Assembly: GCA_019244185.1 (NCBI GenBank)
Contig: JAFATB010000006.1
Location: forward strand, 1 to 64,000
Length of the DNA stretch: 64,000 nucleotides
From: Acidobacteriota bacterium
Lineage (GTDB): Bacteria > Acidobacteriota > Thermoanaerobaculia > Gp7-AA8
Direction of reading: 5' to 3'
Below are positions 1 to 64,000 of this stretch, piece by piece. The stretch's first letter is position 1. Every line of letters starts with the position of its first letter. The notes beneath the pieces were generated by a model, which saw only the letters and a list, made by a program, of their open reading frames with translations, ran no database searches and was not told the origin of the DNA. The position numbers and the translations under genes were made by a program.

Positions 1-2
1 CG

Positions 3-3000
3 TTCGCGATCGAATCGGGCAGCAAGGGCGGTCCGCGCACGAGCCGGATCAGTGTCGAGCGCGCCGAGATCAACGTCGCGGTCGATCCGACGTGGTTCAA
101 GATGCCCGCCGGCGCGGTCGCGCGCGTGATCATGCCTCCCGCGGGCGAAGTGAAGCCGGAGCCGATCAACGTGCCGGCGCCGGCGGGCCGGGCCGCCTTC
201 GACTCGGGCACGATCGCGGGCCTGCGCGCGCGCAACATCGGCTCGGCGGCGATGAGCGGCCGCATCGCGGCGGTCGCGGCCACGCACGACGGCGGCAAGA
301 CGACGGTGTTCGTCGGCGCAGCCTCCGGCGGCGTGTGGCGCAGCTACGACGACGGCACGACGTTCAAGCCGGTGTTCGACAAGCAGGCCGTGCAGTCGAT
401 CGGCGCGATCGCGATCGATCCGAGCAACCCGAAGACGGTCTGGGTCGGCACGGGCGAGGGCTGGACGCGCAACTCGACGTCGTTCGGCGACGGCATCTAC
501 AAGAGCACCGACGGCGGCGAGACCTGGAAGAACATGGGTCTGCCCGAGAGCGAGCGGATCACGAAGATCGTCGTGCATCCCAAGAACAGCAACATCGTGT
601 ACGCGTGCGTGCCGGGCAAGCTGTGGAGCGACTCCGCGGATCGCGGCCTCTACAAGACCAGCGACGGCGGCGCGACGTGGCAGCTCGTGCTCAAGGGCGC
701 AAACCTGTCGACGGGGTGCTCGGGGATCACGATGGATCCGTCGAACCCCGACGCGCTGCTCGCCGGCATGTGGGACTTCCGCCGCAAGGGCTGGACGTTC
801 CGTTCCGGCGGTGACGGCGCGAACGCGTCGAGCGGCAGCGGCCTGTTCAAGTCGACCGACGGCGGCGCCACGTGGCGCGAGCTCTCCGACAAGAACATCA
901 AAGGATTGCCGCCGAAGCCGTGGGGCCGCGTCGCGGTTACGGTCGCGCCGTCGAAGCCGAACGTCGTCTACGCGTTCATCGAGGCGGTGCCGCCGCGGAA
1001 CGCGCTCTATCGCTCCGATGACGGCGGCGAAACGTGGTCGATGCTCGACCGCAGCCAGATGATGATCTGGCGCCCGTTCTACTTCGCGAACCTCATCGTC
1101 GATCCGAACGACGAGAACAAGATCTACAAAGTCGGCGGCGGTCTCATCGTCAGCAACGACGGCGGCAAGAGCTTCAGCGGCATCGCCGGCGGCGCGCACG
1201 GCGACTTCCACGACGTCTGGATCGACCCGCAGAACAGCGACCGGCTCATCACCGGCGACGACGGCGGCCTCTGGTACTCGTACGACGCCGGCAACCGCTG
1301 GTGGAAGGCGAACAACCTGCCGATCTCTCAGTTCTACCACGTGAGCGTCGACATGGACGCGCCGTATCACGTGTACGGCGGCCTGCAGGACAACAGCTCG
1401 TGGGTCGGTGACTCGCAGTATCCGGGCGGCGTCACGAACTCGCGCTGGGAGAACTTCTTCGGCGGCGACGGCTTCTGGATGTGGGCCGATCCGAGCGACA
1501 ACGACTACATCTACGCCGAGGCGCAGGGCGGCGAGATCGGACGCGTCAATCGCAAGACGCACGAGACGCGCGGCATCAAGCCGCTGCCGCACTACAACGA
1601 GGGCAAGCTGCGCTTCAACTGGAACACGCCGATCATGGTCAGCCCGAATCAGAAGGGCACGATCTATCTCGGCTCGCAGTTCCTCTTCCGCTCCAGGGAC
1701 CACGGCCAGACGTGGGAGCGCATCTCGCCTGATCTAACGACGAACGATCCGCAGAAGCAGAAGCAGGAAGAGTCGGGCGGCGTGAGCATCGACAACTCGT
1801 CCGCGGAGATGCACACCACGATCTACGCGATCTCGGAGTCGCCGCGGAACGGCGACGTGATCTGGGTCGGCACCGACGACGGCAACGTGCAGGTCACGCG
1901 CGACGGCGGCAAGTCGTGGACGAACGTCGTCGGCAACATCACCGGTCTGGCGAAGAACGCGTGGGTGTCGTACGTCGATACGGGCCATCAGAACGACAGC
2001 ACCGCGTACGCGACGTTCGACCTGCACAACTTCGGCGACATGCAGCCGTACGCGTACAAGACCACCGACTTCGGCAAGACGTGGACGTCGCTGATCCCGA
2101 GCGACGCGCCCGTGCGCGGCTACGCGCACGTCATCAAGGAAGATCCCGTCAATCCGAACCTGCTGTATCTCGGCACCGAGTTCGGCCTCTGGATCTCGCT
2201 CGACGGCGGCAAGCAGTGGGCACAGTACAAGGGCGGCGATCTGCCGAACGTGGCCGTGCGCGACGTGGCCATTCATCCGCGCGACAACGATCTCGTGATC
2301 GCCACGCACGGCCGCGGCATCTGGATCGTCGACGACATCACGCCGCTGCGCGCGCTCACGCCGGACATGCTGAGCAAGGACATCGCGTTCCTCTCGACGC
2401 AGCCGGCCGTGCAGACGATCAACAGCTTCGGCGGCTGGCCGGAAGGCGACGCGACCTACACCGGCCCGAACCAGCAGGGCGGCGCGACCATCACGTACTA
2501 CCAGCGCCGGCGCCACGTCTTCGGCGACCTGGCGATGGAAGTGGTCGGGCCCGACGGCAAGCAGGTCGCGACCGTGCCGAGCAGCAAGCGCCGCGGCCTC
2601 AATCGCGTGAACTGGCCGATGACGCTGAAGGCGCCGCACGTGCCGCCCGCCGCGACCGGCGCGTTCGGCGCGGCCGTCGGCCCGCGCGTGCTTCCCGGCG
2701 AGTACACGGTGAAGATGACGAAGGACCGCAACGTCTACACGACGAAGCTCGACGTCGTCCTCGATCCGCGCGCGACGTACACGGCCGCGGACCGGCAGCA
2801 GCAGTTCGAGCTCGCGACGAAGCTGCACACGCAGCTCGAGAACATGACCTACGCCGTCGAGGAGATCAACGGCGTGAAGTCGGCGCTCGACGACCGCGCG
2901 TCGAAGCTGCCCGCGAACGACGCGCTCGCGAAGAAGCTGCGCGCCGCGTCCGATCAGGTCGACACCCTGCGCCGCAAGATCGTGGCGACGAAGGAAGGCG

Positions 3001-3311
3001 GCATGATCACCGGCGAAGAGCGCCTGCGCGAATTCCTCGCGTCGCTGTACGGCGAAGTGGTCGGCTACGAAGGCCGCCCGTCCGCAACGCAGGTCGAGCG
3101 CACCGAAGCGATCACGCACGAGCTCTCCGACGTGATGACCGCGTTCGACGCGTGGGTCGCGAAACAGCTCCCGCCGATCAACGCCGCGCTCGCGAAGAAG
3201 AAGCTCCCGAAGATCGAGCCGCTCACCCGCACCCAGTGGGACAAGCAGCAGATGGCAAGCGCCGGCGGCGGATCGACCGCCGTCGCCGCGAATCCGTTCG
3301 AGCGCGACTGA
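3..3311 (+). CDS. VPS10/sortilin-like BNR (Asp-box) beta-propeller protein, 5'-partial, apparently fused to an upstream LolA-like domain
   Basis: Repeated SxDGGxTW Asp-boxes, VYGGLQDN, RFNWNTP and ATHGRG motifs. The frame is open from base 3 (FAIESGSKGGPRTSRISVERAEINVAVDPTWFKMP), so the ATG at 102 is probably not the true start. Confidence 0.85.
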   Translation, partial: FAIESGSKGGPRTSRISVERAEINVAVDPTWFKMPAGAVARVIMPPAGEVKPEPINVPAPAGRAAFDSGTIAGLRARNIGSAAMSGRIAAVAATHDGGKTTVFVGAASGGVWRSYDDGTTFKPVFDKQAVQSIGAIAIDPSNPKTVWVGTGEGWTRNSTSFGDGIYKSTDGGETWKNMGLPESERITKIVVHPKNSNIVYACVPGKLWSDSADRGLYKTSDGGATWQLVLKGANLSTGCSGITMDPSNPDALLAGMWDFRRKGWTFRSGGDGANASSGSGLFKSTDGGATWRELSDKNIKGLPPKPWGRVAVTVAPSKPNVVYAFIEAVPPRNALYRSDDGGETWSMLDRSQMMIWRPFYFANLIVDPNDENKIYKVGGGLIVSNDGGKSFSGIAGGAHGDFHDVWIDPQNSDRLITGDDGGLWYSYDAGNRWWKANNLPISQFYHVSVDMDAPYHVYGGLQDNSSWVGDSQYPGGVTNSRWENFFGGDGFWMWADPSDNDYIYAEAQGGEIGRVNRKTHETRGIKPLPHYNEGKLRFNWNTPIMVSPNQKGTIYLGSQFLFRSRDHGQTWERISPDLTTNDPQKQKQEESGGVSIDNSSAEMHTTIYAISESPRNGDVIWVGTDDGNVQVTRDGGKSWTNVVGNITGLAKNAWVSYVDTGHQNDSTAYATFDLHNFGDMQPYAYKTTDFGKTWTSLIPSDAPVRGYAHVIKEDPVNPNLLYLGTEFGLWISLDGGKQWAQYKGGDLPNVAVRDVAIHPRDNDLVIATHGRGIWIVDDITPLRALTPDMLSKDIAFLSTQPAVQTINSFGGWPEGDATYTGPNQQGGATITYYQRRRHVFGDLAMEVVGPDGKQVATVPSSKRRGLNRVNWPMTLKAPHVPPAATGAFGAAVGPRVLPGEYTVKMTKDRNVYTTKLDVVLDPRATYTAADRQQQFELATKLHTQLENMTYAVEEINGVKSALDDRASKLPANDALAKKLRAASDQVDTLRRKIVATKEGGMITGEERLREFLASLYGEVVGYEGRPSATQVERTEAITHELSDVMTAFDAWVAKQLPPINAALAKKKLPKIEPLTRTQWDKQQMASAGGGSTAVAANPFERD

Positions 3312-3331
3312 GGTTTACGTCTCTCCCCTCG

Positions 3332-3361
3332 CGGAGCGGCGGGCGTTCGCCCGCCGCTCCG
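3332..3361 (+). terminator. GC-rich hairpin after the VPS10-like gene
   Basis: Perfect 13-bp stem cggagcggcgggc/gcccgccgctccg with loop gttc; weak U-tract. Confidence 0.6.
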
Positions 3362-3436
3362 TTACCGTTCGGCCGAGATCACGATTGACAGAACGGGAAA
3401 TGGGAACGAATTTGACCTCGTTGGAGAAAGGCGAGC

Positions 3437-3796
3437 ATGCCTAGCCTGAGCGTTGATGAGCTCGTTCAACTCGCGGGAACCCGCCTCACGCGAACGGCGT
3501 CCGATGGCGATACGAGCTGGCGCTCCATCGTTGCAGACGTCAACGAAGCGGGGCTGGTCATCGTGACCAAGCACGATGAGCCCGAAGCAGTGGTGCTTTC
3601 CGTCGAACAGTTTGCTGAGCTGACGAAACGCGCGGCCGTAGCGGATGCGTTGACGGAGCTCCGGACGAAGTGGGACGGCGAACTGGCCTGGCTGAACGAA
3701 CCTGCGGCATCGCAGGAGTTGATGGAGATCTTCCGCTCCACCCCCGAGGAGATCGCCGCGTCGGCGAACGCGGTCGCAGCGCGTCGTGGCAAGTGA
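3437..3796 (+). CDS. Phd/YefM-like antitoxin
   Basis: 119 aa; TASD..W..IV..V...G.VIVTKHDEPEAVVLS pattern; overlaps the downstream P-loop gene. Confidence 0.65.
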   Translation: MPSLSVDELVQLAGTRLTRTASDGDTSWRSIVADVNEAGLVIVTKHDEPEAVVLSVEQFAELTKRAAVADALTELRTKWDGELAWLNEPAASQELMEIFRSTPEEIAASANAVAARRGK

Positions 3797-4436
3797 TCCG
3801 TCCGACGCGCCCACGATCTTCGTCCTGGCCGGCGTGAACGGCGCTGGTAAGAGTTCGGTCGGCGGCGCGCGCCTGAAAGACTTGGGTCGGGACTACTTCA
3901 ATCCCGACGTCGTAGCGAGAGAGATCCGCGAGACGACCGGCTGTTCTCTGGAAGAAGCGAACTCCCAAGCATGGCAGGAAGGCAAACGCCGGCTCGAGCA
4001 GGCGATCCGCGCACGCCGGAACTTCGCGTTTGAATCGACACTGGGCGCGCACACCATGCCGGCGATTCTGACTGACGCTGCCCGTCAGGGCTTTCGCGTC
4101 GTGGTGTGGTTCGTGGGCCTCTCATCGCCGGAAAAGCACATCGAGCGCGTGCGACTCCGCGTCGAGGCCGGCGGTCACGACATTCCGGAAGCGAAGATCC
4201 GCGACCGCTGGAACACCTCCCGGCAAAACATCATCGATCTCCTGCCGTCGCTCGAAGAGCTCAAGGTCTTCGACAACAGTGCCGATCGCGATCCCGTCAC
4301 TGGTGAGCTTCCACCGCCACGCCTCTTGCTGCACTGGCGCAATGGCGCTGTCGTTGAATCCGCGGCAGAGCCTCCGGAGTGGGCGAAACCGATCCTCGAC
4401 AGCGCGCACGCTCTCGAGCGGCAGCGCAAGGGCTGA
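3786..4436 (+). CDS. Zeta-toxin-like / COG4185 P-loop kinase-ATPase
   Basis: LAGVNGAGKSS Walker A, FNPD, FAFESTL, RV..GGHDIPE..IR.RW and FDNS motifs. Confidence 0.8.
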   Translation: MASDPSDAPTIFVLAGVNGAGKSSVGGARLKDLGRDYFNPDVVAREIRETTGCSLEEANSQAWQEGKRRLEQAIRARRNFAFESTLGAHTMPAILTDAARQGFRVVVWFVGLSSPEKHIERVRLRVEAGGHDIPEAKIRDRWNTSRQNIIDLLPSLEELKVFDNSADRDPVTGELPPPRLLLHWRNGAVVESAAEPPEWAKPILDSAHALERQRKG

Positions 4437-4493
4437 CGCGACTCGCAATACACGCGTAGTGCGGCGCGAGCGTCCTCGCCCGCGCCGCACGCG

Positions 4494-5468
4494 TCAGCGA
4501 TTCACGGTGGCCATGTTCGGATAGCGGTCGCCCGCCGTCACGCCTTTCGGCGCGACCTCGTCGATGCGGGCGAGGTCTTCCGGCGAGAGCTCGATGTCGG
4601 CGGCCTTCGCGTTCTCCTCGAGATGGGCGATGCGCTTGCTGCCGGGGATCGGCACGATGTCGTCGCCCTGCGCGAGCAGCCACGCGATCGCGAGCTGCGC
4701 GGGCGTCACGCCTTTCTCCTTCGCGATCGTCTCGATGCGCTTCACGAGCTCGAGGTTCTTCGCGAAGTTCTCGCCCTGGAAGCGCGGCGAGTTGCGGCGG
4801 TAATCGTCCGGCTCGAGATCGTCCATCGTCTTGAACTTGCCGGAGAGAAAGCCGCGGCCGATCGGGCTGTACGCGACAAAGCCGATGCCGAGCTCGCGCA
4901 CGGTCGGCAGGATCTCATCCTCGGGATCGCGGCTCCAGAGCGAGTACTCGGTCTGCAGCGCGGTGATCGGATGCACCTTGTGCGCGCGGCGGATCGTCTG
5001 CGGTGCGGCTTCGGAGAGTCCGAGGTACCGCACCTTGCCCGCCTGCACGAGCTCGGACATCGCGCCGACCGTCTCCTCGATCGGCACGCTCGTGTCGACG
5101 CGGTGCTGGTAGTAGAGATCGATGTGATCGACGCCGAGGCGCTGGAGCGAGCCGTCACACGCGGCGCGCACGTATTCGGGGCGGCCGTTGATGCCGATCC
5201 AGCCGCCGTCTTCGCGGCGCTGGTTGCCGAACTTCGTGGCGACCACGACTTCGTCGCGGCGGTCGCGGATCGCGCGGCCGACGAGCTTCTCGTTCGTGAA
5301 CGGGCCGTACATGTCGGCCGTGTCGAGGAAGTTCACGCCGATGGCGAGTGCGCGGTGGATGGTGGCGATCGATTCGGCATCGTCGCGCGAGCCATAGAAC
5401 TCGGACATGCCCATGCAGCCGAGGCCGAGGGCGGAGACTTCGAGAGAGGCGAGCTTGCGGTGTCTCAT
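4494..5468 (-). CDS. Aldo/keto reductase
   Basis: [28 protein letters not shown] and IPGSK motifs; start taken at MRHRKL. Confidence 0.95.
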
Positions 5469-5500
5469 TGCGGTTCGCGGCGGTGCATACTGCGTGCTGA

Positions 5501-6004
5501 ATGACGGCTGCCGAACAGGTCCATGCGATCCATCACCCCGCACCGGCACTGTTCCGATACTACATCCTGCGCTCGTTGCTCGTCGGGCCGCTCTTTTTCG
5601 TCCCGCTCATCTACTTCTACTTCCGCTACCACACGATGCGCTACGACTTCGACGAGGAAGGGATCTCGATGCGCTGGGGCATCCTCTTCCGCCGCGAGAT
5701 CACGCTGACGTACGCGCGCATCCAGGACATTCATCTGACCAGCAACCTCGTCGAGCGCTGGCTCTCGCTCGCGCGCATCCAGATCCAGACGGCGAGCGCG
5801 AGCGCTGCCGCGGAGATGACGATCGAGGGACTGCACGAGTTCGAGCTCGTGCGCGACTTCCTCTACACGAAGATGCGCGGCGTGCGCGGCGGCGCCGCAC
5901 CGCAACACGTCGAGACGCCCGCGCACGACGCGAGCCTCGCCGCCGCGTTGCGCGAGGTCGCGTCGGAGCTGCGCGCGGTGCGCGAGGCGCTGGAGAAGCG
6001 ATGA
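5501..6004 (+). CDS. Membrane-associated bacterial PH-domain (bPH_2/YdbS-like) protein
   Basis: TM segment, then RY...[17 protein letters not shown]...[15 protein letters not shown]. Confidence 0.85.
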
Positions 6005-6783
6005 ACTGGCGGCCGCCCGTGCTGCGGCTCATGCGCGTGCCGCACGAGCCCACGCCCCCGCCCGGCTCGCCGCCGCGCGTCTTCCGCGCCGCGCCGAACT
6101 TCCTCGCGCTGCGCGCGTTCGAGTTCGGACTCAAGCAGCTCGTAGCGATCATCGGTCTCACGTTCGCGGTGATGTTCTCCGTCCTCACGCTCGACCGCTT
6201 CGATCCTCCGCGCTGGGTGCTCCTCATCATTCACCTCGGCGAAGTCGTCGCCGGACTGGCCATCGTCGGCGAGATCTTCCTCGGCTGGATGCTCGTACGT
6301 CTCGATTACGAGCTGCGCTGGTACATGCTGTCCGATCGCGCGATCCGCATTCGCGAAGGCATCACCACCGTGCGCGAAAAGACGGTGGCGCTCGCGAACA
6401 TTCAGAACATTTCGATCAAGCAAGGCCCGCTGCAGCGATTCCTCAAGATCGCCGACGTGGAGGTCAACACGGCGGGCGGCGGCGGCTCCTCGGCGCGGCA
6501 GCCGGGAAAGAAGCAAGTCGCCGAGCCGATGCACGTCGCGTACTTTCGCGGCGTCGACAACGCGGAGCAGATCCGCGACCTGCTGCTCGAAGGCGTGCGG
6601 CGGCAGAAAGACGCGGGACTCGGCGATCCCGACGACGCGCATCACGCGCCGGCAGTCGTCGCGCCGGTGGCGGAGGTTGACGATGTCAACGCCGCCGTCG
6701 CCGAACTGCTCGCCGCATCGCGCGCGCTGCGCATCGCGGCGAGCATGCCGCAGGCGGCATGGCGCGCGGCGCCGCCGGAGTAG
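6001..6783 (+). CDS. Membrane-associated bacterial PH-domain (bPH_2) protein
   Basis: Two TMs, then IREGI..VREKT..LANIQNISI.QGPLQR.L.IADVEV.TAGGG; start overlaps the upstream stop (ATGA). Confidence 0.85.
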   Translation: MNWRPPVLRLMRVPHEPTPPPGSPPRVFRAAPNFLALRAFEFGLKQLVAIIGLTFAVMFSVLTLDRFDPPRWVLLIIHLGEVVAGLAIVGEIFLGWMLVRLDYELRWYMLSDRAIRIREGITTVREKTVALANIQNISIKQGPLQRFLKIADVEVNTAGGGGSSARQPGKKQVAEPMHVAYFRGVDNAEQIRDLLLEGVRRQKDAGLGDPDDAHHAPAVVAPVAEVDDVNAAVAELLAASRALRIAASMPQAAWRAAPPE

Positions 6784-7013
6784 CGGCGCACGACCGGCAC
6801 ATCGAGCGTGGAAGCGGGTGGGCTCAACGTCGCGACGCGCGTCACGCGCCGCGTGCAGTCGTCGCGTCCATTGCGACCGATGACGATGTCAACGCGGCCG
6901 TCGCCGAACTGCTCGCGGAGTCGCGCGCGCTGCGCATCGCGGCGAGCATGCCACAGGCGGCGTGGCGCGCGGCGCCGCCGGAGTAGCGGCGCACGACGGG
7001 CACGTCGAGCGTG
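6642..7013. repeat. Imperfect ~170-bp direct duplication (6642-6810 and 6842-7013)
   Basis: gacgatgtcaacgc...gagtagcggcgcacgac.ggcac.tcgagcgtg occurs twice, ~200 bp apart. Confidence 0.9.
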
Positions 7014-7963
7014 CGCAGCTCGTCGCGGAAGCGCGCGAGCTCGGCGTCGGTGGCGCGGCGGTAGCCGTCTTCGCGCGTGTCATTCACGTCGATCAGATTC
7101 AGCCGCAGCGGAACGCCGTCGAAGAGGCGCCGCAGCGCGGCGACTTCGTCGCTGCCGGTGTTGATGCCGCCGAGGACGACCAAGGCGATGGTGATGCGTC
7201 CGCCGGTGGCGCGTTGATACGCGCGGATCGCATCCGCGAGCACGTCCACCGGCCACGCGGAGGCGGCGGGCAGCAGCTCGCGGCGGCGCGCGTCGATCGC
7301 GGACGTGAGCGACACGATGAGGCGATACGGCTTGCACTCGTCCGCGAGCTTCAGGATCGCGGGCACGAGGCCGACCGTCGAGATGGTGATCGCTTTCGCG
7401 GAGATGCGTCCGCCGCACGGATGCGCGAGGACCTCGGCGGCGTGGAGGACGTTCGCGTAGTTGTGCAGCGGCTCGCCTTGTCCCTGGAACACCGCGCCGG
7501 TGACGGCGCCCGGCGCCTCGTCGCGCACGGCGACGAACTGCGCGACGATCTCCCACGGCTCGAGGTGGCGCGTGAGCCCGAGGCGACCGGTCGCGCAAAA
7601 GGTGCAGCCCATCGCGCAGCCGGCCTGCGACGAGAGGCAGACCGTGAAGCGGCCGGGCGCCTCGAGCGGAATGCGCACCGCCTCGACGAGCGCGCCGTCG
7701 CGCAGACGGAAGAGGTACTTCACGAAGCCGTCGGAAGGATCGAGCGCGCGCTCGACGATCTCCAGCGGCTCGCGATCGGTCAACCTGTTGACCGCTTCCT
7801 CGACGTGCCGCGGCACGGGTCGCGATGCTGGAAAGCCGGCGCGCCCGTGCGCGACGACATGCGCGAGCACGCGCCGCGCCTCCGCGTCGCGAACGGCGAC
7901 GCCGTTCGCGAGCAGATGCGCGGCGAGCGCGTCGGCCAGCAGGCCGAAGAGATGCGGGCGCAT
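6842..7963 (-). CDS. RlmN/Cfr-family radical SAM methyltransferase-like protein (divergent)
   Basis: TVCLSSQAGCAMGCTFCATG (CxxxCxxC), QGQGEPL, ITISTVG and C-terminal AACGML. Confidence 0.85.
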   Translation of the reverse strand: MRPHLFGLLADALAAHLLANGVAVRDAEARRVLAHVVAHGRAGFPASRPVPRHVEEAVNRLTDREPLEIVERALDPSDGFVKYLFRLRDGALVEAVRIPLEAPGRFTVCLSSQAGCAMGCTFCATGRLGLTRHLEPWEIVAQFVAVRDEAPGAVTGAVFQGQGEPLHNYANVLHAAEVLAHPCGGRISAKAITISTVGLVPAILKLADECKPYRLIVSLTSAIDARRRELLPAASAWPVDVLADAIRAYQRATGGRITIALVVLGGINTGSDEVAALRRLFDGVPLRLNLIDVNDTREDGYRRATDAELARFRDELRTLDVPVVRRYSGGAARHAACGMLAAMRSARDSASSSATAALTSSSVAMDATTARGA

Positions 7964-7977
7964 GGGGGGATGGTAAA

Positions 7978-8086
7978 GCTGAATTGAGAACGCAGAACGC
8001 AGAACGCAGAATGTAGAAAAGGGGACCGGCGCGAGCCGTTCCCCTTTCTCAATTCTTCGTTCTGCGTTCTGCGTTCTTCATTCAGC
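7978..8086. repeat. Palindromic heptamer-repeat (gcagaac)n REP-like hairpin
   Basis: gctgaattgagaac(gcagaac)n...aggggaccggc-gcga-gccgttcccct...(gttctgc)n...ttcattcagc forms an imperfect inverted repeat. Confidence 0.8.
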
Positions 8087-8113
8087 CTTTCTCTACATCA
8101 CCTCCTTACCGGA

Positions 8114-8142
8114 AGGATATAAAGAAATCCTTAATCCGTAAA
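8114..8142 (-). promoter_or_regulatory. Sigma70-like promoter TTTACG-N17-TATCCT
   Basis: Minus-strand -35 at 8137-8142 and -10 at 8114-8119, with a 17-nt spacer in an AT-rich patch. Confidence 0.5.
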
Positions 8143-8146
8143 CTAT

Positions 8147-9355
8147 CTATTTCGTGTACACCGTTACTTCCGCGCTCGCGCCGACCGGCACGCGATCGGC
8201 GGCCGGTCCGGTCCACTTCACGCGCACGGGCACGCGCTGCACGACCTTCACGTAGTTGCCGCTGGCGTTGTCGGGCGGGAGCAGCGAGAACGTCGAGCCG
8301 GTGCCGCCGGAGAGGCTCTCCAGCGTGCCGTCGAACTCGCCGTCGACGGCGTCGACCTTCACTTTCGCGCGCTGGCCCGCGCGCATGGCGCGCACCTGCG
8401 TCTCCTTGAAGTTCGCGATGACGTAGGTCTGCAGCGGCACGAGCTGGACGATTGGCTGGCCCGCGGTGACGAGCGAGCCGGCGTGCACGGTGAGCTTTGA
8501 CGCGATGCCGTCGCGCGGCGCGGTGATGCGCGCGTACGAGAGGTTGAGCTGCGCGGCGGCGAGCGCGGCGCGTGCGGTGTCGACGCGCGCGTGTGCGAGC
8601 GCGTCGTCCGCTTCCGCGGCGCGGATCTGCGCGTCGACGGGCGCGGTCTGCTGCAGCCGGCCCACCGCCTGCTGCACGTCCGCCTCGGCCTGCTGCTTCG
8701 ACTGTTCCGCCGATGTCAGGTGCGCGCGCGCCTGCGCGAGCTCGGCCTGCGCGGCCTCGTTCGCGGCGCGCGCGGCGTCGACCTGCGACTTCGAGATGTC
8801 GCCCTTGCCGCCAAGCTCCTGCGCGCGCGACCAGTCGTTGCGCGCCTTGTCCGCGTTCGCCTGCGCGCGCGAGACGGCGGCGCGCGCTTCCGCGATCGCG
8901 CTCGACTGCGTGCCCACCTTCTGCTGCGAGCTCTGTACGGCTGCCTGCGCGGTGGTGAGGCCGCCGCGCGCGGTGGCGCGGGCGACGGAGAGGCGCGCGT
9001 CCGCGGCGTCCGCCTGCGCGCTCGCCGTGGCCAGCTCGCTCGTGGCCTGCTGCACCTTCACCTGCGCGTCGCGCGCGTCGAGCTGCACGAGCAGGTCGCC
9101 GGCGCGGACGTGCTGGTTGTCGTGCACGAACACTTGTTCGACCTGGCCGGGGATGCGCGGCGCGACGGCCACGACGTCCGCGGCCACCTGCGCGTCATCG
9201 GTCGATTCTTTGTTCGACGTCATCAGCGCATACGCGCCGTACGCGATGAGCAGCAGCACGACCACTGCCCCGAGAATCATGAACATCCGGCGCGCGCGTG
9301 CCTTCGGCAGCACGGGATCCGGACGGGTAGTTGAGCTCTGTTCCGACATCGTCAC
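8147..9355 (-). CDS. emrA: EmrA/HlyD-family membrane fusion protein
   Basis: STDDAQV, ANFKETQ and FSLLPPDNASGNYVKVVQRVPV motifs. Confidence 0.92.
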   Translation of the reverse strand: MTMSEQSSTTRPDPVLPKARARRMFMILGAVVVLLLIAYGAYALMTSNKESTDDAQVAADVVAVAPRIPGQVEQVFVHDNQHVRAGDLLVQLDARDAQVKVQQATSELATASAQADAADARLSVARATARGGLTTAQAAVQSSQQKVGTQSSAIAEARAAVSRAQANADKARNDWSRAQELGGKGDISKSQVDAARAANEAAQAELAQARAHLTSAEQSKQQAEADVQQAVGRLQQTAPVDAQIRAAEADDALAHARVDTARAALAAAQLNLSYARITAPRDGIASKLTVHAGSLVTAGQPIVQLVPLQTYVIANFKETQVRAMRAGQRAKVKVDAVDGEFDGTLESLSGGTGSTFSLLPPDNASGNYVKVVQRVPVRVKWTGPAADRVPVGASAEVTVYTK

Positions 9356-10935
9356 ATCTCCACATGGACTTCGATCTTCTCGCCGCCGCGCTCGGGAGCG
9401 CGGAGCACGAAGACGAGCGGCAGCACGAGGATGAAGAGGATCCCCGCGAGGTAAAAGAGTTTTTCGAAAGAGATCATCATGGCCTGGCGGCGCACGAGAC
9501 CATCGAGCATGTTGCGCGCGAGCGCCTGCGACGACACCGCGTCATAGCCGCGCGCGGCGAACGACTTCGCCATCGCGGCGATGCGCGTCATCGCTTCCGG
9601 ATCGCCCGCGGCGAAGTATCCCAGCATCGACTCGCGGGCGTGCGTCGTGTTGCGCGCGAGCAGCGTTGCGAAGGCGGCGAGGCCGATCGAGCCGCCGACC
9701 TGGCGCAGCAGCGAGTTGAGACCCGTGGCGTCGGAAAGACGATGCCGCGGGATCGACGCGAGCGCGAGCGTCGTCAGCGGGATGAAGAGACAGCTGAACG
9801 CGATGCCCTGCAGGACGAGCACGGTCACGACGCCGCGCGAGCTCGTCGACAGCGTGTAGTGCCCCATCAGCCACGCGGTGTAGCCGAAGAGCAGGATGCC
9901 GAACGCGATGACCGCGCGCGGCGAGACTTTGTTGTAGATCCTGCCGACGATCGGCATGATGAAGATCATCGTCAGCGAGCGTGGCATCATCGCCAGACCC
10001 GCCTGCGTGGCCGTGTAGCCGAGCAGCAGCTGCATGAAGAGCGGCAGCAGGAACGTGACCGCCATCAGCATCGCGAACATCACCGCGCCGACGAGCGTGC
10101 CCGACGTGAAGATGACGTCGAGGAAGAGCGAGAAGTCGACCGCAGGGACGGGCGCCGACAGCTCGCGAATGATCCACGCCACGATCGTGACGACGGAGAG
10201 GAACGCCAGTCCGGTGATCAGCGTCGACTGGAACCAGTCGTTGCGGTTCCCTTCCTCGAGCACGTACTGCAGCGTGCCGAGTCCGACGATCATCAGAATG
10301 ATCCCCGCGTAATCGAGATTCTTCCGCTGCTCCTCGGCCATCGCATGGTTGTGCGCGCGCACGTCTTCCGGCTCGTGCACGAACGCGGTGACCATGACCA
10401 GCGAGATGAGGCCGATCGGCAGGTTGATGTAGAAGATCCACGGCCAGCTGTAGTTGTCGACGATGTAGCCGCCGAGCGTCGGGCCGAAGGCGGGTCCGAG
10501 GACGACGGCCATGCCGAAGATGGCCATGGCCATGCCTTGCTCTTCGTAGGGAAAGGTCTGGCGCAGGATGGCCTGTTCGGTCGGCTGCAACGCGCCGGCG
10601 CCGAAGCCCTGCAGCACGCGGCAGACGACGAGCACCGGCAGCGTGCGCGCGAAACCGCACAGCATCGAGCCGAGAATGAAGAGCACGAGCGAAGCGAGAT
10701 AGACGCGCTTCTGCCCGAACAGGCGCGCGAGAAATCCGGTGAGCGGCATGACCATGACGGTGGCCATGACGAAGCCGGTGGTGACCCACGTGATCTGCTC
10801 GACGGTCGCGCCGAGGGAGCTCTGGAGATGCGGGACGGCGACGTTGACGATCGACGCGTCGATCGCGCCCATGAGCGTGCCGAACGTGACCGAGATCGTC
10901 ACGAGCCACTTGTTGACGGGCTTGCGTTCGGTCAC
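9352..10935 (-). CDS. emrB: DHA2 MFS efflux permease (EmrB/QacA)
   Basis: DASIVNVA, RVLQG.GAG, GP.LGGYI...SWPWIFYINLPIG motifs; ~14 TMs. Confidence 0.92.
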   Translation of the reverse strand: MTERKPVNKWLVTISVTFGTLMGAIDASIVNVAVPHLQSSLGATVEQITWVTTGFVMATVMVMPLTGFLARLFGQKRVYLASLVLFILGSMLCGFARTLPVLVVCRVLQGFGAGALQPTEQAILRQTFPYEEQGMAMAIFGMAVVLGPAFGPTLGGYIVDNYSWPWIFYINLPIGLISLVMVTAFVHEPEDVRAHNHAMAEEQRKNLDYAGIILMIVGLGTLQYVLEEGNRNDWFQSTLITGLAFLSVVTIVAWIIRELSAPVPAVDFSLFLDVIFTSGTLVGAVMFAMLMAVTFLLPLFMQLLLGYTATQAGLAMMPRSLTMIFIMPIVGRIYNKVSPRAVIAFGILLFGYTAWLMGHYTLSTSSRGVVTVLVLQGIAFSCLFIPLTTLALASIPRHRLSDATGLNSLLRQVGGSIGLAAFATLLARNTTHARESMLGYFAAGDPEAMTRIAAMAKSFAARGYDAVSSQALARNMLDGLVRRQAMMISFEKLFYLAGILFILVLPLVFVLRAPERGGEKIEVHVEM

Positions 10936-12518
10936 TGCGCGGCTCCGCGGACGGGCGGTGGGGGCGGCGGCGCGGGCGTGGTGCTCGCGTCGGGCGACGT
11001 CGTCGTGGTGGGCGACGCGTTCGTCGATGACGTCGCGTTCGGCGCCATCGTGTTCGGCGTGGTCGTCGTCGACGGCGCCGCGGTCGTCGTGGCATTTGCG
11101 CCGTTCGCCGACGCCGGGGGATTCGACGTGATCGGCAGCGTGCCGCCGACGTTCGGCGTCGCGTCGCCCGATGTCGCGGACGGCGTTGGCGTCGCCGGAT
11201 GCAGCTCGCCGGTGGCGCGGCGCAGTTGCACGTTCGCGAGCGCGGCGTCGGCGCGCGCGGCGATGAGCGCCTCGTGCGCCTGCTGGTACTGATCTTCGGC
11301 GCGGTCGACTTCGACCGTCGAGCCGTAGCCGGCGGACTTCCGATCGCGCGCGATGGTCAGCGCGTCTTCCGCGACCTGCACCTGTTCTTCGGCGACGCGC
11401 ACGCGCTCTTCGGCGTTGCGCAGGCTGAGAACCGCCGTGCGGACATCCTGCTCGACGTCGCTGCGGAGGCTGCCGAGTCGCGTCTCGAGGTCCCGCACTT
11501 CGAGTCGCGCGCGGGCGATGTTCGCCGGGATCGTGCCGCGGAACAGCGGCACGCTGGCGACGGCGGTGATGCGGCGCGTCCAGAGCAGGTTGCTCGTCTG
11601 CAGGCCGCCGTAGTCGCCGGCGAACTCGATCGCGAGCGACGGCAGGTACTGCGCGCGCGCGGCGGAGAGCGCGAGCTGCGCCTCGCGCACGTGCGCTTCC
11701 AGTGCTTTGACTTCGGGACGCTGCGCGCGCGCGGTGGCGAGCGCGGCGTCGACGTCGGGCGCGGGCGGCGCGGCGACGACCGGATCGGTGAGCAGGACGT
11801 CGGAGGCCTGGTTCTCGCCGATGGCATTGAGCAGCGCGAGCACGGCGGCGCTGCGGTCGTTCTCCGCGGCGAGCAAACCGGAACGCGCGCGCGACAGCTG
11901 GAGCCGCGCCTGCGCGACGTCGAGCTTCGTGCCGGTGCCGGCTTCGAACTCGTCGTTCGCGACGCGCAGCAGTTCCTGGAAGAGCTTCATGTCCGCCTGG
12001 CGCGACACGATCTGCGCGTCGGCGCGCTGCACCATGACGTACAGCCGCGAGACGGAGGCGACGACGTCGCTTTCCGCGCGTGCGACTTCGTAGCGGCTCG
12101 CGCCCGCCGCCGCGTGCCGCGACTGGTAGAGCCGCAGCGCGGCGAGGTTGAACAGCTGCGCGGCGGCGTTCACCTGCACCTGGTACACGTTGAACGGTCC
12201 GATCACGGACGGAACGCCCGGCAGCGTGAAGCCGAACTCCTCGAGGTTGACCGACTCGTTCGAGCGCATGAGGCGCGCGTCGCCCTGCGGCAGGAGGCCC
12301 GTGAGCGCCTCGCGCTCGGCGATCTGCGAACGCTCGGCCGCCGTCTGCGCCAGACGCGCCGTCGCTCCCTCCGACAGCGCGCGTTGCAGCGCGTCGTCGA
12401 GGGTCAGGCGGATCGTCGCCGGTGCGGTTGCTGTCGTCGTCGTGGTGCTGGTCGTCGTCTGCGCGCTTGCGGTTGCCGCAAGCAACATCATCAGAATCGC
12501 GGTACTACACTGGCGCAA
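10932..12518 (-). CDS. TolC-family outer membrane factor with Thr/Pro-rich C-terminal tail
   Basis: Signal peptide, LTLDDAL, GTGTKLDV.QA, RPEV and YLPSL OEP repeats. Confidence 0.88.
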   Translation of the reverse strand: MRQCSTAILMMLLAATASAQTTTSTTTTTATAPATIRLTLDDALQRALSEGATARLAQTAAERSQIAEREALTGLLPQGDARLMRSNESVNLEEFGFTLPGVPSVIGPFNVYQVQVNAAAQLFNLAALRLYQSRHAAAGASRYEVARAESDVVASVSRLYVMVQRADAQIVSRQADMKLFQELLRVANDEFEAGTGTKLDVAQARLQLSRARSGLLAAENDRSAAVLALLNAIGENQASDVLLTDPVVAAPPAPDVDAALATARAQRPEVKALEAHVREAQLALSAARAQYLPSLAIEFAGDYGGLQTSNLLWTRRITAVASVPLFRGTIPANIARARLEVRDLETRLGSLRSDVEQDVRTAVLSLRNAEERVRVAEEQVQVAEDALTIARDRKSAGYGSTVEVDRAEDQYQQAHEALIAARADAALANVQLRRATGELHPATPTPSATSGDATPNVGGTLPITSNPPASANGANATTTAAPSTTTTPNTMAPNATSSTNASPTTTTSPDASTTPAPPPPPPVRGAAQ

Positions 12519-15500
12519 GTACTTCCTCCTCCGCCGCCTCCATGTGCACGTGCGATTCCTCTTTGCCGCGCTTCGAGCGCAGCTTGTCCATGTAGACGTA
12601 GAACACGGGCGTGACGTAAAGCGTGAGTGTTTGTGAGAAGAGCAGGCCGCCGACGACGGCCAGGCCGAGCGGGCGGCGCGACTCCGCGCCGGCGCCGAGG
12701 CCGAGGGCGATCGGCAGCGTGCCCATGAGCGCCGCCATCGTCGTCATCATGATCGGACGAAAGCGGATGAGGCAGGCGTCGTAGATCGCGCGCTCCGGTT
12801 CCAGCCCCTGCTTCTCCGCCTCGACGGCGAAGTCGACCATCATGATGCCGTTCTTCTTGACCAGACCGACGAGCATGATGATGCCGACGAACGCGTAGAT
12901 CGACAGATCGACATGGAACACGAGCAGCGTGAGCAGCGCGCCGAAGCCGGCGAACGGCAGCGCGGAGAGAATCGTGAGCGGGTGGATGAAGCTCTCGTAG
13001 AGGACGCCGAGCACCATGTAGATCACGGCGATGGCGACGATGAGCAGCATGCCCAGACCCTGCATCGAGGATTGGAACGCCTGCGCGGTGCCCTGGAACG
13101 ACGTGCTGATGGTGGCCGGGAGCGTGGTGCGCGCAACGCCGTTGATCTGATTGACCGCATCGCCGAGCGATACGCCCGGTTTGAGGTTGAACGAGATCGT
13201 GACGGACGGCGTCTGGCCGGAGTGATTGACGGTGAGCGGGCCGACGCTCGGCAGGAGCTTGGCGAACGTCGACAGCGGCACGAGCTCGCCCGAGGCGGCG
13301 CGGACGTAGAGCAGCGAAAGCGAGCCGATGTCCTGCTGGTACTGCGGCGCGGCTTCCATGATGACCTGGTAGCTGTTGGTCGGCGCGTACATGGTCGAGA
13401 CCTGGCGCGTCGCGTACGCGGAGAAGAGCGCGTCTTCGATCTGGTTCGCGGTGAGGCCGTACGACGCGGCGCGGTCGCGGTCGATGGCGACGCTGACCTG
13501 CGGGTTGCGGATCTGCAGATCGCTGGCGACGTCGACGAAGCCGGGCAGCGTGCGCATCTTGTCGGTCATCTTCGACGCGGAGGCGTAGAGCTCGTCCGTG
13601 TTCGGACCCTGCAGCGTGTACTGGTAAAGAGCTTGACTACTGCGTCCGCCCAGGCGGATCGGGGGCGGGTTCTGCAGATAGACGCGCACGCCGGGAACGG
13701 CGTTCACCATCGGCCGCAGCTTCGCGATCAGCTCGTCCGCGGAGATGTCGCGCTCCTTGCGCGGCACGAGACGCACCGAGATGATGCCGCTGTTGTACGC
13801 GCCGCCGCGGATGCCGACCGCGGAGAAGAACGCGGCGACGCTCGGCTCCTTCTGCACGATGCGCGCGACCGCGAGCTGGTGCCGCACCATGTCCTCGTAC
13901 GAGATGCCCTGCGGTCCTTCGAGCTGCAGGTAGATCTGTCCCTGATCCTCGCTGGGAAGGAAGCCTTTCGGCACCTGCACGAAGAGGAAGCCGGTGGCGA
14001 TGAGGATGGCCAGCGACACGAGCATCGTGGCGCGCTTGTGGCGCAGCACGAAACGGAGGCCGCTCGCGTAGACGGCGAGCATCCGCTCGAAGAAGCGCTC
14101 CGACATTTCGTAGAAGCGGCCGTGGCGGCCATGGTGCGGACGGATGAAGCGCGCGCTGAGCATCGGCGTGAGCGTCAGCGAGACGAAGCCGGAGACGAGG
14201 ATCGACGCGCCGATCGTGACGGCGAACTCGTGGAAGAGCCGGCCGAGGATGCCGCCCATGAAGAGGATGGGGATGAAGACCGCGGCGAGCGAGATCGTCA
14301 TCGACAGAATCGTGAAGCCGATCTCCTGCGAGCCTTTGACCGCGGCCTCGAACGGCTTCTCGCCCTGCTCCATGTGGCGGACGATGTTCTCGAGCATGAC
14401 GATCGCATCGTCGACGACGAAGCCGACCGACAGCGTCAGCGCCATGAGCGAGAGGTTGTCGAGCGAGTAGTCGAAGAGGTACATGACCGCGAACGTGCCG
14501 ACGAGCGACATCGGCAGCGCGAGGCTGGGGATGACCGTCGCGGAGACGTTGCGGAGGAAGAGGAAGATCACGAGGATGACCAGGAACAGCGTCAGCATCA
14601 GCGTGAACTTGACGTCGGTGACCGACTCGCGGATCGAGTCGGCGCGGTCGCGGTGGATGTCGAGGTTGATCGACGCCGGCAGTTCCTGGCGGAAGCGCGG
14701 CAGCAGCTTGCGGATCGCGTTCGACACTTCGACCGCGTTCGTGCCGGGCTGCTTCTGCACGGCGAGGATGACGCCGCGCTTGTCGCGGAACCACGCCGCG
14801 GTCTTGTCGTTCTCGACGCTGTCGAGGATGCGCCCGAGCTGTTCGAGCCGCACCGGCGCGCCGTTGCGGTACGCGACGGTGATCGGGCGGTAGTCGTCGG
14901 CCTTGAGCAGCTGGCCGTTCGCGGTGATGGTCGCGGCCTGATACGGGCCGTTCATCACGCCGGTGGGAAGGTTCACGTTGCTGTTGCGCACGGCGGTGAC
15001 GACTTCGTCGACGCCGATGCCGCGCGTGGCGAGCTGCTGCGGATCGAGCTGGATGCGCACGGCGTACTTTTGCGCGCCGTAGACGATGACCTGCGCGACG
15101 CCGGGCACGGTCGAGAGGCGCTGCCCCATCTGCGTCTCGGCGTACTCGTCGAGCTGGTAGAGCGGCAGCGTGTCGGACGTGAGCGCGATGTAGAACACCG
15201 GCTGGTCCGCGGGATTGACCTTGTTGTACGACGGCGGCGTGGGCATGTTCGGCGGCAGCGAGCGCTGCGCCGCGGCGATGGCGGCCTGCACGTCCTGCGC
15301 GGCGGCGTCGAGAGGGCGCGAGAGCGCGAACTGCAGCGTGATCGACGTCTGCCCCAGGCTCGAGGACGAGGTCATCGAGTCGAGGCCGGCGATGGTGGAG
15401 AACTGCCGCTCGAGCGGCGTCGCCACCGACGCGGCCATCGTCTCCGGCGACGCGCCGGGAAGCGACGCGTTGACGTTGATCGTGGGGAAGTCGACGTTCG

Positions 15501-15612
15501 GCAGATCGCTGACCGGCAGCAGCCGGTACGCCATCGCACCGAACAACAGGATTGCGATCATGACCAGCGTGGTCATGACGGGGCGGCGGATGAAAGGCGC
15601 GGAAAGGTTCAT
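12505..15612 (-). CDS. RND efflux permease (AcrB/MdtB/MdtC family)
   Basis: MNLSAPFIRRPV, LPNVDFPTI, GFVVDDAIVMLEN, KKNGIMMVDF and RFRPIMMTT motifs. Confidence 0.95.
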   Translation of the reverse strand: MNLSAPFIRRPVMTTLVMIAILLFGAMAYRLLPVSDLPNVDFPTINVNASLPGASPETMAASVATPLERQFSTIAGLDSMTSSSSLGQTSITLQFALSRPLDAAAQDVQAAIAAAQRSLPPNMPTPPSYNKVNPADQPVFYIALTSDTLPLYQLDEYAETQMGQRLSTVPGVAQVIVYGAQKYAVRIQLDPQQLATRGIGVDEVVTAVRNSNVNLPTGVMNGPYQAATITANGQLLKADDYRPITVAYRNGAPVRLEQLGRILDSVENDKTAAWFRDKRGVILAVQKQPGTNAVEVSNAIRKLLPRFRQELPASINLDIHRDRADSIRESVTDVKFTLMLTLFLVILVIFLFLRNVSATVIPSLALPMSLVGTFAVMYLFDYSLDNLSLMALTLSVGFVVDDAIVMLENIVRHMEQGEKPFEAAVKGSQEIGFTILSMTISLAAVFIPILFMGGILGRLFHEFAVTIGASILVSGFVSLTLTPMLSARFIRPHHGRHGRFYEMSERFFERMLAVYASGLRFVLRHKRATMLVSLAILIATGFLFVQVPKGFLPSEDQGQIYLQLEGPQGISYEDMVRHQLAVARIVQKEPSVAAFFSAVGIRGGAYNSGIISVRLVPRKERDISADELIAKLRPMVNAVPGVRVYLQNPPPIRLGGRSSQALYQYTLQGPNTDELYASASKMTDKMRTLPGFVDVASDLQIRNPQVSVAIDRDRAASYGLTANQIEDALFSAYATRQVSTMYAPTNSYQVIMEAAPQYQQDIGSLSLLYVRAASGELVPLSTFAKLLPSVGPLTVNHSGQTPSVTISFNLKPGVSLGDAVNQINGVARTTLPATISTSFQGTAQAFQSSMQGLGMLLIVAIAVIYMVLGVLYESFIHPLTILSALPFAGFGALLTLLVFHVDLSIYAFVGIIMLVGLVKKNGIMMVDFAVEAEKQGLEPERAIYDACLIRFRPIMMTTMAALMGTLPIALGLGAGAESRRPLGLAVVGGLLFSQTLTLYVTPVFYVYMDKLRSKRGKEESHVHMEAAEEEVLAPV

Positions 15613-16685
15613 CCCTTGATCTCCACCTTGCTCTTCGGCGTGAGGCGCAGCTGGCCGTCGGTGACGACGGTCTCGCCGGCGTTGAGGCCGTCGGCGACGA
15701 TCGTCTCCTGACCGATGGTGCGGAAGACGGAGATCTGCCGCATCTCGACCGCGTTGCCGGGTTTGACGACGTAGACGAACTGCCCGTTCTGCCCGATCTG
15801 CACGGCACGAGCCGGCACCACGATCGCGGACGGCCGGTCCTCGATCGTCATCGACACGGTGACGAACTGCCCCGGCCAAAGCGCGCGGTCGTGATTGTCG
15901 AAGAGCGCCTTGAGCGTGATCGTGCCGGTCGACGTGTCGACGGCGTTGTCGACGAACGAGAGCTTGCCGTGCGCGGTGGCCGCGCCACCCGACTGCGGCG
16001 AGGCGGCGACGGCGAACGTGGCCGCGCCGCGCGCGCGGATCTGCGCGAGCTGGTCCTGCGGAATCGCGAACTGCACGTACACCGGCTCGACCTGATTGAT
16101 GACGACGAGCGGCGTCGTGTCGTTCGCGTGCACGAGGTTGCCCGCGTGCACCTGCAGGCTGCCGGTGCGTCCGCTGAGCGGCGCGCGGATCGTGCAGTAC
16201 GAGAGCTGCAGCCGCGCGTTCTCGACCGCGGCGCGATCGGCCGCGACGACGGCGCGCGCGGCTTCCGCGCCCGACGCGATGCGGTCGTACTCTTCCTTCG
16301 TCACGTAGTCCTTCTTCACGAGATCCGCGTAGCGCGCGGCATTCGACTCGCCGTTGCGCAGCTGCGCCTCGTCGCGCGCGAGGTTGGCCTGCGCCTGCTG
16401 CATCGCCGCGACGTACGGACGCGAGTCGATCGTGAAGAGCACCTGTCCCTTGGTCACGTCGTCGCCTTCATGGAAGGAGACGTTGAGCAGCTGCCCTTCG
16501 ACGAGCGCGCGCACGGCGACGGTCGACAGCGGCTGCACGTTGCCGATGGCCTGGATGCCGAGGGGCATGTCCTTCTGCTGGACGGTGGCCACGGTGACGG
16601 GCACCGCCTCTTCGCGCGGCGCTTCCTTCTTTTCGGCGCAGGCGACGGCGGCAATGAGCGAGAGAAGCAAGAGACTGCGTTTCAT
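15609..16685 (-). CDS. RND periplasmic adaptor (MdtA-like lipoprotein)
   Basis: MKRSLLLLSLIAAVAC lipobox; IRAPLSGRTG, DNAVDTSTGTI and LWPGQFV motifs. Confidence 0.92.
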   Translation of the reverse strand: MKRSLLLLSLIAAVACAEKKEAPREEAVPVTVATVQQKDMPLGIQAIGNVQPLSTVAVRALVEGQLLNVSFHEGDDVTKGQVLFTIDSRPYVAAMQQAQANLARDEAQLRNGESNAARYADLVKKDYVTKEEYDRIASGAEAARAVVAADRAAVENARLQLSYCTIRAPLSGRTGSLQVHAGNLVHANDTTPLVVINQVEPVYVQFAIPQDQLAQIRARGAATFAVAASPQSGGAATAHGKLSFVDNAVDTSTGTITLKALFDNHDRALWPGQFVTVSMTIEDRPSAIVVPARAVQIGQNGQFVYVVKPGNAVEMRQISVFRTIGQETIVADGLNAGETVVTDGQLRLTPKSKVEIKG

Positions 16686-18055
16686 CGATTCAACCTTCCG
16701 GTGTCGTGAGCGAGTTGTGCGAGCGAGAGGAACCAGTCGGCCCGCGACTGCACCTCTTCGGCGCGCGCGGTTTCGAGCGCGGACTGCGCGGTGAGCACGT
16801 CGACGATCGTGCCGACGCCCTCGCGGTAGCGCGCGCGGGCGACGTCCGCCGACTGCTGCGCGCTGTTGAGAAGATCGCGGCTCGTGGCCAGCCGCTGCCG
16901 CGCCGTGCGCAGCCCGTAGTAGCTGGTCCAGACGTCGAGCGAGACCTGCTGCGAGAGATCGCGCAGCTGCTCCCGCGCGAGCTCGGCCTCGAGCTCCGCC
17001 TGCCGCACGTCGTAGCGGTTCCGCCAGCCGGTGAAGAGCGGGAAGCTCAGCCCGACCGCGGCGGAGTACGGCGTCGAACGCTCGCCGCCGTTGCCGATGT
17101 TGAAACCGGTCGACGCCGACGTGACGACGCGCGGCAGAAAGCTCGAGCGGACCTCGCGGATGCGCGCGGATGCACGTTCGGCGAACGCGCGCGAGGCGGC
17201 GAGATCGGGACGCGCGCGCTGCGCCGCGTCGATGAGCACGTCGATGGCGTCGGAGACGTCGTTCGCCGGCACGTCGTTCGGCAGCTCGCCGACCTCGAAG
17301 CGCGTCGTCGGAGACACGCCCATCGCCGTCGCCAGCGCGCCTTCGATCGCGCGCAGGTTGCCTTCGATCGTGTCGTAGGTCAGCTGCGCCTGCGAGAGCG
17401 CGGTGCGCGCCTGCAGCACGTCGGCAATCGTGGCGACGCCCGCGTTGTGACGCGCTTCCGCGGCGTCGAGACTGGTCTTGCGCTCGGAGAGCGTCGCGCT
17501 CTGCGCGGCGAGCTGCGCCTTCGCGTCGAGGTACTGGTAATACGCCTGCTGCGTCTGCAGGATGACGTCCTGAATGGCCTGGTTGTGCAGGAAGTCGGAG
17601 GCAATGAGCGTCTGCCGCGCCTGCTCGACGCGCGCGTCGCGCCCGCCGAAGTCGAACAGCAGATACGTGAGCGCGAGCGACGGGCCGATCGACGTCTGCG
17701 AGCTCCCGCCCGCCGCCTTCACGCGCGCGACGCTCGCATCGAGATCGACTTCGGGAAGCCACGCCGCCTGCTCGCTGCCGACCGCCGCTTCCGCGGCGCG
17801 CGCGGTGAGCCACGCCTCACGCGTGCGCGGGTTGTTCTCGAGCGCGATGTCGAGGACGCGCGCGAGCGTGATCGGACCGGTCGAATCCGCCGCCGTCGCA
17901 ACAACCGTCGACGGCACCGCCGGGATCGCGACGTTCTGCGTCACGGTCGGCGTCCACGGCTTCGACGGCGCGTCGGACGTCTTCACGTCCGGCTGGGCCG
18001 TGCGGCACGCGGTGACGGCAAACAGCAGCGCGAAGAACGCGCAAATTCGTTTCAT
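16682..18055 (-). CDS. TolC-family outer membrane lipoprotein
   Basis: AVTAC lipobox; ALENNP, LFDFGGR and GVGTIVDVL OEP motifs. Confidence 0.9.
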   Translation of the reverse strand: MKRICAFFALLFAVTACRTAQPDVKTSDAPSKPWTPTVTQNVAIPAVPSTVVATAADSTGPITLARVLDIALENNPRTREAWLTARAAEAAVGSEQAAWLPEVDLDASVARVKAAGGSSQTSIGPSLALTYLLFDFGGRDARVEQARQTLIASDFLHNQAIQDVILQTQQAYYQYLDAKAQLAAQSATLSERKTSLDAAEARHNAGVATIADVLQARTALSQAQLTYDTIEGNLRAIEGALATAMGVSPTTRFEVGELPNDVPANDVSDAIDVLIDAAQRARPDLAASRAFAERASARIREVRSSFLPRVVTSASTGFNIGNGGERSTPYSAAVGLSFPLFTGWRNRYDVRQAELEAELAREQLRDLSQQVSLDVWTSYYGLRTARQRLATSRDLLNSAQQSADVARARYREGVGTIVDVLTAQSALETARAEEVQSRADWFLSLAQLAHDTGRLNR

Positions 18056-18058
18056 CAG

Positions 18059-18700
18059 TTACTTCCTGCTCCTCGTTTTCGGTTCGGCTCCCTCGGCCGC
18101 GAGACCATGCAGCAAGAGGTCGGCGATGAGTCGCGCGTCGTCTTCCACCGGCGCGCTCTCGTCCGCGAGCAGCCGCTGGTTGACCATCGCCACGACGGCG
18201 TCGACGAACATCGCCGCGACCTTGCGGCTCTCCGTCGGACGGAACACGCCCTCCGCGATGCCGTCATCGATGACCTTCGTCACGCCGTTCAGCAGCTTGC
18301 GATAGCGGTCGTGACGGTAGCGGCTGCCGTGCGTGCGCATCACCTCGCGCTCGTACAGCAGGATGCGGAAGAGGTCGCGGTTCTCGTCAAAGTACGTGAG
18401 GTAGCGCAGCGCGTACGCCTCGAGCTTCTTCGGCGCCGGCGCGTTGCCGGAGAGGATCTGGTCGATCCGCGCGGTGAGCGGCTCGAGCGACGACTCTTTC
18501 ACCGAGTCGAGCAGTTCCTGCTTGTCGCGGTAGTGGAGGTAGACCGTGCCCTTCGCGATGCCGACTTCCTGCGCGACGCGCTCCATGGTCACGCTGTCGA
18601 GCCCCTCGCGGCACATCAGCCGGACGACGGCCGCCTGGATGCTTTGTCGCTTGAACTCCTGCCACAGCTTCGGCTCTTCTTTGCGTGCGGGTCTTGCCAT
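18059..18700 (-). CDS. TetR/AcrR-family regulator
   Basis: VTMERVAQEVGIAKGTVYLHYRDKQEL HTH. Confidence 0.93.
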   Translation of the reverse strand: MARPARKEEPKLWQEFKRQSIQAAVVRLMCREGLDSVTMERVAQEVGIAKGTVYLHYRDKQELLDSVKESSLEPLTARIDQILSGNAPAPKKLEAYALRYLTYFDENRDLFRILLYEREVMRTHGSRYRHDRYRKLLNGVTKVIDDGIAEGVFRPTESRKVAAMFVDAVVAMVNQRLLADESAPVEDDARLIADLLLHGLAAEGAEPKTRSRK

Positions 18701-18738
18701 AATGACCGTTCGGTCATTTTACGAACCGAATGGGTCAG
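18701..18738. promoter_or_regulatory. TetR operator palindrome plus a degenerate second copy
   Basis: aatgaccg-tt-cggtcatt is a perfect palindrome abutting the tetR start codon; a similar site (gaaccgaatgggtcag) lies at 18723-18738. Confidence 0.75.
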
Positions 18739-18779
18739 TGGGTGATTCCATTCAGTGACAAAGCCTCCATTTGAACGCA

Positions 18780-18807
18780 GAACGGCCGGCGAGAGCGCCG
18801 GCCGTTC
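18780..18807 (-). terminator. Hairpin downstream of dcp
   Basis: gaacggccggcg-agag-cgccggccgttc, a perfect 12-bp stem. Confidence 0.6.
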
Positions 18808-18833
18808 CGTTCACATCTGTTGCAATTCCGTCG

Positions 18834-21074
18834 TTACTTCGTCGCCGGCGGCTTCTTGAGGCCGCGCTCGATGAGCAGCGGATCGGCGATCGGATCGCGG
18901 CCGCGGAAGTTGCGGTAGAGCACCGCCGCCTCCTGCGTGCCGCCGCGCGAGAGCACCATGTCGCGGAAGCGCTGGCCGTTCTCGCGGGTCATGCCGCCAT
19001 GCTCCTTGAACCAGTAGTACGCGTCGTCGTCGATCAGCTCGCTCCACATGTAGGCGTAGTAGCCGGCCGAATAGCCGCCGCCCCAGATGTGCGAAAAGTA
19101 CGGCGTGTGATAGCGCGGCGGAACGGCAGCCATGTCGATCTTGAAGCGCTGCAGCGCGGCCGGCTCGAACGTGGCCACGCTCTGCAGCGGCGCGTCGGCG
19201 GGCAGATCATGCCACGCGAGATCGAGGAGCGCCGCGGCGAGATACTCGACCGTCGCATAGCCCTGATTGAACGTGCGCGAGTTCTTGATCTTCTCGACCA
19301 GCGCCTGCGGGATCGGCGCGCCGGTCTGGTAGTGCTTCGCGTAGTTCGCGAAGACGCGCGGCTCGAGCGCCCAGTGCTCGTTGAACTGGGACGGGAACTC
19401 GACGAAGTCGCGCGGCACGTTCGTGCCGGCGAGCGTCGGGTACTTCACGTTCGAGAACATGCCGTGCAGCGCGTGCCCGAACTCGTGGAACATCGTGTTG
19501 ACGTCGTCGAAGCTGAGCAGCGCCGGCTGGCCCGGCGACGGCTTCGTGAAGTTCGTGACGTTGAAGACGACCGGCTTCGTTCCGAAGAGACCGCTCTGGT
19601 CGACGAAGCTGTCCATCCACGCGCCGCCGCTCTTGTTGTCGCGCGCGAAGTAGTCGGCGTACCAGATCGCCAGCGAGTGGCCGTCGGCATCGAAGACTTC
19701 GAAGACGCGCACGTCCGGCTGATAGACCGGGATGTCCTTGCGCTCCTTGAACGTGAGGCCGTACATCTGGTTCGCGGCGTAGAAGACGCCGTCGTGCAGC
19801 ACGCGGTCGAGCTCGAAGTACGGCTTGACCTGCGACTCGTCGAGGTCGTATTCGGCCTTGCGCACCTGCTCGGCGTAAAAGTCCCAGTCGGCGCCGGTGA
19901 GCTGGAAGCCGCCCTTCTGCTTGTCGATGAGCTTCTGCATCTTCGCCGCTTCCTCGCGCGCCTTCGCGGTCGAGGCGGGGACGAGATCGGTCAGCAGCTT
20001 GATCGCGTTCTCCGGCGTCTTGGCCATCTGATCGTCGAGGCTGTACGCGGCGTAGTTCGGATAGCCGAGGAGCTTCGCGCGCTGCGCGCGGAGCTGGGCC
20101 ATGCGGGAGATGATCGCGGTGGTGTCGTTCGGGCCGCCGTGGCTGCCGCGCTGCACGGACGCGTTGAAGAGCCGCTGCCGGACGGCGCGATTCTTCAGCG
20201 ACGCGAGCGCCGGCTGCTGCGTGGTGTTGCGCAGCGTGAGCACCCACTTGCCGTCGAGCTTGCGATCCTTGGCCGCCTGTGCGGCGGCGGCGATGTCGCC
20301 TTCGCTGAGGCCGTCGAGGTCCTTCACGTTGTCGATGACGATCGCGGACGCGGCGGTGTCGGCGAGCACGTGGTCGCGGAACTGCGTGCTGAGCGTCGAC
20401 TCTTCCTGATTGAGCGCGCGCAGCGTGGCCTTGTCGGCTTCGCCGAGCAGCGCGCCCGCGCGCACGAAGTTGCGGTAGTAGCGCTCGACGAGGAACTTCT
20501 GCTCCGCGTCGAGGCCGAGCGTGTCGCGCGTGTCGTACAGCGTCTTCACGCGCGCGAAGAGTTTCGGGTTGAGGAAGATCGCGTCGCTGTGGGCGGCGAG
20601 CTTCGGCGACTCTTCCGCCTCGACCTTCTGGATGGTGTCGTTCGTGTTCGACTGGGCGAGGTTGAAGAACACTTTCGCGACGCGCGTGAGCAGCGTGCCG
20701 GTGCGTTCCATCGCCTCGATCGTGTTCGCGAACGTCGGCGCGTCGGCGCTGTTCGCGATCGCGTCGACTTCCGCGATCTGCTGGCGCATCCCTTCTTCGA
20801 TCGCGGGCTGGTAGTCGCTGTCTTTGATGCGATCGAACGGAGGCGCCTGGAAGGGAAGCGTGCTCGCCTGCGCGAACGGATTGTTCGCGAGGACGTCATT
20901 GCCGGCGGCCGTCGTCGCCGGCGGGGTTGCCGTCTGCTGCGCAGGAGCCGTCGCGGGCGCCGCGGTCGCGGTGTCGGCAACGGGAGTTGCCGCGGGTGCG
21001 GTTTGCGTCGTGGGCATTTGCGTGCAGCCGGCCACGGCCAGGGTCAACCACGTGAATAGCAAAGTTCGATTCAT
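18834..21074 (-). CDS. dcp: M3 peptidyl-dipeptidase Dcp, predicted lipoprotein
   Basis: FHEFGHALH zinc motif; PRDFVEFPSQ, KSGGAWM and GYSAGYYAY motifs; VAGC lipobox after MNRTLLF. Confidence 0.93.
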   Translation of the reverse strand: MNRTLLFTWLTLAVAGCTQMPTTQTAPAATPVADTATAAPATAPAQQTATPPATTAAGNDVLANNPFAQASTLPFQAPPFDRIKDSDYQPAIEEGMRQQIAEVDAIANSADAPTFANTIEAMERTGTLLTRVAKVFFNLAQSNTNDTIQKVEAEESPKLAAHSDAIFLNPKLFARVKTLYDTRDTLGLDAEQKFLVERYYRNFVRAGALLGEADKATLRALNQEESTLSTQFRDHVLADTAASAIVIDNVKDLDGLSEGDIAAAAQAAKDRKLDGKWVLTLRNTTQQPALASLKNRAVRQRLFNASVQRGSHGGPNDTTAIISRMAQLRAQRAKLLGYPNYAAYSLDDQMAKTPENAIKLLTDLVPASTAKAREEAAKMQKLIDKQKGGFQLTGADWDFYAEQVRKAEYDLDESQVKPYFELDRVLHDGVFYAANQMYGLTFKERKDIPVYQPDVRVFEVFDADGHSLAIWYADYFARDNKSGGAWMDSFVDQSGLFGTKPVVFNVTNFTKPSPGQPALLSFDDVNTMFHEFGHALHGMFSNVKYPTLAGTNVPRDFVEFPSQFNEHWALEPRVFANYAKHYQTGAPIPQALVEKIKNSRTFNQGYATVEYLAAALLDLAWHDLPADAPLQSVATFEPAALQRFKIDMAAVPPRYHTPYFSHIWGGGYSAGYYAYMWSELIDDDAYYWFKEHGGMTRENGQRFRDMVLSRGGTQEAAVLYRNFRGRDPIADPLLIERGLKKPPATK

Positions 21075-21128
21075 AAGACTCCGACAACGACCCGGCCGAG
21101 GGCGCGATTCCGGCAAAGAGCGGTTTTC

Positions 21129-22280
21129 GTGAACCGTTCCGTGTCGACGCGCTGCATCCTCCTCCTCGCTTTTGCAGCGGGTGCGACGGTCGCCAACCTC
21201 TATTACAGTCAGCCGCTGCTCGCCGAGATCGCCTCCGAGCTCGGCGTCAGCGCGGGCGCCGCGAGCGCGATCTCGACCGCGACGCAGCTCGGCTACGCCG
21301 CCGGTTTGCTCTTCCTCGTGCCGCTCGGCGATGCCGTGGAGCGGCGCAGGCTGCTCGTGACGACGACCGGCGCGATCACGATCGCGCTGCTGCTCGTCGC
21401 CGTCTCGCATTCGCTGACGGCGCTGCTCGCGTCGAGCGCGATCCTCGGCTGCGCGACGATCGTGCCGCAGCTCGTCGTGCCGTTCGCCGCGCACCTCGCG
21501 TCGGCCGAGGACCGCGGACGCGTCATCGGCATCGTGATGAGCGGCGTGCTGATCGGCGTCATCCTCTCGCGTTCCGTGAGCGGCTTCCTCGCCGGCACGA
21601 TCGGCTGGCGCACGACGTACGTCGCCGCCGCGGGCGCGATGGCCGTGCTCGCGCTGCTGCTGCGGTTTCAACTGCCGCTCGCGCCGCCGGAAGTTGACCT
21701 TCGCTACGGCGAGCTGCTCCGCTCCCTCGGCTCGCTCATCCGCACGCAGCCGCTGCTGCGCCGCCACGCGCTCATCGGCGCGTGCGGCTTCGCCGCGTTC
21801 AGCATCTTCTGGACGAGCCTCGCCTTTCATCTGCAGAAGCTCTCGCCCGCGTACGGCACGAAGACCGTCGGCGCGTTCGGCATCGTCGGCGTCACCGGCG
21901 CATTGATCGCGCCGCTCGCCGGACGTCTCTCCGATCGCCTCGGCTCGCGCACGCTCAATCGCGCGGGACTCGTGCTGATGGCGCTGGCGTTTGCGCTGAT
22001 GGCCGGCGGCGGCGCGTCGCTGGTCGTGCTCGCGATCGGCGTCGTCTTCCTCGACGCGGGCGAGCAGACCAGCCATATCGCCAATCAGGCGCGCATCTTC
22101 TCGCTCGACGCCGCGCTGCGAAACCGCCTCAACGCCGTCTACATGGTCGCCTTCTTCATCGGCGGCGCGCTCGGCTCGATCATCGCCGGATTGGCGTGGC
22201 AGCACGGCGGCTGGCTCGCCGTCTGCGCGGCCGGCGCGGCCGCGTCGATCGCGGGCGCCGTAGCGGCGTCGGTGAAGTGA
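21129..22280 (+). CDS. MFS transporter
   Basis: VANLYYSQPLL, GLLFLVPLGD..ERR and RNRLNAVYM motifs; ~12 TMs. Confidence 0.9.
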   Translation: MNRSVSTRCILLLAFAAGATVANLYYSQPLLAEIASELGVSAGAASAISTATQLGYAAGLLFLVPLGDAVERRRLLVTTTGAITIALLLVAVSHSLTALLASSAILGCATIVPQLVVPFAAHLASAEDRGRVIGIVMSGVLIGVILSRSVSGFLAGTIGWRTTYVAAAGAMAVLALLLRFQLPLAPPEVDLRYGELLRSLGSLIRTQPLLRRHALIGACGFAAFSIFWTSLAFHLQKLSPAYGTKTVGAFGIVGVTGALIAPLAGRLSDRLGSRTLNRAGLVLMALAFALMAGGGASLVVLAIGVVFLDAGEQTSHIANQARIFSLDAALRNRLNAVYMVAFFIGGALGSIIAGLAWQHGGWLAVCAAGAAASIAGAVAASVK

Positions 22281-22313
22281 GGAAGTGCGCTACCATGCCG
22301 GCCGGTCGCTTCG

Positions 22314-22772
22314 ATGGATCAGGATCAGCTTCGCGTCCCCACGATCGCGCTTCCGGCGACGGTCCGCTACTTCGACGAGCGACCGCTCACGGGCCGCATC
22401 TTCCTTCCCGTCTGCGCGCAGCATCACGACGGGCCGATGCGCGTCGATGAATGGATCAACCAGTCGAGCGTCTTCTTCCCGTTCGTGCAGGACGGCGCGG
22501 AGCGCGCGACCATCCTCAACAAACGCTACGTCGTCATCCTCACCATCGAAACGGCCGACGATCACGACGCCGACACCGGCACCACGCAGCGCGTCTCCGT
22601 CGAGTGCGGCAACGTGCGCGTGGAAGGTCTCGTGCACATCGACATGCCCGAGCATCAGAGCCGGCTGCTCGACTGGGCCAACCGCGCCGAGCCGTTCCTC
22701 GTGGTGAACGACAACGACCGGCGCCACATCATTCAGAAAACCCGCATCACGTTCCTTCGCGAGGTCGATTAG
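22314..22772 (+). CDS. Hypothetical protein (DUF6812-like, two internal repeats) coupled to pilT
   Basis: Repeat pattern G.I...RV.EWIN...FFP / G.V...RLLDWAN...FL; its stop overlaps the pilT GTG. Confidence 0.6.
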   Translation: MDQDQLRVPTIALPATVRYFDERPLTGRIFLPVCAQHHDGPMRVDEWINQSSVFFPFVQDGAERATILNKRYVVILTIETADDHDADTGTTQRVSVECGNVRVEGLVHIDMPEHQSRLLDWANRAEPFLVVNDNDRRHIIQKTRITFLREVD

Positions 22773-24232
22773 TGTCGCTCGAATCGCTGCTCCGTCAGGC
22801 CGCCGCCGCCGGCGGCCGTGAAATCCGGCTCGTCGCCGGTCGAAAAATCGTCGTCGTCACACCGTCGGGCGAGCGGGAGATGCAAGGTCCCGACGTCACC
22901 GGCGCGCTCATCCAGCAACTGATCGTTCCGTCGATGCCCGCCGAGGCGCGCAAGGCGATCGCCAGCGGCCGCGCGGCGTGGACCGTGCCGGTGGCGGAGC
23001 TCGGCCTCGTGCGCGCGACCGCGGACGTCGTCGGCGGTGCGCCGCGCGTGACGCTCGCCTTCGACGACGCCGCATCGTCATCGCCAGCACCGATTTCTGC
23101 TCCCGCGCCCACGCCGCCGCCGATCATCGAGTCGACGGGGCCGACGCGCGAGATGGACTCGCTCTTCCGCCAGATGTACGACATGAAAGCGTCGGACCTG
23201 CATCTCTGCGCGGGCTCGGCGCCGCTCGTGCGTCACGACGGCCAGATCAAGCCGCTGCCGGGACGCAATGTGCTCACCGCCGCCGACGTCGAGCGCATCC
23301 TCATGCCGATCGCGCCGCAGCGGAACCGCGAGGAGTTTCGCGAGCGCAACGACACCGACTTTGCGTACGACCTCGCCGGCGTGTCGCGCTTCCGCTGCAA
23401 CTTCTTCATGGACCGCAAAGGCATGGGCGGCGTCTTCCGCGTCATCCCGAGCCGCATCATCACGGCCGAGGAGATGGGGCTGTCGAAGGAGATCCTCGAC
23501 CTCTGCTTCCTGTCGAAGGGACTCGTGCTCGTCACGGGACCGACCGGCTCGGGCAAGTCGACGACGCTCTGCGCGCTCGTCGACTACATCAACCGCCACC
23601 GCACCGATCACGTGATCACGATCGAAGACCCGATCGAGTTCGTGCACGAGAACAAGCAGTGCCTCATCAACCAGCGGCAGGTCGGCGAGCACACCGGCTC
23701 GTTCAAGCACGCGCTGCGCGCGGCGCTGCGCGAGGACCCCGACATCGTGCTCGTCGGCGAGATGCGCGACCTCGAGACCGTGGCCATCGCCATCGAGACC
23801 GCGGAGACCGGGCACCTCGTCTTCGGCACGCTGCATACGTCGTCGGCCGCGACGACCGTCGACCGCGTCATCGACCAGTTTCCGGCCGAGCGTCAGGACC
23901 AGATCCGCGTCATGCTCGCCTCGAGTTTGCGCGGCGTGATCAGCCAGATGCTGCTGCGCAAGATCGGCGGCGGCCGCATCCCGGCGCTCGAGGTGATGCT
24001 CGGCACCGCATCGATCGCGAACCTCATCCGCGAGGCGAAGATCTTTCAGATCCCGTCGATCATGCAGACCTCGCGCAAGCAGGGCATGGTGCTGATGAAC
24101 GACAGCCTGCTCGACCTCGTCAAGCGCGGCATCGTCGAGGCCGAAGAGGCGTACGCGAAGGCGGTCGACAAGCTCGGCCTGGCGGCCATGTTCAAGGCGA
24201 ACAACATCGCCTGGCGCGAGGGGGCGGCGTAG
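22772..24232 (+). CDS. pilT: PilT/PilU type IV pilus retraction ATPase with extra N-terminal domain
   Basis: ASDLHL, GPTGSGKSTT, TIEDPIE, ALREDPD, GEMRD, TLHT and IANLIRE motifs. Confidence 0.92.
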   Translation: MSLESLLRQAAAAGGREIRLVAGRKIVVVTPSGEREMQGPDVTGALIQQLIVPSMPAEARKAIASGRAAWTVPVAELGLVRATADVVGGAPRVTLAFDDAASSSPAPISAPAPTPPPIIESTGPTREMDSLFRQMYDMKASDLHLCAGSAPLVRHDGQIKPLPGRNVLTAADVERILMPIAPQRNREEFRERNDTDFAYDLAGVSRFRCNFFMDRKGMGGVFRVIPSRIITAEEMGLSKEILDLCFLSKGLVLVTGPTGSGKSTTLCALVDYINRHRTDHVITIEDPIEFVHENKQCLINQRQVGEHTGSFKHALRAALREDPDIVLVGEMRDLETVAIAIETAETGHLVFGTLHTSSAATTVDRVIDQFPAERQDQIRVMLASSLRGVISQMLLRKIGGGRIPALEVMLGTASIANLIREAKIFQIPSIMQTSRKQGMVLMNDSLLDLVKRGIVEAEEAYAKAVDKLGLAAMFKANNIAWREGAA

Positions 24233-24248
24233 CGTCTCACGCGAAAAC

Positions 24249-24280
24249 ACGAACGGCGACGCGTGCGCGTCGCCGTTCGT
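24249..24280. terminator. Hairpin between convergent genes
   Basis: acgaacggcgacgc-gtgc-gcgtcgccgttcgt, a perfect 14-bp stem. Confidence 0.65.
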
Positions 24281-24301
24281 CGGGAAGCGGTCGAACGTCA
24301 A

Positions 24302-25186
24302 CTACTTGACGAACGCCGTGAAGTCGGTGCCGCCGGTCATCGCGGCGAACGGCGTCGTGTACGTTTTCACCGCGTTGTTCTTCGTGTCGGTGATGGTGAG
24401 CTCGATGCGCAGCGGCGAGGCCGAGCCGTAGAGCACGGCGATGGTCGGCGTGCCGCTCGCGGTCGTGTTGCCCTGATCGAGCATCTTCAGCAGCATCTCG
24501 ATGTTATTCGCGCTGTTGAAGTAGAAGAACACGGTCTCGCTGGTGGCGCTGCCGAAGCCGGTGACCGGCTTGACCAGCGCGTCGGTGTCGGCGGCCGCGT
24601 TGTCGAACGCGCCGCGGTAGCGCACGCGCGCCTGGAAGCGGCCGTTGAGGAGGCACGCGGTCTTCGTGTCGGGGACGCAGCCGCCGGCGAAGGCGACGCT
24701 CAGCGTGTACGCGCCGGTGGTCGGCAGGCTGCCGCCCGCGCTCCAGAGCGTGTCGGCCTCGATGAGGTACGTGCCCGCCGTGGCGAAGGTGTGGTGGATG
24801 CGCGCGCGGCTCGTGCCGGAGCTGAGATACGAGACGCGCGTCACGTCCGCCGAGGTGCCGTTGTTGAGGTACATGTAAAGGAAGATCTCGTACGCGTGCG
24901 AGGAGTAGTCGATGTCGATGGTCTGCCCCGCGGTCACGGTGACGGCGTAGACGTCCTCGCGGCCGTCGAGGAAGTCGCGGCACGAGCTGGTGGTGAGCAC
25001 GCCGTTGATGGTGGTCGGCGGATGGATCAACGTGGACGGGCACGTCGTCATCGCCGAGATCCCGGCGTGATGCGCGTCATGTTGCGCGCGGAGCGACTCT
25101 TCGGCGGCGGCAGGATCGTTGGTCTGCGCGAATGCGCCGAGCGACACAACGAGCAGCGACAAAACGGCGGCGATGCGAACCTTCAT
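24302..25186 (-). CDS. Secreted protein: PPC-like beta domain plus Cys-containing C-terminal domain
   Basis: Signal peptide MKVRIAAVL...AFA; D.Y.V...AGQ.I.I...GTYLI...TGAYTL; then CVPDTKTACLLNGRFQ...DFTAF. Confidence 0.7.
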   Translation of the reverse strand: MKVRIAAVLSLLVVSLGAFAQTNDPAAAEESLRAQHDAHHAGISAMTTCPSTLIHPPTTINGVLTTSSCRDFLDGREDVYAVTVTAGQTIDIDYSSHAYEIFLYMYLNNGTSADVTRVSYLSSGTSRARIHHTFATAGTYLIEADTLWSAGGSLPTTGAYTLSVAFAGGCVPDTKTACLLNGRFQARVRYRGAFDNAAADTDALVKPVTGFGSATSETVFFYFNSANNIEMLLKMLDQGNTTASGTPTIAVLYGSASPLRIELTITDTKNNAVKTYTTPFAAMTGGTDFTAFVK

Positions 25187-25313
25187 CGTGAACCCTCTCT
25201 CGATCTCTCTGTTTTTCTCTCTCTCGTGGTGGGTGGACGGACTCCGGAAAAGCACGCGTTTGCAAAGATTATTTCAACGAATGGCTTGACAAAGTCGCGC
25301 GGCCGCGCCGATC

Positions 25314-25331
25314 ATGTCAAAAATTTAACAT
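25314..25331. promoter_or_regulatory. Putative BlaI-type operator (copy 1)
   Basis: Imperfect palindrome atgtcaaaaatttaacat overlapping the blaI start; TTGACA at 25286-25291. Confidence 0.7.
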
Positions 25332-25710
25332 GGCCCGCCAGGAACTGAGCCGCCGCGAGCGGCAGATTCTCGACGTCATCTACCGCCTCGAACGCGCGAC
25401 CGCCTCGGACGTGCTGGAGCGCCTCGACGACGCCCCCACCTACACGACGGTGCGCGGCCTGCTGCGCGTGCTCGAAGGCAAGGGCCACATCCGCCACGAG
25501 GACGAGAACGGCCGCTACGTCTACTACCCGACCGTTGCCAAGCAGCGCGCCGCAAAGTCGGCCATCAAGCACGTCGTGAGCACGTTCTTCGACGGCTCGC
25601 CCTCAGAGGCGCTCGCGGCCTTGCTCGGAGGCGAGCGGAGCTTGAACGCGCAGGAGCTCGAGCGGCTGGCAAAGGTGGTGGACGAGGCGCGGCGGAAGGA
25701 GAGGGCGTGA
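25330..25710 (+). CDS. BlaI/MecI/CopY-family repressor
   Basis: LSRRERQILDV, TYTTVR.LLR.LE.KG and FFDGS motifs. Confidence 0.93.
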   Translation: MARQELSRRERQILDVIYRLERATASDVLERLDDAPTYTTVRGLLRVLEGKGHIRHEDENGRYVYYPTVAKQRAAKSAIKHVVSTFFDGSPSEALAALLGGERSLNAQELERLAKVVDEARRKERA

Positions 25711-25834
25711 GGGGGCGGGGGCTGGCCGCGACGCTGACGATGGCGGGGAGGGCGCCGCGCGCGGAGACGTTCGCGCTGTCCGCGCCGGCGTCGCACGCGC
25801 CGGCATCACCCGACGCGCGGCGGAAGGAGACGGC

Positions 25835-27424
25835 GTGAGCGTGAGCCTCATCGCGAGTGCACTGGCGAGCCGCGGCGCGAGCGTCCTCGCGAGCCTGCTC
25901 GCGAGCGCGAGCGCCAACGCGCTGCTCGCGGCGACGCTGAAGGCGACGCTCGCGTTCGCCGCGGCACTCGCGTTCGTGCGGCTCGCGACGCGCGCGTCTG
26001 CCGCGACGCGACACGCGATGCTCGCGGCCGCGCAGCTGGCGGCGCTGACGATGCCGCTCCTCGCGTATGTTGTCCCGCCGCTGACAGTGGCGTGGAGCGC
26101 GCCGCGCGCCGAGACGTTCGCGCTGCCCGCGCCGGCGTCGCAGACACCGGCATCAACCGCGAGCGCCGCACCCGCAGTCGCGCCGCAGCGGCGCGTGCCC
26201 GTGAACCCGCTCCTCGCATGCTGGCTCGCTGGCATCGCGATCGTCGCGACGGCGCGTCTGCCCTCGCTGCAGCGCGCCGCGCGCATCGCGCGCGGCGCGC
26301 CGGCGTGGGAGGCGGAGTGGGAGCCGGCGCAGACGGAACACCGCGGCCCGCGCGTCTACCTCACCGACGCCATCGACCAGCCGGTCACGCTCGGCTCGCG
26401 CATCCTCCTCCCCACCGCCGCCCTCGACTGGCATCCGGCGCAGCTGCGTGCGGTGCTGCTGCACGAGCGCGCGCACGTGGCGCGGCGCGACTCGCTCCTC
26501 GGCCTCGTCAGCGACTTCGCCTGCGCGGTCTACTGGTTCCATCCGCTCGCATGGCTCGTTGCACGACGGGCGCGGCTCGAGCGCGAACAGGCGTGCGATG
26601 AAGCGGTGCTCGCGCAGGGCGTGCGCCGCACCGACTACGCCGCCGCGCTCCTCGACATCGCGCGCAATGCCGCGCGCGCCGCGCACGGAATGGCGATGGC
26701 CGAACGCCCGCAGCTCGAGGTGCGCATCCGCGCCATCGTCGCTGGCGCGACGCCGCATCCGCGCCGCGGCGCACGCGCGGCCGTGGTGGTCGCCGCCGTC
26801 GCCGCCGCGCCGTTTCTCGCCGCGCTCACGCCGCTTGCCATCGCGCGTCCGTCCGCCGGCGAGCCCGATCTCCTCGGCGACGCGATCGCCTCGCCGCGCA
26901 GCGAACGCCTCGGCGCACCCGCGGTGAGCGTCGTCGCGAGCGGCCCCGACGCCGCGCTCATCGCCACTCTGCAGCAGTACGCCGCGCAGCCGCCGCGCGA
27001 CGAGACCGATCTCGTCGCCGACCGCGCGCGCTGGGCGCTCGGCCGCGTCCGCGACGGCGAGCTCGTACGCCCGATGCTCGACGCGCTCGACGATGCGGAC
27101 TGGCGCGTGCGCGCGTACGCCGCATGGACGCTCGCCATCGCCGGCGAGCGCCGCGCCACGCCCGCGCTCGTCACGCAGCTGCGCGATCCCGTCTGGCGCA
27201 TGCGCGCCATGGCCGCGTACGCGCTCGCGGAGCTCGCCGATCCCGCCGCGCACGACGCGATGCAACGGGCGCTCGCCGATCCGGCGTGGCAGGTGCGCAC
27301 GTGCGCCGTCCGCTATCTCGCGGCGCTCCACGATCCCGCCGACCGCGCCCTGCTCGACGCCATGCGCGCCGACCGCCACATCGCCGTCCGCACTGCCGCG
27401 GAGCAAGCCTTGAATCGCTCGTGA
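25835..27424 (+). CDS. M56 (BlaR1-like) metallopeptidase with C-terminal HEAT repeats
   Basis: LLHERAHV.R.D, YWFHPL.W and EREQACDE motifs; D..WRVRA.AA.AL HEAT repeats. Confidence 0.9.
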   Translation: MSVSLIASALASRGASVLASLLASASANALLAATLKATLAFAAALAFVRLATRASAATRHAMLAAAQLAALTMPLLAYVVPPLTVAWSAPRAETFALPAPASQTPASTASAAPAVAPQRRVPVNPLLACWLAGIAIVATARLPSLQRAARIARGAPAWEAEWEPAQTEHRGPRVYLTDAIDQPVTLGSRILLPTAALDWHPAQLRAVLLHERAHVARRDSLLGLVSDFACAVYWFHPLAWLVARRARLEREQACDEAVLAQGVRRTDYAAALLDIARNAARAAHGMAMAERPQLEVRIRAIVAGATPHPRRGARAAVVVAAVAAAPFLAALTPLAIARPSAGEPDLLGDAIASPRSERLGAPAVSVVASGPDAALIATLQQYAAQPPRDETDLVADRARWALGRVRDGELVRPMLDALDDADWRVRAYAAWTLAIAGERRATPALVTQLRDPVWRMRAMAAYALAELADPAAHDAMQRALADPAWQVRTCAVRYLAALHDPADRALLDAMRADRHIAVRTAAEQALNRS

Positions 27425-27441
27425 TGCTTTTCAGCCCGTCG

Positions 27442-27459
27442 ATGTCAAATTTTTAACAC
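27442..27459. promoter_or_regulatory. Putative BlaI-type operator (copy 2)
   Basis: atgtcaaatttttaacac is 15/18 identical to copy 1 and lies upstream of the aggag RBS of the serine hydrolase. Confidence 0.7.
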
Positions 27460-27474
27460 CACCAGGAGCCACGC

Positions 27475-28989
27475 ATGAAAGCTTTCGCCTGCAGCATCCT
27501 CATCGTCCTCACCGCCGCGACCGCGGCGTTCGCGCAAACACCCGCGTGGCCGGCCGAGCTCGACGCCTACATCGAGAAGGCGCGCACCGACTGGGAAGTG
27601 CCGGGGCTCTCCGTCACCGTCGTGCGCGACGGCAAGCTCCTCGTCGCGAAAGGCTACGGCGTGCGCACGCTCGGCCGGCCGGAGCGCGTCGACGAGAACA
27701 CGATGTTCGACATCGCGTCGGTCTCGAAATCGTTCACCGCCGCCGCCATCGCCACGCTCGTCGACGAAGGGAAGATGCACTGGGACGATCCGGTGCGGCG
27801 CTGGCTGCCGCAGGTCGAATTCTCCGATCCGTACCGCACCGCGAACGTCACCATCCGCGATCTCCTCTGCCACCGCGTCGGCGTCGAGCAGGGCAACTTC
27901 CTCTTCCGCTTCACCGGCTACACGACCGACGAAGTGCTGCGGCGCATGCGCTATCTCAAAGAGAAAGACGCCTTCCGCACGACGATGATCTACTCGAACG
28001 TCGGCTACACCGCCGCCGGCGAAGCAGCGGCCGCCGCCGCGGGCATGCCGTTCACCGAACTGCTGCGCACGCGTCTCCTCGAGCCGCTCGGCATGACCGC
28101 TTCGACGATCGGCGTCCCGCACACCGCGTCGCCGAATCACGCGTCGCCGCACGGCCCCGTCGACGGCATCCAGCGACCGATCGATCACACGAAAGCGCTG
28201 AACATCCTCCCCGCGGACGCGATCAACTCGACGCCGCTCGACATCGCGAAGTGGATGCTCTTCCAGCTCGGCGACGGCACCTGGAACGGCAAAACCCTCA
28301 TCTCCAAAGCATCGATGACCCAGATGCACGAGCCGCAGAACATCATCGCTACGACGCCCGACATGCGCGCGAACCGCGGCGTGCAGTTCTTCGCCGCGTA
28401 CGCGCTCGGCTGGCAGGTGATGGACTACCGCGGCCACAAGCTCATCTGGCACAGCGGCTCCGGCGACGGCATGCCGGTCTACATGGCGCTCCTCCCCGAC
28501 GAGCACATCGGCGTCATGGTGATGATCAACACCTGGAACGCGCCGGTGCTGCACGGCACGATCGCCGCGAAGATCTTCGACGTGCTGCTCGGTCTGCCGA
28601 GCACCGGCGGCGACACGGCGGCGGAAGCAGCCGCGTATCGCAAACGCACCGCGCAAGCCGACGCGGAACGCCGCGCGCTCGACACGCCGCCCGCGCCGAT
28701 CGCGAAGCCGTCGCGCCCGCTCGACGCCTACGCCGGCACGTACGTCGATCCGCTGTACGGCGAGATGCACGTGACGCTCGTGAACGGCGCGCTCGTGCTG
28801 CAGTTCGCGCGCGGCGAACGCGCCGATCTGAAGCCGTGGCAATACGACACGTTCCGGGTCGCGTGGCGCGATCGCGTGTACGAGGACTTCGACACCTTCG
28901 CCACGTTCTCGCTCGACGCGCACGGCACGCCGCACCGTTTCGACATGCAGCTCAACCGCGACAACGTCGAGGCGACGCGGTCGCAATAG
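27475..28989 (+). CDS. Secreted serine hydrolase, beta-lactamase/AmpC-like, with DUF3471-like C-terminal domain
   Basis: IASVSKSF (SxxK), YSN and HSG motifs; YAGTY.DPLYG C-terminal domain; signal peptide. Confidence 0.9.
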   Translation: MKAFACSILIVLTAATAAFAQTPAWPAELDAYIEKARTDWEVPGLSVTVVRDGKLLVAKGYGVRTLGRPERVDENTMFDIASVSKSFTAAAIATLVDEGKMHWDDPVRRWLPQVEFSDPYRTANVTIRDLLCHRVGVEQGNFLFRFTGYTTDEVLRRMRYLKEKDAFRTTMIYSNVGYTAAGEAAAAAAGMPFTELLRTRLLEPLGMTASTIGVPHTASPNHASPHGPVDGIQRPIDHTKALNILPADAINSTPLDIAKWMLFQLGDGTWNGKTLISKASMTQMHEPQNIIATTPDMRANRGVQFFAAYALGWQVMDYRGHKLIWHSGSGDGMPVYMALLPDEHIGVMVMINTWNAPVLHGTIAAKIFDVLLGLPSTGGDTAAEAAAYRKRTAQADAERRALDTPPAPIAKPSRPLDAYAGTYVDPLYGEMHVTLVNGALVLQFARGERADLKPWQYDTFRVAWRDRVYEDFDTFATFSLDAHGTPHRFDMQLNRDNVEATRSQ

Positions 28990-29037
28990 GCCGCCGCGCG
29001 GAAGCAGTCGCGGCCTCGCGCTGTTACGCGCCGGGTC

Positions 29038-30666
29038 ATGATCTCCTTCGCCAACGTCAGCAAGCAGTACGGCAAACAGGTCCTCTTCGTCGACGCGTCG
29101 TTCCAGCTCAACCCCGGCGAGAAAGCCGGGCTCGTGGGGCCGAACGGCGCCGGCAAGTCGACGCTGTTCCGCATGATCGTCGGCGAAGAAGCGCCGGACG
29201 ACGGCGTCGTCAGCCTGCCGAAGAAAATCTCCATCGGCTACTTCCGCCAGGAGGTCGACGAGATGGGCGGCCGCCCCGTCCTCGATGAAGTCATCGCGGG
29301 CAGCGGCCGCCTCGGCGCGCTGCATCACGAGCTGCTCGAGCTCGAGCAGGCCATCGGCGACGTCGCTCGTCCCGACTACGACGCCGTCCTCGAGCGCTTC
29401 GGTCACGTGCAGGAGGAGTATCAGCACCTCGGCGGCTACGAGCTCGAGGCACGCGCCCGCGAGGTGCTGCACGGCCTCGGCTTCGCCGACGAGCAGATCG
29501 ACGGCGACGTCGGTGCGCTCTCCGGCGGCTGGAAGATGCGCGTGTCGATGGCCCGCATCCTCCTCGGCAAGTTCGACGTGCTGCTGCTCGACGAGCCGAC
29601 GAACCACCTCGACATCGAATCGATCGTCTGGCTGGAGCGCTTCCTCAAGAGCGTTCCGTCGACGATCCTCATGACCTCGCACGACCGCGACTTCATGAAT
29701 CGCATCGTCGCGAAGATCATCGAGATCGACGACGGCGACATCCTCACCTACTCCGGCAACTACGACTTCTATGTCCGCGAGCGCGAGCAGCGCGAGGCCA
29801 ATCAGGAAGCGGCGTACGCGCGGCAGCAGGCCAAGCTCGCGAAGGAGCAGCGTTTCATCGAGCGCTTCACCGCGCACGCCGCGAAAGCCGCGCAGGTGCA
29901 GAGCCGCATCAAGATGCTGGAGAAGCAGGAGCGCATCGAGCCGCCGAAGAAACGCCGCGCGATGAAGTTCGACTTCCGCGCGCCGCAGCGCTCCGGCGAG
30001 GACGTGGCCATGCTCGAGTCGGTCTCGAAGTCGTTCGGCCCGCGCACGATCTACGACGGCTTCTCGTTCAAGATCCGCCGAGGGGAGCGGTGGTGCGTGA
30101 TGGGGAAGAACGGCGCGGGCAAGTCGACGCTGCTGAAGATGGTTGCCGGCGCGCTGACGCCCGACGCCGGCAACGTGCGCCTCGGCGCGAGCCTGAAGCT
30201 GGGCTACTTCGCGCAGCAGTCGCTCGACCTGCTCGATCCCGAGCTCACGGTGCTCGAGCAGATCCAGAAAGACTTTCCGCTCGAAGGCCTCGGCACGCTG
30301 CGCAACCTCCTCGGCGCGTTTCAGTTCTCCGGTGACGACGTCGACAAACGCATCCGCTCGCTGAGCGGCGGCGAGAAGTCGCGTCTGGTCATGGCGCGCA
30401 TGCTTCTCGATCCGCCGAACTTCCTCGTGCTCGACGAGCCGACGAACCATCTCGATCTCGCCACGAAAGAGATGCTCGTCGACGCGCTGCAGGACTTCGA
30501 AGGCACGATGCTCTTCGTCTCGCACGACCGCACCTTCCTGCGCGGCCTCGCCACGCGCGTGCTCGAGCTCGCGCCGGACGATCATCCGTCGCCGCTGCCG
30601 TACGGCGGTTCCTATGTCGAATACGTGGAGAAAACCGGACGCGAGGCGCCCGGCGTGCACGCGTGA
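29038..30666 (+). CDS. ABC-F family ATPase
   Basis: Two ABC cassettes (GPNGAGKST/LSGGW/DEPTNHLD and GKNGAGKST/LSGGE/DEPTNHLD); no TM segments. Confidence 0.95.
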   Translation: MISFANVSKQYGKQVLFVDASFQLNPGEKAGLVGPNGAGKSTLFRMIVGEEAPDDGVVSLPKKISIGYFRQEVDEMGGRPVLDEVIAGSGRLGALHHELLELEQAIGDVARPDYDAVLERFGHVQEEYQHLGGYELEARAREVLHGLGFADEQIDGDVGALSGGWKMRVSMARILLGKFDVLLLDEPTNHLDIESIVWLERFLKSVPSTILMTSHDRDFMNRIVAKIIEIDDGDILTYSGNYDFYVREREQREANQEAAYARQQAKLAKEQRFIERFTAHAAKAAQVQSRIKMLEKQERIEPPKKRRAMKFDFRAPQRSGEDVAMLESVSKSFGPRTIYDGFSFKIRRGERWCVMGKNGAGKSTLLKMVAGALTPDAGNVRLGASLKLGYFAQQSLDLLDPELTVLEQIQKDFPLEGLGTLRNLLGAFQFSGDDVDKRIRSLSGGEKSRLVMARMLLDPPNFLVLDEPTNHLDLATKEMLVDALQDFEGTMLFVSHDRTFLRGLATRVLELAPDDHPSPLPYGGSYVEYVEKTGREAPGVHA

Positions 30667-31113
30667 TTACAAGACCCCGAACGCTCGCTCCGTCACCTTC
30701 CGGCCATTGATCACGACCACCGCGCGATGCGGTCCCGGCATCCAGTGCGACGTCGCGCCGGTCGAGAACGCCGCGTAGCGCGCGCCTTCGGGAACGTGAC
30801 GCGATTCGGTGCGCTCGACCGCGCCGTCCGCGTTCACCCACTTCACTTCGATCAGCGCATCGGTGCTCGCGCCCGAGACGTCGATCGACAGAAAGACATC
30901 CTGACCGCGCGCGAAGGAATCGATCGTCGCGTCCGCCGGCACCGCACCCGACGGCGCGAGCGCGGATCCGAGCGCATACGGATCGCGCGCGAGCGCAGCC
31001 GCCGTATTCACTGCGGCGCGCGCCGCACGCACTGGTTTGCGTCCGCTGCTCGAACGCCCCACCACCGCCACCAGCAACAGCAGAGCTGCCGCCGTACTCA
31101 ATGCTTTCGTCAA
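30667..31113 (-). CDS. Hypothetical exported protein with small beta-sandwich domain
   Basis: ggagg RBS before a TTG start; hydrophobic N-terminus; W.PG..R.VV.ING motif. Confidence 0.6.
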   Translation of the reverse strand: MTKALSTAAALLLLVAVVGRSSSGRKPVRAARAAVNTAAALARDPYALGSALAPSGAVPADATIDSFARGQDVFLSIDVSGASTDALIEVKWVNADGAVERTESRHVPEGARYAAFSTGATSHWMPGPHRAVVVINGRKVTERAFGVL

Positions 31114-31176
31114 ACGAGATCCTCCGGGACGAAAACTGCTGATTTAGGAGGCGGTCACTGCAGGTTCCATGCAAGG

Positions 31177-32832
31177 TTATTTGCAGCCACGAGCGAGCTC
31201 GAGCGCCGCACGCGCGCTCGGATACAGCGCGTGCGCCGCGTGCGCATACGCGCAACGCTCGCGTCGCCGCGACACGCGCGCGGCGCGCAGCTGGATACGA
31301 TAGCTGCCGGGATCGACGTGCGCCGCGTGCGTGACCGATGCGCGGTCGCCCTGCACGTAGAGGTTCATCGCCACGATCGACGACGCGCTGTGCGTCGCGC
31401 CGAGCGCGCAGAGCGCGAGCGCGGCGAACGCGATCCAGCGCGGCGCGCGGGTGGGCGGGAGGGGGGGTGCTGGAGGAACCACAGGCGCGGATGCGACGAC
31501 CTCAGCGGACGCGATTGCATCCGCCGGCGTATCGACATGCAGCGGCTCCGCGACATTCACCGGTGCGGAGACAGGCGCGGGCGGCGCCTGCGCCGACAAC
31601 ACGCCGAGCGTCGTCCAGACGAGCAGCGACGGCAGCGCGAGCAGCAGCACGGCGTCGAACGCGCCGGCGACGGCCGCCGCGGCGAGCGTGCCGAGGAGCG
31701 CGACGGCGGCGAAGGCGTCGGCGGGATCGCGTGACGTGCGCAGTCGCGCGAACGCGCTGGCGGCGATCCGCAGGAGCGCGAGAAAGAGCAGCGCCGCGGC
31801 GGCGATGCCGCGTTCGGAGACGAAGGCGATCCAGTCGCTGCTCGGCCACGGATTCGACGTCATGCCGGTGTCATGCGGATCGAGCGACGGATCGTGGCGC
31901 GCGGCGCGCGACGGATAGACCACCGGCCAGTTGCCGGGACCGACGCCGAGGAGCGGATGGCGGAGCGACAGGCGCAGCGACTCGGCGTATTGCACGAGGC
32001 GGCCGTGACCGCTGCCGCTCTGATAGTCGCCGACGCGCTTCATCGTCTCGAGATACGGGTTGTCGCTGCGCCAGTGCAGTGCGTTCGGCAGCAGCAGCGC
32101 GAGCGCGATGCCGGCGCCGCTGCAGACGACGAGTGCGAAGAGGCGCCGCCACATGCGGCCTTCGCGGCGCAGCGCGGGCGCGAACACGATCGCCGCGAAG
32201 AGCACGACCGACACGATGCCGAATGCGAGCAACGCCGCGCGCGAGCGCGTGAGGACGAGCGTCGCCAGCACGAGCGCGCTTCCGATCGCCGGCCAGCGCA
32301 CGCGTCGCGCGCGCATCGTCACGAGCAGCAGCGCGGGCCAGCCGAATGCCGCCGCGTGCGCGACGAAGTTGCGGTTGCCGAGCGTGCCGCCCGGCGCGCG
32401 GTTCTCGGAGAAGATCGTGAGGTCGAGGCCGTACGTCTGCAGCAGCGACGTGATCGCGATGAGCACCGTCGCCCACGCCACCGCGGTGACGAGGCCGCGG
32501 TCGCGTCCCTGCTCGCGCAGCGCACGCGCCGTCCAGAAGACGACGAGCGACGACGCGCTGATCGCGAGCGCGCGTTCCGCCGCCCAGCGGTTCGTCGCGA
32601 AAAGCGCGGAGAGCGCGGACAGGCCGAGGTACGCGGCGAGGAAGCGATCGGTGCGCGACCACGACATGCGGCCGAGCGCGCGCCACGCGCCGATGCCCGC
32701 GAGCAGCGCCGTCGCGTGCAACACGAGCTCCTTCGGCACGAAGAAGCGATCGAGCTCGAACGCGTTCAGCGTCGCCACCGCAATCACGATCGCGAGCGCG
32801 CCGAGTTGCAGCACGCGTCGAGCGAAGCCCAT
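31177..32832 (-). CDS. O-antigen ligase (Wzy_C)-family membrane protein
   Basis: GGTLGNRNF, LTRSRAA and HPLLGVGPGNW motifs; many TMs. Confidence 0.8.
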   Translation of the reverse strand: MGFARRVLQLGALAIVIAVATLNAFELDRFFVPKELVLHATALLAGIGAWRALGRMSWSRTDRFLAAYLGLSALSALFATNRWAAERALAISASSLVVFWTARALREQGRDRGLVTAVAWATVLIAITSLLQTYGLDLTIFSENRAPGGTLGNRNFVAHAAAFGWPALLLVTMRARRVRWPAIGSALVLATLVLTRSRAALLAFGIVSVVLFAAIVFAPALRREGRMWRRLFALVVCSGAGIALALLLPNALHWRSDNPYLETMKRVGDYQSGSGHGRLVQYAESLRLSLRHPLLGVGPGNWPVVYPSRAARHDPSLDPHDTGMTSNPWPSSDWIAFVSERGIAAAALLFLALLRIAASAFARLRTSRDPADAFAAVALLGTLAAAAVAGAFDAVLLLALPSLLVWTTLGVLSAQAPPAPVSAPVNVAEPLHVDTPADAIASAEVVASAPVVPPAPPLPPTRAPRWIAFAALALCALGATHSASSIVAMNLYVQGDRASVTHAAHVDPGSYRIQLRAARVSRRRERCAYAHAAHALYPSARAALELARGCK

Positions 32833-32859
32833 CGGCGCGATGATACGGTAACGCGACCG

Positions 32860-33048
32860 ATGACCGCATTCGTCTCCGTCTCCTGCCCGTACTGCGGCGA
32901 GCCCGCGGAGCTCGACGTCGACGATGACGGCGCGAGCCGCCAGTCGTACATTCAGGACTGCCCGGTGTGCTGCCAGCCGTGGCAGGTCGAAGTCACGCGC
33001 GACCGCGACGGCGACTGGAGCGCCACGCTCCGAACGGGCGACGAGTAA
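32860..33048 (+). CDS. CPXCG-motif cysteine-rich small protein
   Basis: CPYCGE...QSYIQDCPVCCQPW. Confidence 0.88.
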   Translation: MTAFVSVSCPYCGEPAELDVDDDGASRQSYIQDCPVCCQPWQVEVTRDRDGDWSATLRTGDE

Positions 33049-33067
33049 CGCTATCGATCGCGCTATG

Positions 33068-33589
33068 TCAGCGATCCCGATAGAACAGATCGACCACGAT
33101 CTCCGGCCGGCGATGCCCGAGCTGCTCGCCGGTGTAGCGCGCGTCGTACTGCATCCCGAGCCGCGCGGCGACGCGCTTCGACGCCTCGTTCGGCGGATCG
33201 ATGATCGCCACGACGCGCGGATGCGCGAGCGTCTCCAGCACGTGCTGCATCGCCGCCGCGCCCGCCTCGGTCGCGTAGCCGCGTCCCCAGACTTCGCGCG
33301 AGAAGATCCAGCCGATCTCGTACCTGCCGGTCGTGCCGAGGGGCTGCGTGCCGCTGATGCCGACGAGGCGGTTCGTCGACTTCTCGATCACCGCGCCCAT
33401 GCAGACGTCGAGCTCTGCCATCTGCCGCTCGTGCCGCGCGAAGAACTCATCCGTCTCCGCTTGCGTGTACGGCAACCCGCCGTGCACGTAGCGCATGACT
33501 TCGGGATCTTCGGTGAGCGCCTGAAATTGCGGGCGGTCTTCGGCGGTCCAGGGGCGGATGACGAGGCGTTCGGTCTCCAGTCGGAACAT
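33068..33589 (-). CDS. GNAT N-acetyltransferase (RimJ/RimL-like)
   Basis: LETERL.IRP, WGRGYATE and NEASKRVA.RLG motifs. Confidence 0.92.
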   Translation of the reverse strand: MFRLETERLVIRPWTAEDRPQFQALTEDPEVMRYVHGGLPYTQAETDEFFARHERQMAELDVCMGAVIEKSTNRLVGISGTQPLGTTGRYEIGWIFSREVWGRGYATEAGAAAMQHVLETLAHPRVVAIIDPPNEASKRVAARLGMQYDARYTGEQLGHRRPEIVVDLFYRDR

Positions 33590-33618
33590 GGGGCGAGAGA
33601 ATACCGTTCTATGAGCGC

Positions 33619-34347
33619 TTGAGCGACAACACGCAAATCGAATGGACGGACGCGACGTGGAATCCGCTGCGCGGCTGTACGAAGATCAGCCCTGGCTGCA
33701 CGCATTGCTATGCCGAGACGTTCGCCGAGCGCTTCCGTGGCGTGCCCAACCATCCGTACGAACAGGGCTTCGATTTGCGCCTCGTGCCGGAGAAGCTCTC
33801 CGCGCCGCTCGAGTGGCGCCGTCCGCGCCGCATCTTCGTCAACTCGATGAGCGACCTCTTCCACGAGGACGCGCCGGCGGAGTACATCGCCCGCGTCTGC
33901 GACACGATGCGCGCCGCCGACTGGCACACGTACCAGGTGCTGACCAAGCGCGCCGATCGCCTGCACGCGATGCTCAATGGTCCACTGGTTGACCATGCCC
34001 GGCTGCCGCACATCTGGTGGGGCGTGAGCGTCGAGAACCGCAAGTACGGACTGCCGCGCATCGACCTGCTGCGCGACACGCCCGCCGCGGTACGCTTCCT
34101 TTCCGTCGAGCCGCTCCTCGAAGACCTCGGCACCGTCGATCTCACCGGCATCCACTGGGTCATCGCCGGCGGCGAATCGGGACATCGCGCGCGGCCGCTC
34201 GATCCGGAGTGGGTGCGCTCGCTGCGCGATCAATGCGCCGCGGCGGGCGTCGCGTTCTTCTTCAAGCAATGGGGCGGACGGCAGAAGAAGAAAAACGGCC
34301 GCGTGCTCGACGGCCGGACGTGGGACGAGATTCCTTCGTTCAACTAG
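33619..34347 (+). CDS. Phage Gp37/Gp68 family (DUF5131) three-Cys-motif protein
   Basis: IEWTDATWNP..GC.KISPGC.HCYA, FVNSMSDLFH, LTKR, GGESG and FFFKQWGG motifs. Confidence 0.93.
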   Translation: MSDNTQIEWTDATWNPLRGCTKISPGCTHCYAETFAERFRGVPNHPYEQGFDLRLVPEKLSAPLEWRRPRRIFVNSMSDLFHEDAPAEYIARVCDTMRAADWHTYQVLTKRADRLHAMLNGPLVDHARLPHIWWGVSVENRKYGLPRIDLLRDTPAAVRFLSVEPLLEDLGTVDLTGIHWVIAGGESGHRARPLDPEWVRSLRDQCAAAGVAFFFKQWGGRQKKKNGRVLDGRTWDEIPSFN

Positions 34348-34784
34348 AGGTGCCGGATGGTGATCCCGCCCCATTTCGCGGCGAGATACTCCGCCGCGAT
34401 GCGGCGATGGCAATGTTCCGGCGTGGCCTCGCTGCAGAGCAGTACCGAGCGCACGTCGAAGAGCGAGCGCGGAAGCTCCTTCTCCACTTTCCGCTCGCGC
34501 AACAGCGCCGCATACGCCTGCTCGTAATCCGCCCACGTGAGCTTTCCCGCGCGATACGCCTCGAAGTCTTCCTGACGCGGCGTGAGCAGCAGCTCGTGCA
34601 CGTACTCCGCGTCCACGATCTCGCGCAGGAAGAACTCGAGGTCGTGCTTCTTCGTGAAGCCCGCCAGCTGCGAGACGTTGTTGAGGCGGACGTCGATCAG
34701 GCGTTGGACCTTCGCGCGTCGCAGCGCGCCGAAGAAATCGGCGGCGCTCTTCTTCGTGAAGCCGATCGTGCAGAGCTCGATCAC
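34344..34784 (-). CDS. DUF488 family protein
   Basis: TIGFT, LIDVRL and LLCSE....CHR motifs. Confidence 0.88.
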   Translation of the reverse strand: MIELCTIGFTKKSAADFFGALRRAKVQRLIDVRLNNVSQLAGFTKKHDLEFFLREIVDAEYVHELLLTPRQEDFEAYRAGKLTWADYEQAYAALLRERKVEKELPRSLFDVRSVLLCSEATPEHCHRRIAAEYLAAKWGGITIRHL

Positions 34785-34789
34785 GCCCG

Positions 34790-34796
34790 TAGAATA
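34790..34796. promoter_or_regulatory. Overlapping bidirectional -10 elements for two leaderless divergent genes
   Basis: TAGAAT-N6-ATG (34802) on plus; TATTCT-N6-GTG (34784) on minus. Confidence 0.6.
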
Positions 34797-34801
34797 GCCG
34801 C

Positions 34802-35368
34802 ATGGGGCAGAAATCGAAGGAAGTCGACGCGTACATCGCGAATGCCGCGCCGTTCGCGCGACCGATCCTCGAGCGCATCCGCCGCGCGTTTCACGAAGCC
34901 GATCCCGACCTCGTCGAAACGATCAAGTGGCGCAATCCAACCTTCGAGCACGACGGCATCCTCGGCGCGATGTCGGCGCACAAGCAGCACGTGAACTGGG
35001 GCTTCTGGCTCGAGCTCGCGAACGAGGGGCTCACGCGCGTGCACGACGTCTCCGAGCTGCCGTCGGAAGAAGAGATCGTCGCGCGCGTGAAGAACGCGAT
35101 GAAGCTGCGCGCGTCGGGCGCGAAGCTGCAGCGCGCGCCGCGCAAGGAAGCCGCGCCGGTCGACGTCCCCGACGATCTCGCCGCCGCGCTGAAGAAACAC
35201 GCCAAGGCGCGCGCGACGTTCGAACAGTTTCCGCCGAGTCACCGCCGCGAGTACATCCAGTGGATCACCGAGGCGAAGCAGGCCGCGACGCGGGAAAAAA
35301 GGATCGCCACCACGCTGGAATGGCTCGCGGAAGGAAAGCCGCGGAACTGGAAGTACATGAAGAAATAG
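34802..35368 (+). CDS. DUF1801 + YdeI/OmpD-associated protein
   Basis: VDAYI...FARPIL, ETIKW..P and PSHRREY..WITEAK...TR.KR motifs. Confidence 0.9.
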   Translation: MGQKSKEVDAYIANAAPFARPILERIRRAFHEADPDLVETIKWRNPTFEHDGILGAMSAHKQHVNWGFWLELANEGLTRVHDVSELPSEEEIVARVKNAMKLRASGAKLQRAPRKEAAPVDVPDDLAAALKKHAKARATFEQFPPSHRREYIQWITEAKQAATREKRIATTLEWLAEGKPRNWKYMKK

Positions 35369-35376
35369 CGCGGCAA

Positions 35377-36144
35377 TTACGGCTCGTCGAGAAACGAGAG
35401 GATGATCGGATTCACCCACTCCGGCCGCTCGCCGAACGTGTTGTGTCCGGTCTTCGGCAGGATGCAGAGGCGCGCGTCCGGCAGCGCGCGGTAGAGCGCG
35501 ATCGTGTGATCCATCAGGATCTCGTCGTGATCGCCGGCCAGGACGAGCACGGAGCGATGGAGGCCGTGCAGCAGTTCGGGACTCAGCTCCGCCGGCGTCG
35601 GCGACGTCAGCCAGAGATGATTGAGTTTCGCGTCGAGCGAGAGCTGCGCGGCGCCGGTCGTGCGCGCCTCCTTCTCGCGCATCTCCGCGAGATCGGGCAG
35701 GCCTTCGGGTGAGAAGTTCGCGCCGCTGACGATGAGGCGGCGCACGAGATCGGGACGGCGGATGCCGAGGATCAGCGCCACGATGCCGCCGTCGCTCCAG
35801 CCGACCACGTCGACGTTCTTCAGATGCAGTTCGTCGAGCAGCGCCGCGGTGTCGCTCGCCATCGCCGCGTACGACAGCGGACCTGTCGTCGCCGGAGTGT
35901 GACCGTGCCCCACCTGCTCGGGCGCGACGATCGCGTGCGACAGCGCGAAGCGCGACAGCTGATGTGAGAACGAGCCGTCGACGGTGTTGCCGCCGCCGTG
36001 GAGCAGCAGCAGCGGACGTCCGGCGCCGCGCGTCTCGTAGTAGAGCGGATGTCCGTTGACGGTCGTCGTGTGCGAGCGCGCGAAGCAGCCGGTGGCGGCG
36101 AACGCGAGCAGGAAAAAGAAAAAGCGGCGCGTCATGCCGTGCAT
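35377..36144 (-). CDS. Alpha/beta hydrolase
   Basis: LLHGG, GHG.T, GWSDGG nucleophile elbow, GDHD and GH motifs. Confidence 0.92.
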   Translation of the reverse strand: MHGMTRRFFFFLLAFAATGCFARSHTTTVNGHPLYYETRGAGRPLLLLHGGGNTVDGSFSHQLSRFALSHAIVAPEQVGHGHTPATTGPLSYAAMASDTAALLDELHLKNVDVVGWSDGGIVALILGIRRPDLVRRLIVSGANFSPEGLPDLAEMREKEARTTGAAQLSLDAKLNHLWLTSPTPAELSPELLHGLHRSVLVLAGDHDEILMDHTIALYRALPDARLCILPKTGHNTFGERPEWVNPIILSFLDEP

Positions 36145-36175
36145 GATGCGCCGCCGGTTGCTGACTCGCGAAGAA

Positions 36176-37198
36176 CTACCGCGAGTTCACGTCGCGGACG
36201 AGCAGGATGCGCTGCGCGAGCGGCAGCGACGAATTCGCGTTCGTCACTTCCACCTCGATCACGTCGCCGCGTTCGAGTCCGCTCAGCGGATACGCGCGGC
36301 CGCTCATCTCGATCTGCGCGTTCGACGGGAACTGGACGGTGATGCTGTTCACGCCCGTGCCCGCGTTCGTGTTGAAGCCGGAGATCCAGTTCGCGGAGTC
36401 GAGCTGGATCGTGCGGCGGCTGAGATCGACCGAGCGCACGGTGCCGCGGATCGTCGAGACGTTGTTGTACGTGCCGTTGTTGCTGGATCCGTTGTTGTAC
36501 GTCCCGTTGTTGTTGCTGCTGATGCTGCGCAGCACGTTGATGTCCTGCGCCGAGTAGCGGCCGTTGCCGAGGTCCGTCGTACGGATGTCGACTTCATCGC
36601 CGCGCTCGAGATCGCTCACGCGGTAGGACTGGTTGTTCCAGTACACCGGCGTGTTCGTGCTGAAGTCGACAAGCACGGTCGAGCCGTAGCCGCGATCCAC
36701 TTCGATGGTCCGGCGGCTCGTGTCGATCGAGCGCACGGTGCCGCGGATGCTCGTGGTGTAGCTGCCGTTCGGATAGTTGCCCGTCGGGTAGCTCGAGCCG
36801 TTGTTGTTCGTCGCGTCGTAGAGCACCGACACCGACTGCGCCACGAGCGTGTTGCCCGACTCGTCGACGCGGACCGAGATCTGATCGCCGCGCTCGAGGT
36901 CCTGCGGACGATACGACTGTCCCTGATAGTCGACCGGCGTATTGGCGTCGTAGTAGACGCGCACGGCGCTGCCGCCGCCGTTCGAGAGCATCGAGGTGTT
37001 GTAGCCGCTGACGTTCGTGAGATAGATCGAGCGGTTGCTGAGATCGACCGAGTCGACCGTGCCGCGGATCTCGTAGTTGCCGTTCGCGCCGTTGCCGCCG
37101 TTGCCGCCGCCGAGGATGTCGCCGATGCCCGACGAGCCGCAGGCGGCGAGCAGGAGGAGCGCTAAACTCGCTGCTGCCAATGATTTGTAGTGTTTCAT
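36176..37198 (-). CDS. Lipoprotein with three DUF5666-like repeats
   Basis: LAAC lipobox; three copies of IRGTV.S.D.S.R.I ... LERGD separated by Asn/Gly-rich linkers. Confidence 0.8.
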   Translation of the reverse strand: MKHYKSLAAASLALLLLAACGSSGIGDILGGGNGGNGANGNYEIRGTVDSVDLSNRSIYLTNVSGYNTSMLSNGGGSAVRVYYDANTPVDYQGQSYRPQDLERGDQISVRVDESGNTLVAQSVSVLYDATNNNGSSYPTGNYPNGSYTTSIRGTVRSIDTSRRTIEVDRGYGSTVLVDFSTNTPVYWNNQSYRVSDLERGDEVDIRTTDLGNGRYSAQDINVLRSISSNNNGTYNNGSSNNGTYNNVSTIRGTVRSVDLSRRTIQLDSANWISGFNTNAGTGVNSITVQFPSNAQIEMSGRAYPLSGLERGDVIEVEVTNANSSLPLAQRILLVRDVNSR

Positions 37199-37226
37199 CG
37201 TACGTAGTCTCCCGCTCCTCGGAAGA

Positions 37227-37240
37227 GCAGAAAGCGTGCC
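37227..37240 (-). promoter_or_regulatory. Putative sigma54 -24/-12 promoter
   Basis: Minus-strand GGCACGCTTTCTGC (GG-N10-GC), ~30 nt upstream of the lipoprotein start. Confidence 0.5.
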
Positions 37241-37292
37241 CTGATTCGCCGGCTTGGGTTGCCAACCGGCCGGTCGGTTTACACTAGCGCGC

Positions 37293-38564
37293 ATGCCGAG
37301 CACCGCCGATCGCGCTCCCGCGTACTCCTGGTACGCGCTCGCCGTCCTCACCACCGTCTACGTCCTCAACTTCCTCGACCGCACGCTCATCTACATCCTC
37401 TTCACGCCGATCAAGGCGGAGATGCATTTCTCCGACGTGCAGCTGGCGCTGCTCGGCGCGACGTCCTTCGCGATTTTCTACACGCTCCTCGGCATTCCGT
37501 TCGGCCGCCTCGCCGACCGCGTTGTGCGCAAGAACCTCATCGCCGTGGGCCTGGCGACGTGGAGCCTTTTTTCCGGACTGACAGGGTTCGCGAACAGCTT
37601 CTGGACATTGTTCCTTTGTCGCGTCATGGTCGGCGTCGGTGAAGCGACGCTCGGTCCCGCGGCGCTCTCGCTCCTCAGCGACTACTTTCCGCCGCGGATG
37701 CGTGCGACCGTGCAGTCGGTGTACTCGTCTGCGATCGCGGTGGGCGGCGGCATCGCGTACTTTTTCGGCGGCGTGATCGCGCAGCGCTTCGGCTGGCGCT
37801 GGGCGTTCTATCTCCTCGGCTTCCCCGGACTCGCGTTGGCGCTGCTGGTCTTCTTCCTGCGCGAGGAGCCGCGCGGCCGCACCGAAACCGTCGCCGCGCG
37901 CTACACCGCAAGCGACTGGCGCGTGCTCTTCCGCTCGCCCGCGCTCTGGTGTCTCTACCTCGGCTACGGATTCTTCTCGCTCGCCTCGAACAACCTCGGC
38001 ATCTGGGTGCCGACGTTCTTCGTGCGCGTGCACCACATGAGCGTCGCGTTCATCGGTCAGGCCGCGGGCATCCTCGCGCTGGTCGTCGGCGTGCCGGTGA
38101 CGATCCTCGGCGGCTATTACTCCGATCGCTTCAGCAGGATGGCCGGCGGCGGACGCATGGCTTTCACCGCGGCGGCGGCGCTCGCGTCGATCCCGCTGTG
38201 GCTCGGGCTCCTGTGGAGCAACAACATGATCCTGCTCGTGCTGCTGAACATGCTGCTGTACGGGCTCGCGCTGATGTGGGTCGCGCCCGCGGCCGCGGAC
38301 ATCCACGACATCGCCGGACCGCACCTGCGCGGCCTCGGCATCGGCATCTTCTTCTCCGCCGCGAACGTGATGGCGTATCTCGTCGGCGCGCCGCTCATCG
38401 GAAAGCTCAACGACACGCTCGGCGTCGCGACGGATCCGGGGCGGATGCGTCTCGCGCTCCTCGTCTGTCCCGTCGCGGCGTTGTGCAGCGCGCTCTTGCT
38501 CTTCCTCGGCAGCCGTGCGCGTTCGGCGAAAGCGCCCGTGCACGACGCACGCGTCGTGGCATAA
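37293..38564 (+). CDS. MFS transporter (spinster-like)
   Basis: LNFLDR, GRLADR..RK and VGVGEA.L.PAA.SLLSDYFP motifs. Confidence 0.9.
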   Translation: MPSTADRAPAYSWYALAVLTTVYVLNFLDRTLIYILFTPIKAEMHFSDVQLALLGATSFAIFYTLLGIPFGRLADRVVRKNLIAVGLATWSLFSGLTGFANSFWTLFLCRVMVGVGEATLGPAALSLLSDYFPPRMRATVQSVYSSAIAVGGGIAYFFGGVIAQRFGWRWAFYLLGFPGLALALLVFFLREEPRGRTETVAARYTASDWRVLFRSPALWCLYLGYGFFSLASNNLGIWVPTFFVRVHHMSVAFIGQAAGILALVVGVPVTILGGYYSDRFSRMAGGGRMAFTAAAALASIPLWLGLLWSNNMILLVLLNMLLYGLALMWVAPAAADIHDIAGPHLRGLGIGIFFSAANVMAYLVGAPLIGKLNDTLGVATDPGRMRLALLVCPVAALCSALLLFLGSRARSAKAPVHDARVVA

Positions 38565-38573
38565 GCTACGGCC

Positions 38574-39062
38574 ATGAACAACCGCGAATACTTTCTCAAG
38601 CGCTGGGACGGCGAGCAGCGCGCATTCTCCGAAGTGCTGCGCGCCGTGCCGAACGATCAGCTGTCGTACACGCCGCACGAGCGGTCGACGAAGGCGGGCG
38701 ACCTCGCCTGGCAGATCGCACTCGAGCAGCGTCTGCTCATCGATCTGCTCGACAAGCAGAAGATGGTGTGGGAGTCGCTGCCGCGGCCGGAATCGATCGA
38801 CGGCATCGTCGCCGCGTACGACGAGGCCACGAACACGCTGCGCGACAAGCTGAAACACTTCGACGATTCGAAGTGGGAACTGCCGGCGAAGTTCATGTTC
38901 GGCGAGCACGTCGCCGGCGAGTCGACCGTGCAGGACTTCGCGTGGGGCTTCCTCTTCGACCTCGTGCATCACCGCGGACAGCTCACGGCGTACTTGCGTC
39001 CGATGGGCGCGAAGGTGCCGTCGATCTACGGTCCGTCCGGGGACTCGGGCGCCGGCAGTTAG
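38574..39062 (+). CDS. DinB/YfiT family protein
   Basis: HHRGQL..YLR.MG.KVPSIYGPS. Confidence 0.9.
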   Translation: MNNREYFLKRWDGEQRAFSEVLRAVPNDQLSYTPHERSTKAGDLAWQIALEQRLLIDLLDKQKMVWESLPRPESIDGIVAAYDEATNTLRDKLKHFDDSKWELPAKFMFGEHVAGESTVQDFAWGFLFDLVHHRGQLTAYLRPMGAKVPSIYGPSGDSGAGS

Positions 39063-39084
39063 CCGGCGCCCACGTTTCACGGCC

Positions 39085-39873
39085 TCACTTCATCGCCATC
39101 GACGGATACGAGAGATCCGGGCGATACCAGCCGGAGTGCGTCTCGTATTTGCGCGTGATGGCGAGCGCGCGCATCTGGATGGCGTTGAACGCGTCGCCGA
39201 GAGCGGCGCGGTTGCGCTCGTCCGCGGCCGCGTAATCCGCTTCGCTCTTGCCGCTGACGGCGACGGCGAGGAGCGGCAGATCGTTGCCGGTCTCGCCCAT
39301 GAAGACGTCGAAGCCGTCGGTCATGTTCTTCGCCTTGAACAGCGCCGCGCAGTCGCGCGCGACGGCCGCCGCTTCCTCTTCCTTGCCGGGCATGAGGTAG
39401 TACATCAGCCAGCGGACGTAGCGCTGCTCGTCCGGCTTCACGCGCGGCGTCGCGGGCGTGTACGAAAGATCGGGACGGCGGCGCACCACGAGCTCGCTGT
39501 ACTGCTCGATGGGCGCGGTGCCGCGCGACATGAGCGACTGCCAGCGCTCCTTGCCGACCGAGTCGGCGATCGACTTCCACGCGCCGTCCATCGAGTCGAG
39601 TTTGCTGTACGCGTTCAGCGGCAGGATGTAGAGGTAGTGCAGGTCTTCGGTCGTGTAGACGTGCATGCCGAAGACGTTGGGATCGGCCTTCTTCTCGGTC
39701 AGCGCGGCGAGGATGTCGTGCGTGGCCGCCTCGTACTGCGGAATCATCCCCAGCCGCGGCACCTCCGCGTGAATGAGATAGAGCTGCGGCATCGCCGGTG
39801 GGGTTTGCGTTTGTGCGGTCGCCACGAGCGGACACACCAGGAGCAGCAGTGCTGCGAGCACCAGTCGTTTCAT
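39085..39873 (-). CDS. Secreted hypothetical protein with two similar (NIPSNAP-like?) halves
   Basis: ggagg RBS and signal peptide; RPDLSY occurs twice. Confidence 0.7.
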   Translation of the reverse strand: MKRLVLAALLLLVCPLVATAQTQTPPAMPQLYLIHAEVPRLGMIPQYEAATHDILAALTEKKADPNVFGMHVYTTEDLHYLYILPLNAYSKLDSMDGAWKSIADSVGKERWQSLMSRGTAPIEQYSELVVRRRPDLSYTPATPRVKPDEQRYVRWLMYYLMPGKEEEAAAVARDCAALFKAKNMTDGFDVFMGETGNDLPLLAVAVSGKSEADYAAADERNRAALGDAFNAIQMRALAITRKYETHSGWYRPDLSYPSMAMK

Positions 39874-39927
39874 TGAGGTTTCCTCCTTCTGATGCCTCGA
39901 TGTACGGGCGCCGATCGCAATCGGATG

Positions 39928-41727
39928 TCAGACGAGTTTCGCTTCGAGCTCCGCCCACCGCGCGTACAGCCGCTCGACCTCCGCGTGCGCCGCCTGCAGC
40001 TCCGCGTAGCGCGTCTGCAGCGCGCCGGCGTCGGCGGCGATCGACGGATCTTCCGCGCGCCGCTGCGCTTCTTCGACGCGCGCTTCGGCGGCGAGCACCG
40101 TTTCCTCCATCGCATCGAACTCGCGCTGTTCGAGGTACGAGAGGCGCTTCGTCTTCGGCGCGGACGGCTTCGGCGCCGCCGTTGACGGTGTTAACGATGC
40201 GGCGGGAGTGTCGCGCTGCGCGGCCTCCCACTGCGGGAAATCGGCGAAGAACTCCGCGTTGCCGCGGCCGTCGAGCGCGAGAAGGCGCGTCGACACGCGG
40301 TCGAGCAAGTAACGGTCGTGCGTCACGAGGACGAGCGCGCCGGGAAAATCGAGCAGCGATTCCTCGAGCACGTCGAGCGTCGGGATGTCGAGATCGTTCG
40401 TCGGCTCGTCCATCACGAGGAGGTCCGCCGGCTGCAGCATCAGTCGCGCGAGCACGATGCGTGCTTTCTCGCCGCCGGAGAGCCGCGACACCGCGGTCTC
40501 GAGCTGCTCGCTGCGAAAGAGAAACCGCTTCGCCCAGCCGGCGACGTGAATGGGTCGGTCGCGATAGATGACCGAGTCGCCTTCCGGTGCGAGCGCGCGT
40601 TTCAGCGTGACATTCGGATCGAGGCTCTCGCGGTTCTGTTCAAAGTACACGACGCGCAGGCCGTCGGCGCGCTCGATGCTGCCCGCGTCGGGCGCGAGCG
40701 TGCCGACGATCATCCGCAGCAGCGTCGTCTTGCCGGAACCGTTCGGGCCGAGGATGCCGAGGCGCGCGCCGGGCGTGAGGAGCAGATCGAGGTTGCGCAC
40801 GATCGGCTGGTCGCCCATCGTCTTCGTGAGCCCGCGCGCGGACCAGAGGCGTTTCGTCTTGCGCTGCGAGGCGGTGAAGTCGATCTCGGTGTTGAACGAC
40901 TGCGCACGGTCGCGCCCTTCGGCCAGCTCGTCGATCAGCTTCTCCGCGTTCTGGATGCGCGCTTTCGCTTTCGTCGTGCGCGCTTTCGCACCGCGGCGCA
41001 GCCACTCCATCTCGCGCCGCACGAGGTTCGCGAGCGTCTCCTGATACGCGGCCTCGTTGCGCAGCACCTCGTCGCGCTTCTCGAGGAGATCGCTGTAGGT
41101 GCCGTCAACCGCGAGCAGGCCGCCGGCGTACGCGCGATTCAGCTCGAGCATCCGCTTGGTCACGTTCTCGAGAAAGTAGCGGTCGTGGCTGACGACGACG
41201 AACGCCTTCGGATCGCTGCCGAGGAGCGATTCGAGCCAGAGGATGGCATCAACGTCGAGATGGTTCGTCGGCTCATCGAGGAGGAGCACGTCCGGCTCGC
41301 GCACGAGCTCGCGCGCGATGGCGAGGCGTTTGCGCCAGCCGCCGGAGAGCGTCTCCGTGCGGATCGCGCGATCGGTGAAACCGGCGCGGCCGAGCGCGAG
41401 CGCGACGCGCGCGAATTTCTCGTGCTCGTCGAGACTCGTGTCCGATGACAGCGCGTCGAGCAGCACGTCTTCCGCGGAACGTCCCGGCGCGAACACCGGA
41501 TCCTGCGGCACGTAGCCGACGCGCACGCCCTTGCGCAGCGCGCGCGTGCCGGAGTCGGCGTCTTCCGCGCCCGCGAGGATCTTCAGCAGCGTCGACTTCC
41601 CCGAGCCGTTCGGGCCGACGAGTCCGACGTGATCGCCTTCGAAGAGCGTGAAGGAGAGATTCTCGAAGAGCGGCCGCGCGCCGTAGGCTTTCGTGAGACC
41701 GTCGGCGGAAAGAAGAACGGGCGGCAT
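39928..41727 (-). CDS. uup: ABC-F ATPase, Uup-like
   Basis: Two ABC cassettes, WLRRGAKARTTKAKARI linker and KRLSYLEQRE...LYARWAELE C-terminal domain. Confidence 0.9.
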   Translation of the reverse strand: MPPVLLSADGLTKAYGARPLFENLSFTLFEGDHVGLVGPNGSGKSTLLKILAGAEDADSGTRALRKGVRVGYVPQDPVFAPGRSAEDVLLDALSSDTSLDEHEKFARVALALGRAGFTDRAIRTETLSGGWRKRLAIARELVREPDVLLLDEPTNHLDVDAILWLESLLGSDPKAFVVVSHDRYFLENVTKRMLELNRAYAGGLLAVDGTYSDLLEKRDEVLRNEAAYQETLANLVRREMEWLRRGAKARTTKAKARIQNAEKLIDELAEGRDRAQSFNTEIDFTASQRKTKRLWSARGLTKTMGDQPIVRNLDLLLTPGARLGILGPNGSGKTTLLRMIVGTLAPDAGSIERADGLRVVYFEQNRESLDPNVTLKRALAPEGDSVIYRDRPIHVAGWAKRFLFRSEQLETAVSRLSGGEKARIVLARLMLQPADLLVMDEPTNDLDIPTLDVLEESLLDFPGALVLVTHDRYLLDRVSTRLLALDGRGNAEFFADFPQWEAAQRDTPAASLTPSTAAPKPSAPKTKRLSYLEQREFDAMEETVLAAEARVEEAQRRAEDPSIAADAGALQTRYAELQAAHAEVERLYARWAELEAKLV

Positions 41728-41781
41728 GGAAGGCGGAAGATACCAGCGAACGAAACCGGCGCAGCCCGTGTTTAGGCGTGC

Positions 41782-42399
41782 ATGAAGAACTCCTGGACCG
41801 GCGGAATGGCCGCCACGCTCGAGGAGAACGGCGAGGCGACTCTGGCCGTGGCGGTGCATCGCTGCGAGCCCGGCGCGCTGGAGCGGCTGATCGACCGCTT
41901 CGAAGGCGCGCTGTACGGCTACGCGTACGGCATCCTGCAGAACACCTTCGACGCGCAGGAAGTCGTACAGGACGCGATGCTGCGCGCGCACCGGGCGCTG
42001 ACGCGGCAATACGACGAGGCGCGCTGCGCGGCGCTGGCGCTCCGGCCGTGGCTGTTCAAGATGGTGCGCAACCTCTGTCTCAACAAGCGCCGCTCGAAAA
42101 CGCGCGCGCTCGAACAGCCGCTCGCGTCGTTCGACGACGACCGCCTCGGGCCGTTCGTCCGCGAGCACGGCTCCGAGCTCGAGCGGCGCGAGGACGCGGA
42201 GCTGCTGCGCGGCGCGATGGCGCGCCTCCCGGTCGAGGCGCGCGAGCTCATCGTGCTGCGATTCATGGAAGAGATGTCGTACGCCGACATCGCGAAGACC
42301 GTCGGAGCGTCCGAAGCGGCGCTGCGCGGCAAGGTGTTCCGCTCGCTCAAGCTCCTGCGGGACGCACTGGAAGAAAAAGGGGTGGCCCATGCGGTGTAG
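41782..42399 (+). CDS. ECF sigma-70 factor
   Basis: DAQEVVQD and WLFKMVRNLC (region 2); LRFMEEMSYADIA...LRGKVFR (region 4). Confidence 0.93.
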   Translation: MKNSWTGGMAATLEENGEATLAVAVHRCEPGALERLIDRFEGALYGYAYGILQNTFDAQEVVQDAMLRAHRALTRQYDEARCAALALRPWLFKMVRNLCLNKRRSKTRALEQPLASFDDDRLGPFVREHGSELERREDAELLRGAMARLPVEARELIVLRFMEEMSYADIAKTVGASEAALRGKVFRSLKLLRDALEEKGVAHAV

Positions 42400-43255
42400 A
42401 TCGGTTCTGACTCGAGTCGATGCGCTGCGCACCGGCGAGCTTCCGCCGGACGAACGCGGCGAAGTGGAGACGCACATGGAGACGTGCCGCAGCTGCAATG
42501 CGTCGGTGCACGACGTCGGTACGCTCGCGCATACCATCAAGGCGATCGCGCCAGCGCCGCCGCGCTCGTGCCGCGACGCGCTCGCGGATTCGTACGATCG
42601 CGTCGGCGAAGTGTGGGTGGCGTTCTCCGACAGCGGCCTGCGCATGCTCCATCGCGGCGGCAGCTTCGAGGAGTTCCGCGCGCTGCACGCCGAGCGCACC
42701 GGACGCACGCTCAAGTCCGCGACGCTTTCCGACAAGCTGCGCAAGCAGGTCGTCGCCGCGACGAGCGGCGAAGGCGTGGACAAGCCGCAGGTCGACTGGC
42801 GCGCGGACGCGACGCCGCTCGAGCGCGCCGTGCTGGAGACGCTGACGCGGATTCCGCGCGGCGAGGTGCGCACGTATGAATGGGTCGCGCGGCAGGTCGG
42901 ACGGCCGCGTGCGACGCGCGCCGTCGGCTCGATCTGCGCGAAGAACTCGGTGCCGTTCGTCGTGCCGTGCCACCGCGTCGTGCCGTCGACCGGCGGCGTC
43001 GGTCAGTACGCGTTCGGCAGCGCGGTGAAGCGCGACCTGCTGCGGCGCGAAGGCGTCGACGTCGACGCGCTCGACTCGCTCGCGAAACAGCGCGTCCGCT
43101 ACATCGGCTCGCGCACCACGAAGATCGTCTGCTTCCCCACGTGCAAAGACGCGCGGCGCATCCGCGAGGACAACCGCGTCCCTTTTCACGCGGCCGGCGA
43201 AGCGCTGGAGAAAGGATTCCGGCCATGTCTGCGATGCAAGCCGTTCGCGGCCTGA
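42389..43255 (+). CDS. Fusion: zf-HC2 anti-sigma domain + O6-methylguanine-DNA methyltransferase + Ada Zn-binding domain
   Basis: C....GEL...E...VE.HMETCRSC; IPRGEVRTY, RAVG and VPCHRVV; TTKIVCFPTC...GFRPCLRCKP. Confidence 0.88.
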   Translation: MRCRSVLTRVDALRTGELPPDERGEVETHMETCRSCNASVHDVGTLAHTIKAIAPAPPRSCRDALADSYDRVGEVWVAFSDSGLRMLHRGGSFEEFRALHAERTGRTLKSATLSDKLRKQVVAATSGEGVDKPQVDWRADATPLERAVLETLTRIPRGEVRTYEWVARQVGRPRATRAVGSICAKNSVPFVVPCHRVVPSTGGVGQYAFGSAVKRDLLRREGVDVDALDSLAKQRVRYIGSRTTKIVCFPTCKDARRIREDNRVPFHAAGEALEKGFRPCLRCKPFAA

Positions 43256-43866
43256 GCGTTCCCGAGATCCACGCGGTGTCGCGGCCCGCGCGCGCCTTCA
43301 CCGGCGACTTCTACTTCACGCACCGCGAAGGCGCGCGCACGTGGTTCGCCCTCGGCGACGTCGCGGGCAAAGGTCTGCCCGCCGCGATCGTGATGGCGAT
43401 GATCCAGGAGGAGCTCGAGCTGCGCATCGCGTCGTGCGCGAGCGCCGCGTGCGATCCGGCGACAACCACGCGCCGCCTCCACGAGTTCCTCGCGCCGCTG
43501 CTCCCGCGCAATCGCTTCGCCACCGCCGTCCTCGGCCATCTCGACGACGACGGCACGCTGACGATCGTGAACGCCGGCCACTGTCCGCCGCTCCTCGCCC
43601 GCGCCGACGGCCGCGTCGAGGAGCTCGGCTCCACCGGCCCGCTCCTCGGCATCCTTCCCTGCCCGCGCTGGAGCTCCGTCAAACGCCGCCTCGAACCCGG
43701 CGACGCGCTCGTGCTCTACAGCGATGGCGTGACCGAGGCCACGATCGATGGCGGCGAGGAGCTCGGGGTGGAGGGTTTGCGCGAGCGCGTCGCGCGTCGC
43801 GAGAACCTGCTCGACGGACTCGACACGCACGACGACGTGACGCTCGTCGTCGTGCGACGGCCGTGA
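43225..43866 (+). CDS. Stand-alone PP2C/SpoIIE-type phosphatase
   Basis: GDFY, GDVAGKG.PAA, NAGH, YSDGVTEA and DDVT motifs; aaagga RBS. Confidence 0.88.
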   Translation: MSAMQAVRGLSVPEIHAVSRPARAFTGDFYFTHREGARTWFALGDVAGKGLPAAIVMAMIQEELELRIASCASAACDPATTTRRLHEFLAPLLPRNRFATAVLGHLDDDGTLTIVNAGHCPPLLARADGRVEELGSTGPLLGILPCPRWSSVKRRLEPGDALVLYSDGVTEATIDGGEELGVEGLRERVARRENLLDGLDTHDDVTLVVVRRP

Positions 43867-43869
43867 GCA

Positions 43870-46401
43870 TCAGTCATAGACGAACCGTTCGTCGTCATTC
43901 GGCGTCGCACCCTTACGAACGATGACGGCGAACGGATCGACCTGCGCCAGTCCGCCGGCGAGTTGCCAAAGCGTGATGAAGAAAGCGCGACCCAGTTCCT
44001 CGCGGCGCAGCGGCGTCGCCGCAAGAATGTTGCTCGCTTCAGCCATGAGCTTTCGCTGTTGCACCGCAATGCTCTGAACGGCGTCATCGATCGCGCGGCC
44101 GGAGAGGTTGATCTGACGCATCGACTTCAATTGCCCAAGCATCCGCTCGAACGCTAGAACGACGCGCAGCGCATTGGAGACGGGGAGACGCTGCGCAGCG
44201 CCCACCTGGACCTGCGTTTTCTGATCGTCGGCACGGAAGTTCGCGTTGTCGAAGACGACCGTGGTACCGCCCGGCACCAGTCCAGTCTCACGGACGTGTT
44301 TCCATCGCAGGAACAGCAGTCCGTTGCGATCGCGGATCGTAAAGGGATTCGGCGAATCGGAGAGATATAGCGCGGTCAGGTTCTCGACGAACTGCTCCGA
44401 TGCGGTATCGACGCTTTGATTCAGGATCGTTTCGAGCTCACTTTCGCTGAAATCCAGAACGGCGCTCGCGACGAGATCTCCAAACGGCTGCTTCGATGCC
44501 GCATTGACGACCAGTTCCGTGAGCGCGGTCGTCGGTCCGGCGAGAACGCCCAGTGCGATCATCTGTTTTTCCCAGTCGGAGAGCTGCGTGCGTGTCGGCG
44601 GCGGCGTCCACCGGATGGATGCGTCCAAGCTGACATGGTCGCTGACGCGTGGGTCGCGTAGCTTATCCGCGGACGTGACGACCGCAAGCACACGCGTATC
44701 GGCCAGGAACGTGACGCTGCGCAGCGCACGCCAGCTCTTTGACCACGCTTCGATCGAAGTCCGCACGCCGAGATTGAGATCGCCCGTTGCCGTGACCTCG
44801 TAATCCCAGTCCTGCTGCAACAGTGTGCCGACTCCCGCGTTGAGACCGAACGCGGAGATGTTCAGCGACGTCTCGATACGAAGTCCACCGGAACCGGACC
44901 ACGTGGCGTCGTTCAGCGTGACACCCGCATCACCCTGCCGCGCCAGCGCGAGCGCCTCGGTGAAGTCGCCGTGCACACATTTGCGGAAGGCCGGCAGCGC
45001 AGGATCGATGGACAGATCGAGCGCCGTGGTGCGGGTATCGAAGCGCGATCGTTTATGGGCGAGCTCGATCCCGATCTTCACCTCCGCCGCGGCTTTCACG
45101 GCAGCGTTCACGCGCTCGAGCGCGCGTTGGTATCGGACGACGAGTTCCTTTACCGCATTCAACAGCGGATTGAGGTGGTGCTGGAAGTCATCGACGAGCG
45201 CGCCCGTCCGAGCGTCGATCGCATTCGTCAGCGCTTCTTTCAGTTTCGCCTTGAGATCGACACTTACACCGATCCGCGCGAGCCACTGTTGGAGCTGCGT
45301 GGTGACACTCTGGCTGTTCAGCAAGTGATTGACGGTCGCGGAGAGCTGCTGATCGAACAGCTGGTGCAGATCGCCGAAGGTCGTGAGATCGTTCTCGATC
45401 AGCTTCACGAGCGGAGCGAGCGGTGTGGTGATCTGAGAGACGACCGCGCTCGCAACTTTGTCGATGCCGGTGATTGTGACGCCGACACCGGCTTTCAGCG
45501 CGATGCCACGCGAGGACTCGCGCACTTGTACGAGTCGGACGCGAACACGGTTCGTTCCCTTGTCACGCGTCAGAAGAATGTTGAAGCTGCCGTTCACTTC
45601 CGCGTTGAAGTCGAGCGAAGCGGCAATCTTCGCCTCGGCGGTGATCGGCGCCGCAGCGAGACCGAGGGTCTTTTCGCTGACCTCGCCCGTCATCACGACC
45701 GTCTTTCCGAACGAGAGACCGCCCGACACGGCGATCGAGCCGGTGTTGTGCAGACGCACGACCTGCCCGTCTCGGAGGTGGGCGGCGTCGTACGGCAACT
45801 TGAATGCACGCACGTCATCGATGAGCGCTGTGAGCGCGGAGTCGGAGACCGCGTGCTTGAAGTAGTTGCCAACGGTGACCGACGCGTTCGCGCCGAATGC
45901 CGCCTTTCCGCTGACAACACCAATGGGGAACGACGGCACATTTCCGAGCGCGGAGACGGCGCCGTCGATCACGAACGAAAGGAATGCCTCGCTGTCTTTC
46001 TCGTACGTGATCGCGCCGTCGTCGAACAGATCGCCATCGTCGTCGCCCGCTACGGTCGCGGACGCGTTCGCGCCGAGCTCGATCGCAACGGCGTTGACGT
46101 TCAGCGTGTTGTCCACGGCGACCGGCCAGGAGAGCTTCTGCTTCGCTGCCGCACCAACGTTGCCGAGGAGGAACGTGAGCGCGGTACGGTTGTTTGCAAT
46201 GAAACTCTGAATTTGCTGCGCGTTGAGATTGAGCCGCGCAATCGCATCGGCGACCGGACCCTGCGCATTCGGATTGGCCTGGTAGGCCACCAATGCATCG
46301 AGAATGGCTTGAGGACTGTTCAGCGCCCGCAGTTCGTCCAGCAGTTTCGGGATGTCCTGGAGAAGCTGTACCGCACGGGTTCCTTGCTTGAGGATTTCCA
46401 T
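43870..46401 (-). CDS. Large hypothetical protein (843 aa), atypical codon usage
   Basis: Uninterrupted ORF with ggagg RBS, globular composition, more A/T-ending codons than neighbours and no recognisable motif. Confidence 0.75.
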   Translation of the reverse strand: MEILKQGTRAVQLLQDIPKLLDELRALNSPQAILDALVAYQANPNAQGPVADAIARLNLNAQQIQSFIANNRTALTFLLGNVGAAAKQKLSWPVAVDNTLNVNAVAIELGANASATVAGDDDGDLFDDGAITYEKDSEAFLSFVIDGAVSALGNVPSFPIGVVSGKAAFGANASVTVGNYFKHAVSDSALTALIDDVRAFKLPYDAAHLRDGQVVRLHNTGSIAVSGGLSFGKTVVMTGEVSEKTLGLAAAPITAEAKIAASLDFNAEVNGSFNILLTRDKGTNRVRVRLVQVRESSRGIALKAGVGVTITGIDKVASAVVSQITTPLAPLVKLIENDLTTFGDLHQLFDQQLSATVNHLLNSQSVTTQLQQWLARIGVSVDLKAKLKEALTNAIDARTGALVDDFQHHLNPLLNAVKELVVRYQRALERVNAAVKAAAEVKIGIELAHKRSRFDTRTTALDLSIDPALPAFRKCVHGDFTEALALARQGDAGVTLNDATWSGSGGLRIETSLNISAFGLNAGVGTLLQQDWDYEVTATGDLNLGVRTSIEAWSKSWRALRSVTFLADTRVLAVVTSADKLRDPRVSDHVSLDASIRWTPPPTRTQLSDWEKQMIALGVLAGPTTALTELVVNAASKQPFGDLVASAVLDFSESELETILNQSVDTASEQFVENLTALYLSDSPNPFTIRDRNGLLFLRWKHVRETGLVPGGTTVVFDNANFRADDQKTQVQVGAAQRLPVSNALRVVLAFERMLGQLKSMRQINLSGRAIDDAVQSIAVQQRKLMAEASNILAATPLRREELGRAFFITLWQLAGGLAQVDPFAVIVRKGATPNDDERFVYD

Positions 46402-46457
46402 CGCAGACCTCCGTAGCGGATGAGAGGGACGCGATGCGTAAGTTCTCTAGCGCAAGT

Positions 46458-47201
46458 TCAAGCGCGCGAACGCAGCCACGCCTTCGCGCGCCACCACACG
46501 CGTGCGAGATCGTCGCGGCGGCGGGCGCCGGCGGTCGGAACGCCGGCGTCGCGGAGCCAGACCACGCGGTTCGCGTCGTCGACGTCGCGGAAGCGCTGCA
46601 CGACTTCGTCGGAGAACTGCGAGCGGTGGCAGGCGACGACGCGCACGAGATCGTTCCACGTCGCGCGCACGTCGACCGCTTCCGCGCGCGGATCGGCGCG
46701 CGTGAAGCGCAGCGGCGCGTGCAGCAGCTCGACGCGCGACTCGACGAGCGTCAGCGGAACCGGCAACGCGAGCCGTTGCACGAGCGTGCCGGTGGCGCGG
46801 TGATCGGCGTGCCACGTACAGCCGTGGTGGCGATTGAACGTCACGATGCGATCGGGGCGCACCTCGTCGACGAGCGCGCGGACGTGCGCGTGCAGCGCCC
46901 GCGTCCCGCCCGCGGCGTGCGACCACGCGCGGAGCACGTCTTCGGGCTCGTCGCCGCTGCCGTCCGGCAGGCGCGCGAAACGAACCTCGCCGCCGAAGAG
47001 CGTGGCCGCGGCGCGCATCTCGTCTTCGCGGATGCGCGCGACCTGCTCGGGATCGATGTTGCCGAGAAGGCCGCGTCCGCGCTCGCCGGAGGTGAGGACG
47101 AGGAAGTGCACGCGCGCGGAGGACTGCAGGACGAGGCGCGCCAGCCACGGCGCGACGAAGAGCTCATCGTCGGGATGGGCGCCGATCCAGAGCAGTTCCA
47201 T
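46458..47201 (-). CDS. PIG-L/LmbE family deacetylase
   Basis: AHPDDE, LTSGE.G, R..EM..A and HADH motifs. Confidence 0.9.
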   Translation of the reverse strand: MELLWIGAHPDDELFVAPWLARLVLQSSARVHFLVLTSGERGRGLLGNIDPEQVARIREDEMRAAATLFGGEVRFARLPDGSGDEPEDVLRAWSHAAGGTRALHAHVRALVDEVRPDRIVTFNRHHGCTWHADHRATGTLVQRLALPVPLTLVESRVELLHAPLRFTRADPRAEAVDVRATWNDLVRVVACHRSQFSDEVVQRFRDVDDANRVVWLRDAGVPTAGARRRDDLARVWWRAKAWLRSRA

Positions 47202-47210
47202 CGCGGCAGG

Positions 47211-48095
47211 TCAGCGGATGGTGGCGTTCACGTCGAGCGACGCCGCGACGCTCGAATCCTTCTTCAGCGTGATCTTGAGGGCTTCGTGAAAGGCGCCGGG
47301 CTTCGCGCGCGCGCCGTCGATGGTGATGGTCACGGACTGCTTGCCGTTCGGCGGCACGAGGTCGTTGTATTTATAAAAAAGACAGCGGCACGACGAGCGT
47401 GACAGCGCGATCGTCGCCGGAGCATCGCCGTGGTTCGTGACGACGAACTGCCGCGCGGTGCGCGTGCCTTTGCGCACGATGCCGTAGTCCTGCGATGCCG
47501 GCGTCACGGTGAGCACGTCGGGCGGCGAATTCGGCGTGGCGATCGTGTCGTCGACGGCGCTCGTGCCGCTGGAATCGCTCGCCGTCACCGACGTCGACGT
47601 CCGTTCCGCAACCGGCTGCTCGACGATCGTCGCGGGCGTCGTTTTCTTCTCCGAGCTCGCCCGCCAGATCAGCCAGCCGATGAGCGCGAGCACGACCACC
47701 GCCGCGATGAGGATGCCGACGACGCGCGTCGCCGAACCGCCCGTGTCCGGCGGCGGATCGTAGACGCCGACGCTGCCGGCGGGCGGCTCGGATTCGGGAG
47801 ACGTGGCAAGCGGGCGGAGGCCGGGCTCGGTCTTGAAGCGCGGCTGAGGATTCGCCGGTGGCGCGGCAACAGGCGCCGCCGCGGCGGTCCCGCCTTCGAG
47901 CTCGTCGAGCTTCACGAGCGCCGCGTCGAGGTCGCGGATGAGGCGCTGATATTCGGTGGCGAGATGCTCGGTGGGCGCGTCGGCGGTCATGTTGACCAGC
48001 GCCTCGCGATGGCGGCGGTAACGCTGCCGCAGCAGCTCGAGCTCGCGCGCGCGTTCGCCGCGAGTCGCATTGACGGTGCCGAAATCGTCCGACAT
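47211..48095 (-). CDS. Single-pass membrane protein with C-terminal DUF1573-like Ig domain
   Basis: One TM; DYG.V..G....QF.VTN.G..P.....SSCRC...VPPNG. Confidence 0.7.
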   Translation of the reverse strand: MSDDFGTVNATRGERARELELLRQRYRRHREALVNMTADAPTEHLATEYQRLIRDLDAALVKLDELEGGTAAAAPVAAPPANPQPRFKTEPGLRPLATSPESEPPAGSVGVYDPPPDTGGSATRVVGILIAAVVVLALIGWLIWRASSEKKTTPATIVEQPVAERTSTSVTASDSSGTSAVDDTIATPNSPPDVLTVTPASQDYGIVRKGTRTARQFVVTNHGDAPATIALSRSSCRCLFYKYNDLVPPNGKQSVTITIDGARAKPGAFHEALKITLKKDSSVAASLDVNATIR

Positions 48096-48727
48096 CAGCG
48101 TTGATCTTTACAAAAAACCAGCTCGGACACCAGACAACAAACCGACGCGATGCCCAGGCCCGCGGTCCAGCCGGCCACGACGTCGGACGCCCAGTGACGA
48201 TCGCGCACCAGCCGATTGATCCCCGCGCCGACCGGAATCACGACGATTCCCGCCAGCGCCGCAGGCGTCAGCAGCTTCTCGCGCACGAGCACGTACGCCG
48301 GCACGAGCAGCTCCGCCGTCGCCGCCATCGCGTGGTCGCTCGGGAACGACGGCTTCGGCCTGCCGTCCTTCGACGTCGGCGCGTACTGCAGCGGCAGCAT
48401 GCGCTCGCACGTCATGCCCGCGGCCTTCACCAGCGCCGGTCCGAGCACGACCGGCAGCCAGGCGCGCGCGCCGCGCCGACACGTCCCGAGCGCGACGAGA
48501 CCGTTCATCGTGAGAAGGAACTCCGTCGCGCTGATGGCTTTGAAGAAGAGCGCGACCGGCGATTCCGGATCGGGATCGCGCGCGAGCACTTCCTCGCGCA
48601 CTTCCTGATCCGTCTCCGCCAGTTCGCGGTTGGCGACCGCGCGGAACATGCGCGCGAGCAGCGCCGACGCACCGAGGGCGGTGAGCGAAAAGAGAGCGAT
48701 ACGCGCGGCAGACTTGCGGCGATCCAT
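48095..48727 (-). CDS. PAP2-family phosphatase-like membrane protein
   Basis: SFPSDH and R...RHWASDV.AG motifs; motif 1 (KxxxxxxRP) is degenerate. Confidence 0.75.
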   Translation of the reverse strand: MDRRKSAARIALFSLTALGASALLARMFRAVANRELAETDQEVREEVLARDPDPESPVALFFKAISATEFLLTMNGLVALGTCRRGARAWLPVVLGPALVKAAGMTCERMLPLQYAPTSKDGRPKPSFPSDHAMAATAELLVPAYVLVREKLLTPAALAGIVVIPVGAGINRLVRDRHWASDVVAGWTAGLGIASVCCLVSELVFCKDQR

Positions 48728-48893
48728 CGCTCGTCCTCCGAGCAAGCGCAATGCCGCAAACCCACCAGAAACCGCACAAGGCGTGCTACACTGCCGTCAG
48801 TCCATCAGACCATTATTGTTTCCATGTTTAGAGACCGCCGGCGGGAGCTCCAGTTCCGCGTGCGCCGTCGTACGCCGGCAAGGGAGACCAATC

Positions 48894-49718
48894 GTGACCA
48901 CGCCTCAATCGCGCATCGCCGACCACGTCCACTCCGCCCTCGACGTCGTCCCGCAAACCCCGATCATCGAGCCGCTGCGCCGCGCCTTCGCCGCGCATGA
49001 AGGCGCGCTGGCCGACATCGAGAACGCGTTCCGCACCTTCACGTCGGCCGCCCCGACTCCCGAGCGCGCACGCTACTTCTTCCACAGCTGGAGCCTCACC
49101 AACCACAGCGCGATGTGCGTCTCCGGCATCGGCAACCGCATCACGCTGCGCCTCCTCGACGAGCGCAACGGCATCGACAAGCCGCGCCTCACCTCCGCCC
49201 TCCTCGCCCTTCACCGCATCTCCGACGAGGACCTCGGCGCCCTCGGCGGCACGCTGCACGCCGATCTGTTCTACGAGATGGCCGACCTCTTCTGCGACGG
49301 CGACGCGTGGATGCGCCGCGGCTTCGCACTCGACAGCGCCCGCGCGTTCAAAGACTACAAGAACCGCACGGGCCTGCGCATGCCGGACCTGATGTTCGGA
49401 CTGCTCTCGACCGTCGCGCACGAGGTCTACACGCACGGCGAAGTGGAGTTCATCCTGCCGCTCTTCCGCGGCCTCGTGCAGCAACACTTCGACATCGATG
49501 AGAAACAGCAGCGCCGCCGCCTAGCCTGGATCAGCGTCCACTGCGGCCCGACCGAGCGCGAGCACTTCCGCCACGCGGTCGAAGCGATCGATCATTACTG
49601 CGCCGCCACGCACACGGACCTCGGCGCCTACGAGCTCGAACAGCTCTTCGGCGAGTACATCGAGAACAAGGCCGCCGTGATGCGCGATCTCTCGCGGCTG
49701 ATGACGACGCTCAACTAG
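48894..49718 (+). CDS. Heme-oxygenase-like diiron oxidase (HDO superfamily)-like protein
   Basis: All-helical pattern with DEDLG.....HADLF, HEVYTH and VHCGPTEREH candidate metal ligands; gggag RBS before a GTG start. Confidence 0.65.
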   Translation: MTTPQSRIADHVHSALDVVPQTPIIEPLRRAFAAHEGALADIENAFRTFTSAAPTPERARYFFHSWSLTNHSAMCVSGIGNRITLRLLDERNGIDKPRLTSALLALHRISDEDLGALGGTLHADLFYEMADLFCDGDAWMRRGFALDSARAFKDYKNRTGLRMPDLMFGLLSTVAHEVYTHGEVEFILPLFRGLVQQHFDIDEKQQRRRLAWISVHCGPTEREHFRHAVEAIDHYCAATHTDLGAYELEQLFGEYIENKAAVMRDLSRLMTTLN

Positions 49719-49726
49719 CCGCCCGC

Positions 49727-50950
49727 ATGCGTCACCTGCGCGAGCTCGGCACGACGGCGGACGCGTTCCGCGCGCATCGCACGGAGTTCCTCGCCGCGAT
49801 GGCGCGCGCCGCCGGCCGCGCCGTCCCGTGGGGCGATGAGCTGTTCAATCCGTATCCGTTCGCGCTCGACGAGCCGTACGTCGAGCGCCTGATGCGCTTC
49901 GGCCGCGCGGTGCACGCGGGCATCCACGCCGTCGTGCAGAACTTCGCGCGCGACGAGCGCATCCGCGCGCGCTACGCGCTCGACCCGCGCCTCTTGCCGA
50001 TCCTCGAGCGCGCCGCACACGAGCCGTACACGATCGGGATGTTCCGCCCCGATTTCGTGCTCGACGAGGACGGCGACTTCCGCGTCTGCGAGATCAACGC
50101 GCGCTTCTCCGCGAACGGCTACGCGATCAACGACATCATCGACGGCACGCTCGCCGCGCTCACCTATCTTCCGCCGAACGTGCACCGCGTCCCCGGGATG
50201 TCGACGATCCGCGAAACGATGACGCGCGCCTTCCGCGACGAACGCCCCGTCGCGATCGTCCTCCGCAGCGAAAGCGGTAGCGAGATTCACCTCCTGCTCT
50301 CGGAACTCGACACGTACACGATCGCACCCGCGGACCTCGCGCACGACACGCGCAATCCGCACTACGTCCTCGAGCTCGATCGCCTCGAACTGCTCGACCT
50401 CGCGCCGCATGTGCTCGAGCGCATCATCCGCACCGGCTCCCGCAACGACGTGCGCACGCTGATCCTCGTCCACGACAAACGCCTGCTCTCGATCCTCTCC
50501 GATCCCGCGATCATGCGCGATCACGTCGACGCCGATGACTGCGCGCTCCTCGCCCGACACATCATCCCCACCCGCCCCGCCTCCGATCCCGAAGCCCGCG
50601 CCGCCGCACTCGACACGCCCGAGCACTGGGTTCTCAAACCCAGCAGCGGCGGCCGCGGCGTCGATGTCTGGATCGGCTCCGAAACGCCGCGCTCTCAATG
50701 GGAGTCGCGCCTCCACACGCACGATCACACCGACACGCTGCAACGCTTCATCCCCCAACGCCGCTTCACGATCCGCCACCTCGACGGCGACACGCTCCGC
50801 GACAGCGAGATGCACGTGGTCGGCCTCCTCCCCTGTTTCGAAGACCACGTGTTCGGCCCCGGCATCTTCCGCGCCGGCACCGGCAGCGTGATCAACGTCC
50901 ACCAACAACGCGGCGAGGTGCTGCCGTGTGTTGTGGATACCAAGGGCTGA
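49727..50950 (+). CDS. ATP-grasp ligase (glutathione/glutathionylspermidine synthetase-like fold)
   Basis: FRPDF, VCEINAR, HDKR, WVLKP.SGGRG and LQRFI motifs. Confidence 0.8.
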   Translation: MRHLRELGTTADAFRAHRTEFLAAMARAAGRAVPWGDELFNPYPFALDEPYVERLMRFGRAVHAGIHAVVQNFARDERIRARYALDPRLLPILERAAHEPYTIGMFRPDFVLDEDGDFRVCEINARFSANGYAINDIIDGTLAALTYLPPNVHRVPGMSTIRETMTRAFRDERPVAIVLRSESGSEIHLLLSELDTYTIAPADLAHDTRNPHYVLELDRLELLDLAPHVLERIIRTGSRNDVRTLILVHDKRLLSILSDPAIMRDHVDADDCALLARHIIPTRPASDPEARAAALDTPEHWVLKPSSGGRGVDVWIGSETPRSQWESRLHTHDHTDTLQRFIPQRRFTIRHLDGDTLRDSEMHVVGLLPCFEDHVFGPGIFRAGTGSVINVHQQRGEVLPCVVDTKG

Positions 50951-51125
50951 CGAGAGGCCTCCGGCGGGCCGGCACGGCCGGCAGCGCTAAGGGCCTAGCC
51001 TAGACGCACGTGCGGTCGCGGTTAACGTTGTTGACGGCAGCCGCACGTGAGTACTGGCTAAGCCCTTAGCGCTGCCGGCCGCGCCGGCCCGCCTGAGGCC
51101 CTTCGTCAGCCCCTGGTATCCACAA
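50931..51125. repeat. 195-bp palindromic MITE/REPIN-like element, copy 1
   Basis: Terminal 23-mers ttgtggataccaagggctgacga / tcgtcagcccctggtatccacaa are complementary with 1 mismatch; pairing continues inward. Confidence 0.88.
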
Positions 51126-52284
51126 TCCGGCGAATCTTGCGCGACGTCGGCGAACGTTCGAGGTCTTCGCTGCGCATGGGGCGGATGTGAAGGAGGAAGT
51201 CGGCGCCGGTGGCGCCGAGGAGCTCGTGGACGCGCGATTCGAGCGCCTGCTGGCGGGTGGCGTCCCAGTTCGCTGGAGGCACGACGCGGATTTCGAGGCG
51301 GTCGCGGAGCGACTCCGCGTCGGACGAGAGGTGCAGCTGATAGTCCGTCATCTCCTCGAACACTGGGGCGACGGCGGGGAGGTTGAAGTAACTGCCGTCG
51401 AGCGTGAACGAATTCGACTCGCGTCCGACGAACTGGAACGTCGCGCGCGTTTCGGATTTTGCGATCCAGCGCACGCGGTCGCCCATGCGGTAGCGGAGCA
51501 CGGGGATGCGGCGGCGGATGAGATTCGTCACCACCATGTCGCCCACGCCGTCGGCGTCAGGATTGAGGATCTCGATGTGCAGCATGCGCGGGTCGTAGTG
51601 GAAGACGTCGGGCGCGTCGTTCGCGCCGCGGTACGCCCACACGCCAGTTTCCGCGGAGCCGTATGCGGAGACGAAGACGTCGGTTTGGAAGGCTTCCGTG
51701 AAGAGCTTGCGCTGCGCGGGGCGGACCGCTTCGCCGGCGGCGAGGATGCGTTTGAGCGGCAAACGCTGGTTCGTGTCGACGAGATGGCGCGCGAGCTGCG
51801 CGAGGCGCCCCGGCTCGCCCATGATCATGTCCGCGTGGAACGCGCGCGCGACCTCGACGGCGACCGCGTCGGTGGCGGTCGATTCCAGCGGCAATGACGT
51901 CGCGCCGATCTGCTCGCAGTAGTCGGTGAAGATCTCCATCGAGCGATACATCATGCGGCCCGCGAACAGATTGAGCGCGATCGCATCCGGCGGAATCACG
52001 CCCGCTTCCGCGAGCATCGGCGCGAAGCGTCTGCGCTGCTCGTGGTTGTCTTCCGTGTCGACGGGGAAGCAGAGATACGACCGCGTGCCGCTGCCGCCCG
52101 AGGGGCTCAGATAGAGGCCGTGCAGGTTCGCGGGATTCGTGTAGAAGGTCTGCAGCGCCGCGTCGAGCGTCTGCTTGTCAAGGAGCGGAACGTCTTCGAA
52201 CTTCGTCGCGGAGAGGTCACGTCCGGCGTACAGCGGATGCACGCGTGCCAGGGAAAGGATTTGTTCGGGGGTCACGCCTTCCAT
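51106..52284 (-). CDS. PaaK/phenylacetate-CoA-ligase-like adenylate-forming enzyme
   Basis: SPSGGSG P-loop, AGE, YGSAETG, TNL.R...P.LRYRMGD and GR motifs, with C-terminal SRK. Confidence 0.85.
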   Translation of the reverse strand: MEGVTPEQILSLARVHPLYAGRDLSATKFEDVPLLDKQTLDAALQTFYTNPANLHGLYLSPSGGSGTRSYLCFPVDTEDNHEQRRRFAPMLAEAGVIPPDAIALNLFAGRMMYRSMEIFTDYCEQIGATSLPLESTATDAVAVEVARAFHADMIMGEPGRLAQLARHLVDTNQRLPLKRILAAGEAVRPAQRKLFTEAFQTDVFVSAYGSAETGVWAYRGANDAPDVFHYDPRMLHIEILNPDADGVGDMVVTNLIRRRIPVLRYRMGDRVRWIAKSETRATFQFVGRESNSFTLDGSYFNLPAVAPVFEEMTDYQLHLSSDAESLRDRLEIRVVPPANWDATRQQALESRVHELLGATGADFLLHIRPMRSEDLERSPTSRKIRRIVDTRG

Positions 52285-52296
52285 AATGCCACATAA

Positions 52297-53319
52297 CTAT
52301 CGTTGCGCGGCGCGTTTCAGGCCTGAATCCACGATTTCCTGAATCAATTCCGGATACGTTTTTCCCGATTTTTTCGCCGCCGACGCGAACTCCTCGGATC
52401 TCGCGATGTCGGGATTCGGATTCGCCTCGAGGAAGTAGAGCTGCTCGTCCTTGCCGAGGCGATAGTCGATGCGGCTGAAGCCGTCGAGATCGAGGATGCG
52501 CGCGATGGCTTTCGTGTTGTCGATGACGTGCGCGCGCAACGCGTCGGAGAGCTCCGCCGGCACCTGATAGATGCTGTGCTTTCGCTGATACGCGCGGTTG
52601 TGTTTCGCGTTCGCGGTGGCAATGCCGTACGCGCCGCGCGGCAGCTCGCGGAACTGCAGCTCCCACACGGGCAAGACTTCCACGCGCTGATTGCCGAGGA
52701 TGCCGACGTTCAGCTCGCGGCCATCGATGAACTCCTCCGCGATTGCATCGGAGCCATTGCGGCGGTGGATGAACGCCACGCGCTCGCGGAGCTGCGCGTC
52801 GGTGTCGACGACGGACTTTTGCGAGATGCCGAGCGAGGCTTCCTGCACGAGGCTCTTCACGATCAGCGGAAACGGGAGCTCGCGCGGACGGACGACGCGT
52901 TGGTTGCGAGGAAAGACGGCGAAGCGCGGCACGCGGATGCCGTGATACGCGAGGAGCTTCTTCGACATCGCCTTGTCGCGCGCGAGCATGAGACCGCGCG
53001 GACGGCAGCCGGTGTACGGCATCTGCATCAGCTCGAGGTACGCGACGACGTTCCAATCGAGCTCCTGCCGTCCGAGAAACTCTTCCAGCAGGTTCCAGAC
53101 GATGTGCGGGTGCCAGTCGTCGATGAGCGCACGGAGCGGATCGAGTGAGTCGGAGACCGCGACCACGCGCGTCTCGTGGCCGAGCTCGCGCAGCGTCGAC
53201 ACGACGTCGTATTCGGTCTTGCAGTCGTACCACTGTTGTTCGCTGAGACCGTCGAGCGAGTCGGGCGGCACGAGCGACGGGTGCACGAGGACGGCGACGC
53301 GCAGCTTCTTCCGCGTCAT
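52297..53319 (-). CDS. D-Ala-D-Ala ligase-like ATP-grasp protein
   Basis: PYTG, DKA.SK, FPLIVK, ASLGI, EEFIDGRE, RIDYR and LEANPNP motifs. Confidence 0.88.
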   Translation of the reverse strand: MTRKKLRVAVLVHPSLVPPDSLDGLSEQQWYDCKTEYDVVSTLRELGHETRVVAVSDSLDPLRALIDDWHPHIVWNLLEEFLGRQELDWNVVAYLELMQMPYTGCRPRGLMLARDKAMSKKLLAYHGIRVPRFAVFPRNQRVVRPRELPFPLIVKSLVQEASLGISQKSVVDTDAQLRERVAFIHRRNGSDAIAEEFIDGRELNVGILGNQRVEVLPVWELQFRELPRGAYGIATANAKHNRAYQRKHSIYQVPAELSDALRAHVIDNTKAIARILDLDGFSRIDYRLGKDEQLYFLEANPNPDIARSEEFASAAKKSGKTYPELIQEIVDSGLKRAAQR

Positions 53320-54341
53320 AGCGCGAACGTGTTGCGCCGGCGGTAGTGCACGTCCATGGTCGTGACGGTGAGCAGGATCGCGAACTCCATCTTCAGGCGG
53401 CTTTCCGGGCCGGCCGCGCGCAGTTTCAATTCGCGGCTTCGGCCGATGAGATCGTGAAAGACCTGCTCGCGAGTGTACTGAAACTCCCCCGTGAAGTTCG
53501 ACACGAGCCCGCGGATCTCCGCGCGGTTGCGGCGCAGAAAACGGGACGCGAGCTCGTGCTGCCGGTCGCGCGGATCGTCGGAGAAGAGTCGTTTGAGGTC
53601 GCCGTCCCACGTCGTCGGGAAGCTGACGTCGTACTGGCTCTGCTTCTTCTCGTAGTACTCACGCAGCGTCATGTCGAGCGTGCCGATCGCCTCGGTCTGC
53701 ACCTTCTTGCGGCGGCGCGGCTTCCGATCGCGCAGCTCGCGGAGCAGCGCGTCGACGAACTCGAGCTTCTCGAGCGCGGGCCAGTCGAAGTACTGCTTCT
53801 GCCACGTCGCCCGTCGCGCGCCGAGGACGACCGCGAACGTTTCCGCGAAATCCTCGTGCGGATGCGCCTGTGCGTAGTAGAGCCGCAGGTGCTGCACGAA
53901 GCGCCGGCTCGCGGGATTGGGGCGGTACTGCTTCGGATACCGCGTGGTCCATTTGCCGAAGAGCGCGCGGACGCGTGCGTCGCGCCCGAGGACGAAGGCG
54001 TTGTCGAGCACGTGCCCCGACTCGTGGCGCAGGATCTTCATCAGTTCGACCTTCGTCCCGCCTTCGACATCGCGCATCTTTTTGCGCTCGAGCTGCATGA
54101 GCCGCGGATGCGCGAGATAGAACGGGATGGCGATGCCGGTCGCGCCGCGCGGGACGAACCATTGCGTCGAGAGCCACGCGTACGGCCGAATGGCGAGATG
54201 CCGCCGCGCCAGCTCGCGATGCAGTTTCTCGATCGCGGGCTCGAGCCACGTGCCTTCGATGCGCAGTCCGAGCTCGCGCAGCCGCACGTCGAGCAGTTCC
54301 TCCTCGCCGAGGGTCTCCCACGCAAAGCGAGGCGCCTCCAT
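53316..54341 (-). CDS. Putative zinc-binding metallopeptidase
   Basis: RHESGH (HExxH) and YAQAHPHEDFAETF; stop overlaps the start of the Ddl-like gene. Confidence 0.85.
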   Translation of the reverse strand: MEAPRFAWETLGEEELLDVRLRELGLRIEGTWLEPAIEKLHRELARRHLAIRPYAWLSTQWFVPRGATGIAIPFYLAHPRLMQLERKKMRDVEGGTKVELMKILRHESGHVLDNAFVLGRDARVRALFGKWTTRYPKQYRPNPASRRFVQHLRLYYAQAHPHEDFAETFAVVLGARRATWQKQYFDWPALEKLEFVDALLRELRDRKPRRRKKVQTEAIGTLDMTLREYYEKKQSQYDVSFPTTWDGDLKRLFSDDPRDRQHELASRFLRRNRAEIRGLVSNFTGEFQYTREQVFHDLIGRSRELKLRAAGPESRLKMEFAILLTVTTMDVHYRRRNTFAL

Positions 54342-54370
54342 CCAGCCCGAACAGTTCCAAACCCTTGCCA

Positions 54371-54502
54371 GCCGGCCCGGCCGGCTGCGCTAAGGGCCGA
54401 GCCTATTCGCACGTGCGGCTGCACTGAACGTCATTGAGTGCAGCCGCACGTGCGGATAGGCTATGCCCTAAGCGCCGGCGGCCGCGCCGCCCCGCCGGAG
54501 GC
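54371..54502. repeat. Palindromic element copy 2 (core lacking the outer arms)
   Basis: gccggc.cggccggc.gcgctaagggcc.agccta..cgcacgtgcgg...gcagccgcacgtg...ggcta.gccct.agcgc aligns with ~50968-51099. Confidence 0.85.
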
Positions 54503-54943
54503 GCTCGCGGTCAGGCTCTTGAACGTAAACGCGAACTCCGTCGCCCCATGCGCCTCGAGATGCGCGAGCCGCTCCTTCGCTTCATCGATGCTCGGGATGT
54601 GACCCGCGGGAACCCACCAGAGCGCGACGGACGCGCCGGCGAACTGGTCGAACCATGAGCGGCGGTCGCGGAGCAGTTCCGCATGGGCGGTGCGGTAGAC
54701 GTACTGCTTCAGCGACTCGATGTCCTTCCATACCGACAGATTGAAGAGGATGCGCTCGTCGTCGTAAGGGCGGAGATACGTCGCATTCCCCTCGCCGGTC
54801 TGGAGGCGCCAGACGAAGCCGGGGCTGCCGTCGGCGAGCGCGTTGATCTCCTCGAGACGCGCGACGAAGCCGGCCATCACCGGCGAGTCGAGCGGCTCCT
54901 TCATGCGCGCGATGTTCACCTGGGCAATGTGCAGCTCGCTCAT
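54461..54943 (-). CDS. DUF3291 domain protein
   Basis: HIAQVNIA, SPGFVWRL, NLSVW, LWWVP.GH.P and AFTF motifs. Confidence 0.9.
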   Translation of the reverse strand: MSELHIAQVNIARMKEPLDSPVMAGFVARLEEINALADGSPGFVWRLQTGEGNATYLRPYDDERILFNLSVWKDIESLKQYVYRTAHAELLRDRRSWFDQFAGASVALWWVPAGHIPSIDEAKERLAHLEAHGATEFAFTFKSLTASASGGAARPPALRA

Positions 54944-54964
54944 GAATGTATCGTAGCCGCCCAG

Positions 54965-57583
54965 TTAGATCGGTAGCCAGTACGAGAACTTCACCAGGAA
55001 GACATCCTGCGACGGCGCGCCGGGGAGCGCGGAGAGATCGCGGCGGAAGCGGAAGTCGCCGAACGGCACGACGTCGGAACGGTTCTCGTTCCAGACGACG
55101 AAGAGCGCGGAGCCGGGGCGGAACTCCCACCGCACGACGGCGCTCCCGCGCACGCTGCGGAAATTGAAATCGGGATCGCCGAAATCGTACGTCTGCGATG
55201 CGAAGCGCGCGGTGTACGTCGCGTCCGCGGCGTCGTGCAGCGTGTCGACGGGCGAGTAGCGCAGCTCGCGCGCCTCGTCGAGTTGTTTAAAGGAGTGATA
55301 GTCGCCGCTGGCGATGAACGGCTGCACGTACAGCTGCATCGACAGGCGCGCGGTGGCCGTCCAATCGGCGCGGATGCCGACGTCGAGCGTGCGCTGGTCG
55401 AGCGTCGCGAAGAGATACCGGTTGCCGAACGTCGGCGTGTACGACGCGTCGGGAACCGTGGCGACGTACTGCGCGGCATCGCGGCTGCGGTTGAAACCCG
55501 GATCGATGCGCAGGCGCAGCGACGGCGCGGGGCGGTATTGCAGGATGAGGCTCGTGCGGCGGAAGTAGCCGCCGAGTTCATCTTCCGAATCCTCGATGTA
55601 CGGCTCGACCCAGAACTTCTTGCGCGAGTCGTTGCCGGCGCCGACGTAGACGTCGAACTGCTTCGGCCGCACCGCCGCGGGACCGCCGCGGGTGAGCTGC
55701 GCGTCGATGGCGCGCCAGTCGTAGCCGCCGCCGCCATACACGTACCAGTAATTCTTGTGTTCGACGTACCAGTTTCCGTAGAAGCCGTTCGCCGTGTTGT
55801 CGCTGTCGAAGTTCCAGTTCTGGTATTTGCCGATCCACCAGCTCCGCTCGCGCGTGTACTTGCCGACGTCGGTGTTCGTGTACTGCATCACCGCGTGCGT
55901 GGCGATCGTGTCGGTGCGCGGCAGGTAGCCGACGTCGTTGAGCTCGAAGCCGGGCGAGAGCGCCATCACCTGCAGGTTCGGGCGCCAGTGGCCGGTCTGC
56001 TTGCCGATCATCGCGCGTCCGCCGAATCCGGCGAGCGAGGTGCGGTTCGGATCGAGCTCGACGTGACTCGCATCGGGGCGCTGGTAGTAGCGCGCGGGAC
56101 TCTCCTGCGCCAGCGTGATCGCTTCCTTCGAGCCTTCGATGAGCGTCGTGCCGGTGAGCCATTCGAAGAGCCACGACTTGTTCGCGAAGCGCGTGTAGCC
56201 GTCGACGCCGCCGAAGTACGCGTTCGAGCGCAGCGTCGGCTCGAGGTTGTCGGTGAGCCTGCGGTTGACGGACGTGAAGAGGAAGCCGGCACGCGAGTCG
56301 CGGCCGTACTCGCGCGTGGCGCGCGCGACGAGGTAGTTCGTCATCGGCTCGACGGTCGCCTTGCCGATCTGCGCGCCGGTGCGGAACCACGCCTGTTCGC
56401 GGTCGGTGAGCGCCTCGATCGCGCCGACGGTCCAGCCTTTGCCGAGCTTGCCGGTGACCTTCGCGGCGCCGAGGATCGTGGTTTCGCCGGGAGCGTCCGT
56501 CCAGTCGGCGGCGATCGAGCCTTGCGGCGCACGGCCGATGCGGCGCGAGTAGAAGAACGTCGGGAAGTACGTGTTGAAGCCCCAGCGGCTGTTCGCCGGA
56601 CCTTCGCCGAAGTTGAAGATGTTCCCGCCCTCGGTGAAGAACGGCCGCTTCTCCGGGAAGAACGTCTCGAACTGGCTGAGGTTGAGCACCGCGGGATCGA
56701 CCTCGACCTGGCCGAAGTCGGGATTGATCGTGCCCGTGAGCGTGAGGCTGGACGAGAGGCCGTACTTCACGTCGACGCCCGCGTCCATCCGCTGCGAGCT
56801 CGGCGTCACGAACGGATTGTCGTTGCGGCTGGCGAGGTCTTCGCGCGCGACGCCGTACGGCACGACCTCGAACGCGCGCCGCGGCTTAATCCCTTCGATG
56901 CCGGTGAGATCGGCGAAGCGCGAGACGTAGCCGTTGTCGGTTTTCTTCGAGAACACGAGGCGCGAGCCCTCGTGCAGGCGCGCGTTCCAGCGGCCGATGT
57001 TGAAGCCCCAGACGTACGACGGCTGCTCGGGAAAGCGGAGCTGCGAGTACGGGATGCGGATCTCCGCGGTCCACCCTTTCGCGCTCGTCTTCGTCGCCGA
57101 CTCCCACACCGCGTCCCAGCTCGTGTCGTCGTAGATGTCGTTGTACAGGATCATGTCCGCCTGCACGTTCGACGGATTGATCATGAACTTCGCGCCGCTC
57201 AGGCGGTCGTGCTGCGAGTCGATGCCGATGGTGAGGTAGTCGGCGGATTCGAGATCGCTGTCGCGGCGCGCGAGCAGCGGCGTCGGCGGCGCGTCGTCTT
57301 CCATCACCGCGCCGAAGTAGATCGCGTCGTCGTCGTAGACGACCTTCACGCGCGTCTGCCGCGTGGCCGGCTCGCCCTCGTGCGGATCGCGCTGCGTGAA
57401 GCCGGTGATCTCCGGCGCGTTCTGCCACGCGGGATCGGAGAGATCGCCGTCGAGCACCGGCGCCTTCTCCGCGCGCACGGCGCGATACGACGGCCGCGGC
57501 TTCGGCGCGTCCTCCGCGAAAACATTCAGCGCGAGAACCGTGTTGCAGAGTACGAGGCAGAGAACGCGGAGCGATGGTCTCAT
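54965..57583 (-). CDS. CBM9-like + DUF5916 outer-membrane protein
   Basis: LDGDL.D..W, W.AEIRIP.SQL, NPDFGQVE.D and EKRPFF.EG motifs; ends VKFSYWLPI; signal peptide. Confidence 0.88.
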   Translation of the reverse strand: MRPSLRVLCLVLCNTVLALNVFAEDAPKPRPSYRAVRAEKAPVLDGDLSDPAWQNAPEITGFTQRDPHEGEPATRQTRVKVVYDDDAIYFGAVMEDDAPPTPLLARRDSDLESADYLTIGIDSQHDRLSGAKFMINPSNVQADMILYNDIYDDTSWDAVWESATKTSAKGWTAEIRIPYSQLRFPEQPSYVWGFNIGRWNARLHEGSRLVFSKKTDNGYVSRFADLTGIEGIKPRRAFEVVPYGVAREDLASRNDNPFVTPSSQRMDAGVDVKYGLSSSLTLTGTINPDFGQVEVDPAVLNLSQFETFFPEKRPFFTEGGNIFNFGEGPANSRWGFNTYFPTFFYSRRIGRAPQGSIAADWTDAPGETTILGAAKVTGKLGKGWTVGAIEALTDREQAWFRTGAQIGKATVEPMTNYLVARATREYGRDSRAGFLFTSVNRRLTDNLEPTLRSNAYFGGVDGYTRFANKSWLFEWLTGTTLIEGSKEAITLAQESPARYYQRPDASHVELDPNRTSLAGFGGRAMIGKQTGHWRPNLQVMALSPGFELNDVGYLPRTDTIATHAVMQYTNTDVGKYTRERSWWIGKYQNWNFDSDNTANGFYGNWYVEHKNYWYVYGGGGYDWRAIDAQLTRGGPAAVRPKQFDVYVGAGNDSRKKFWVEPYIEDSEDELGGYFRRTSLILQYRPAPSLRLRIDPGFNRSRDAAQYVATVPDASYTPTFGNRYLFATLDQRTLDVGIRADWTATARLSMQLYVQPFIASGDYHSFKQLDEARELRYSPVDTLHDAADATYTARFASQTYDFGDPDFNFRSVRGSAVVRWEFRPGSALFVVWNENRSDVVPFGDFRFRRDLSALPGAPSQDVFLVKFSYWLPI

Positions 57584-57657
57584 CGGTTCCTCACGGGCAA
57601 AGGTGATACGTTTCTCCAAGAGACGCCTGGGATGCGAAAAGGTTTGGCAAGCGGCGC

Positions 57658-59313
<1,656 letters not shown>

Positions 59314-59334
59314 GGTAGTCTCTCGCGCCGACGC

Positions 59335-59613
59335 ATGCGACGCCGATCCGCCGCCCTCGTTCTCCTGTTCGCTCTCCTCGCCTGTGGCGCCGAACGCGTC
59401 GACCGCGCGCGCTGGCAGCGCATGTCGCACGACGACCGCGTGCTCTGCGTGAAGTCGCTGATCGGCGCGGAGAAAGTGAAGAACGCGAAAGGCGGCGGCG
59501 GGCGCGTCTACGATCGGCCCGCCGACGAGTACGTGGCGAGGATCGATGCCGCGTACGCGAACGGCGATCGGCGCGACGTCGCGCAAGTCTTCACGGAGGT
59601 CGCATCGCGATGA
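59335..59613 (+). CDS. Small hypothetical lipoprotein
   Basis: LLAC lipobox; ATGA overlap with the next gene. Confidence 0.65.
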   Translation: MRRRSAALVLLFALLACGAERVDRARWQRMSHDDRVLCVKSLIGAEKVKNAKGGGGRVYDRPADEYVARIDAAYANGDRRDVAQVFTEVASR

Positions 59614-60338
59614 AACCGGTGGCACCGCATCCGCCGCTCACGAAGTACTACGGCGATCCGACGGAGCGCGAGCATTACGTGCGCGACATCTTCGATGAGA
59701 CCGCGCCGTGGTACGACTGGGCCACGCGCTTCATGTCGTTCGGCTCGGGACATTGGTACCGCCGCGAGGCGCTCAGGCGCATCGGACTTGCGCCGGGGAT
59801 GAAGCTGCTCGATCTCGCCAGCGGCACCGGCGTCGTCGCGCGCGCGGCCGCGGAAGTCCTCGGCGATCCGCGCGCGATCGTCGAGATGGACGCGAGTCTC
59901 GGCATGCTGCGCTCCGCGAAAACGTCGAGCGTGAAAGTCGAGTCGGCGGCCGAGCGCATCGCCGCGCGCGACGAATCGTTCGACCGCCTGACCATCGGCT
60001 TCGCGCTGCGCCACTTCGCCGATCTCGCCGCCGTCTTCGGCGAATGCCGGCGCGTGCTGCGTCCGGGCGGGCGTCTGCTGATCCTCGAGATCACCGCGCC
60101 CGAAGGCCGAGCATCGCGCGCGATGCTCGGCGTGTACATGGGCGCGATCGTGCCGAACGCGATCCGGCTCCGCACGCGCAGCCGCCGCGCGGCGGAGCTC
60201 TTCCGCTACTACTGGGAAACGACGCGCGACTGCGTGCGCCCCGAAGTCATCCTCGACGCGCTGCGCGAGGCGGGCTTCCGCGACGTGCAGCGCCGCGTCG
60301 AGATGAAGATCTTCAGCGAGTACTCGGCGACGCGGTGA
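59610..60338 (+). CDS. UbiE/MenG-like class I SAM methyltransferase
   Basis: IFD.TA..YD, LDLASGTG, GFALRH and RVLRPGGRL.ILE motifs. Confidence 0.85.
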   Translation: MKPVAPHPPLTKYYGDPTEREHYVRDIFDETAPWYDWATRFMSFGSGHWYRREALRRIGLAPGMKLLDLASGTGVVARAAAEVLGDPRAIVEMDASLGMLRSAKTSSVKVESAAERIAARDESFDRLTIGFALRHFADLAAVFGECRRVLRPGGRLLILEITAPEGRASRAMLGVYMGAIVPNAIRLRTRSRRAAELFRYYWETTRDCVRPEVILDALREAGFRDVQRRVEMKIFSEYSATR

Positions 60339-60621
60339 CCGCGTCCGCGACGAACATCGCGTGCGCGTCGTCGAAGCGCACGTTCGGCGCCGTCGTGAGA
60401 CCCGCGCGCTGCGTGCCGGGCGTCAGGCGGTGCTGCACGAAGTTCTGGAACTGCTCCTGCGACTGCCAGACGTCGAAGACGTGAAAGCCGTCCGCGCCGA
60501 ACCACGCCACGTGCACGAGGCCGCCGTCCGGCTGCTCGTTTTCCCAGTTCACGCTGCGCCGCACTTCCTCGTACTGCTCGCGGCTGACCTCGGGCCAATG
60601 CATCTGCATCACGATCGCCAT
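60313..60621 (-). CDS. Small hypothetical protein (dimeric alpha/beta barrel-like)
   Basis: ggagg RBS; P.G...H......GF.V.DVW.S.E.F..F pattern. Confidence 0.7.
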   Translation of the reverse strand: MAIVMQMHWPEVSREQYEEVRRSVNWENEQPDGGLVHVAWFGADGFHVFDVWQSQEQFQNFVQHRLTPGTQRAGLTTAPNVRFDDAHAMFVADAVTASPSTR

Positions 60622-60684
60622 CGGATTCTTCCTCCGAAGGCGTTCTACGGACGCCGCGCGCGAACGGATGTCCGCGCGCCAGCG

Positions 60685-61062
60685 TCATTCCGCGGCGGCG
60701 GCGGCTTCGGCGGCGCGCAGCTCTTCGAGGCGCGCGATCTGGATGCCGAGGAACTCGCGGAGCGGCTGCTCCTGCTCGGGCGCGAGCGGCAGGAACGAGA
60801 TCGCGGAGCGGAACACGTACTCGGAGCCTTTGTCGTTGCGCCGCACCTGCACGATCGAGCGCAGCACCTCGCACGGGATGTAGATGCCGCCGTAGCTGGG
60901 AAAGACGAGCGTCGCGGCGGCGCCGGCTTTCACCGGCGAGCGGTGGATGACCGCGGCGCCGCTGAGACTCAGATCGATCAGCTCTCCGTTGACGTCGGAA
61001 AGCTGCACCGGAATCGAGGCGGTGGGATACCGCTCCGCGCGGCGACGATCTTTGGCGGCCAT
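60685..61062 (-). CDS. PilZ domain protein
   Basis: DRRRAER (RxxxR) and DLSLSG (DxSxxG). Confidence 0.85.
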   Translation of the reverse strand: MAAKDRRRAERYPTASIPVQLSDVNGELIDLSLSGAAVIHRSPVKAGAAATLVFPSYGGIYIPCEVLRSIVQVRRNDKGSEYVFRSAISFLPLAPEQEQPLREFLGIQIARLEELRAAEAAAAAE

Positions 61063-61074
61063 CGACGAGCTCGA

Positions 61075-61833
61075 TTATACCGGCCGCAACTCGACGCGCT
61101 CGAGACGCCGCAGCTGCAACCGTTCCGCGGCACTCGCGTTCGCGACCGAGATCTCCACGCAGCCGGTCGAGCCGATGATGAGAAACGCTCCCGGCGCGGC
61201 GTCGCCGTAGTTCGCTTCGATGCGATCGATGCGGACGTCGCGCATGCGCAACGCGAACGGCGCGAACGGCACGCGCGCGCGTTCGAGGTCGGTGATCGCG
61301 TTGCCGAAGCGGTCGATCGCCACGATGGTGCCGCGCGCGAAGTCGCCGGCGTAGTGCGGCGGCTGATAGTCGAGCGTCACGAGACGATCGAGCGGCGGAC
61401 CGAGCTCCGCGAGCGCGGTGCCGTTCGCGAGCGCGGCCGCAACCGGCGCGAAGCGATCGCGCCCGTGAAAGGTCGTGCTGCCGCCGGGAAGAAACAGCTT
61501 CTCGTTCGTCACCGCATGCGCGCGCGTGCCGTGCCAGACGAACGTGAGCAGGCCGTTGTCGGGCGCGAGAAACGTGCGGCCGTCTTCTTCGAGCGCGACG
61601 ATCTGACGCGACGTCCCGACGCCGGGATCGACGACCGCGACGAAGATCGTGCCCGTGGGCCAGTACGGAGCGACGCTGCGCAGGAACCACGCGCCGCCGA
61701 GGATGTCGAAAGGTGGGAGGTCGTGCGCGAGATCGTGAACGGGTGCGGTGGTGCGCGACGCGAAGACGCCCTTCATCGCAGCAACGTACGGATCGCGCGT
61801 GCCGAAGTCGGTCAGCAGAGCGATGCGGCGCAT
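61075..61833 (-). CDS. SAM hydrolase / chlorinase-fluorinase (DUF62) family protein
   Basis: LLTDFG, VVDPGVG, APDNG, TFHGRD.F and IDRFGN motifs. Confidence 0.92.
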   Translation of the reverse strand: MRRIALLTDFGTRDPYVAAMKGVFASRTTAPVHDLAHDLPPFDILGGAWFLRSVAPYWPTGTIFVAVVDPGVGTSRQIVALEEDGRTFLAPDNGLLTFVWHGTRAHAVTNEKLFLPGGSTTFHGRDRFAPVAAALANGTALAELGPPLDRLVTLDYQPPHYAGDFARGTIVAIDRFGNAITDLERARVPFAPFALRMRDVRIDRIEANYGDAAPGAFLIIGSTGCVEISVANASAAERLQLRRLERVELRPV

Positions 61834-61839
61834 CGCGGC

Positions 61840-61847
61840 ACTATACT
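61840..61847. promoter_or_regulatory. Overlapping bidirectional -10 elements
   Basis: TATACT-N7-GTG (61855) on plus; TATAGT-N6-ATG (61833) on minus. Confidence 0.6.
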
Positions 61848-61854
61848 CGCCGCC

Positions 61855-62538
61855 GTGCTCGCGAACGCGTTCCCGACCGTTCCGCCGCCGGCGCAGCGGC
61901 TGCTCGTTTTCGCGCGCCTGCCGCTGCACGGAACGGTCAAAACGCGCCTCGCCGCGGAGCTCGGCCACGACCGCGCGCTCGAACTGTACGAGGCGATGCT
62001 GCGCGACCTGCTGACATCGATCGGCGCGCCAACGCGCGAGACCGAGATCGAGTGCCTCTGGCCGCCCACGCCGCACGCGAACGGCGCGCTGCTGCGCCGC
62101 GCGTTCGCGGATCACGCCGTGGCCATGCAGACCGGCGCGGACCTCGGCGTGCGGTTGTCGATGGCGTTCTCCGAGCGCTTCTTCTTTCACCGCACGCGCA
62201 AGATCATCGCCATCGGCGCGGACGATCCGACGCTGCCGCGCGCGCTCATCGATCACGCCTTCGCGCTGCTCGACTCGTGCGACTACACGCTCGGACCCGC
62301 GACCGACGGCGGCTACTACCTCATCGGCTGCCGCGCCGCGTCGTTCGATCCGCGCGTCTTCGAAGACATCGATTGGGGGACGCCGTCGGTTTACGCGACG
62401 ACGCGCGCGCGCATCGCGGAGCTGAACTGTTCCGTCGCCGTGCTGCCCGAGCGTTACGACATCGACGTCGCCGCCGATCTCGAACGCTTCGCGGGCGAAG
62501 AACACGACGGCGAGCTGGGGAGACTGCTGCGCTCATGA
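61855..62538 (+). CDS. CofC-like glycosyltransferase (TIGR04282/DUF2064 family)
   Basis: FAR.P..G.VKTRL, Q.GADLG.R, GPATDGGYYLIG and DID..DL motifs. Confidence 0.88.
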   Translation: MLANAFPTVPPPAQRLLVFARLPLHGTVKTRLAAELGHDRALELYEAMLRDLLTSIGAPTRETEIECLWPPTPHANGALLRRAFADHAVAMQTGADLGVRLSMAFSERFFFHRTRKIIAIGADDPTLPRALIDHAFALLDSCDYTLGPATDGGYYLIGCRAASFDPRVFEDIDWGTPSVYATTRARIAELNCSVAVLPERYDIDVAADLERFAGEEHDGELGRLLRS

Positions 62539-64000
62539 AGATCCTCACCGCGGACGAGATGCGCAACATCGACCGCCGCGCGACGGAACGCTTCGGCGTG
62601 CCGTCGATCGTGCTGATGGAGAACGCCGCCATCGCCGTCGTCGACGCGCTCTTCGAACATTACGCATCGGCGGAACGCGTGGCGCTCGTCTGCGGCACCG
62701 GCGCGAACGGCGGCGACGGATTCGCGGTCGCGCGGCATCTCGAGAACCGCGGCGTCGTGCCGGTGGTCGTGATCGTCGGCGACCGCACGCGCATCGCCGG
62801 CGACGCGCGGACGAACCTCGACATCTGCGAGCGCCTCGGCATCCCGATCTTCGCGATCGCGGACGAAGCGGACATCGAGACCGAGCTCGCGCACGTCGCC
62901 GACTGCGACGTCCTCGTCGACGCGCTCTTCGGCACCGGCCTCAATCGTCCGCCGGCCGGCGTGCACGCGGGCGTCATCCGCGCGCTCGCGGAGCTGCGCA
63001 TCCCGGTGCTCGCGATCGATCTGCCGAGCGGCCTCGATGCGTCGTCGCCCGCGCCGTTCGAGCCGTGCGTGCAGGCCGAGGTGACGGTCACGTTCGCGGC
63101 GCCGAAGCTCTGCCACGTCTTCGAGCCAGCCGCGCTCTACTGCGGCGAGGTGATCGTCGCCGACATCGCCATTCCGAACATCGCCGTCGACGAGGAGAAC
63201 GTCGCGCTCGCGCTCATCACGCCGCGCGATCTGCAGCCGCTCGTCGAGCCGCGCCTCGCCGCGACGCATAAGGGCACGTACGGCCACGCCGGCATCATCG
63301 CCGGCTCGCCCGGCCGCAGCGGCGCCGCCGTGCTCGCCGCGCGCGGCGCGATCCGCATTGGCGCGGGACTCGTCACGGTGATGACCGACGCGCAGACCGC
63401 GACGCTGGTGAACGCGGGTTCGATCGAGTCGATGACCGACGCGCGCGGCGACCTCGCCGCGTTCCTCGAGCGCAAGGACGCGATCCTCATCGGTCCCGGA
63501 CTCGCGGACGACGAGACCTCATACGCGGACATCCGCGCGACCGTCGCCGCCATCGAGCTGCCGCTCGTCATCGACGCGTCCGCGCTGAACGCGTTTGCAT
63601 TACGCGCGAACGAGCTCAATCCGCGTGGACTGCCGCGCGTCCTCACGCCGCATCCCGGCGAGCTCGCGCGCCTCACCGGCGGCGACACCGCGACCATCAA
63701 CGCGAACCGCATCGCATCCGCGCGCGCGGCCGCGCGCGCGACGAATTGCGTGGTCGTGCTGAAAGGACATCAGACGCTCGTCGCGGAGCCCGACGGGCAA
63801 GTGCACGCCAATCCGACCGGCAATCCCGGCATGGCCAGCGGCGGCATGGGCGACGTCCTCGGCGGCGTCATCGCGGCATTGCTCGCGCGCGGCGCCGATC
63901 CGGTCGATGCGGCGTGCGCCGGCGTGTACCTGCACGGACTCGCGGGCGATCTCGCGAAAGAGGAGATCGGCGACACCGGCCTCGCGGCTCTCGATGTCGC
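62535..64000 (+). CDS. nnr: Bifunctional NAD(P)H-hydrate epimerase/dehydratase, 3'-partial
   Basis: Translated by hand from ATG 62535: LMENAA, CGTGANGGDG, DALFGTG, IDLPSG, HKG.YG, TPHPGE and GGMGDVL motifs; runs off the window. Confidence 0.93.
   Translation, partial: MKILTADEMRNIDRRATERFGVPSIVLMENAAIAVVDALFEHYASAERVALVCGTGANGGDGFAVARHLENRGVVPVVVIVGDRTRIAGDARTNLDICERLGIPIFAIADEADIETELAHVADCDVLVDALFGTGLNRPPAGVHAGVIRALAELRIPVLAIDLPSGLDASSPAPFEPCVQAEVTVTFAAPKLCHVFEPAALYCGEVIVADIAIPNIAVDEENVALALITPRDLQPLVEPRLAATHKGTYGHAGIIAGSPGRSGAAVLAARGAIRIGAGLVTVMTDAQTATLVNAGSIESMTDARGDLAAFLERKDAILIGPGLADDETSYADIRATVAAIELPLVIDASALNAFALRANELNPRGLPRVLTPHPGELARLTGGDTATINANRIASARAAARATNCVVVLKGHQTLVAEPDGQVHANPTGNPGMASGGMGDVLGGVIAALLARGADPVDAACAGVYLHGLAGDLAKEEIGDTGLAALDV

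Follow-up and report, generated by a model that had tools for sequence, protein, structure and literature searches.

The adaptive response to alkylation is the textbook example of a repair protein that is made a regulator by its own methylation, and to our knowledge it is known only in its Ada/AraC form. The ECF sigma/anti-sigma pair, for its part, is the commonest stress-signaling device of bacteria. In the acidobacterial locus described here, both methyl-acceptor modules of Ada are joined to such a pair. The catalogued sigma factor groups that most resemble it are ECF122, which has an O6-methylguanine methyltransferase encoded at position +1, and ECF203, whose genetic context adds an Ada_Zn_binding domain; the group entries of the ECF classification give both as 100% actinobacterial and assign no putative anti-sigma factor to either (Casas-Pastor et al., NAR 2021, PMC7826278). 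The mechanism of both groups is listed as unknown in a review (PMC8999054).

The module consists of three overlapping genes on the forward strand of the window, which is the entire 64,000-nt stretch of DNA that was analyzed: an ECF sigma factor gene (41782-42399), a gene encoding a fusion protein (42389-43255) and a gene encoding a PP2C phosphatase (43225-43866). The sigma and fusion genes overlap by 11 nt and the fusion and phosphatase genes by 31 nt, or by 22 nt if the phosphatase begins at 43234 rather than at its most likely start, the ATG at 43225 that follows GGAGAAAGG; the listed open reading frame runs from 42880. All of the domains and coordinates attributed to these genes in a preliminary description of the locus were recovered by the Pfam scan and from the motif positions. 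For comparison, 80 related loci were available, four of which lie at contig ends; the 76 that could be evaluated come from at least eight phyla.

Like the sigma genes of ECF122 and ECF203, that of the window is followed at +1 by an MGMT-encoding gene, with an Ada_Zn_binding domain as in ECF203, and the ECF122/ECF203-like arrangement is itself present among the related loci, in Actinomadura, Nonomuraea and Streptosporangium. The window sigma factor differs from the two groups, as judged from their descriptions, in residing outside the actinobacterial clade and in lacking the ECF122 promoter. Whether the architecture had already been catalogued was a question raised by the preliminary description. 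The sigma-MGMT pair has been, in Actinobacteria and insofar as the entries for ECF122 and ECF203 describe it, but no published description of a ZAS-MGMT fusion was found.

The only Pfam domains in the 205-aa sigma factor are Sigma70_r2 (residues 36-108, E = 1.3e-11) and Sigma70_r4_2 (residues 140-192, E = 7.8e-11), the combination found in ECF (group 4) members of the sigma-70 family. The protein scores 81.8 bits against TIGR02937 (cut-off 42.9), and none of the NCBIfam equivalogs exceeds its own cut-off with it. Its N-terminus, MKNSWTGG, is kept in three related loci (L001-L003). A sigma tree was obtained by a quick search, rooted at its midpoint and containing 11 outgroup rows; the partial sigmas of L032 and L048 were left out. 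In this tree the window protein belongs to a separate clade of six (SH-aLRT 98), all with ZAS- and Ada-containing partners, which is composed of Acidobacteriota and Chloroflexia and stands apart from a 37-row clade of Actinobacteria and Chloroflexota. A single family of all MGMT-linked sigmas was considered but is not supported by the quick tree, in which 11 unlinked sigmas are interspersed among them.

Upstream of the sigma gene is a candidate ECF-type autoregulatory promoter (41746-41772, forward strand), composed of a -35 element, GCGAAC(G), a 13-nt variable spacer and a -10 element, CCGTGTT. Two blocks within it, GCGAACG (41746-41752) and C.GTGTT (41766-41772), are invariant in all five Acidobacteriota loci (the window and L001-L004), and their flanks do not align among these five otherwise poorly alignable upstream regions. 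What had been noticed earlier as a possible ECF promoter ahead of the sigma gene is thus a conserved element, and its AAC-type -35 and CGT-type -10 sequences fit autoregulation by an ECF factor. The full pattern, GCGAACG-N13-CCGTGTT, has one zero-mismatch match within the 64 kb, which is the operon's own site; there is no second copy, and a 2-mismatch match at 28814 is within chance (shuffle mean 1.67). L001-L004 each contain a looser form of the pattern once, just 5′ of the sigma gene; the remaining 76 related loci contain none. The promoter predicted for ECF122 (CTCAC...CGTCTAC), from which that of the window also differs, is absent from all 80 loci. Because the promoter ends 9 nt 5′ of the sigma start codon, the operon transcript probably has little or no leader.

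The second gene encodes a protein of 288 aa in which Pfam recognizes zf-HC2 (residues 3-36, E = 1.7e-6, 28.5 bits against a cut-off of 22.2), DNA_binding_1 (residues 144-223, E = 3.2e-28) and Ada_Zn_binding (residues 238-285, E = 7.9e-12). The corresponding modules are a predicted class I anti-sigma (ZAS) domain (residues 1-66; 42389-42586), a two-domain O6-alkylguanine-DNA alkyltransferase of the Ogt/MGMT type (residues 67-226; 42587-43066) and an Ada-type Cys4 zinc domain (residues 238-288 and the stop codon; 43100-43255). Each carries its characteristic motif: C3 and HMETCRSC (residues 29-36; 42473-42496) in the first, PCHR (residues 193-196; 42965-42976) in the second, and CFPTC (residues 248-252; 43130-43144) and CLRC (residues 280-283; 43226-43237) in the third. 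All 20 aligned ZAS-type homologues (31-88% identity) share C3, H29, C33 and C36, P193-C194-H195-R196, and C248, C252, C280 and C283 without exception, and the motifs of the three modules are therefore not a matter of chance. Neither HTH_AraC nor HTH_18 was detected in the fusion by Pfam; these domains do occur in P0224 and P0231, two genuine Ada proteins in the set of relatives. The fusion also lacks a transmembrane segment, the highest 19-residue Kyte-Doolittle mean being 0.78, and its AF2 model has a pLDDT of 92.6 and a pTM of 0.77. Domain searches, motifs and conservation thus agree with the preliminary description of a ZAS, PCHR and C-terminal Ada zinc fusion devoid of AraC and membrane segments, and strongly support a cytoplasmic three-module protein made up of a ZAS domain, an alkyltransferase and an Ada-type Cys4 zinc methyl acceptor.

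The central module has the appearance of a working enzyme. In addition to the PCHR motif, Y163, R177, N186 and E221 accompany C194, H195 and R196 as invariant residues in the 20 ZAS-type homologues, and the spacing of Y163, R177, N186, C194 and E221 is presumably that of Y114, R128, N137, C145 and E172 in human AGT. PCHR is invariant in an alignment of 81 sequences; when the loci are considered individually, PCH[RK] is present in 79 of 80, L047 being the one without it. The C-terminal domain of E. coli Ada (1sfe) is the top match of the fusion both by sequence and by fold (Foldseek E = 1.8e-10, TM 0.76 by target, 168 columns), and Foldseek matches to Ogt/AGT folds are also obtained. Residues and fold together strongly support the prediction of a complete, catalytically intact alkyltransferase. 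Similar comparisons can be made for the zinc module, whose Cys4 ligands do not vary in any of 81 sequences: residues 240-286 match residues 30-75 of N-Ada (1adn) in phmmer (E = 7.5e-7), and the domain matches 1u8b in Foldseek.

The fusion therefore shares both methyl-acceptor modules with E. coli Ada, the Cys4 zinc domain and the PCHR alkyltransferase, and on the reading proposed below it would also share the use of self-methylation as a signal for its own synthesis. It differs in the order of the modules, which is reversed such that the MGMT portion comes first and the zinc domain is C-terminal, in the absence of AraC/HTH_18, and in its output, since a sigma factor would be set free from the ZAS domain instead of the protein binding a promoter directly. 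Given the C-terminal zinc domain and the missing AraC helix-turn-helix, the fusion is not an Ada regulator, though its chemistry may match.

The N-terminal module has five helices in the AF2 model (residues 3-7, 10-15, 20-32, 34-53 and 59-65). A profile of 11 ZAS N-termini, in all of which C3, H29, C33 and C36 are invariant, matches RsiW (E = 1.1e-6, residues 1-69), RslA (1.4e-4) and DdvA (7e-4) among PDB structures; with RsrA (0.3) and ChrR (0.7) the match is not significant. Anti-sigma structures were not reported for the fusion in a whole-protein Foldseek search, since the MGMT domain dominates the ranking. These profile matches support the assignment of the N-terminus to the class I ZAS anti-sigma domains. 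In a model of the complex with the window sigma factor, the ZAS domain is sandwiched between sigma regions 2 and 4, with predicted contacts between sigma residues 33-70 and 135-193 and ZAS residues 7-17 and 43-65. The ipSAE is 0.71 (0.69, 0.73 and 0.71 in individual runs) against 0.02 for the best control, a score that may come from the model's memory because similar sigma/ZAS complexes have already been solved. At least 90% of contacts agree between runs, and the pLDDT of the partner is at least 82. Of 157 solved complexes, 116 reach the mark applied to such models, as do 2 of 215 mismatched pairs. The modeling thus supports the pairing suggested in the preliminary description, in which the ZAS domain would bind its own sigma factor, and predicts that it does so between regions 2 and 4.

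In these respects the fusion resembles known cytoplasmic ZAS anti-sigma factors. It has the C...HxxxCxxC ligands and helical ASD of the RsiW N-domain/SigW, RslA/SigL, RsrA/SigR and ChrR/SigE systems, its C3-to-H29 spacing of 26 residues is one that we take to be that of RsrA, its gene directly follows the sigma gene, and the modeled arrangement is the sandwich between regions 2 and 4. The difference lies in the remainder of the protein: the known factors have a cupin, a membrane segment or no further part in the sensor/output position, and here that position is taken by a repair enzyme with two suicide acceptor sites. Conceivably, the zinc-thiolate center of the ZAS domain is the sensor, as in RsrA, with oxidants or soft electrophiles, including SN2 methylators, attacking C3, C33 or C36 and the MGMT and Ada modules serving as repair cargo. 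Such a role would be consistent with the invariance of the ZAS ligands in both the set of 20 and the set of 11 ZAS-type proteins, and zinc motifs are enriched in cytoplasmic ASDs and tied to redox sensing according to PMC7406223. A pure thiol sensor, however, would have no need of two intact methyl-acceptor sites, and these are conserved across the relatives. The distribution of the sigma genes, considered next, also argues against this explanation, which appears unlikely.

In 69 of the 76 evaluable loci, the MGMT(-AdaZn) gene is immediately preceded by an ECF sigma open reading frame in the same orientation, and 41 of these 69 show a 4-nt overlap between the two genes. Of 70 such upstream frames scanned with Pfam, the window included, 69 contain Sigma70_r4_2 and 68 contain Sigma70_r2. 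A conserved sigma-MGMT gene pair spanning many phyla, mostly with translational coupling, is thus strongly supported. The preliminary description had allowed for the possibility that homologous fusions do not co-occur with the sigma factor; a sigma gene is present at 11 of 11 ZAS-bearing loci (6/6 with and 5/5 without the Ada domain), and this objection to its reading does not apply. Among proteins with no ZAS domain, sigma linkage is found for 57 of 58 genes with the Ada domain and for one of seven without it. Linkage consequently tracks the MGMT and AdaZn modules and not the ZAS domain, contrary to what a ZAS-based sensor would imply.

The ZAS ligands are absent from most sigma-linked relatives (57 loci), and no anti-sigma domain is detectable in this ZAS-less class. 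Its short N-terminus is placed by MAFFT opposite window residues of about 44-66, and hhalign finds the same register in a weak match to the ZAS-type N-terminus (probability 6%, E = 0.006, 23 columns); a profile of the ZAS-less N-termini gave no match to solved anti-sigma factors. As a lead from sequence alignment, the segment could be a remnant of an anti-sigma domain. Another explanation is that sigma, activated in some other way, simply drives expression of the repair enzyme, and that the N-terminal helices exert no control over it, being either a structural appendage or what is left of a degenerate anti-sigma domain. It would accord with the lack of a detectable domain in the ZAS-less class and with the group entries for ECF122 and ECF203, in which both are classified without an anti-sigma factor (PMC7826278). 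In the window, on the other hand, the N-terminal domain scores above the Pfam cut-off, resembles anti-sigma domains of known structure and is placed on sigma regions 2 and 4 in the complex model, its ligands are invariant among ZAS-type proteins, and gene overlaps of 4-11 nt are typical of stoichiometric partners. Mere co-expression thus seems decidedly improbable.

On balance, and somewhat ahead of even odds, we favor the interpretation that the locus encodes a self-regulating sigma/anti-sigma module for sensing DNA alkylation, in which the anti-sigma factor is the suicide repair protein itself. In undamaged cells, the unmethylated fusion protein would sequester sigma. Cys194 would then irreversibly accept methyl groups from O6-methylguanine, the zinc site at Cys248 would accept them from methylphosphotriesters, or both would occur. 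The fusion would thereby be inactivated, whether by a change of conformation, by a loss of stability that leads to its proteolysis once alkylated, or by retention on DNA. Freed sigma would transcribe its own operon and thereby replace the spent repair protein, and once the damage was gone, fresh unmethylated protein would recapture sigma. A system that cycled in this way would measure the consumption of its repair protein. Weighing against this interpretation are the lack of ZAS ligands in most sigma-linked relatives, the scatter of MGMT-linked sigmas in the quick tree, and the absence from the 64 kb of a second promoter copy and of AlkA or AlkB genes. No experimental study of any member of the family, or of methylation-dependent release, was found in the literature searched, and release of sigma by methylation is regarded here as plausible. 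A bolder form of the proposal, to which we give rather less than even credence, is that damaged DNA frees sigma by consuming both methyl-acceptor cysteines stoichiometrically, in at least eight phyla and as a damage-counting switch that needs no diffusible ligand, such that ECF122 and ECF203 would be partners of an unrecognized MGMT anti-sigma factor retaining just the last sigma-contacting helix.

If methylation does release sigma, the module would represent a new class of ECF input, in which lesions are read out directly through the consumption of an enzyme, and would supply a mechanism for two catalogued groups, ECF122 and ECF203. It could also provide synthetic biology with a compact, orthogonal, lesion-responsive switch. 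For further work, the ZAS-bearing version in the window is the easiest to approach, since its predicted sigma-binding domain can be recognized and modeled.

The third gene encodes a stand-alone PP2C/SpoIIE-family phosphatase of about 213 aa, with the SpoIIE Pfam domain (E = 1.1e-38, and 4.2e-39 over residues 36-212). It shares this catalytic domain with RsbU, RsbP and SpoIIE and differs from them in that it has no sensor domain and that the window provides neither a STAS nor a kinase partner. In the window, L001 and L002 this gene overlaps the fusion gene at the latter's 3′ end, and one might suppose that the actual switch is a partner-switching one, with the phosphatase removing phosphate from a regulator, from an anti-anti-sigma factor or from sigma itself and with alkylation playing no part in signaling. 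Yet among the 42 window proteins scanned, PP2C is the sole representative of an RsbU/RsbV/RsbW set: the STAS antagonist and the anti-sigma kinase are missing, with no STAS domain, HATPase_c/RsbW-type kinase or Ser/Thr kinase detected. Furthermore, a PP2C homologue lies 3′ of the fusion gene in just two of the 80 loci, L001 and L002, which are the two closest relatives, and in none of the other 78, including the ZAS-type L003, L004, L059 and L061. The phosphatase is therefore not conserved with the sigma-fusion module, and a partner-switching mechanism, which we consider very improbable, was rejected. The restriction of the phosphatase to the closest relatives instead marks it as an add-on, a lineage-specific accessory of this Thermoanaerobaculia lineage, and the role of general tuner that the preliminary description had offered it is not supported.

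Further alkylation-repair genes adjoin the module in some of the related loci, which speaks for the alkylation-sensing interpretation. No AlkA or AlkB gene was found in the 64-kb window. Just downstream of the module, L005 and L047 carry a gene for an AlkB-like oxygenase (PF09859); in L006 and L061 this place is taken by a second MGMT-AdaZn paralogue.

As judged from sequence and structural models, the operon pairs an ECF sigma factor with a zinc-binding anti-sigma (ZAS) domain fused to an intact O6-alkylguanine alkyltransferase (MGMT) and an intact Ada zinc site, with tight gene coupling and a conserved putative promoter. Its three ORFs overlap one another on the + strand. The first (41782-42399) matches Pfam Sigma70_r2 and Sigma70_r4_2 and NCBIfam TIGR02937. 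The second (42389-43255) encodes the fusion and matches TIGR00589 (ogt) and, in Pfam, zf-HC2 (residues 3-36, E 1.7e-6, exceeding the gathering score), DNA_binding_1 (144-223, E 3.2e-28) and Ada_Zn_binding (238-285, E 7.9e-12). The third, a SpoIIE/PP2C protein (Pfam E 1.1e-38), lies in an ORF from 42880 to 43866; its most likely start is ATG 43225, preceded by GGAGAAAGG, from which it has 213 residues, the catalytic domain without anything else. None of the three operon proteins reaches NCBIfam equivalog level. The public gene call for the fusion, P0001, has 259 residues and covers 90% of the query, and thus presumably starts at M30, with loss of C3 and H29; the start at 42389 is favored because homologues can be aligned from residue 1 with both residues kept. 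Upstream, an ABC-F ATPase gene on the opposite strand has its start codon complementary to 41725-41727, leaving 54 nt between the ABC-F and sigma starts.

The fusion represents a genuine, conserved family. The motifs quoted in the preliminary description are all in place (C3, HMETCRSC at 29-36, PCHR at 193-196, CFPTC at 248-252 and CLRC at 280-283), and it was also right that the protein lacks an AraC-type HTH, for which the Pfam scan gave no match, and a membrane segment, there being no sufficiently long hydrophobic stretch. A word-indexed search with the fusion returned 2480 proteins at E <= 0.001, and the best 120 of these (67-100% identity, 259-294 residues) all carry PF01035 and PF02805, with PF13490 precomputed for 58 of the 120 by hand count; the named organisms among these 120 are Thermoanaerobaculia MAGs, and the names among the matches listed are 'methylated-DNA--protein-cysteine S-methyltransferase' or 'O-6-methylguanine DNA methyltransferase', with no others. 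Searched exhaustively with HMMER, the representatives at 50% identity yielded 98 proteins at E <= 1e-30. Among the 60 of 150 listed HMMER matches that were scanned with Pfam, MGMT is followed by a C-terminal Ada_Zn_binding domain (AdaZn) in 54 and zf-HC2 is present in nine, and two (P0224 and P0231) are Ada proteins of the classical layout, in which the zinc domain stands at the N-terminus and an AraC HTH is present. A pattern search places HxxxCxxC near the N-terminus in 30 of the 150, several of these being fragments.

These homologues fall into two classes: class A, of about 290-310 residues, contains the ZAS domain, and class B, of about 240-270 residues, has an N-terminus of 30-45 residues without zinc ligands. 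Across 20 aligned class A proteins (31-88% identity to the window protein), C3, H29, C33, C36, P193-C194-H195-R196, C248, C252, C280 and C283 are invariant, as are Y163, R177, N186 and E221. With both classes aligned, all 81 proteins keep PCHR and the four Ada cysteines. Single homologues depart from this plan. A sigma-linked MGMT-AdaZn homologue (locus L047, 5887-6675, and protein P0179) lacks PCH[RK] and keeps the Ada Cys4 pattern; a SAM-methyltransferase domain precedes MGMT-AdaZn in P0256 (Pfam), as does a Sigma70_r2 fragment in P0206 that may be a gene-call artefact.

Similar assignments emerge from structure. The AlphaFold2 model of the fusion, built on an 81-row alignment (mean pLDDT 92.6, pTM 0.77), begins with five helices (3-7, 10-15, 20-32, 34-53 and 59-65), followed by a strand-rich MGMT N-domain, a helical C-domain and a small C-terminal domain. 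Its top Foldseek match in the PDB is the C-terminal domain of E. coli Ada (1sfe, E 1.8e-10, 168 columns), ahead of mycobacterial, archaeal and human alkyltransferases and, lower, N-Ada (1u8b, E 7e-3); phmmer agrees, aligning fusion residues 240-286 to N-Ada 30-75. A profile of 11 class A N-termini, run against solved structures, matches the anti-sigma factors RsiW (E 1.1e-6, residues 1-69 against 1-70), RslA (E 1.4e-4) and DdvA (E 7e-4), the matches to RsrA and ChrR being non-significant.

The predicted complex of the sigma factor (49-row alignment, comprising the window and 48 of 51 neighbour sigmas, 170-240 residues) with fusion residues 1-70 (20 rows) scores 0.71 (runs 0.69, 0.73 and 0.71), the best control reaching 0.02; this mark was attained in 116 of 157 solved complexes and in 2 of 215 mismatched pairs. 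The runs share at least 90% of contacts, with a partner pLDDT of at least 82. In the model, sigma residues 33-70 (region 2) and 135-193 (region 4) contact anti-sigma residues 7-17 and 43-65, in the same sandwich arrangement as class I complexes. Since such complexes have been solved, the score expresses likeness to them rather than proof of binding.

The sigma association extends well beyond the window. From at least 596 relatives in a scan of one genome per species, the best 80 were kept as loci (numbered with the prefix L), in which ORFs of at least 60 residues were searched with the three window proteins and MGMT starts were refined against the preceding stop codon. As the top of a similarity ranking, these loci describe close and middling relatives of the fusion rather than MGMT genes generally; they cover Acidobacteriota, Actinomycetota, Chloroflexota, Dormibacterota, Eremiobacterota, Methylomirabilota/Rokubacteria, Binatota and Entotheonella. 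Four whose sequence starts at or within the MGMT gene were left out. An ECF sigma ORF lies directly upstream on the same strand in 69 of the 76 evaluable loci, and in 41 of these 69 the two genes overlap by 4 nt; larger gaps occur in L079 (54 nt), L015 (85 nt), L063 (201 nt) and L062 (211 nt). With the window included, Pfam identifies r4_2 in 69 and r2 in 68 of 70 upstream ORFs. The linkage is present in 6/6 loci with both ZAS and Ada domains, in 5/5 with ZAS and no Ada (Eremiobacterota), in 57/58 with Ada and no ZAS (the exception being L042) and in 1/7 with neither. Linkage thus follows MGMT and AdaZn where ZAS ligands are missing and is rare without either module; of the comparative evidence, this speaks most strongly for a signal carried by the repair modules rather than by the ZAS zinc site. 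L067 and L069 have an N-terminal extension of ~90 residues, then MGMT without AdaZn, and no sigma neighbour. In L051, L053 and L056 (about 4.7-5.5 kb) and L054 (20-583), three of the four being Dormibacterota, a second, divergent ECF sigma gene lies directly upstream of the MGMT-linked one.

ZAS and class I domains act on sigma factors by masking the surfaces used for core binding. Methyl acceptance by MGMT and N-Ada is irreversible; methylation of the N-Ada zinc thiolate alters electrostatics, and the structure of alkylated alkyltransferases is destabilised. Plausibly, methyl transfer would inactivate the sigma holder, sigma would be freed and the operon induced, and newly made protein would reset the switch. 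The preliminary description, which proposed that suicide methylation could release the sigma factor, is confirmed in its observation and partly supported in its interpretation. The mechanism's weakest point is the N-terminus of class B, whose status as an anti-sigma remnant could not be established by comparison.

The candidate ECF promoter proposed ahead of the sigma gene proves to be conserved. In the window and L001-L004, the upstream regions align solely at GCGAACG and, 13 nt on, C(C/T)GTGTT. The full motif has a single zero-mismatch copy in the 64 kb, and a looser form occurs once each in L001-L004, at the same place, and in 0 of the 76 other loci. With 9 nt between the -10 block and the ATG, the transcript is probably leaderless or nearly so.

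The pairing of sigma and MGMT is itself already known from entries in a supplement to the 2021 ECF re-classification (PMC7826278). There, ECF122 (Actinobacteria 100%, 'no putative AS factors') has a 6-O-methylguanine methyltransferase at +1 and the predicted promoter CTCAC/CGTCTAC, a motif found in 0 of the 80 loci, and ECF203 (Actinobacteria 100%) has an O6-methylguanine methyltransferase at +1 in a context of Ada_Zn_binding, TetR and MFS. The main text of that paper mentions neither point, and a 2022 review places ECF122 under 'unknown mechanism' (PMC8999054). The supplementary table of a class I anti-sigma survey pairs ECF122 and ECF203 sigmas with other proteins, contains no MGMT term and lists an Actinomadura member of ECF203 (PMC7406223); the Actinomadura loci fit this group. 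A reading of the MGMT partner as an anti-sigma factor was not found in the literature searched, which includes part of the PMC7826278 supplement. In a quick-search tree of 79 sigma rows, the window sigma belongs to a clade of six that are all paired with ZAS+Ada proteins (SH-aLRT 98). A separate 37-row clade (95) contains the actinobacterial and many of the Chloroflexota sigmas linked to MGMT, and the other MGMT-linked sigmas are interspersed with the 11 unlinked ones. Overall, there is partial support for an adaptive response that resembles that of Ada but runs through an ECF sigma/anti-sigma pair and is related by context to ECF122 and ECF203.

The phosphatase, suggested earlier as a possible tuner of the switch, has homologues immediately behind the fusion gene in just two of the 80 loci searched, namely the closest relatives L001 and L002 (70% and 64% identity); L003 and L004 have no same-strand ORF at this position. 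A PP2C match in L074 is unrelated, lying ~3 kb upstream of an MGMT gene without an adjacent sigma. Elsewhere, the downstream ORFs (39 of 51 candidates scanned with Pfam) are varied: 10 loci have an EamA transporter and L028 has LigD, further loci have unrelated enzymes, and in 17 there is no Pfam match. Two Pseudonocardiales loci have an AlkB-like oxygenase gene (PF09859) just behind the sigma-MGMT pair (L005 7018-8217, E 2e-71; L047 6624-7382, E 9e-80). A second MGMT-AdaZn paralogue directly follows the sigma-linked copy in L061 (6920-7678), where the first copy has the ZAS domain, and in L006 (6624-7550); this doubling may reflect a division of labour between a sensing and an enzymatic copy.

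Within the window (G+C 62-73%), 42 further proteins scanned include no STAS, RsbW-type or Ser/Thr kinase, AlkA or AlkB. A DinB/YfiT-family gene (38574-39062, +) lies ~2.7 kb upstream of the operon, with no operon link found. At 25330-28989 (+), successive genes encode a BlaI-type repressor, a HEAT-repeat BlaR1/M56 peptidase and a DUF3471-containing protein of the serine beta-lactamase family, an arrangement reminiscent of a BlaI/BlaR-type sensing unit, here accompanied by a gene of esterase or beta-lactamase fold. An efflux cluster (8147-18700, -) comprises an HlyD-type adaptor, an MFS pump, an outer-membrane factor, an AcrB-type RND pump, a second outer-membrane factor and a TetR regulator. 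An 843-residue ORF (43870-46401, -) that converges on the PP2C gene has no Pfam or NCBIfam match and is located in the GC minimum of the window (0.619 at 44-46 kb); in the ESM Atlas it groups with unnamed clusters of 750-790-residue hypothetical proteins, for which Myxococcota and Acidobacteriota are the main sources (feature score 0.95, structure TM 0.60).

Follow-up and report, generated by a model that had tools for sequence, protein, structure and literature searches.

Gene Content and Layout of the Locus

The window (the whole 64,000-nucleotide stretch of Acidobacteriota DNA that was analyzed) contains three open reading frames, here called genes A, B, and C. Their arrangement, with A and B on one strand and C convergent to them, is as described in an earlier interpretation made from the letters alone (hereafter, the sequence-only reading). 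The motifs quoted in that reading were also located in the translations: RPDF...EINARF..NG and NDVRTLILVHDKR are present in B, and ARVHPLY, GGSG, and YRS in C. The features of the region are, in base-pair order:

48894..49718, plus strand: gene A, 274 aa with a GTG start; putative HDO-like diiron oxidase; its fold is heme-oxygenase-like and its family small and unnamed
49727..50950, plus strand: gene B, 407 aa; Cp1B/AnkG-type ATP-grasp ligase with a glutathione-synthetase-like fold
50948..51110, no strand: palindromic repeat in the B-C gap, forming a single long hairpin
51106..52284, minus strand: gene C, 392 aa; adenylate-forming (ANL) enzyme of the PaaK-like kind, proposed to act as an amide bond synthetase or acyl-CoA ligase
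52297..53319, minus strand: Ddl-like ATP-grasp ligase, 340 aa counted from the ATG at 53319
53316..54341, minus strand: putative zinc metallopeptidase of the Peptidase_Mx family, which opens the minus-strand operon
54371..54505, no strand: a further copy of the palindromic repeat, more diverged than the first; lies upstream of the peptidase gene

The stop codon of A lies 8 nt before the start of B, and B and C converge on a gap of 155 nt. The Ddl-like gene shares the strand of C and lies 12 nt upstream of it, and its ATG at 53319 overlaps the peptidase stop codon as ATGA. Two observations support the GTG start of A: it corresponds to approximately the same residue at which 39 aligned homologues start, and translated similarity to a related locus, L002, starts at 48876.

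The B-C gap is filled by one copy of a palindromic repeat, unnoticed in the sequence-only reading, that occupies about 40 sites in the genome. Its arms (50931-51026 and 51030-51125) are 85% complementary, and the resulting hairpin has an MFE of -156.2 kcal/mol (z -16.9 relative to shuffles); it may act as a two-way terminator. The repeat is absent from L002, where B and C are at most ~36 nt apart. The second copy in the window is 81% identical to that at 50948-51110, and a sub-threshold Rfam match to 'mir-233' (54400-54462) falls on it. An Rfam scan of positions 47500-55500 for riboswitches or other RNAs upstream of the genes gave only two sub-threshold matches at the level of chance. Pattern scans yielded zero promoters and six terminator-like sites (3.5 +/- 2.1 expected), none of the latter in the B-C gap.

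The Products of Genes A, B, and C

Gene B is clearly homologous to Cp1B, the ATP-grasp ligase with which fungi make the protease inhibitor E-64. The sole match of B in the PDB by phmmer was Cp1B (9cjn, E 4e-14, in two stretches), and the B family profile likewise found Cp1B at 6.5e-42, with the second-best match at E 0.051. An AF2 model of B (pLDDT 93.2) has the three-domain glutathione-synthetase-like ATP-grasp fold; its best Foldseek match was again 9cjn (E 1.1e-22, TM 0.81), followed by glutathione and homoglutathione synthetases, GspS, and YgiC/YjfC. Both homology and fold agree with the earlier proposal that B is an atypical ATP-grasp enzyme. Its family was also called uncharacterized in the sequence-only reading, but this no longer holds, as PMC12568646 describes Cp1B as the E-64 pseudodipeptide ligase, characterized in 2025. 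According to that paper, mutation of Cp1B residues R139, D141, E163, and N165 abolished or attenuated activity (PMC12568646); these residues align with B R107, D109, E122, and N124, a pairing for which a numbering offset of 15 in the deposited chain was inferred from matching spacing. Across 26 family sequences, R107, D109, and E122 do not vary, but N124 does, the family consensus at that position being Gly. The resemblance to fungal proteins, suggested in the sequence-only reading, is thus real for B, which is homologous to the Aspergillus protein; the cross-kingdom pairing proposed there is shown for B only, and no fungal relative of A was found.

Gene A encodes an all-helical protein with a heme-oxygenase-like fold, and the nearest known proteins by fold are the metal-dependent diiron HDOs. 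The earlier description of A as HDO-like is borne out by this fold and by a conserved set of histidines and carboxylates: E112, H122, E177, E183, H216, E221, and H224 do not vary among 40 close members, and in an alignment of 23 proteins of the wider family, counting paralogues and fusion proteins, 16 retain them all. Within the family, conservation is highest at these candidate metal ligands, which point to a putative dinuclear metal site. By sequence, no kinship of A to UndA, HrmI, CADD, PolF, BesC, FlcD, or SznF was detectable using phmmer, profile, Pfam, and hhalign. In particular, phmmer and profile searches of the PDB gave no match to known HDOs, Pfam at E<=10 on the 40 members returned scattered chance matches only, and hhalign of A with five UndA orthologues gave a non-significant probability of 6.4%, with a local match pairing H216 with UndA H194.

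Overall, the HDO-like family of A is isolated and small, with 161 representatives at E<=1e-3 among 1.84 billion, and is not covered by any Pfam or NCBIfam model. It differs from known heme-oxygenase-like diiron oxidases/oxygenases by one extra conserved Glu and by the H-x4-E spacing around a proline in its last motif; the core group additionally has H176, H181, and E185, unlike known HDOs. In some distant relatives, the A-like domain is joined to an FCD ligand-binding or a TIR domain, which is compatible with a sensor role as well as a catalytic one.

Gene C is predicted from its conserved residues to encode an adenylation-competent PaaK-like ANL enzyme. Its family profile matched 9s3l (2e-21), PaaK 4r1l (1.1e-14), and AjiA1 (1.8e-9) in the PDB, the matches to PaaK structures spanning 2e-21 to 2.8e-10. 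Residues S62, G64, S65, E212, D269, and K383 are invariant in 24 sequences; we take these to be the ANL core motifs, i.e., the P-loop serines and glycine (S62, G64, and S65), E212, D269, and the C-terminal catalytic lysine K383. The same assignment, a PaaK-like ANL ligase, had been made in the sequence-only reading, and the structure matches and ANL residues agree with it. Against AMP-binding PF00501, C scored 22.2 bits, below the cut-off of 29.9, and it was also below the cut-offs of the NCBIfam DVU_1553-family and PaaK-type models. The name phenylacetate-CoA ligase was rejected, as the NCBIfam PaaK equivalog models gave 25-30 bits vs. cut-offs of 646-700. The profile relatives of C include the CoA-independent ligase AjiA1; as an alternative to a role in a pathway, C could be an ordinary acyl-CoA ligase. 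A word-index search with C, saturated at 8000 candidates, listed 20 proteins, nearly all close relatives, and its language-model neighbors were all bacterial PaaK-like clusters. A cluster of DdaG_C-domain proteins was noted at rank 17 among these neighbors, as a lead only.

Conservation and Spread of the Gene Set

Using A alone as the query, 80 loci were retrieved from contigs representing one genome per species. B adjoins A in 58 of these, and A, B, and C occur together in 55, distributed over several phyla; the grouping of the three genes is far beyond chance. The sequence-only reading had staked its proposal on co-occurrence elsewhere and on a heme-oxygenase-like fold and metal site in A; wide co-occurrence, the fold, and a conserved set of His and carboxylate residues as candidate ligands were found. 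In 54 loci, A, B, a GT2 gene, and C are colinear on one strand, GT2 being counted if it was within 4 kb of the end of A; its position between B and C was seen at the loci inspected. Judged by record titles, the 80 loci come from Bacteroidota, Alpha-, Beta-, and Gammaproteobacteria, Myxococcota, Vulcanimicrobiota, and Thermoanaerobaculia. Culturable carriers of the four-gene operon (A, B, GT2, C) include Pedobacter, Flavobacterium, Chromobacterium, and Nitrospirillum, so that heterologous expression offers a direct test of the product and the new enzyme reaction.

In 22 of the 80 loci, A is found with neither B nor C. It lies beside an MFS transporter gene in 17 such Pseudomonas/Burkholderia loci, where fumarase-like, aminotransferase, and PEP-mutase-like genes are also near, and Kordiimonas has A with GT2 alone. 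A orthologues from loci lacking B and C are 43-46% identical to that of the window. Strong matches to both A and B were found in only one of 301 sampled genomes of the window's phylum, and the A/B/C set therefore looks acquired. GT2 is absent from the window and its close relative L002, both of which keep A, B, and C; the two share the entire block of A, B, C, and the peptidase/Ddl-like pair, while both flanks differ.

The Ddl-like gene is part of this syntenic block. Its product matches Dala_Dala_lig_C (1.1e-25) and D-Ala-D-Ala ligase models (7e-38, below cut-offs); the name D-Ala-D-Ala ligase was rejected because all curated models were under their cut-offs. The peptidase matches PF15887 (3.3e-10) and is present in 64 of 301 genomes of the phylum, a count that takes in the unpublished genome G024, and the Ddl-like gene directly follows it in 17 of 19 other loci inspected. 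Because this pair is common in the phylum without A, B, and C (64/301 vs. 1/301), its membership in a pathway with them is doubtful. By its layout, C is co-transcribed with the pair and not with A and B, which counts against a single pathway, as does the absence here of GT2, a partner conserved in most lineages. No reductase partner, transporter, or regulator was found in the conserved block.

A Proposed Pathway and Its Alternatives

On balance, we think it probable that a small pseudopeptide-type metabolite is made by an NRPS-independent pathway with A, B, and C at its core. Using a dinuclear iron site and O2, A would oxidize a free small carboxylic or amino acid; A is also found without B and C, and is therefore probably the first to act, on a free metabolite. 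B would then convert a carboxylate to an acyl phosphate and join it to the amine of an amino acid, like Cp1B, after which C would adenylate a carboxylate of the B product and join it to an amine; production of a CoA thioester by C instead is less likely. Most lineages also encode GT2 between B and C, and this enzyme would attach a sugar. The lineage of the window is without GT2, and C is inverted there and lies 12 nt behind an older peptidase/Ddl-like pair, which may serve to attach and trim one more residue or may simply be unrelated neighbors.

Two other routes are less likely. The mangotoxin enzyme MboA acts only on a tripeptide made by two ATP-grasp ligases (PMC13185094), and the final mangotoxin is described as a dipeptide even though a tripeptide intermediate is oxidized (PMC13725569). 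The block in the window likewise has two ATP-grasp ligases and a peptidase; by analogy, B, C, and possibly the Ddl-like ligase would build a short peptide or pseudopeptide, A would then oxidize one of its side chains, and the metallopeptidase would trim a residue, releasing the active compound. We regard this order as unlikely: A orthologues in the 22 loci without B or C cannot need a B/C product, the peptidase/Ddl-like pair occurs across the phylum as a module of its own, irrespective of A and B, and the block contains no MboB-like reductase. The operon might also decorate a sugar, e.g., by acylating an amino sugar that GT2 moves to a glycan, lipid, or small acceptor, rather than yield a free peptide-like metabolite. 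The prevalence and position of GT2, the Kordiimonas locus with only A and GT2, and one representative protein (P0145) in which a DegT/DnrJ/EryC1 sugar aminotransferase is fused to an A domain (E 1.4e-98) are all consistent with such a glycoconjugate. However, A, B, and C persist without GT2 in the window and L002, GT2 matches generic models only, all below cut-offs, and the characterized relative of B uses small acids and amino acids. Furthermore, the DegT fusion is one sequence on two contigs, and there is no DegT gene in any of the 80 loci or in the window. A metagenome scan for the context of P0145 gave 80 loci matching the DegT half only, with A, B, or C in none, and a search for its A domain among proteins of 368-1173 aa returned P0145 itself only. 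Overall, sugar decoration seems quite unlikely.

It is also conceivable, but very unlikely, that there is no common pathway here. C would then serve the peptidase/Ddl-like operon or be an ordinary aryl-/acyl-CoA ligase; A would be a non-oxidative heme-oxygenase-fold protein (a TenA-like hydrolase or ligand-binding domain), and the adjacency of A and B an accident of insertion. Against this, 55 of the 80 loci, from several phyla, have C after A and B, the block with the peptidase/Ddl-like pair is kept in the window and L002 despite differing flanks, and the best fold matches of A are metal-dependent HDOs, with the candidate ligands as its most conserved residues.

Returning to the pseudopeptide pathway, a more specific version, which we consider rather improbable, is that A is a non-homologous stand-in for the E-64 Fe/2-oxoglutarate epoxidase. 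A C4 dicarboxylate or related primary metabolite would become an electrophilic acid, for incorporation by B and the ANL enzyme into an inhibitor that binds its target enzyme covalently and, in most lineages, is glycosylated. Hints at this version come from the kinship of B with Cp1B and, in the Pseudomonas/Burkholderia loci, from the fumarase-like, aminotransferase, and PEP-mutase-like genes near A; if true, a widespread and unrecognized bacterial counterpart of E-64 would exist, made via new HDO chemistry. No paper on this gene combination was found in the open literature; the supplementary list of HDO/ATP-grasp clusters of PMC13185094 and the cluster tables of PMC12568646 lay outside that search and may already show the operon. 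The number of unusual oxidations traced to HDOs is growing fast, and Cp1B-type ligases have recently proved useful as biocatalysts; the present finding joins both.

Comparison with Known Systems

Dapdiamide is a bacterial pseudotripeptide made with one ANL amide bond synthetase (the ligase DdaG), one ATP-grasp ligase (DdaF), and an Fe/2OG epoxidase, a C4 diacid unit being oxidatively tailored. One ANL enzyme, one ATP-grasp ligase, and an oxidative step are thus common to that pathway and the one proposed here, but the order of the ligases and the oxidase family differ. No homology of DdaF to B was seen, Cp1B being the only PDB sequence match.

The mangotoxin mbo operon of Pseudomonas syringae, as described in PMC13185094, comprises the HDO MboA, which has a 3-His/3-carboxylate diiron site, the reductase MboB, the ATP-grasp ligases MboC and MboD, and the deiminase MboE; at least 25 types of BGC are stated there to pair an HDO with an ATP-grasp ligase. 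Both loci encode an unannotated HDO, a putative one in the present case, together with free-standing ATP-grasp ligases, which in the mbo case make a short peptide. Unlike mbo, the present block has no MboB-type reductase or deiminase, B is of the Cp1B/glutathione-synthetase-like class, and an ANL enzyme is present; the two systems are compared here by gene content.

The closest parallel by gene B is the E-64 cassette, i.e., cp1/cp2 of Aspergillus flavus/oryzae and mfa of Microcoleus, with Cp1A, Cp1B, and Cp1D, in which the assembly order is oxidase, then ATP-grasp ligase, then ANL amide bond synthetase (Liu et al., Nat Chem Biol 2025, PMC12568646). The putative oxidase here is heme-oxygenase-like and not an Fe(II)/2-oxoglutarate oxygenase; no enzyme of the latter class, which makes trans-epoxysuccinate in E-64 biosynthesis, was found by Pfam in the conserved block or in the 49 window ORFs scanned. 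There is also no PLP decarboxylase, and GT2 is added in most bacterial versions of the A/B/C set. An ANL enzyme is present in both, C being classed by its profile matches to PaaK structures. B has 407 aa vs. 517 residues in the deposited Cp1B chain and is 21% identical to it. Nevertheless, both share a three-gene logic, independent of NRPS, in which an oxidase is combined with an ATP-grasp ligase and an ANL-family enzyme, and B is a true Cp1B homologue in which the tested catalytic residues are aligned (N124 not being invariant in the B family). Cp1B-like proteins have been noted in 'a few bacteria' (legend to Extended Data Fig. 2 of PMC12568646); the present analysis places bacterial Cp1B homologues in a conserved four-gene operon (A, B, GT2, C) over several phyla.

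Gene layout and neighbours

The sequence-only reading proposed an NRPS-independent trio of an oxidase, an ATP-grasp ligase and an adenylating enzyme at 48894..52284; its three ORFs are present as it described, and the motifs it quoted were found in the translations of the second and third genes. We refer to the heme-oxygenase-like diiron oxidase (HDO)-like gene as A, the Cp1B/AnkG-type ATP-grasp ligase gene as B, and the PaaK-like ANL ligase gene as C. The features of the block are as follows.

48894-49718, plus strand: A (274 aa, GTG start)
49727-50950, plus strand: B (407 aa; starts 8 nt past the A stop)
50948-51110: copy of a palindromic repeat, filling the B-C gap
51106-52284, minus strand: C (392 aa; convergent with B)
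52297-53319, minus strand: Ddl-like ATP-grasp ligase (likely ATG at 53319; middle gene of the minus-strand operon)
53316-54341, minus strand: Peptidase_Mx protein (first gene of the minus-strand operon)
54371-54505: diverged copy of the palindromic repeat, upstream of the peptidase gene

For A, the GTG start agrees with the N-termini of 39 aligned homologues and with the point, 48876, at which translated similarity to the related locus L002 begins. C closes a tightly packed minus-strand operon, following the Peptidase_Mx and Ddl-like ligase genes; the ligase ATG overlaps the peptidase stop as ATGA, and C starts 12 nt past the ligase stop. This operon is bracketed by the two copies of the ~150 bp repeat, which was counted at about 40 or more sites of the window's genome (both strands together gave 82 matches, and 40 of 123 candidates were scored). 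The 155-nt gap between B and C is predicted to fold as a single hairpin (-156 kcal/mol, z -16.9). L002 is without this copy, its B-C spacing being at most ~36 nt, and the repeat therefore arrived in the window after the gene order had been set.

The genes upstream of A form a tight, divergently oriented run (46458-48751, minus strand) that codes for a PIG-L-family deacetylase, a DUF1573 protein and a PAP2 phosphatase. Since this run is absent from the block shared with L002, it probably has no connection with the cluster. Further away, a BlaR1-type M56 peptidase with HEAT repeats adjoins a serine beta-lactamase-family protein with DUF3471 (25835-28989, plus strand), and several efflux systems (RND, MFS, OEP, HlyD) lie at 8147-18055.

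Linkage of A, B and C across bacteria

Eighty loci were collected from contigs representing one genome per species, using A alone as the query, and neighbours were identified by tblastn. B lies directly downstream of A in 58 of these, and both B and C are present in 55, so the proposed trio does recur elsewhere. In 54/80 loci, A, B and C follow one another in that order on one strand, with a glycosyltransferase gene (GT2) no more than 4 kb from the end of A; where examined, GT2 sits between B and C. By their record titles, these loci belong to Flavobacterium, Pedobacter, Mucilaginibacter, Fluviicola, Nitrospirillum, Sphingomonas, Chromobacterium, Lysobacteraceae, and Archangiaceae and Vulcanimicrobiota MAGs. 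Three loci have B and no C: the contigs of L001 and L003 stop just past B, and L012 has a weak GT2 match. Some A-B-GT2-C operons carry an extra gene 3' of C, echoing the extra ligase and peptidase beside C in the window: a further ATP-grasp protein with a weak Ins134_P3_kin match in the Nitrospirillum group (L006, L008, L014, L016, L022, and L029, including Azospirillum sp. B4), and an S41 peptidase in Pedobacter (L066).

Both B and C are absent from the remaining 22 loci, which comprise 17 from Pseudomonas and Burkholderia, four second copies in Nitrospirillum, and one Kordiimonas locus with A and GT2 alone. In all 17 of the first group, A comes after an MFS transporter gene, and 14 (L020, L047, L055-L058, L061, L065, L069, L071-L073, L076 and L078) have, within a few kb, both a class I/II aminotransferase gene and another A-like gene, a paralogue with 25-29% identity. 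The two loci examined, L020 and L065, have a fumarase-C-like lyase after this paralogue, together with a PEP-mutase-family gene (L020) or an ATP-grasp gene (L065). These loci seem to represent a separate cluster type, not yet described, that has two HDO-like proteins.

Predicted functions of the three proteins

B has no Pfam or NCBIfam match, and its sole PDB sequence match is 9cjn ("Ligase Cp1B"; E 4e-14); a 26-sequence profile of the B family matched Cp1B at 6.5e-42, the next match being at 0.051. In fold, too, the model of B (pLDDT 93.2) is closest to Cp1B (Foldseek E 1.1e-22, TM 0.81, 21% identity), followed by glutathione and homoglutathione synthetases, glutathionylspermidine synthetase and YgiC/YjfC; homoglutathione synthetase and YgiC/YjfC are also given as the closest structural homologues of Cp1B itself (PMC12568646). 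Cp1B is the ATP-grasp enzyme of E-64 biosynthesis that couples trans-epoxysuccinate to an L-amino acid, and alanine at R139, D141, E163 or N165 abolished or attenuated its activity (PMC12568646). These residues align with R107, D109, E122 and N124 of B, the first three being invariant across the bacterial B family.

A matches nothing in Pfam, NCBIfam or PDB sequences, and across 40 family members no Pfam match was as good as E 0.01. A full HMMER search of 1.84 billion representatives showed a small, isolated family, with 161 matches at E<=1e-3, 116 at 1e-10 and 62 at 1e-30. The AlphaFold model, built from a 40-sequence alignment, is all-helical and confident (pLDDT 94.2, pTM 0.91). The heme-oxygenase-like fold claimed for this protein was borne out in that predicted model, for which Foldseek placed UndA first (E 2.9e-4), then a TenA-annotated UndA homologue, PolF, CADD and BesC; a fold comparison gave PqqC 17.1, PolF 16.9, BesC 16.6, FlcD 16.4, SznF 14.3 and heme oxygenase-1 ~14.

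The metal site of A is putative. Among the positions that do not vary in the family are D111, E112, D113, H122, H176, E177, H181, E183, E185, H216, E221 and H224. A more distant alignment of 23 sequences was made from the window's A and 22 relatives (the 25-29% identical paralogue, fused domains and low-scoring representatives); E112, H122, E177, E183, H216, E221 and H224 are all retained in 16 of them, and H176, H181 and E185 are restricted to the core group. This conservation is reminiscent of the three-His/three-carboxylate pattern of HDOs. The UndA sequence has E101, H104, E159, H194, D198 and H201, which we take to be its metal ligands. Comparison with UndA orthologues by hhalign stayed below significance (probability 6.4%), pairing H216 with UndA H194. 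Ligands have also been given for MboA, the HDO of the mangotoxin pathway (PMC13185094). A-like domains also occur fused to a DegT/DnrJ/EryC1 aminotransferase (a single sequence), to FCD (GntR-type ligand-binding) or to TIR plus FCD; all of these proteins (P0145, P0190, P0195, P0205, P0214) retain the seven candidate ligands. Two further long A-like proteins, P0198 and P0239, have no Pfam domain, and P0239 is without H224.

C is a short, PaaK-like ANL enzyme whose AMP-binding score is under the cut-off, and it falls far under every cut-off of the NCBIfam DVU_1553-type, PaaK, BagE/FevW and FlxY ligase models. Its profile matched a 401-residue "phenylacetate-CoA ligase" (9s3l, 2e-21), PaaK structures and AjiA1 in the PDB. 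Since its family shows no variation at the P-loop residues, at E212 and D269 or at the C-terminal K383, C should adenylate; the acyl group may then pass to CoA or to an amine.

Origin of the set in the window lineage

The window and L002 share exactly 48875-54329 (A, B, inverted C, Ddl-like ligase and peptidase) and nothing on either flank; no operon-type GT2 was found in the window. MAGs labelled Thermoanaerobaculia carry ~80% identical homologues. A and a strong B match were found only in the window's own genome among 301 genomes sampled from the phylum; two weak partial B matches occur elsewhere (E 1.6e-7 and 4.1e-6). The peptidase is present in 64/301 (a count that takes in an unpublished genome, G024), and in 17 of 19 other loci (L082-L100) the Ddl-like gene follows it. 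The two are a recurrent gene pair in the phylum, and C was not found in the ~0.5 kb flanks of those other loci. On this distribution, A, B and C appear to have been acquired as a set and inserted beside an older two-gene module. A second copy of the peptidase gene lies on contig 4 of the window's genome.

Proposed pathway

It is fairly likely that the cluster directs the synthesis of a small molecule without an NRPS, using an HDO-type oxidase and two ATP-dependent enzymes that form amide bonds. In the E-64 pathway, the unusual acid comes from an oxygenase, Cp1B activates such a non-amino-acid carboxylate as an acyl phosphate and joins it to the amine of an L-amino acid, and the resulting C-terminus is adenylated and linked to an amine by an ANL enzyme (PMC12568646). 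By analogy, A, B and C would follow this logic, the HDO-like A replacing the 2-oxoglutarate oxygenase. A would probably act first, on a free metabolite, because its orthologues work without B and C elsewhere. The alternative, modelled on the MboA system (PMC13185094), is a mangotoxin-like order in which A would oxidise the ligated product. A role in sugar chemistry is a third reading, suggested by GT2 and by the single DegT::A fusion protein.

Under the favoured E-64-like logic, the block may work like an E-64 cluster, but it differs from one in a defining feature: a Fe/2OG epoxidase was not found in the block or among the window ORFs scanned, and we rejected the label of E-64 cluster for that reason. 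The pairing of an HDO with an ATP-grasp ligase is of a known kind, since Cp1B-like proteins occur in a few bacteria (PMC12568646) and at least 25 cluster types combine the two enzymes (PMC13185094). A full-text literature search returned no description of the A-type, Cp1B-type, GT2 and PaaK-like combination, its results being limited to the E-64 and mangotoxin papers cited here, a second paper on mangotoxin and two on other subjects; the supplements of the E-64 and mangotoxin papers may hold more. Both the A family of HDO-like proteins and its conserved association in an operon with GT2, a Cp1B-type ligase and a PaaK-like ligase appear to be new.
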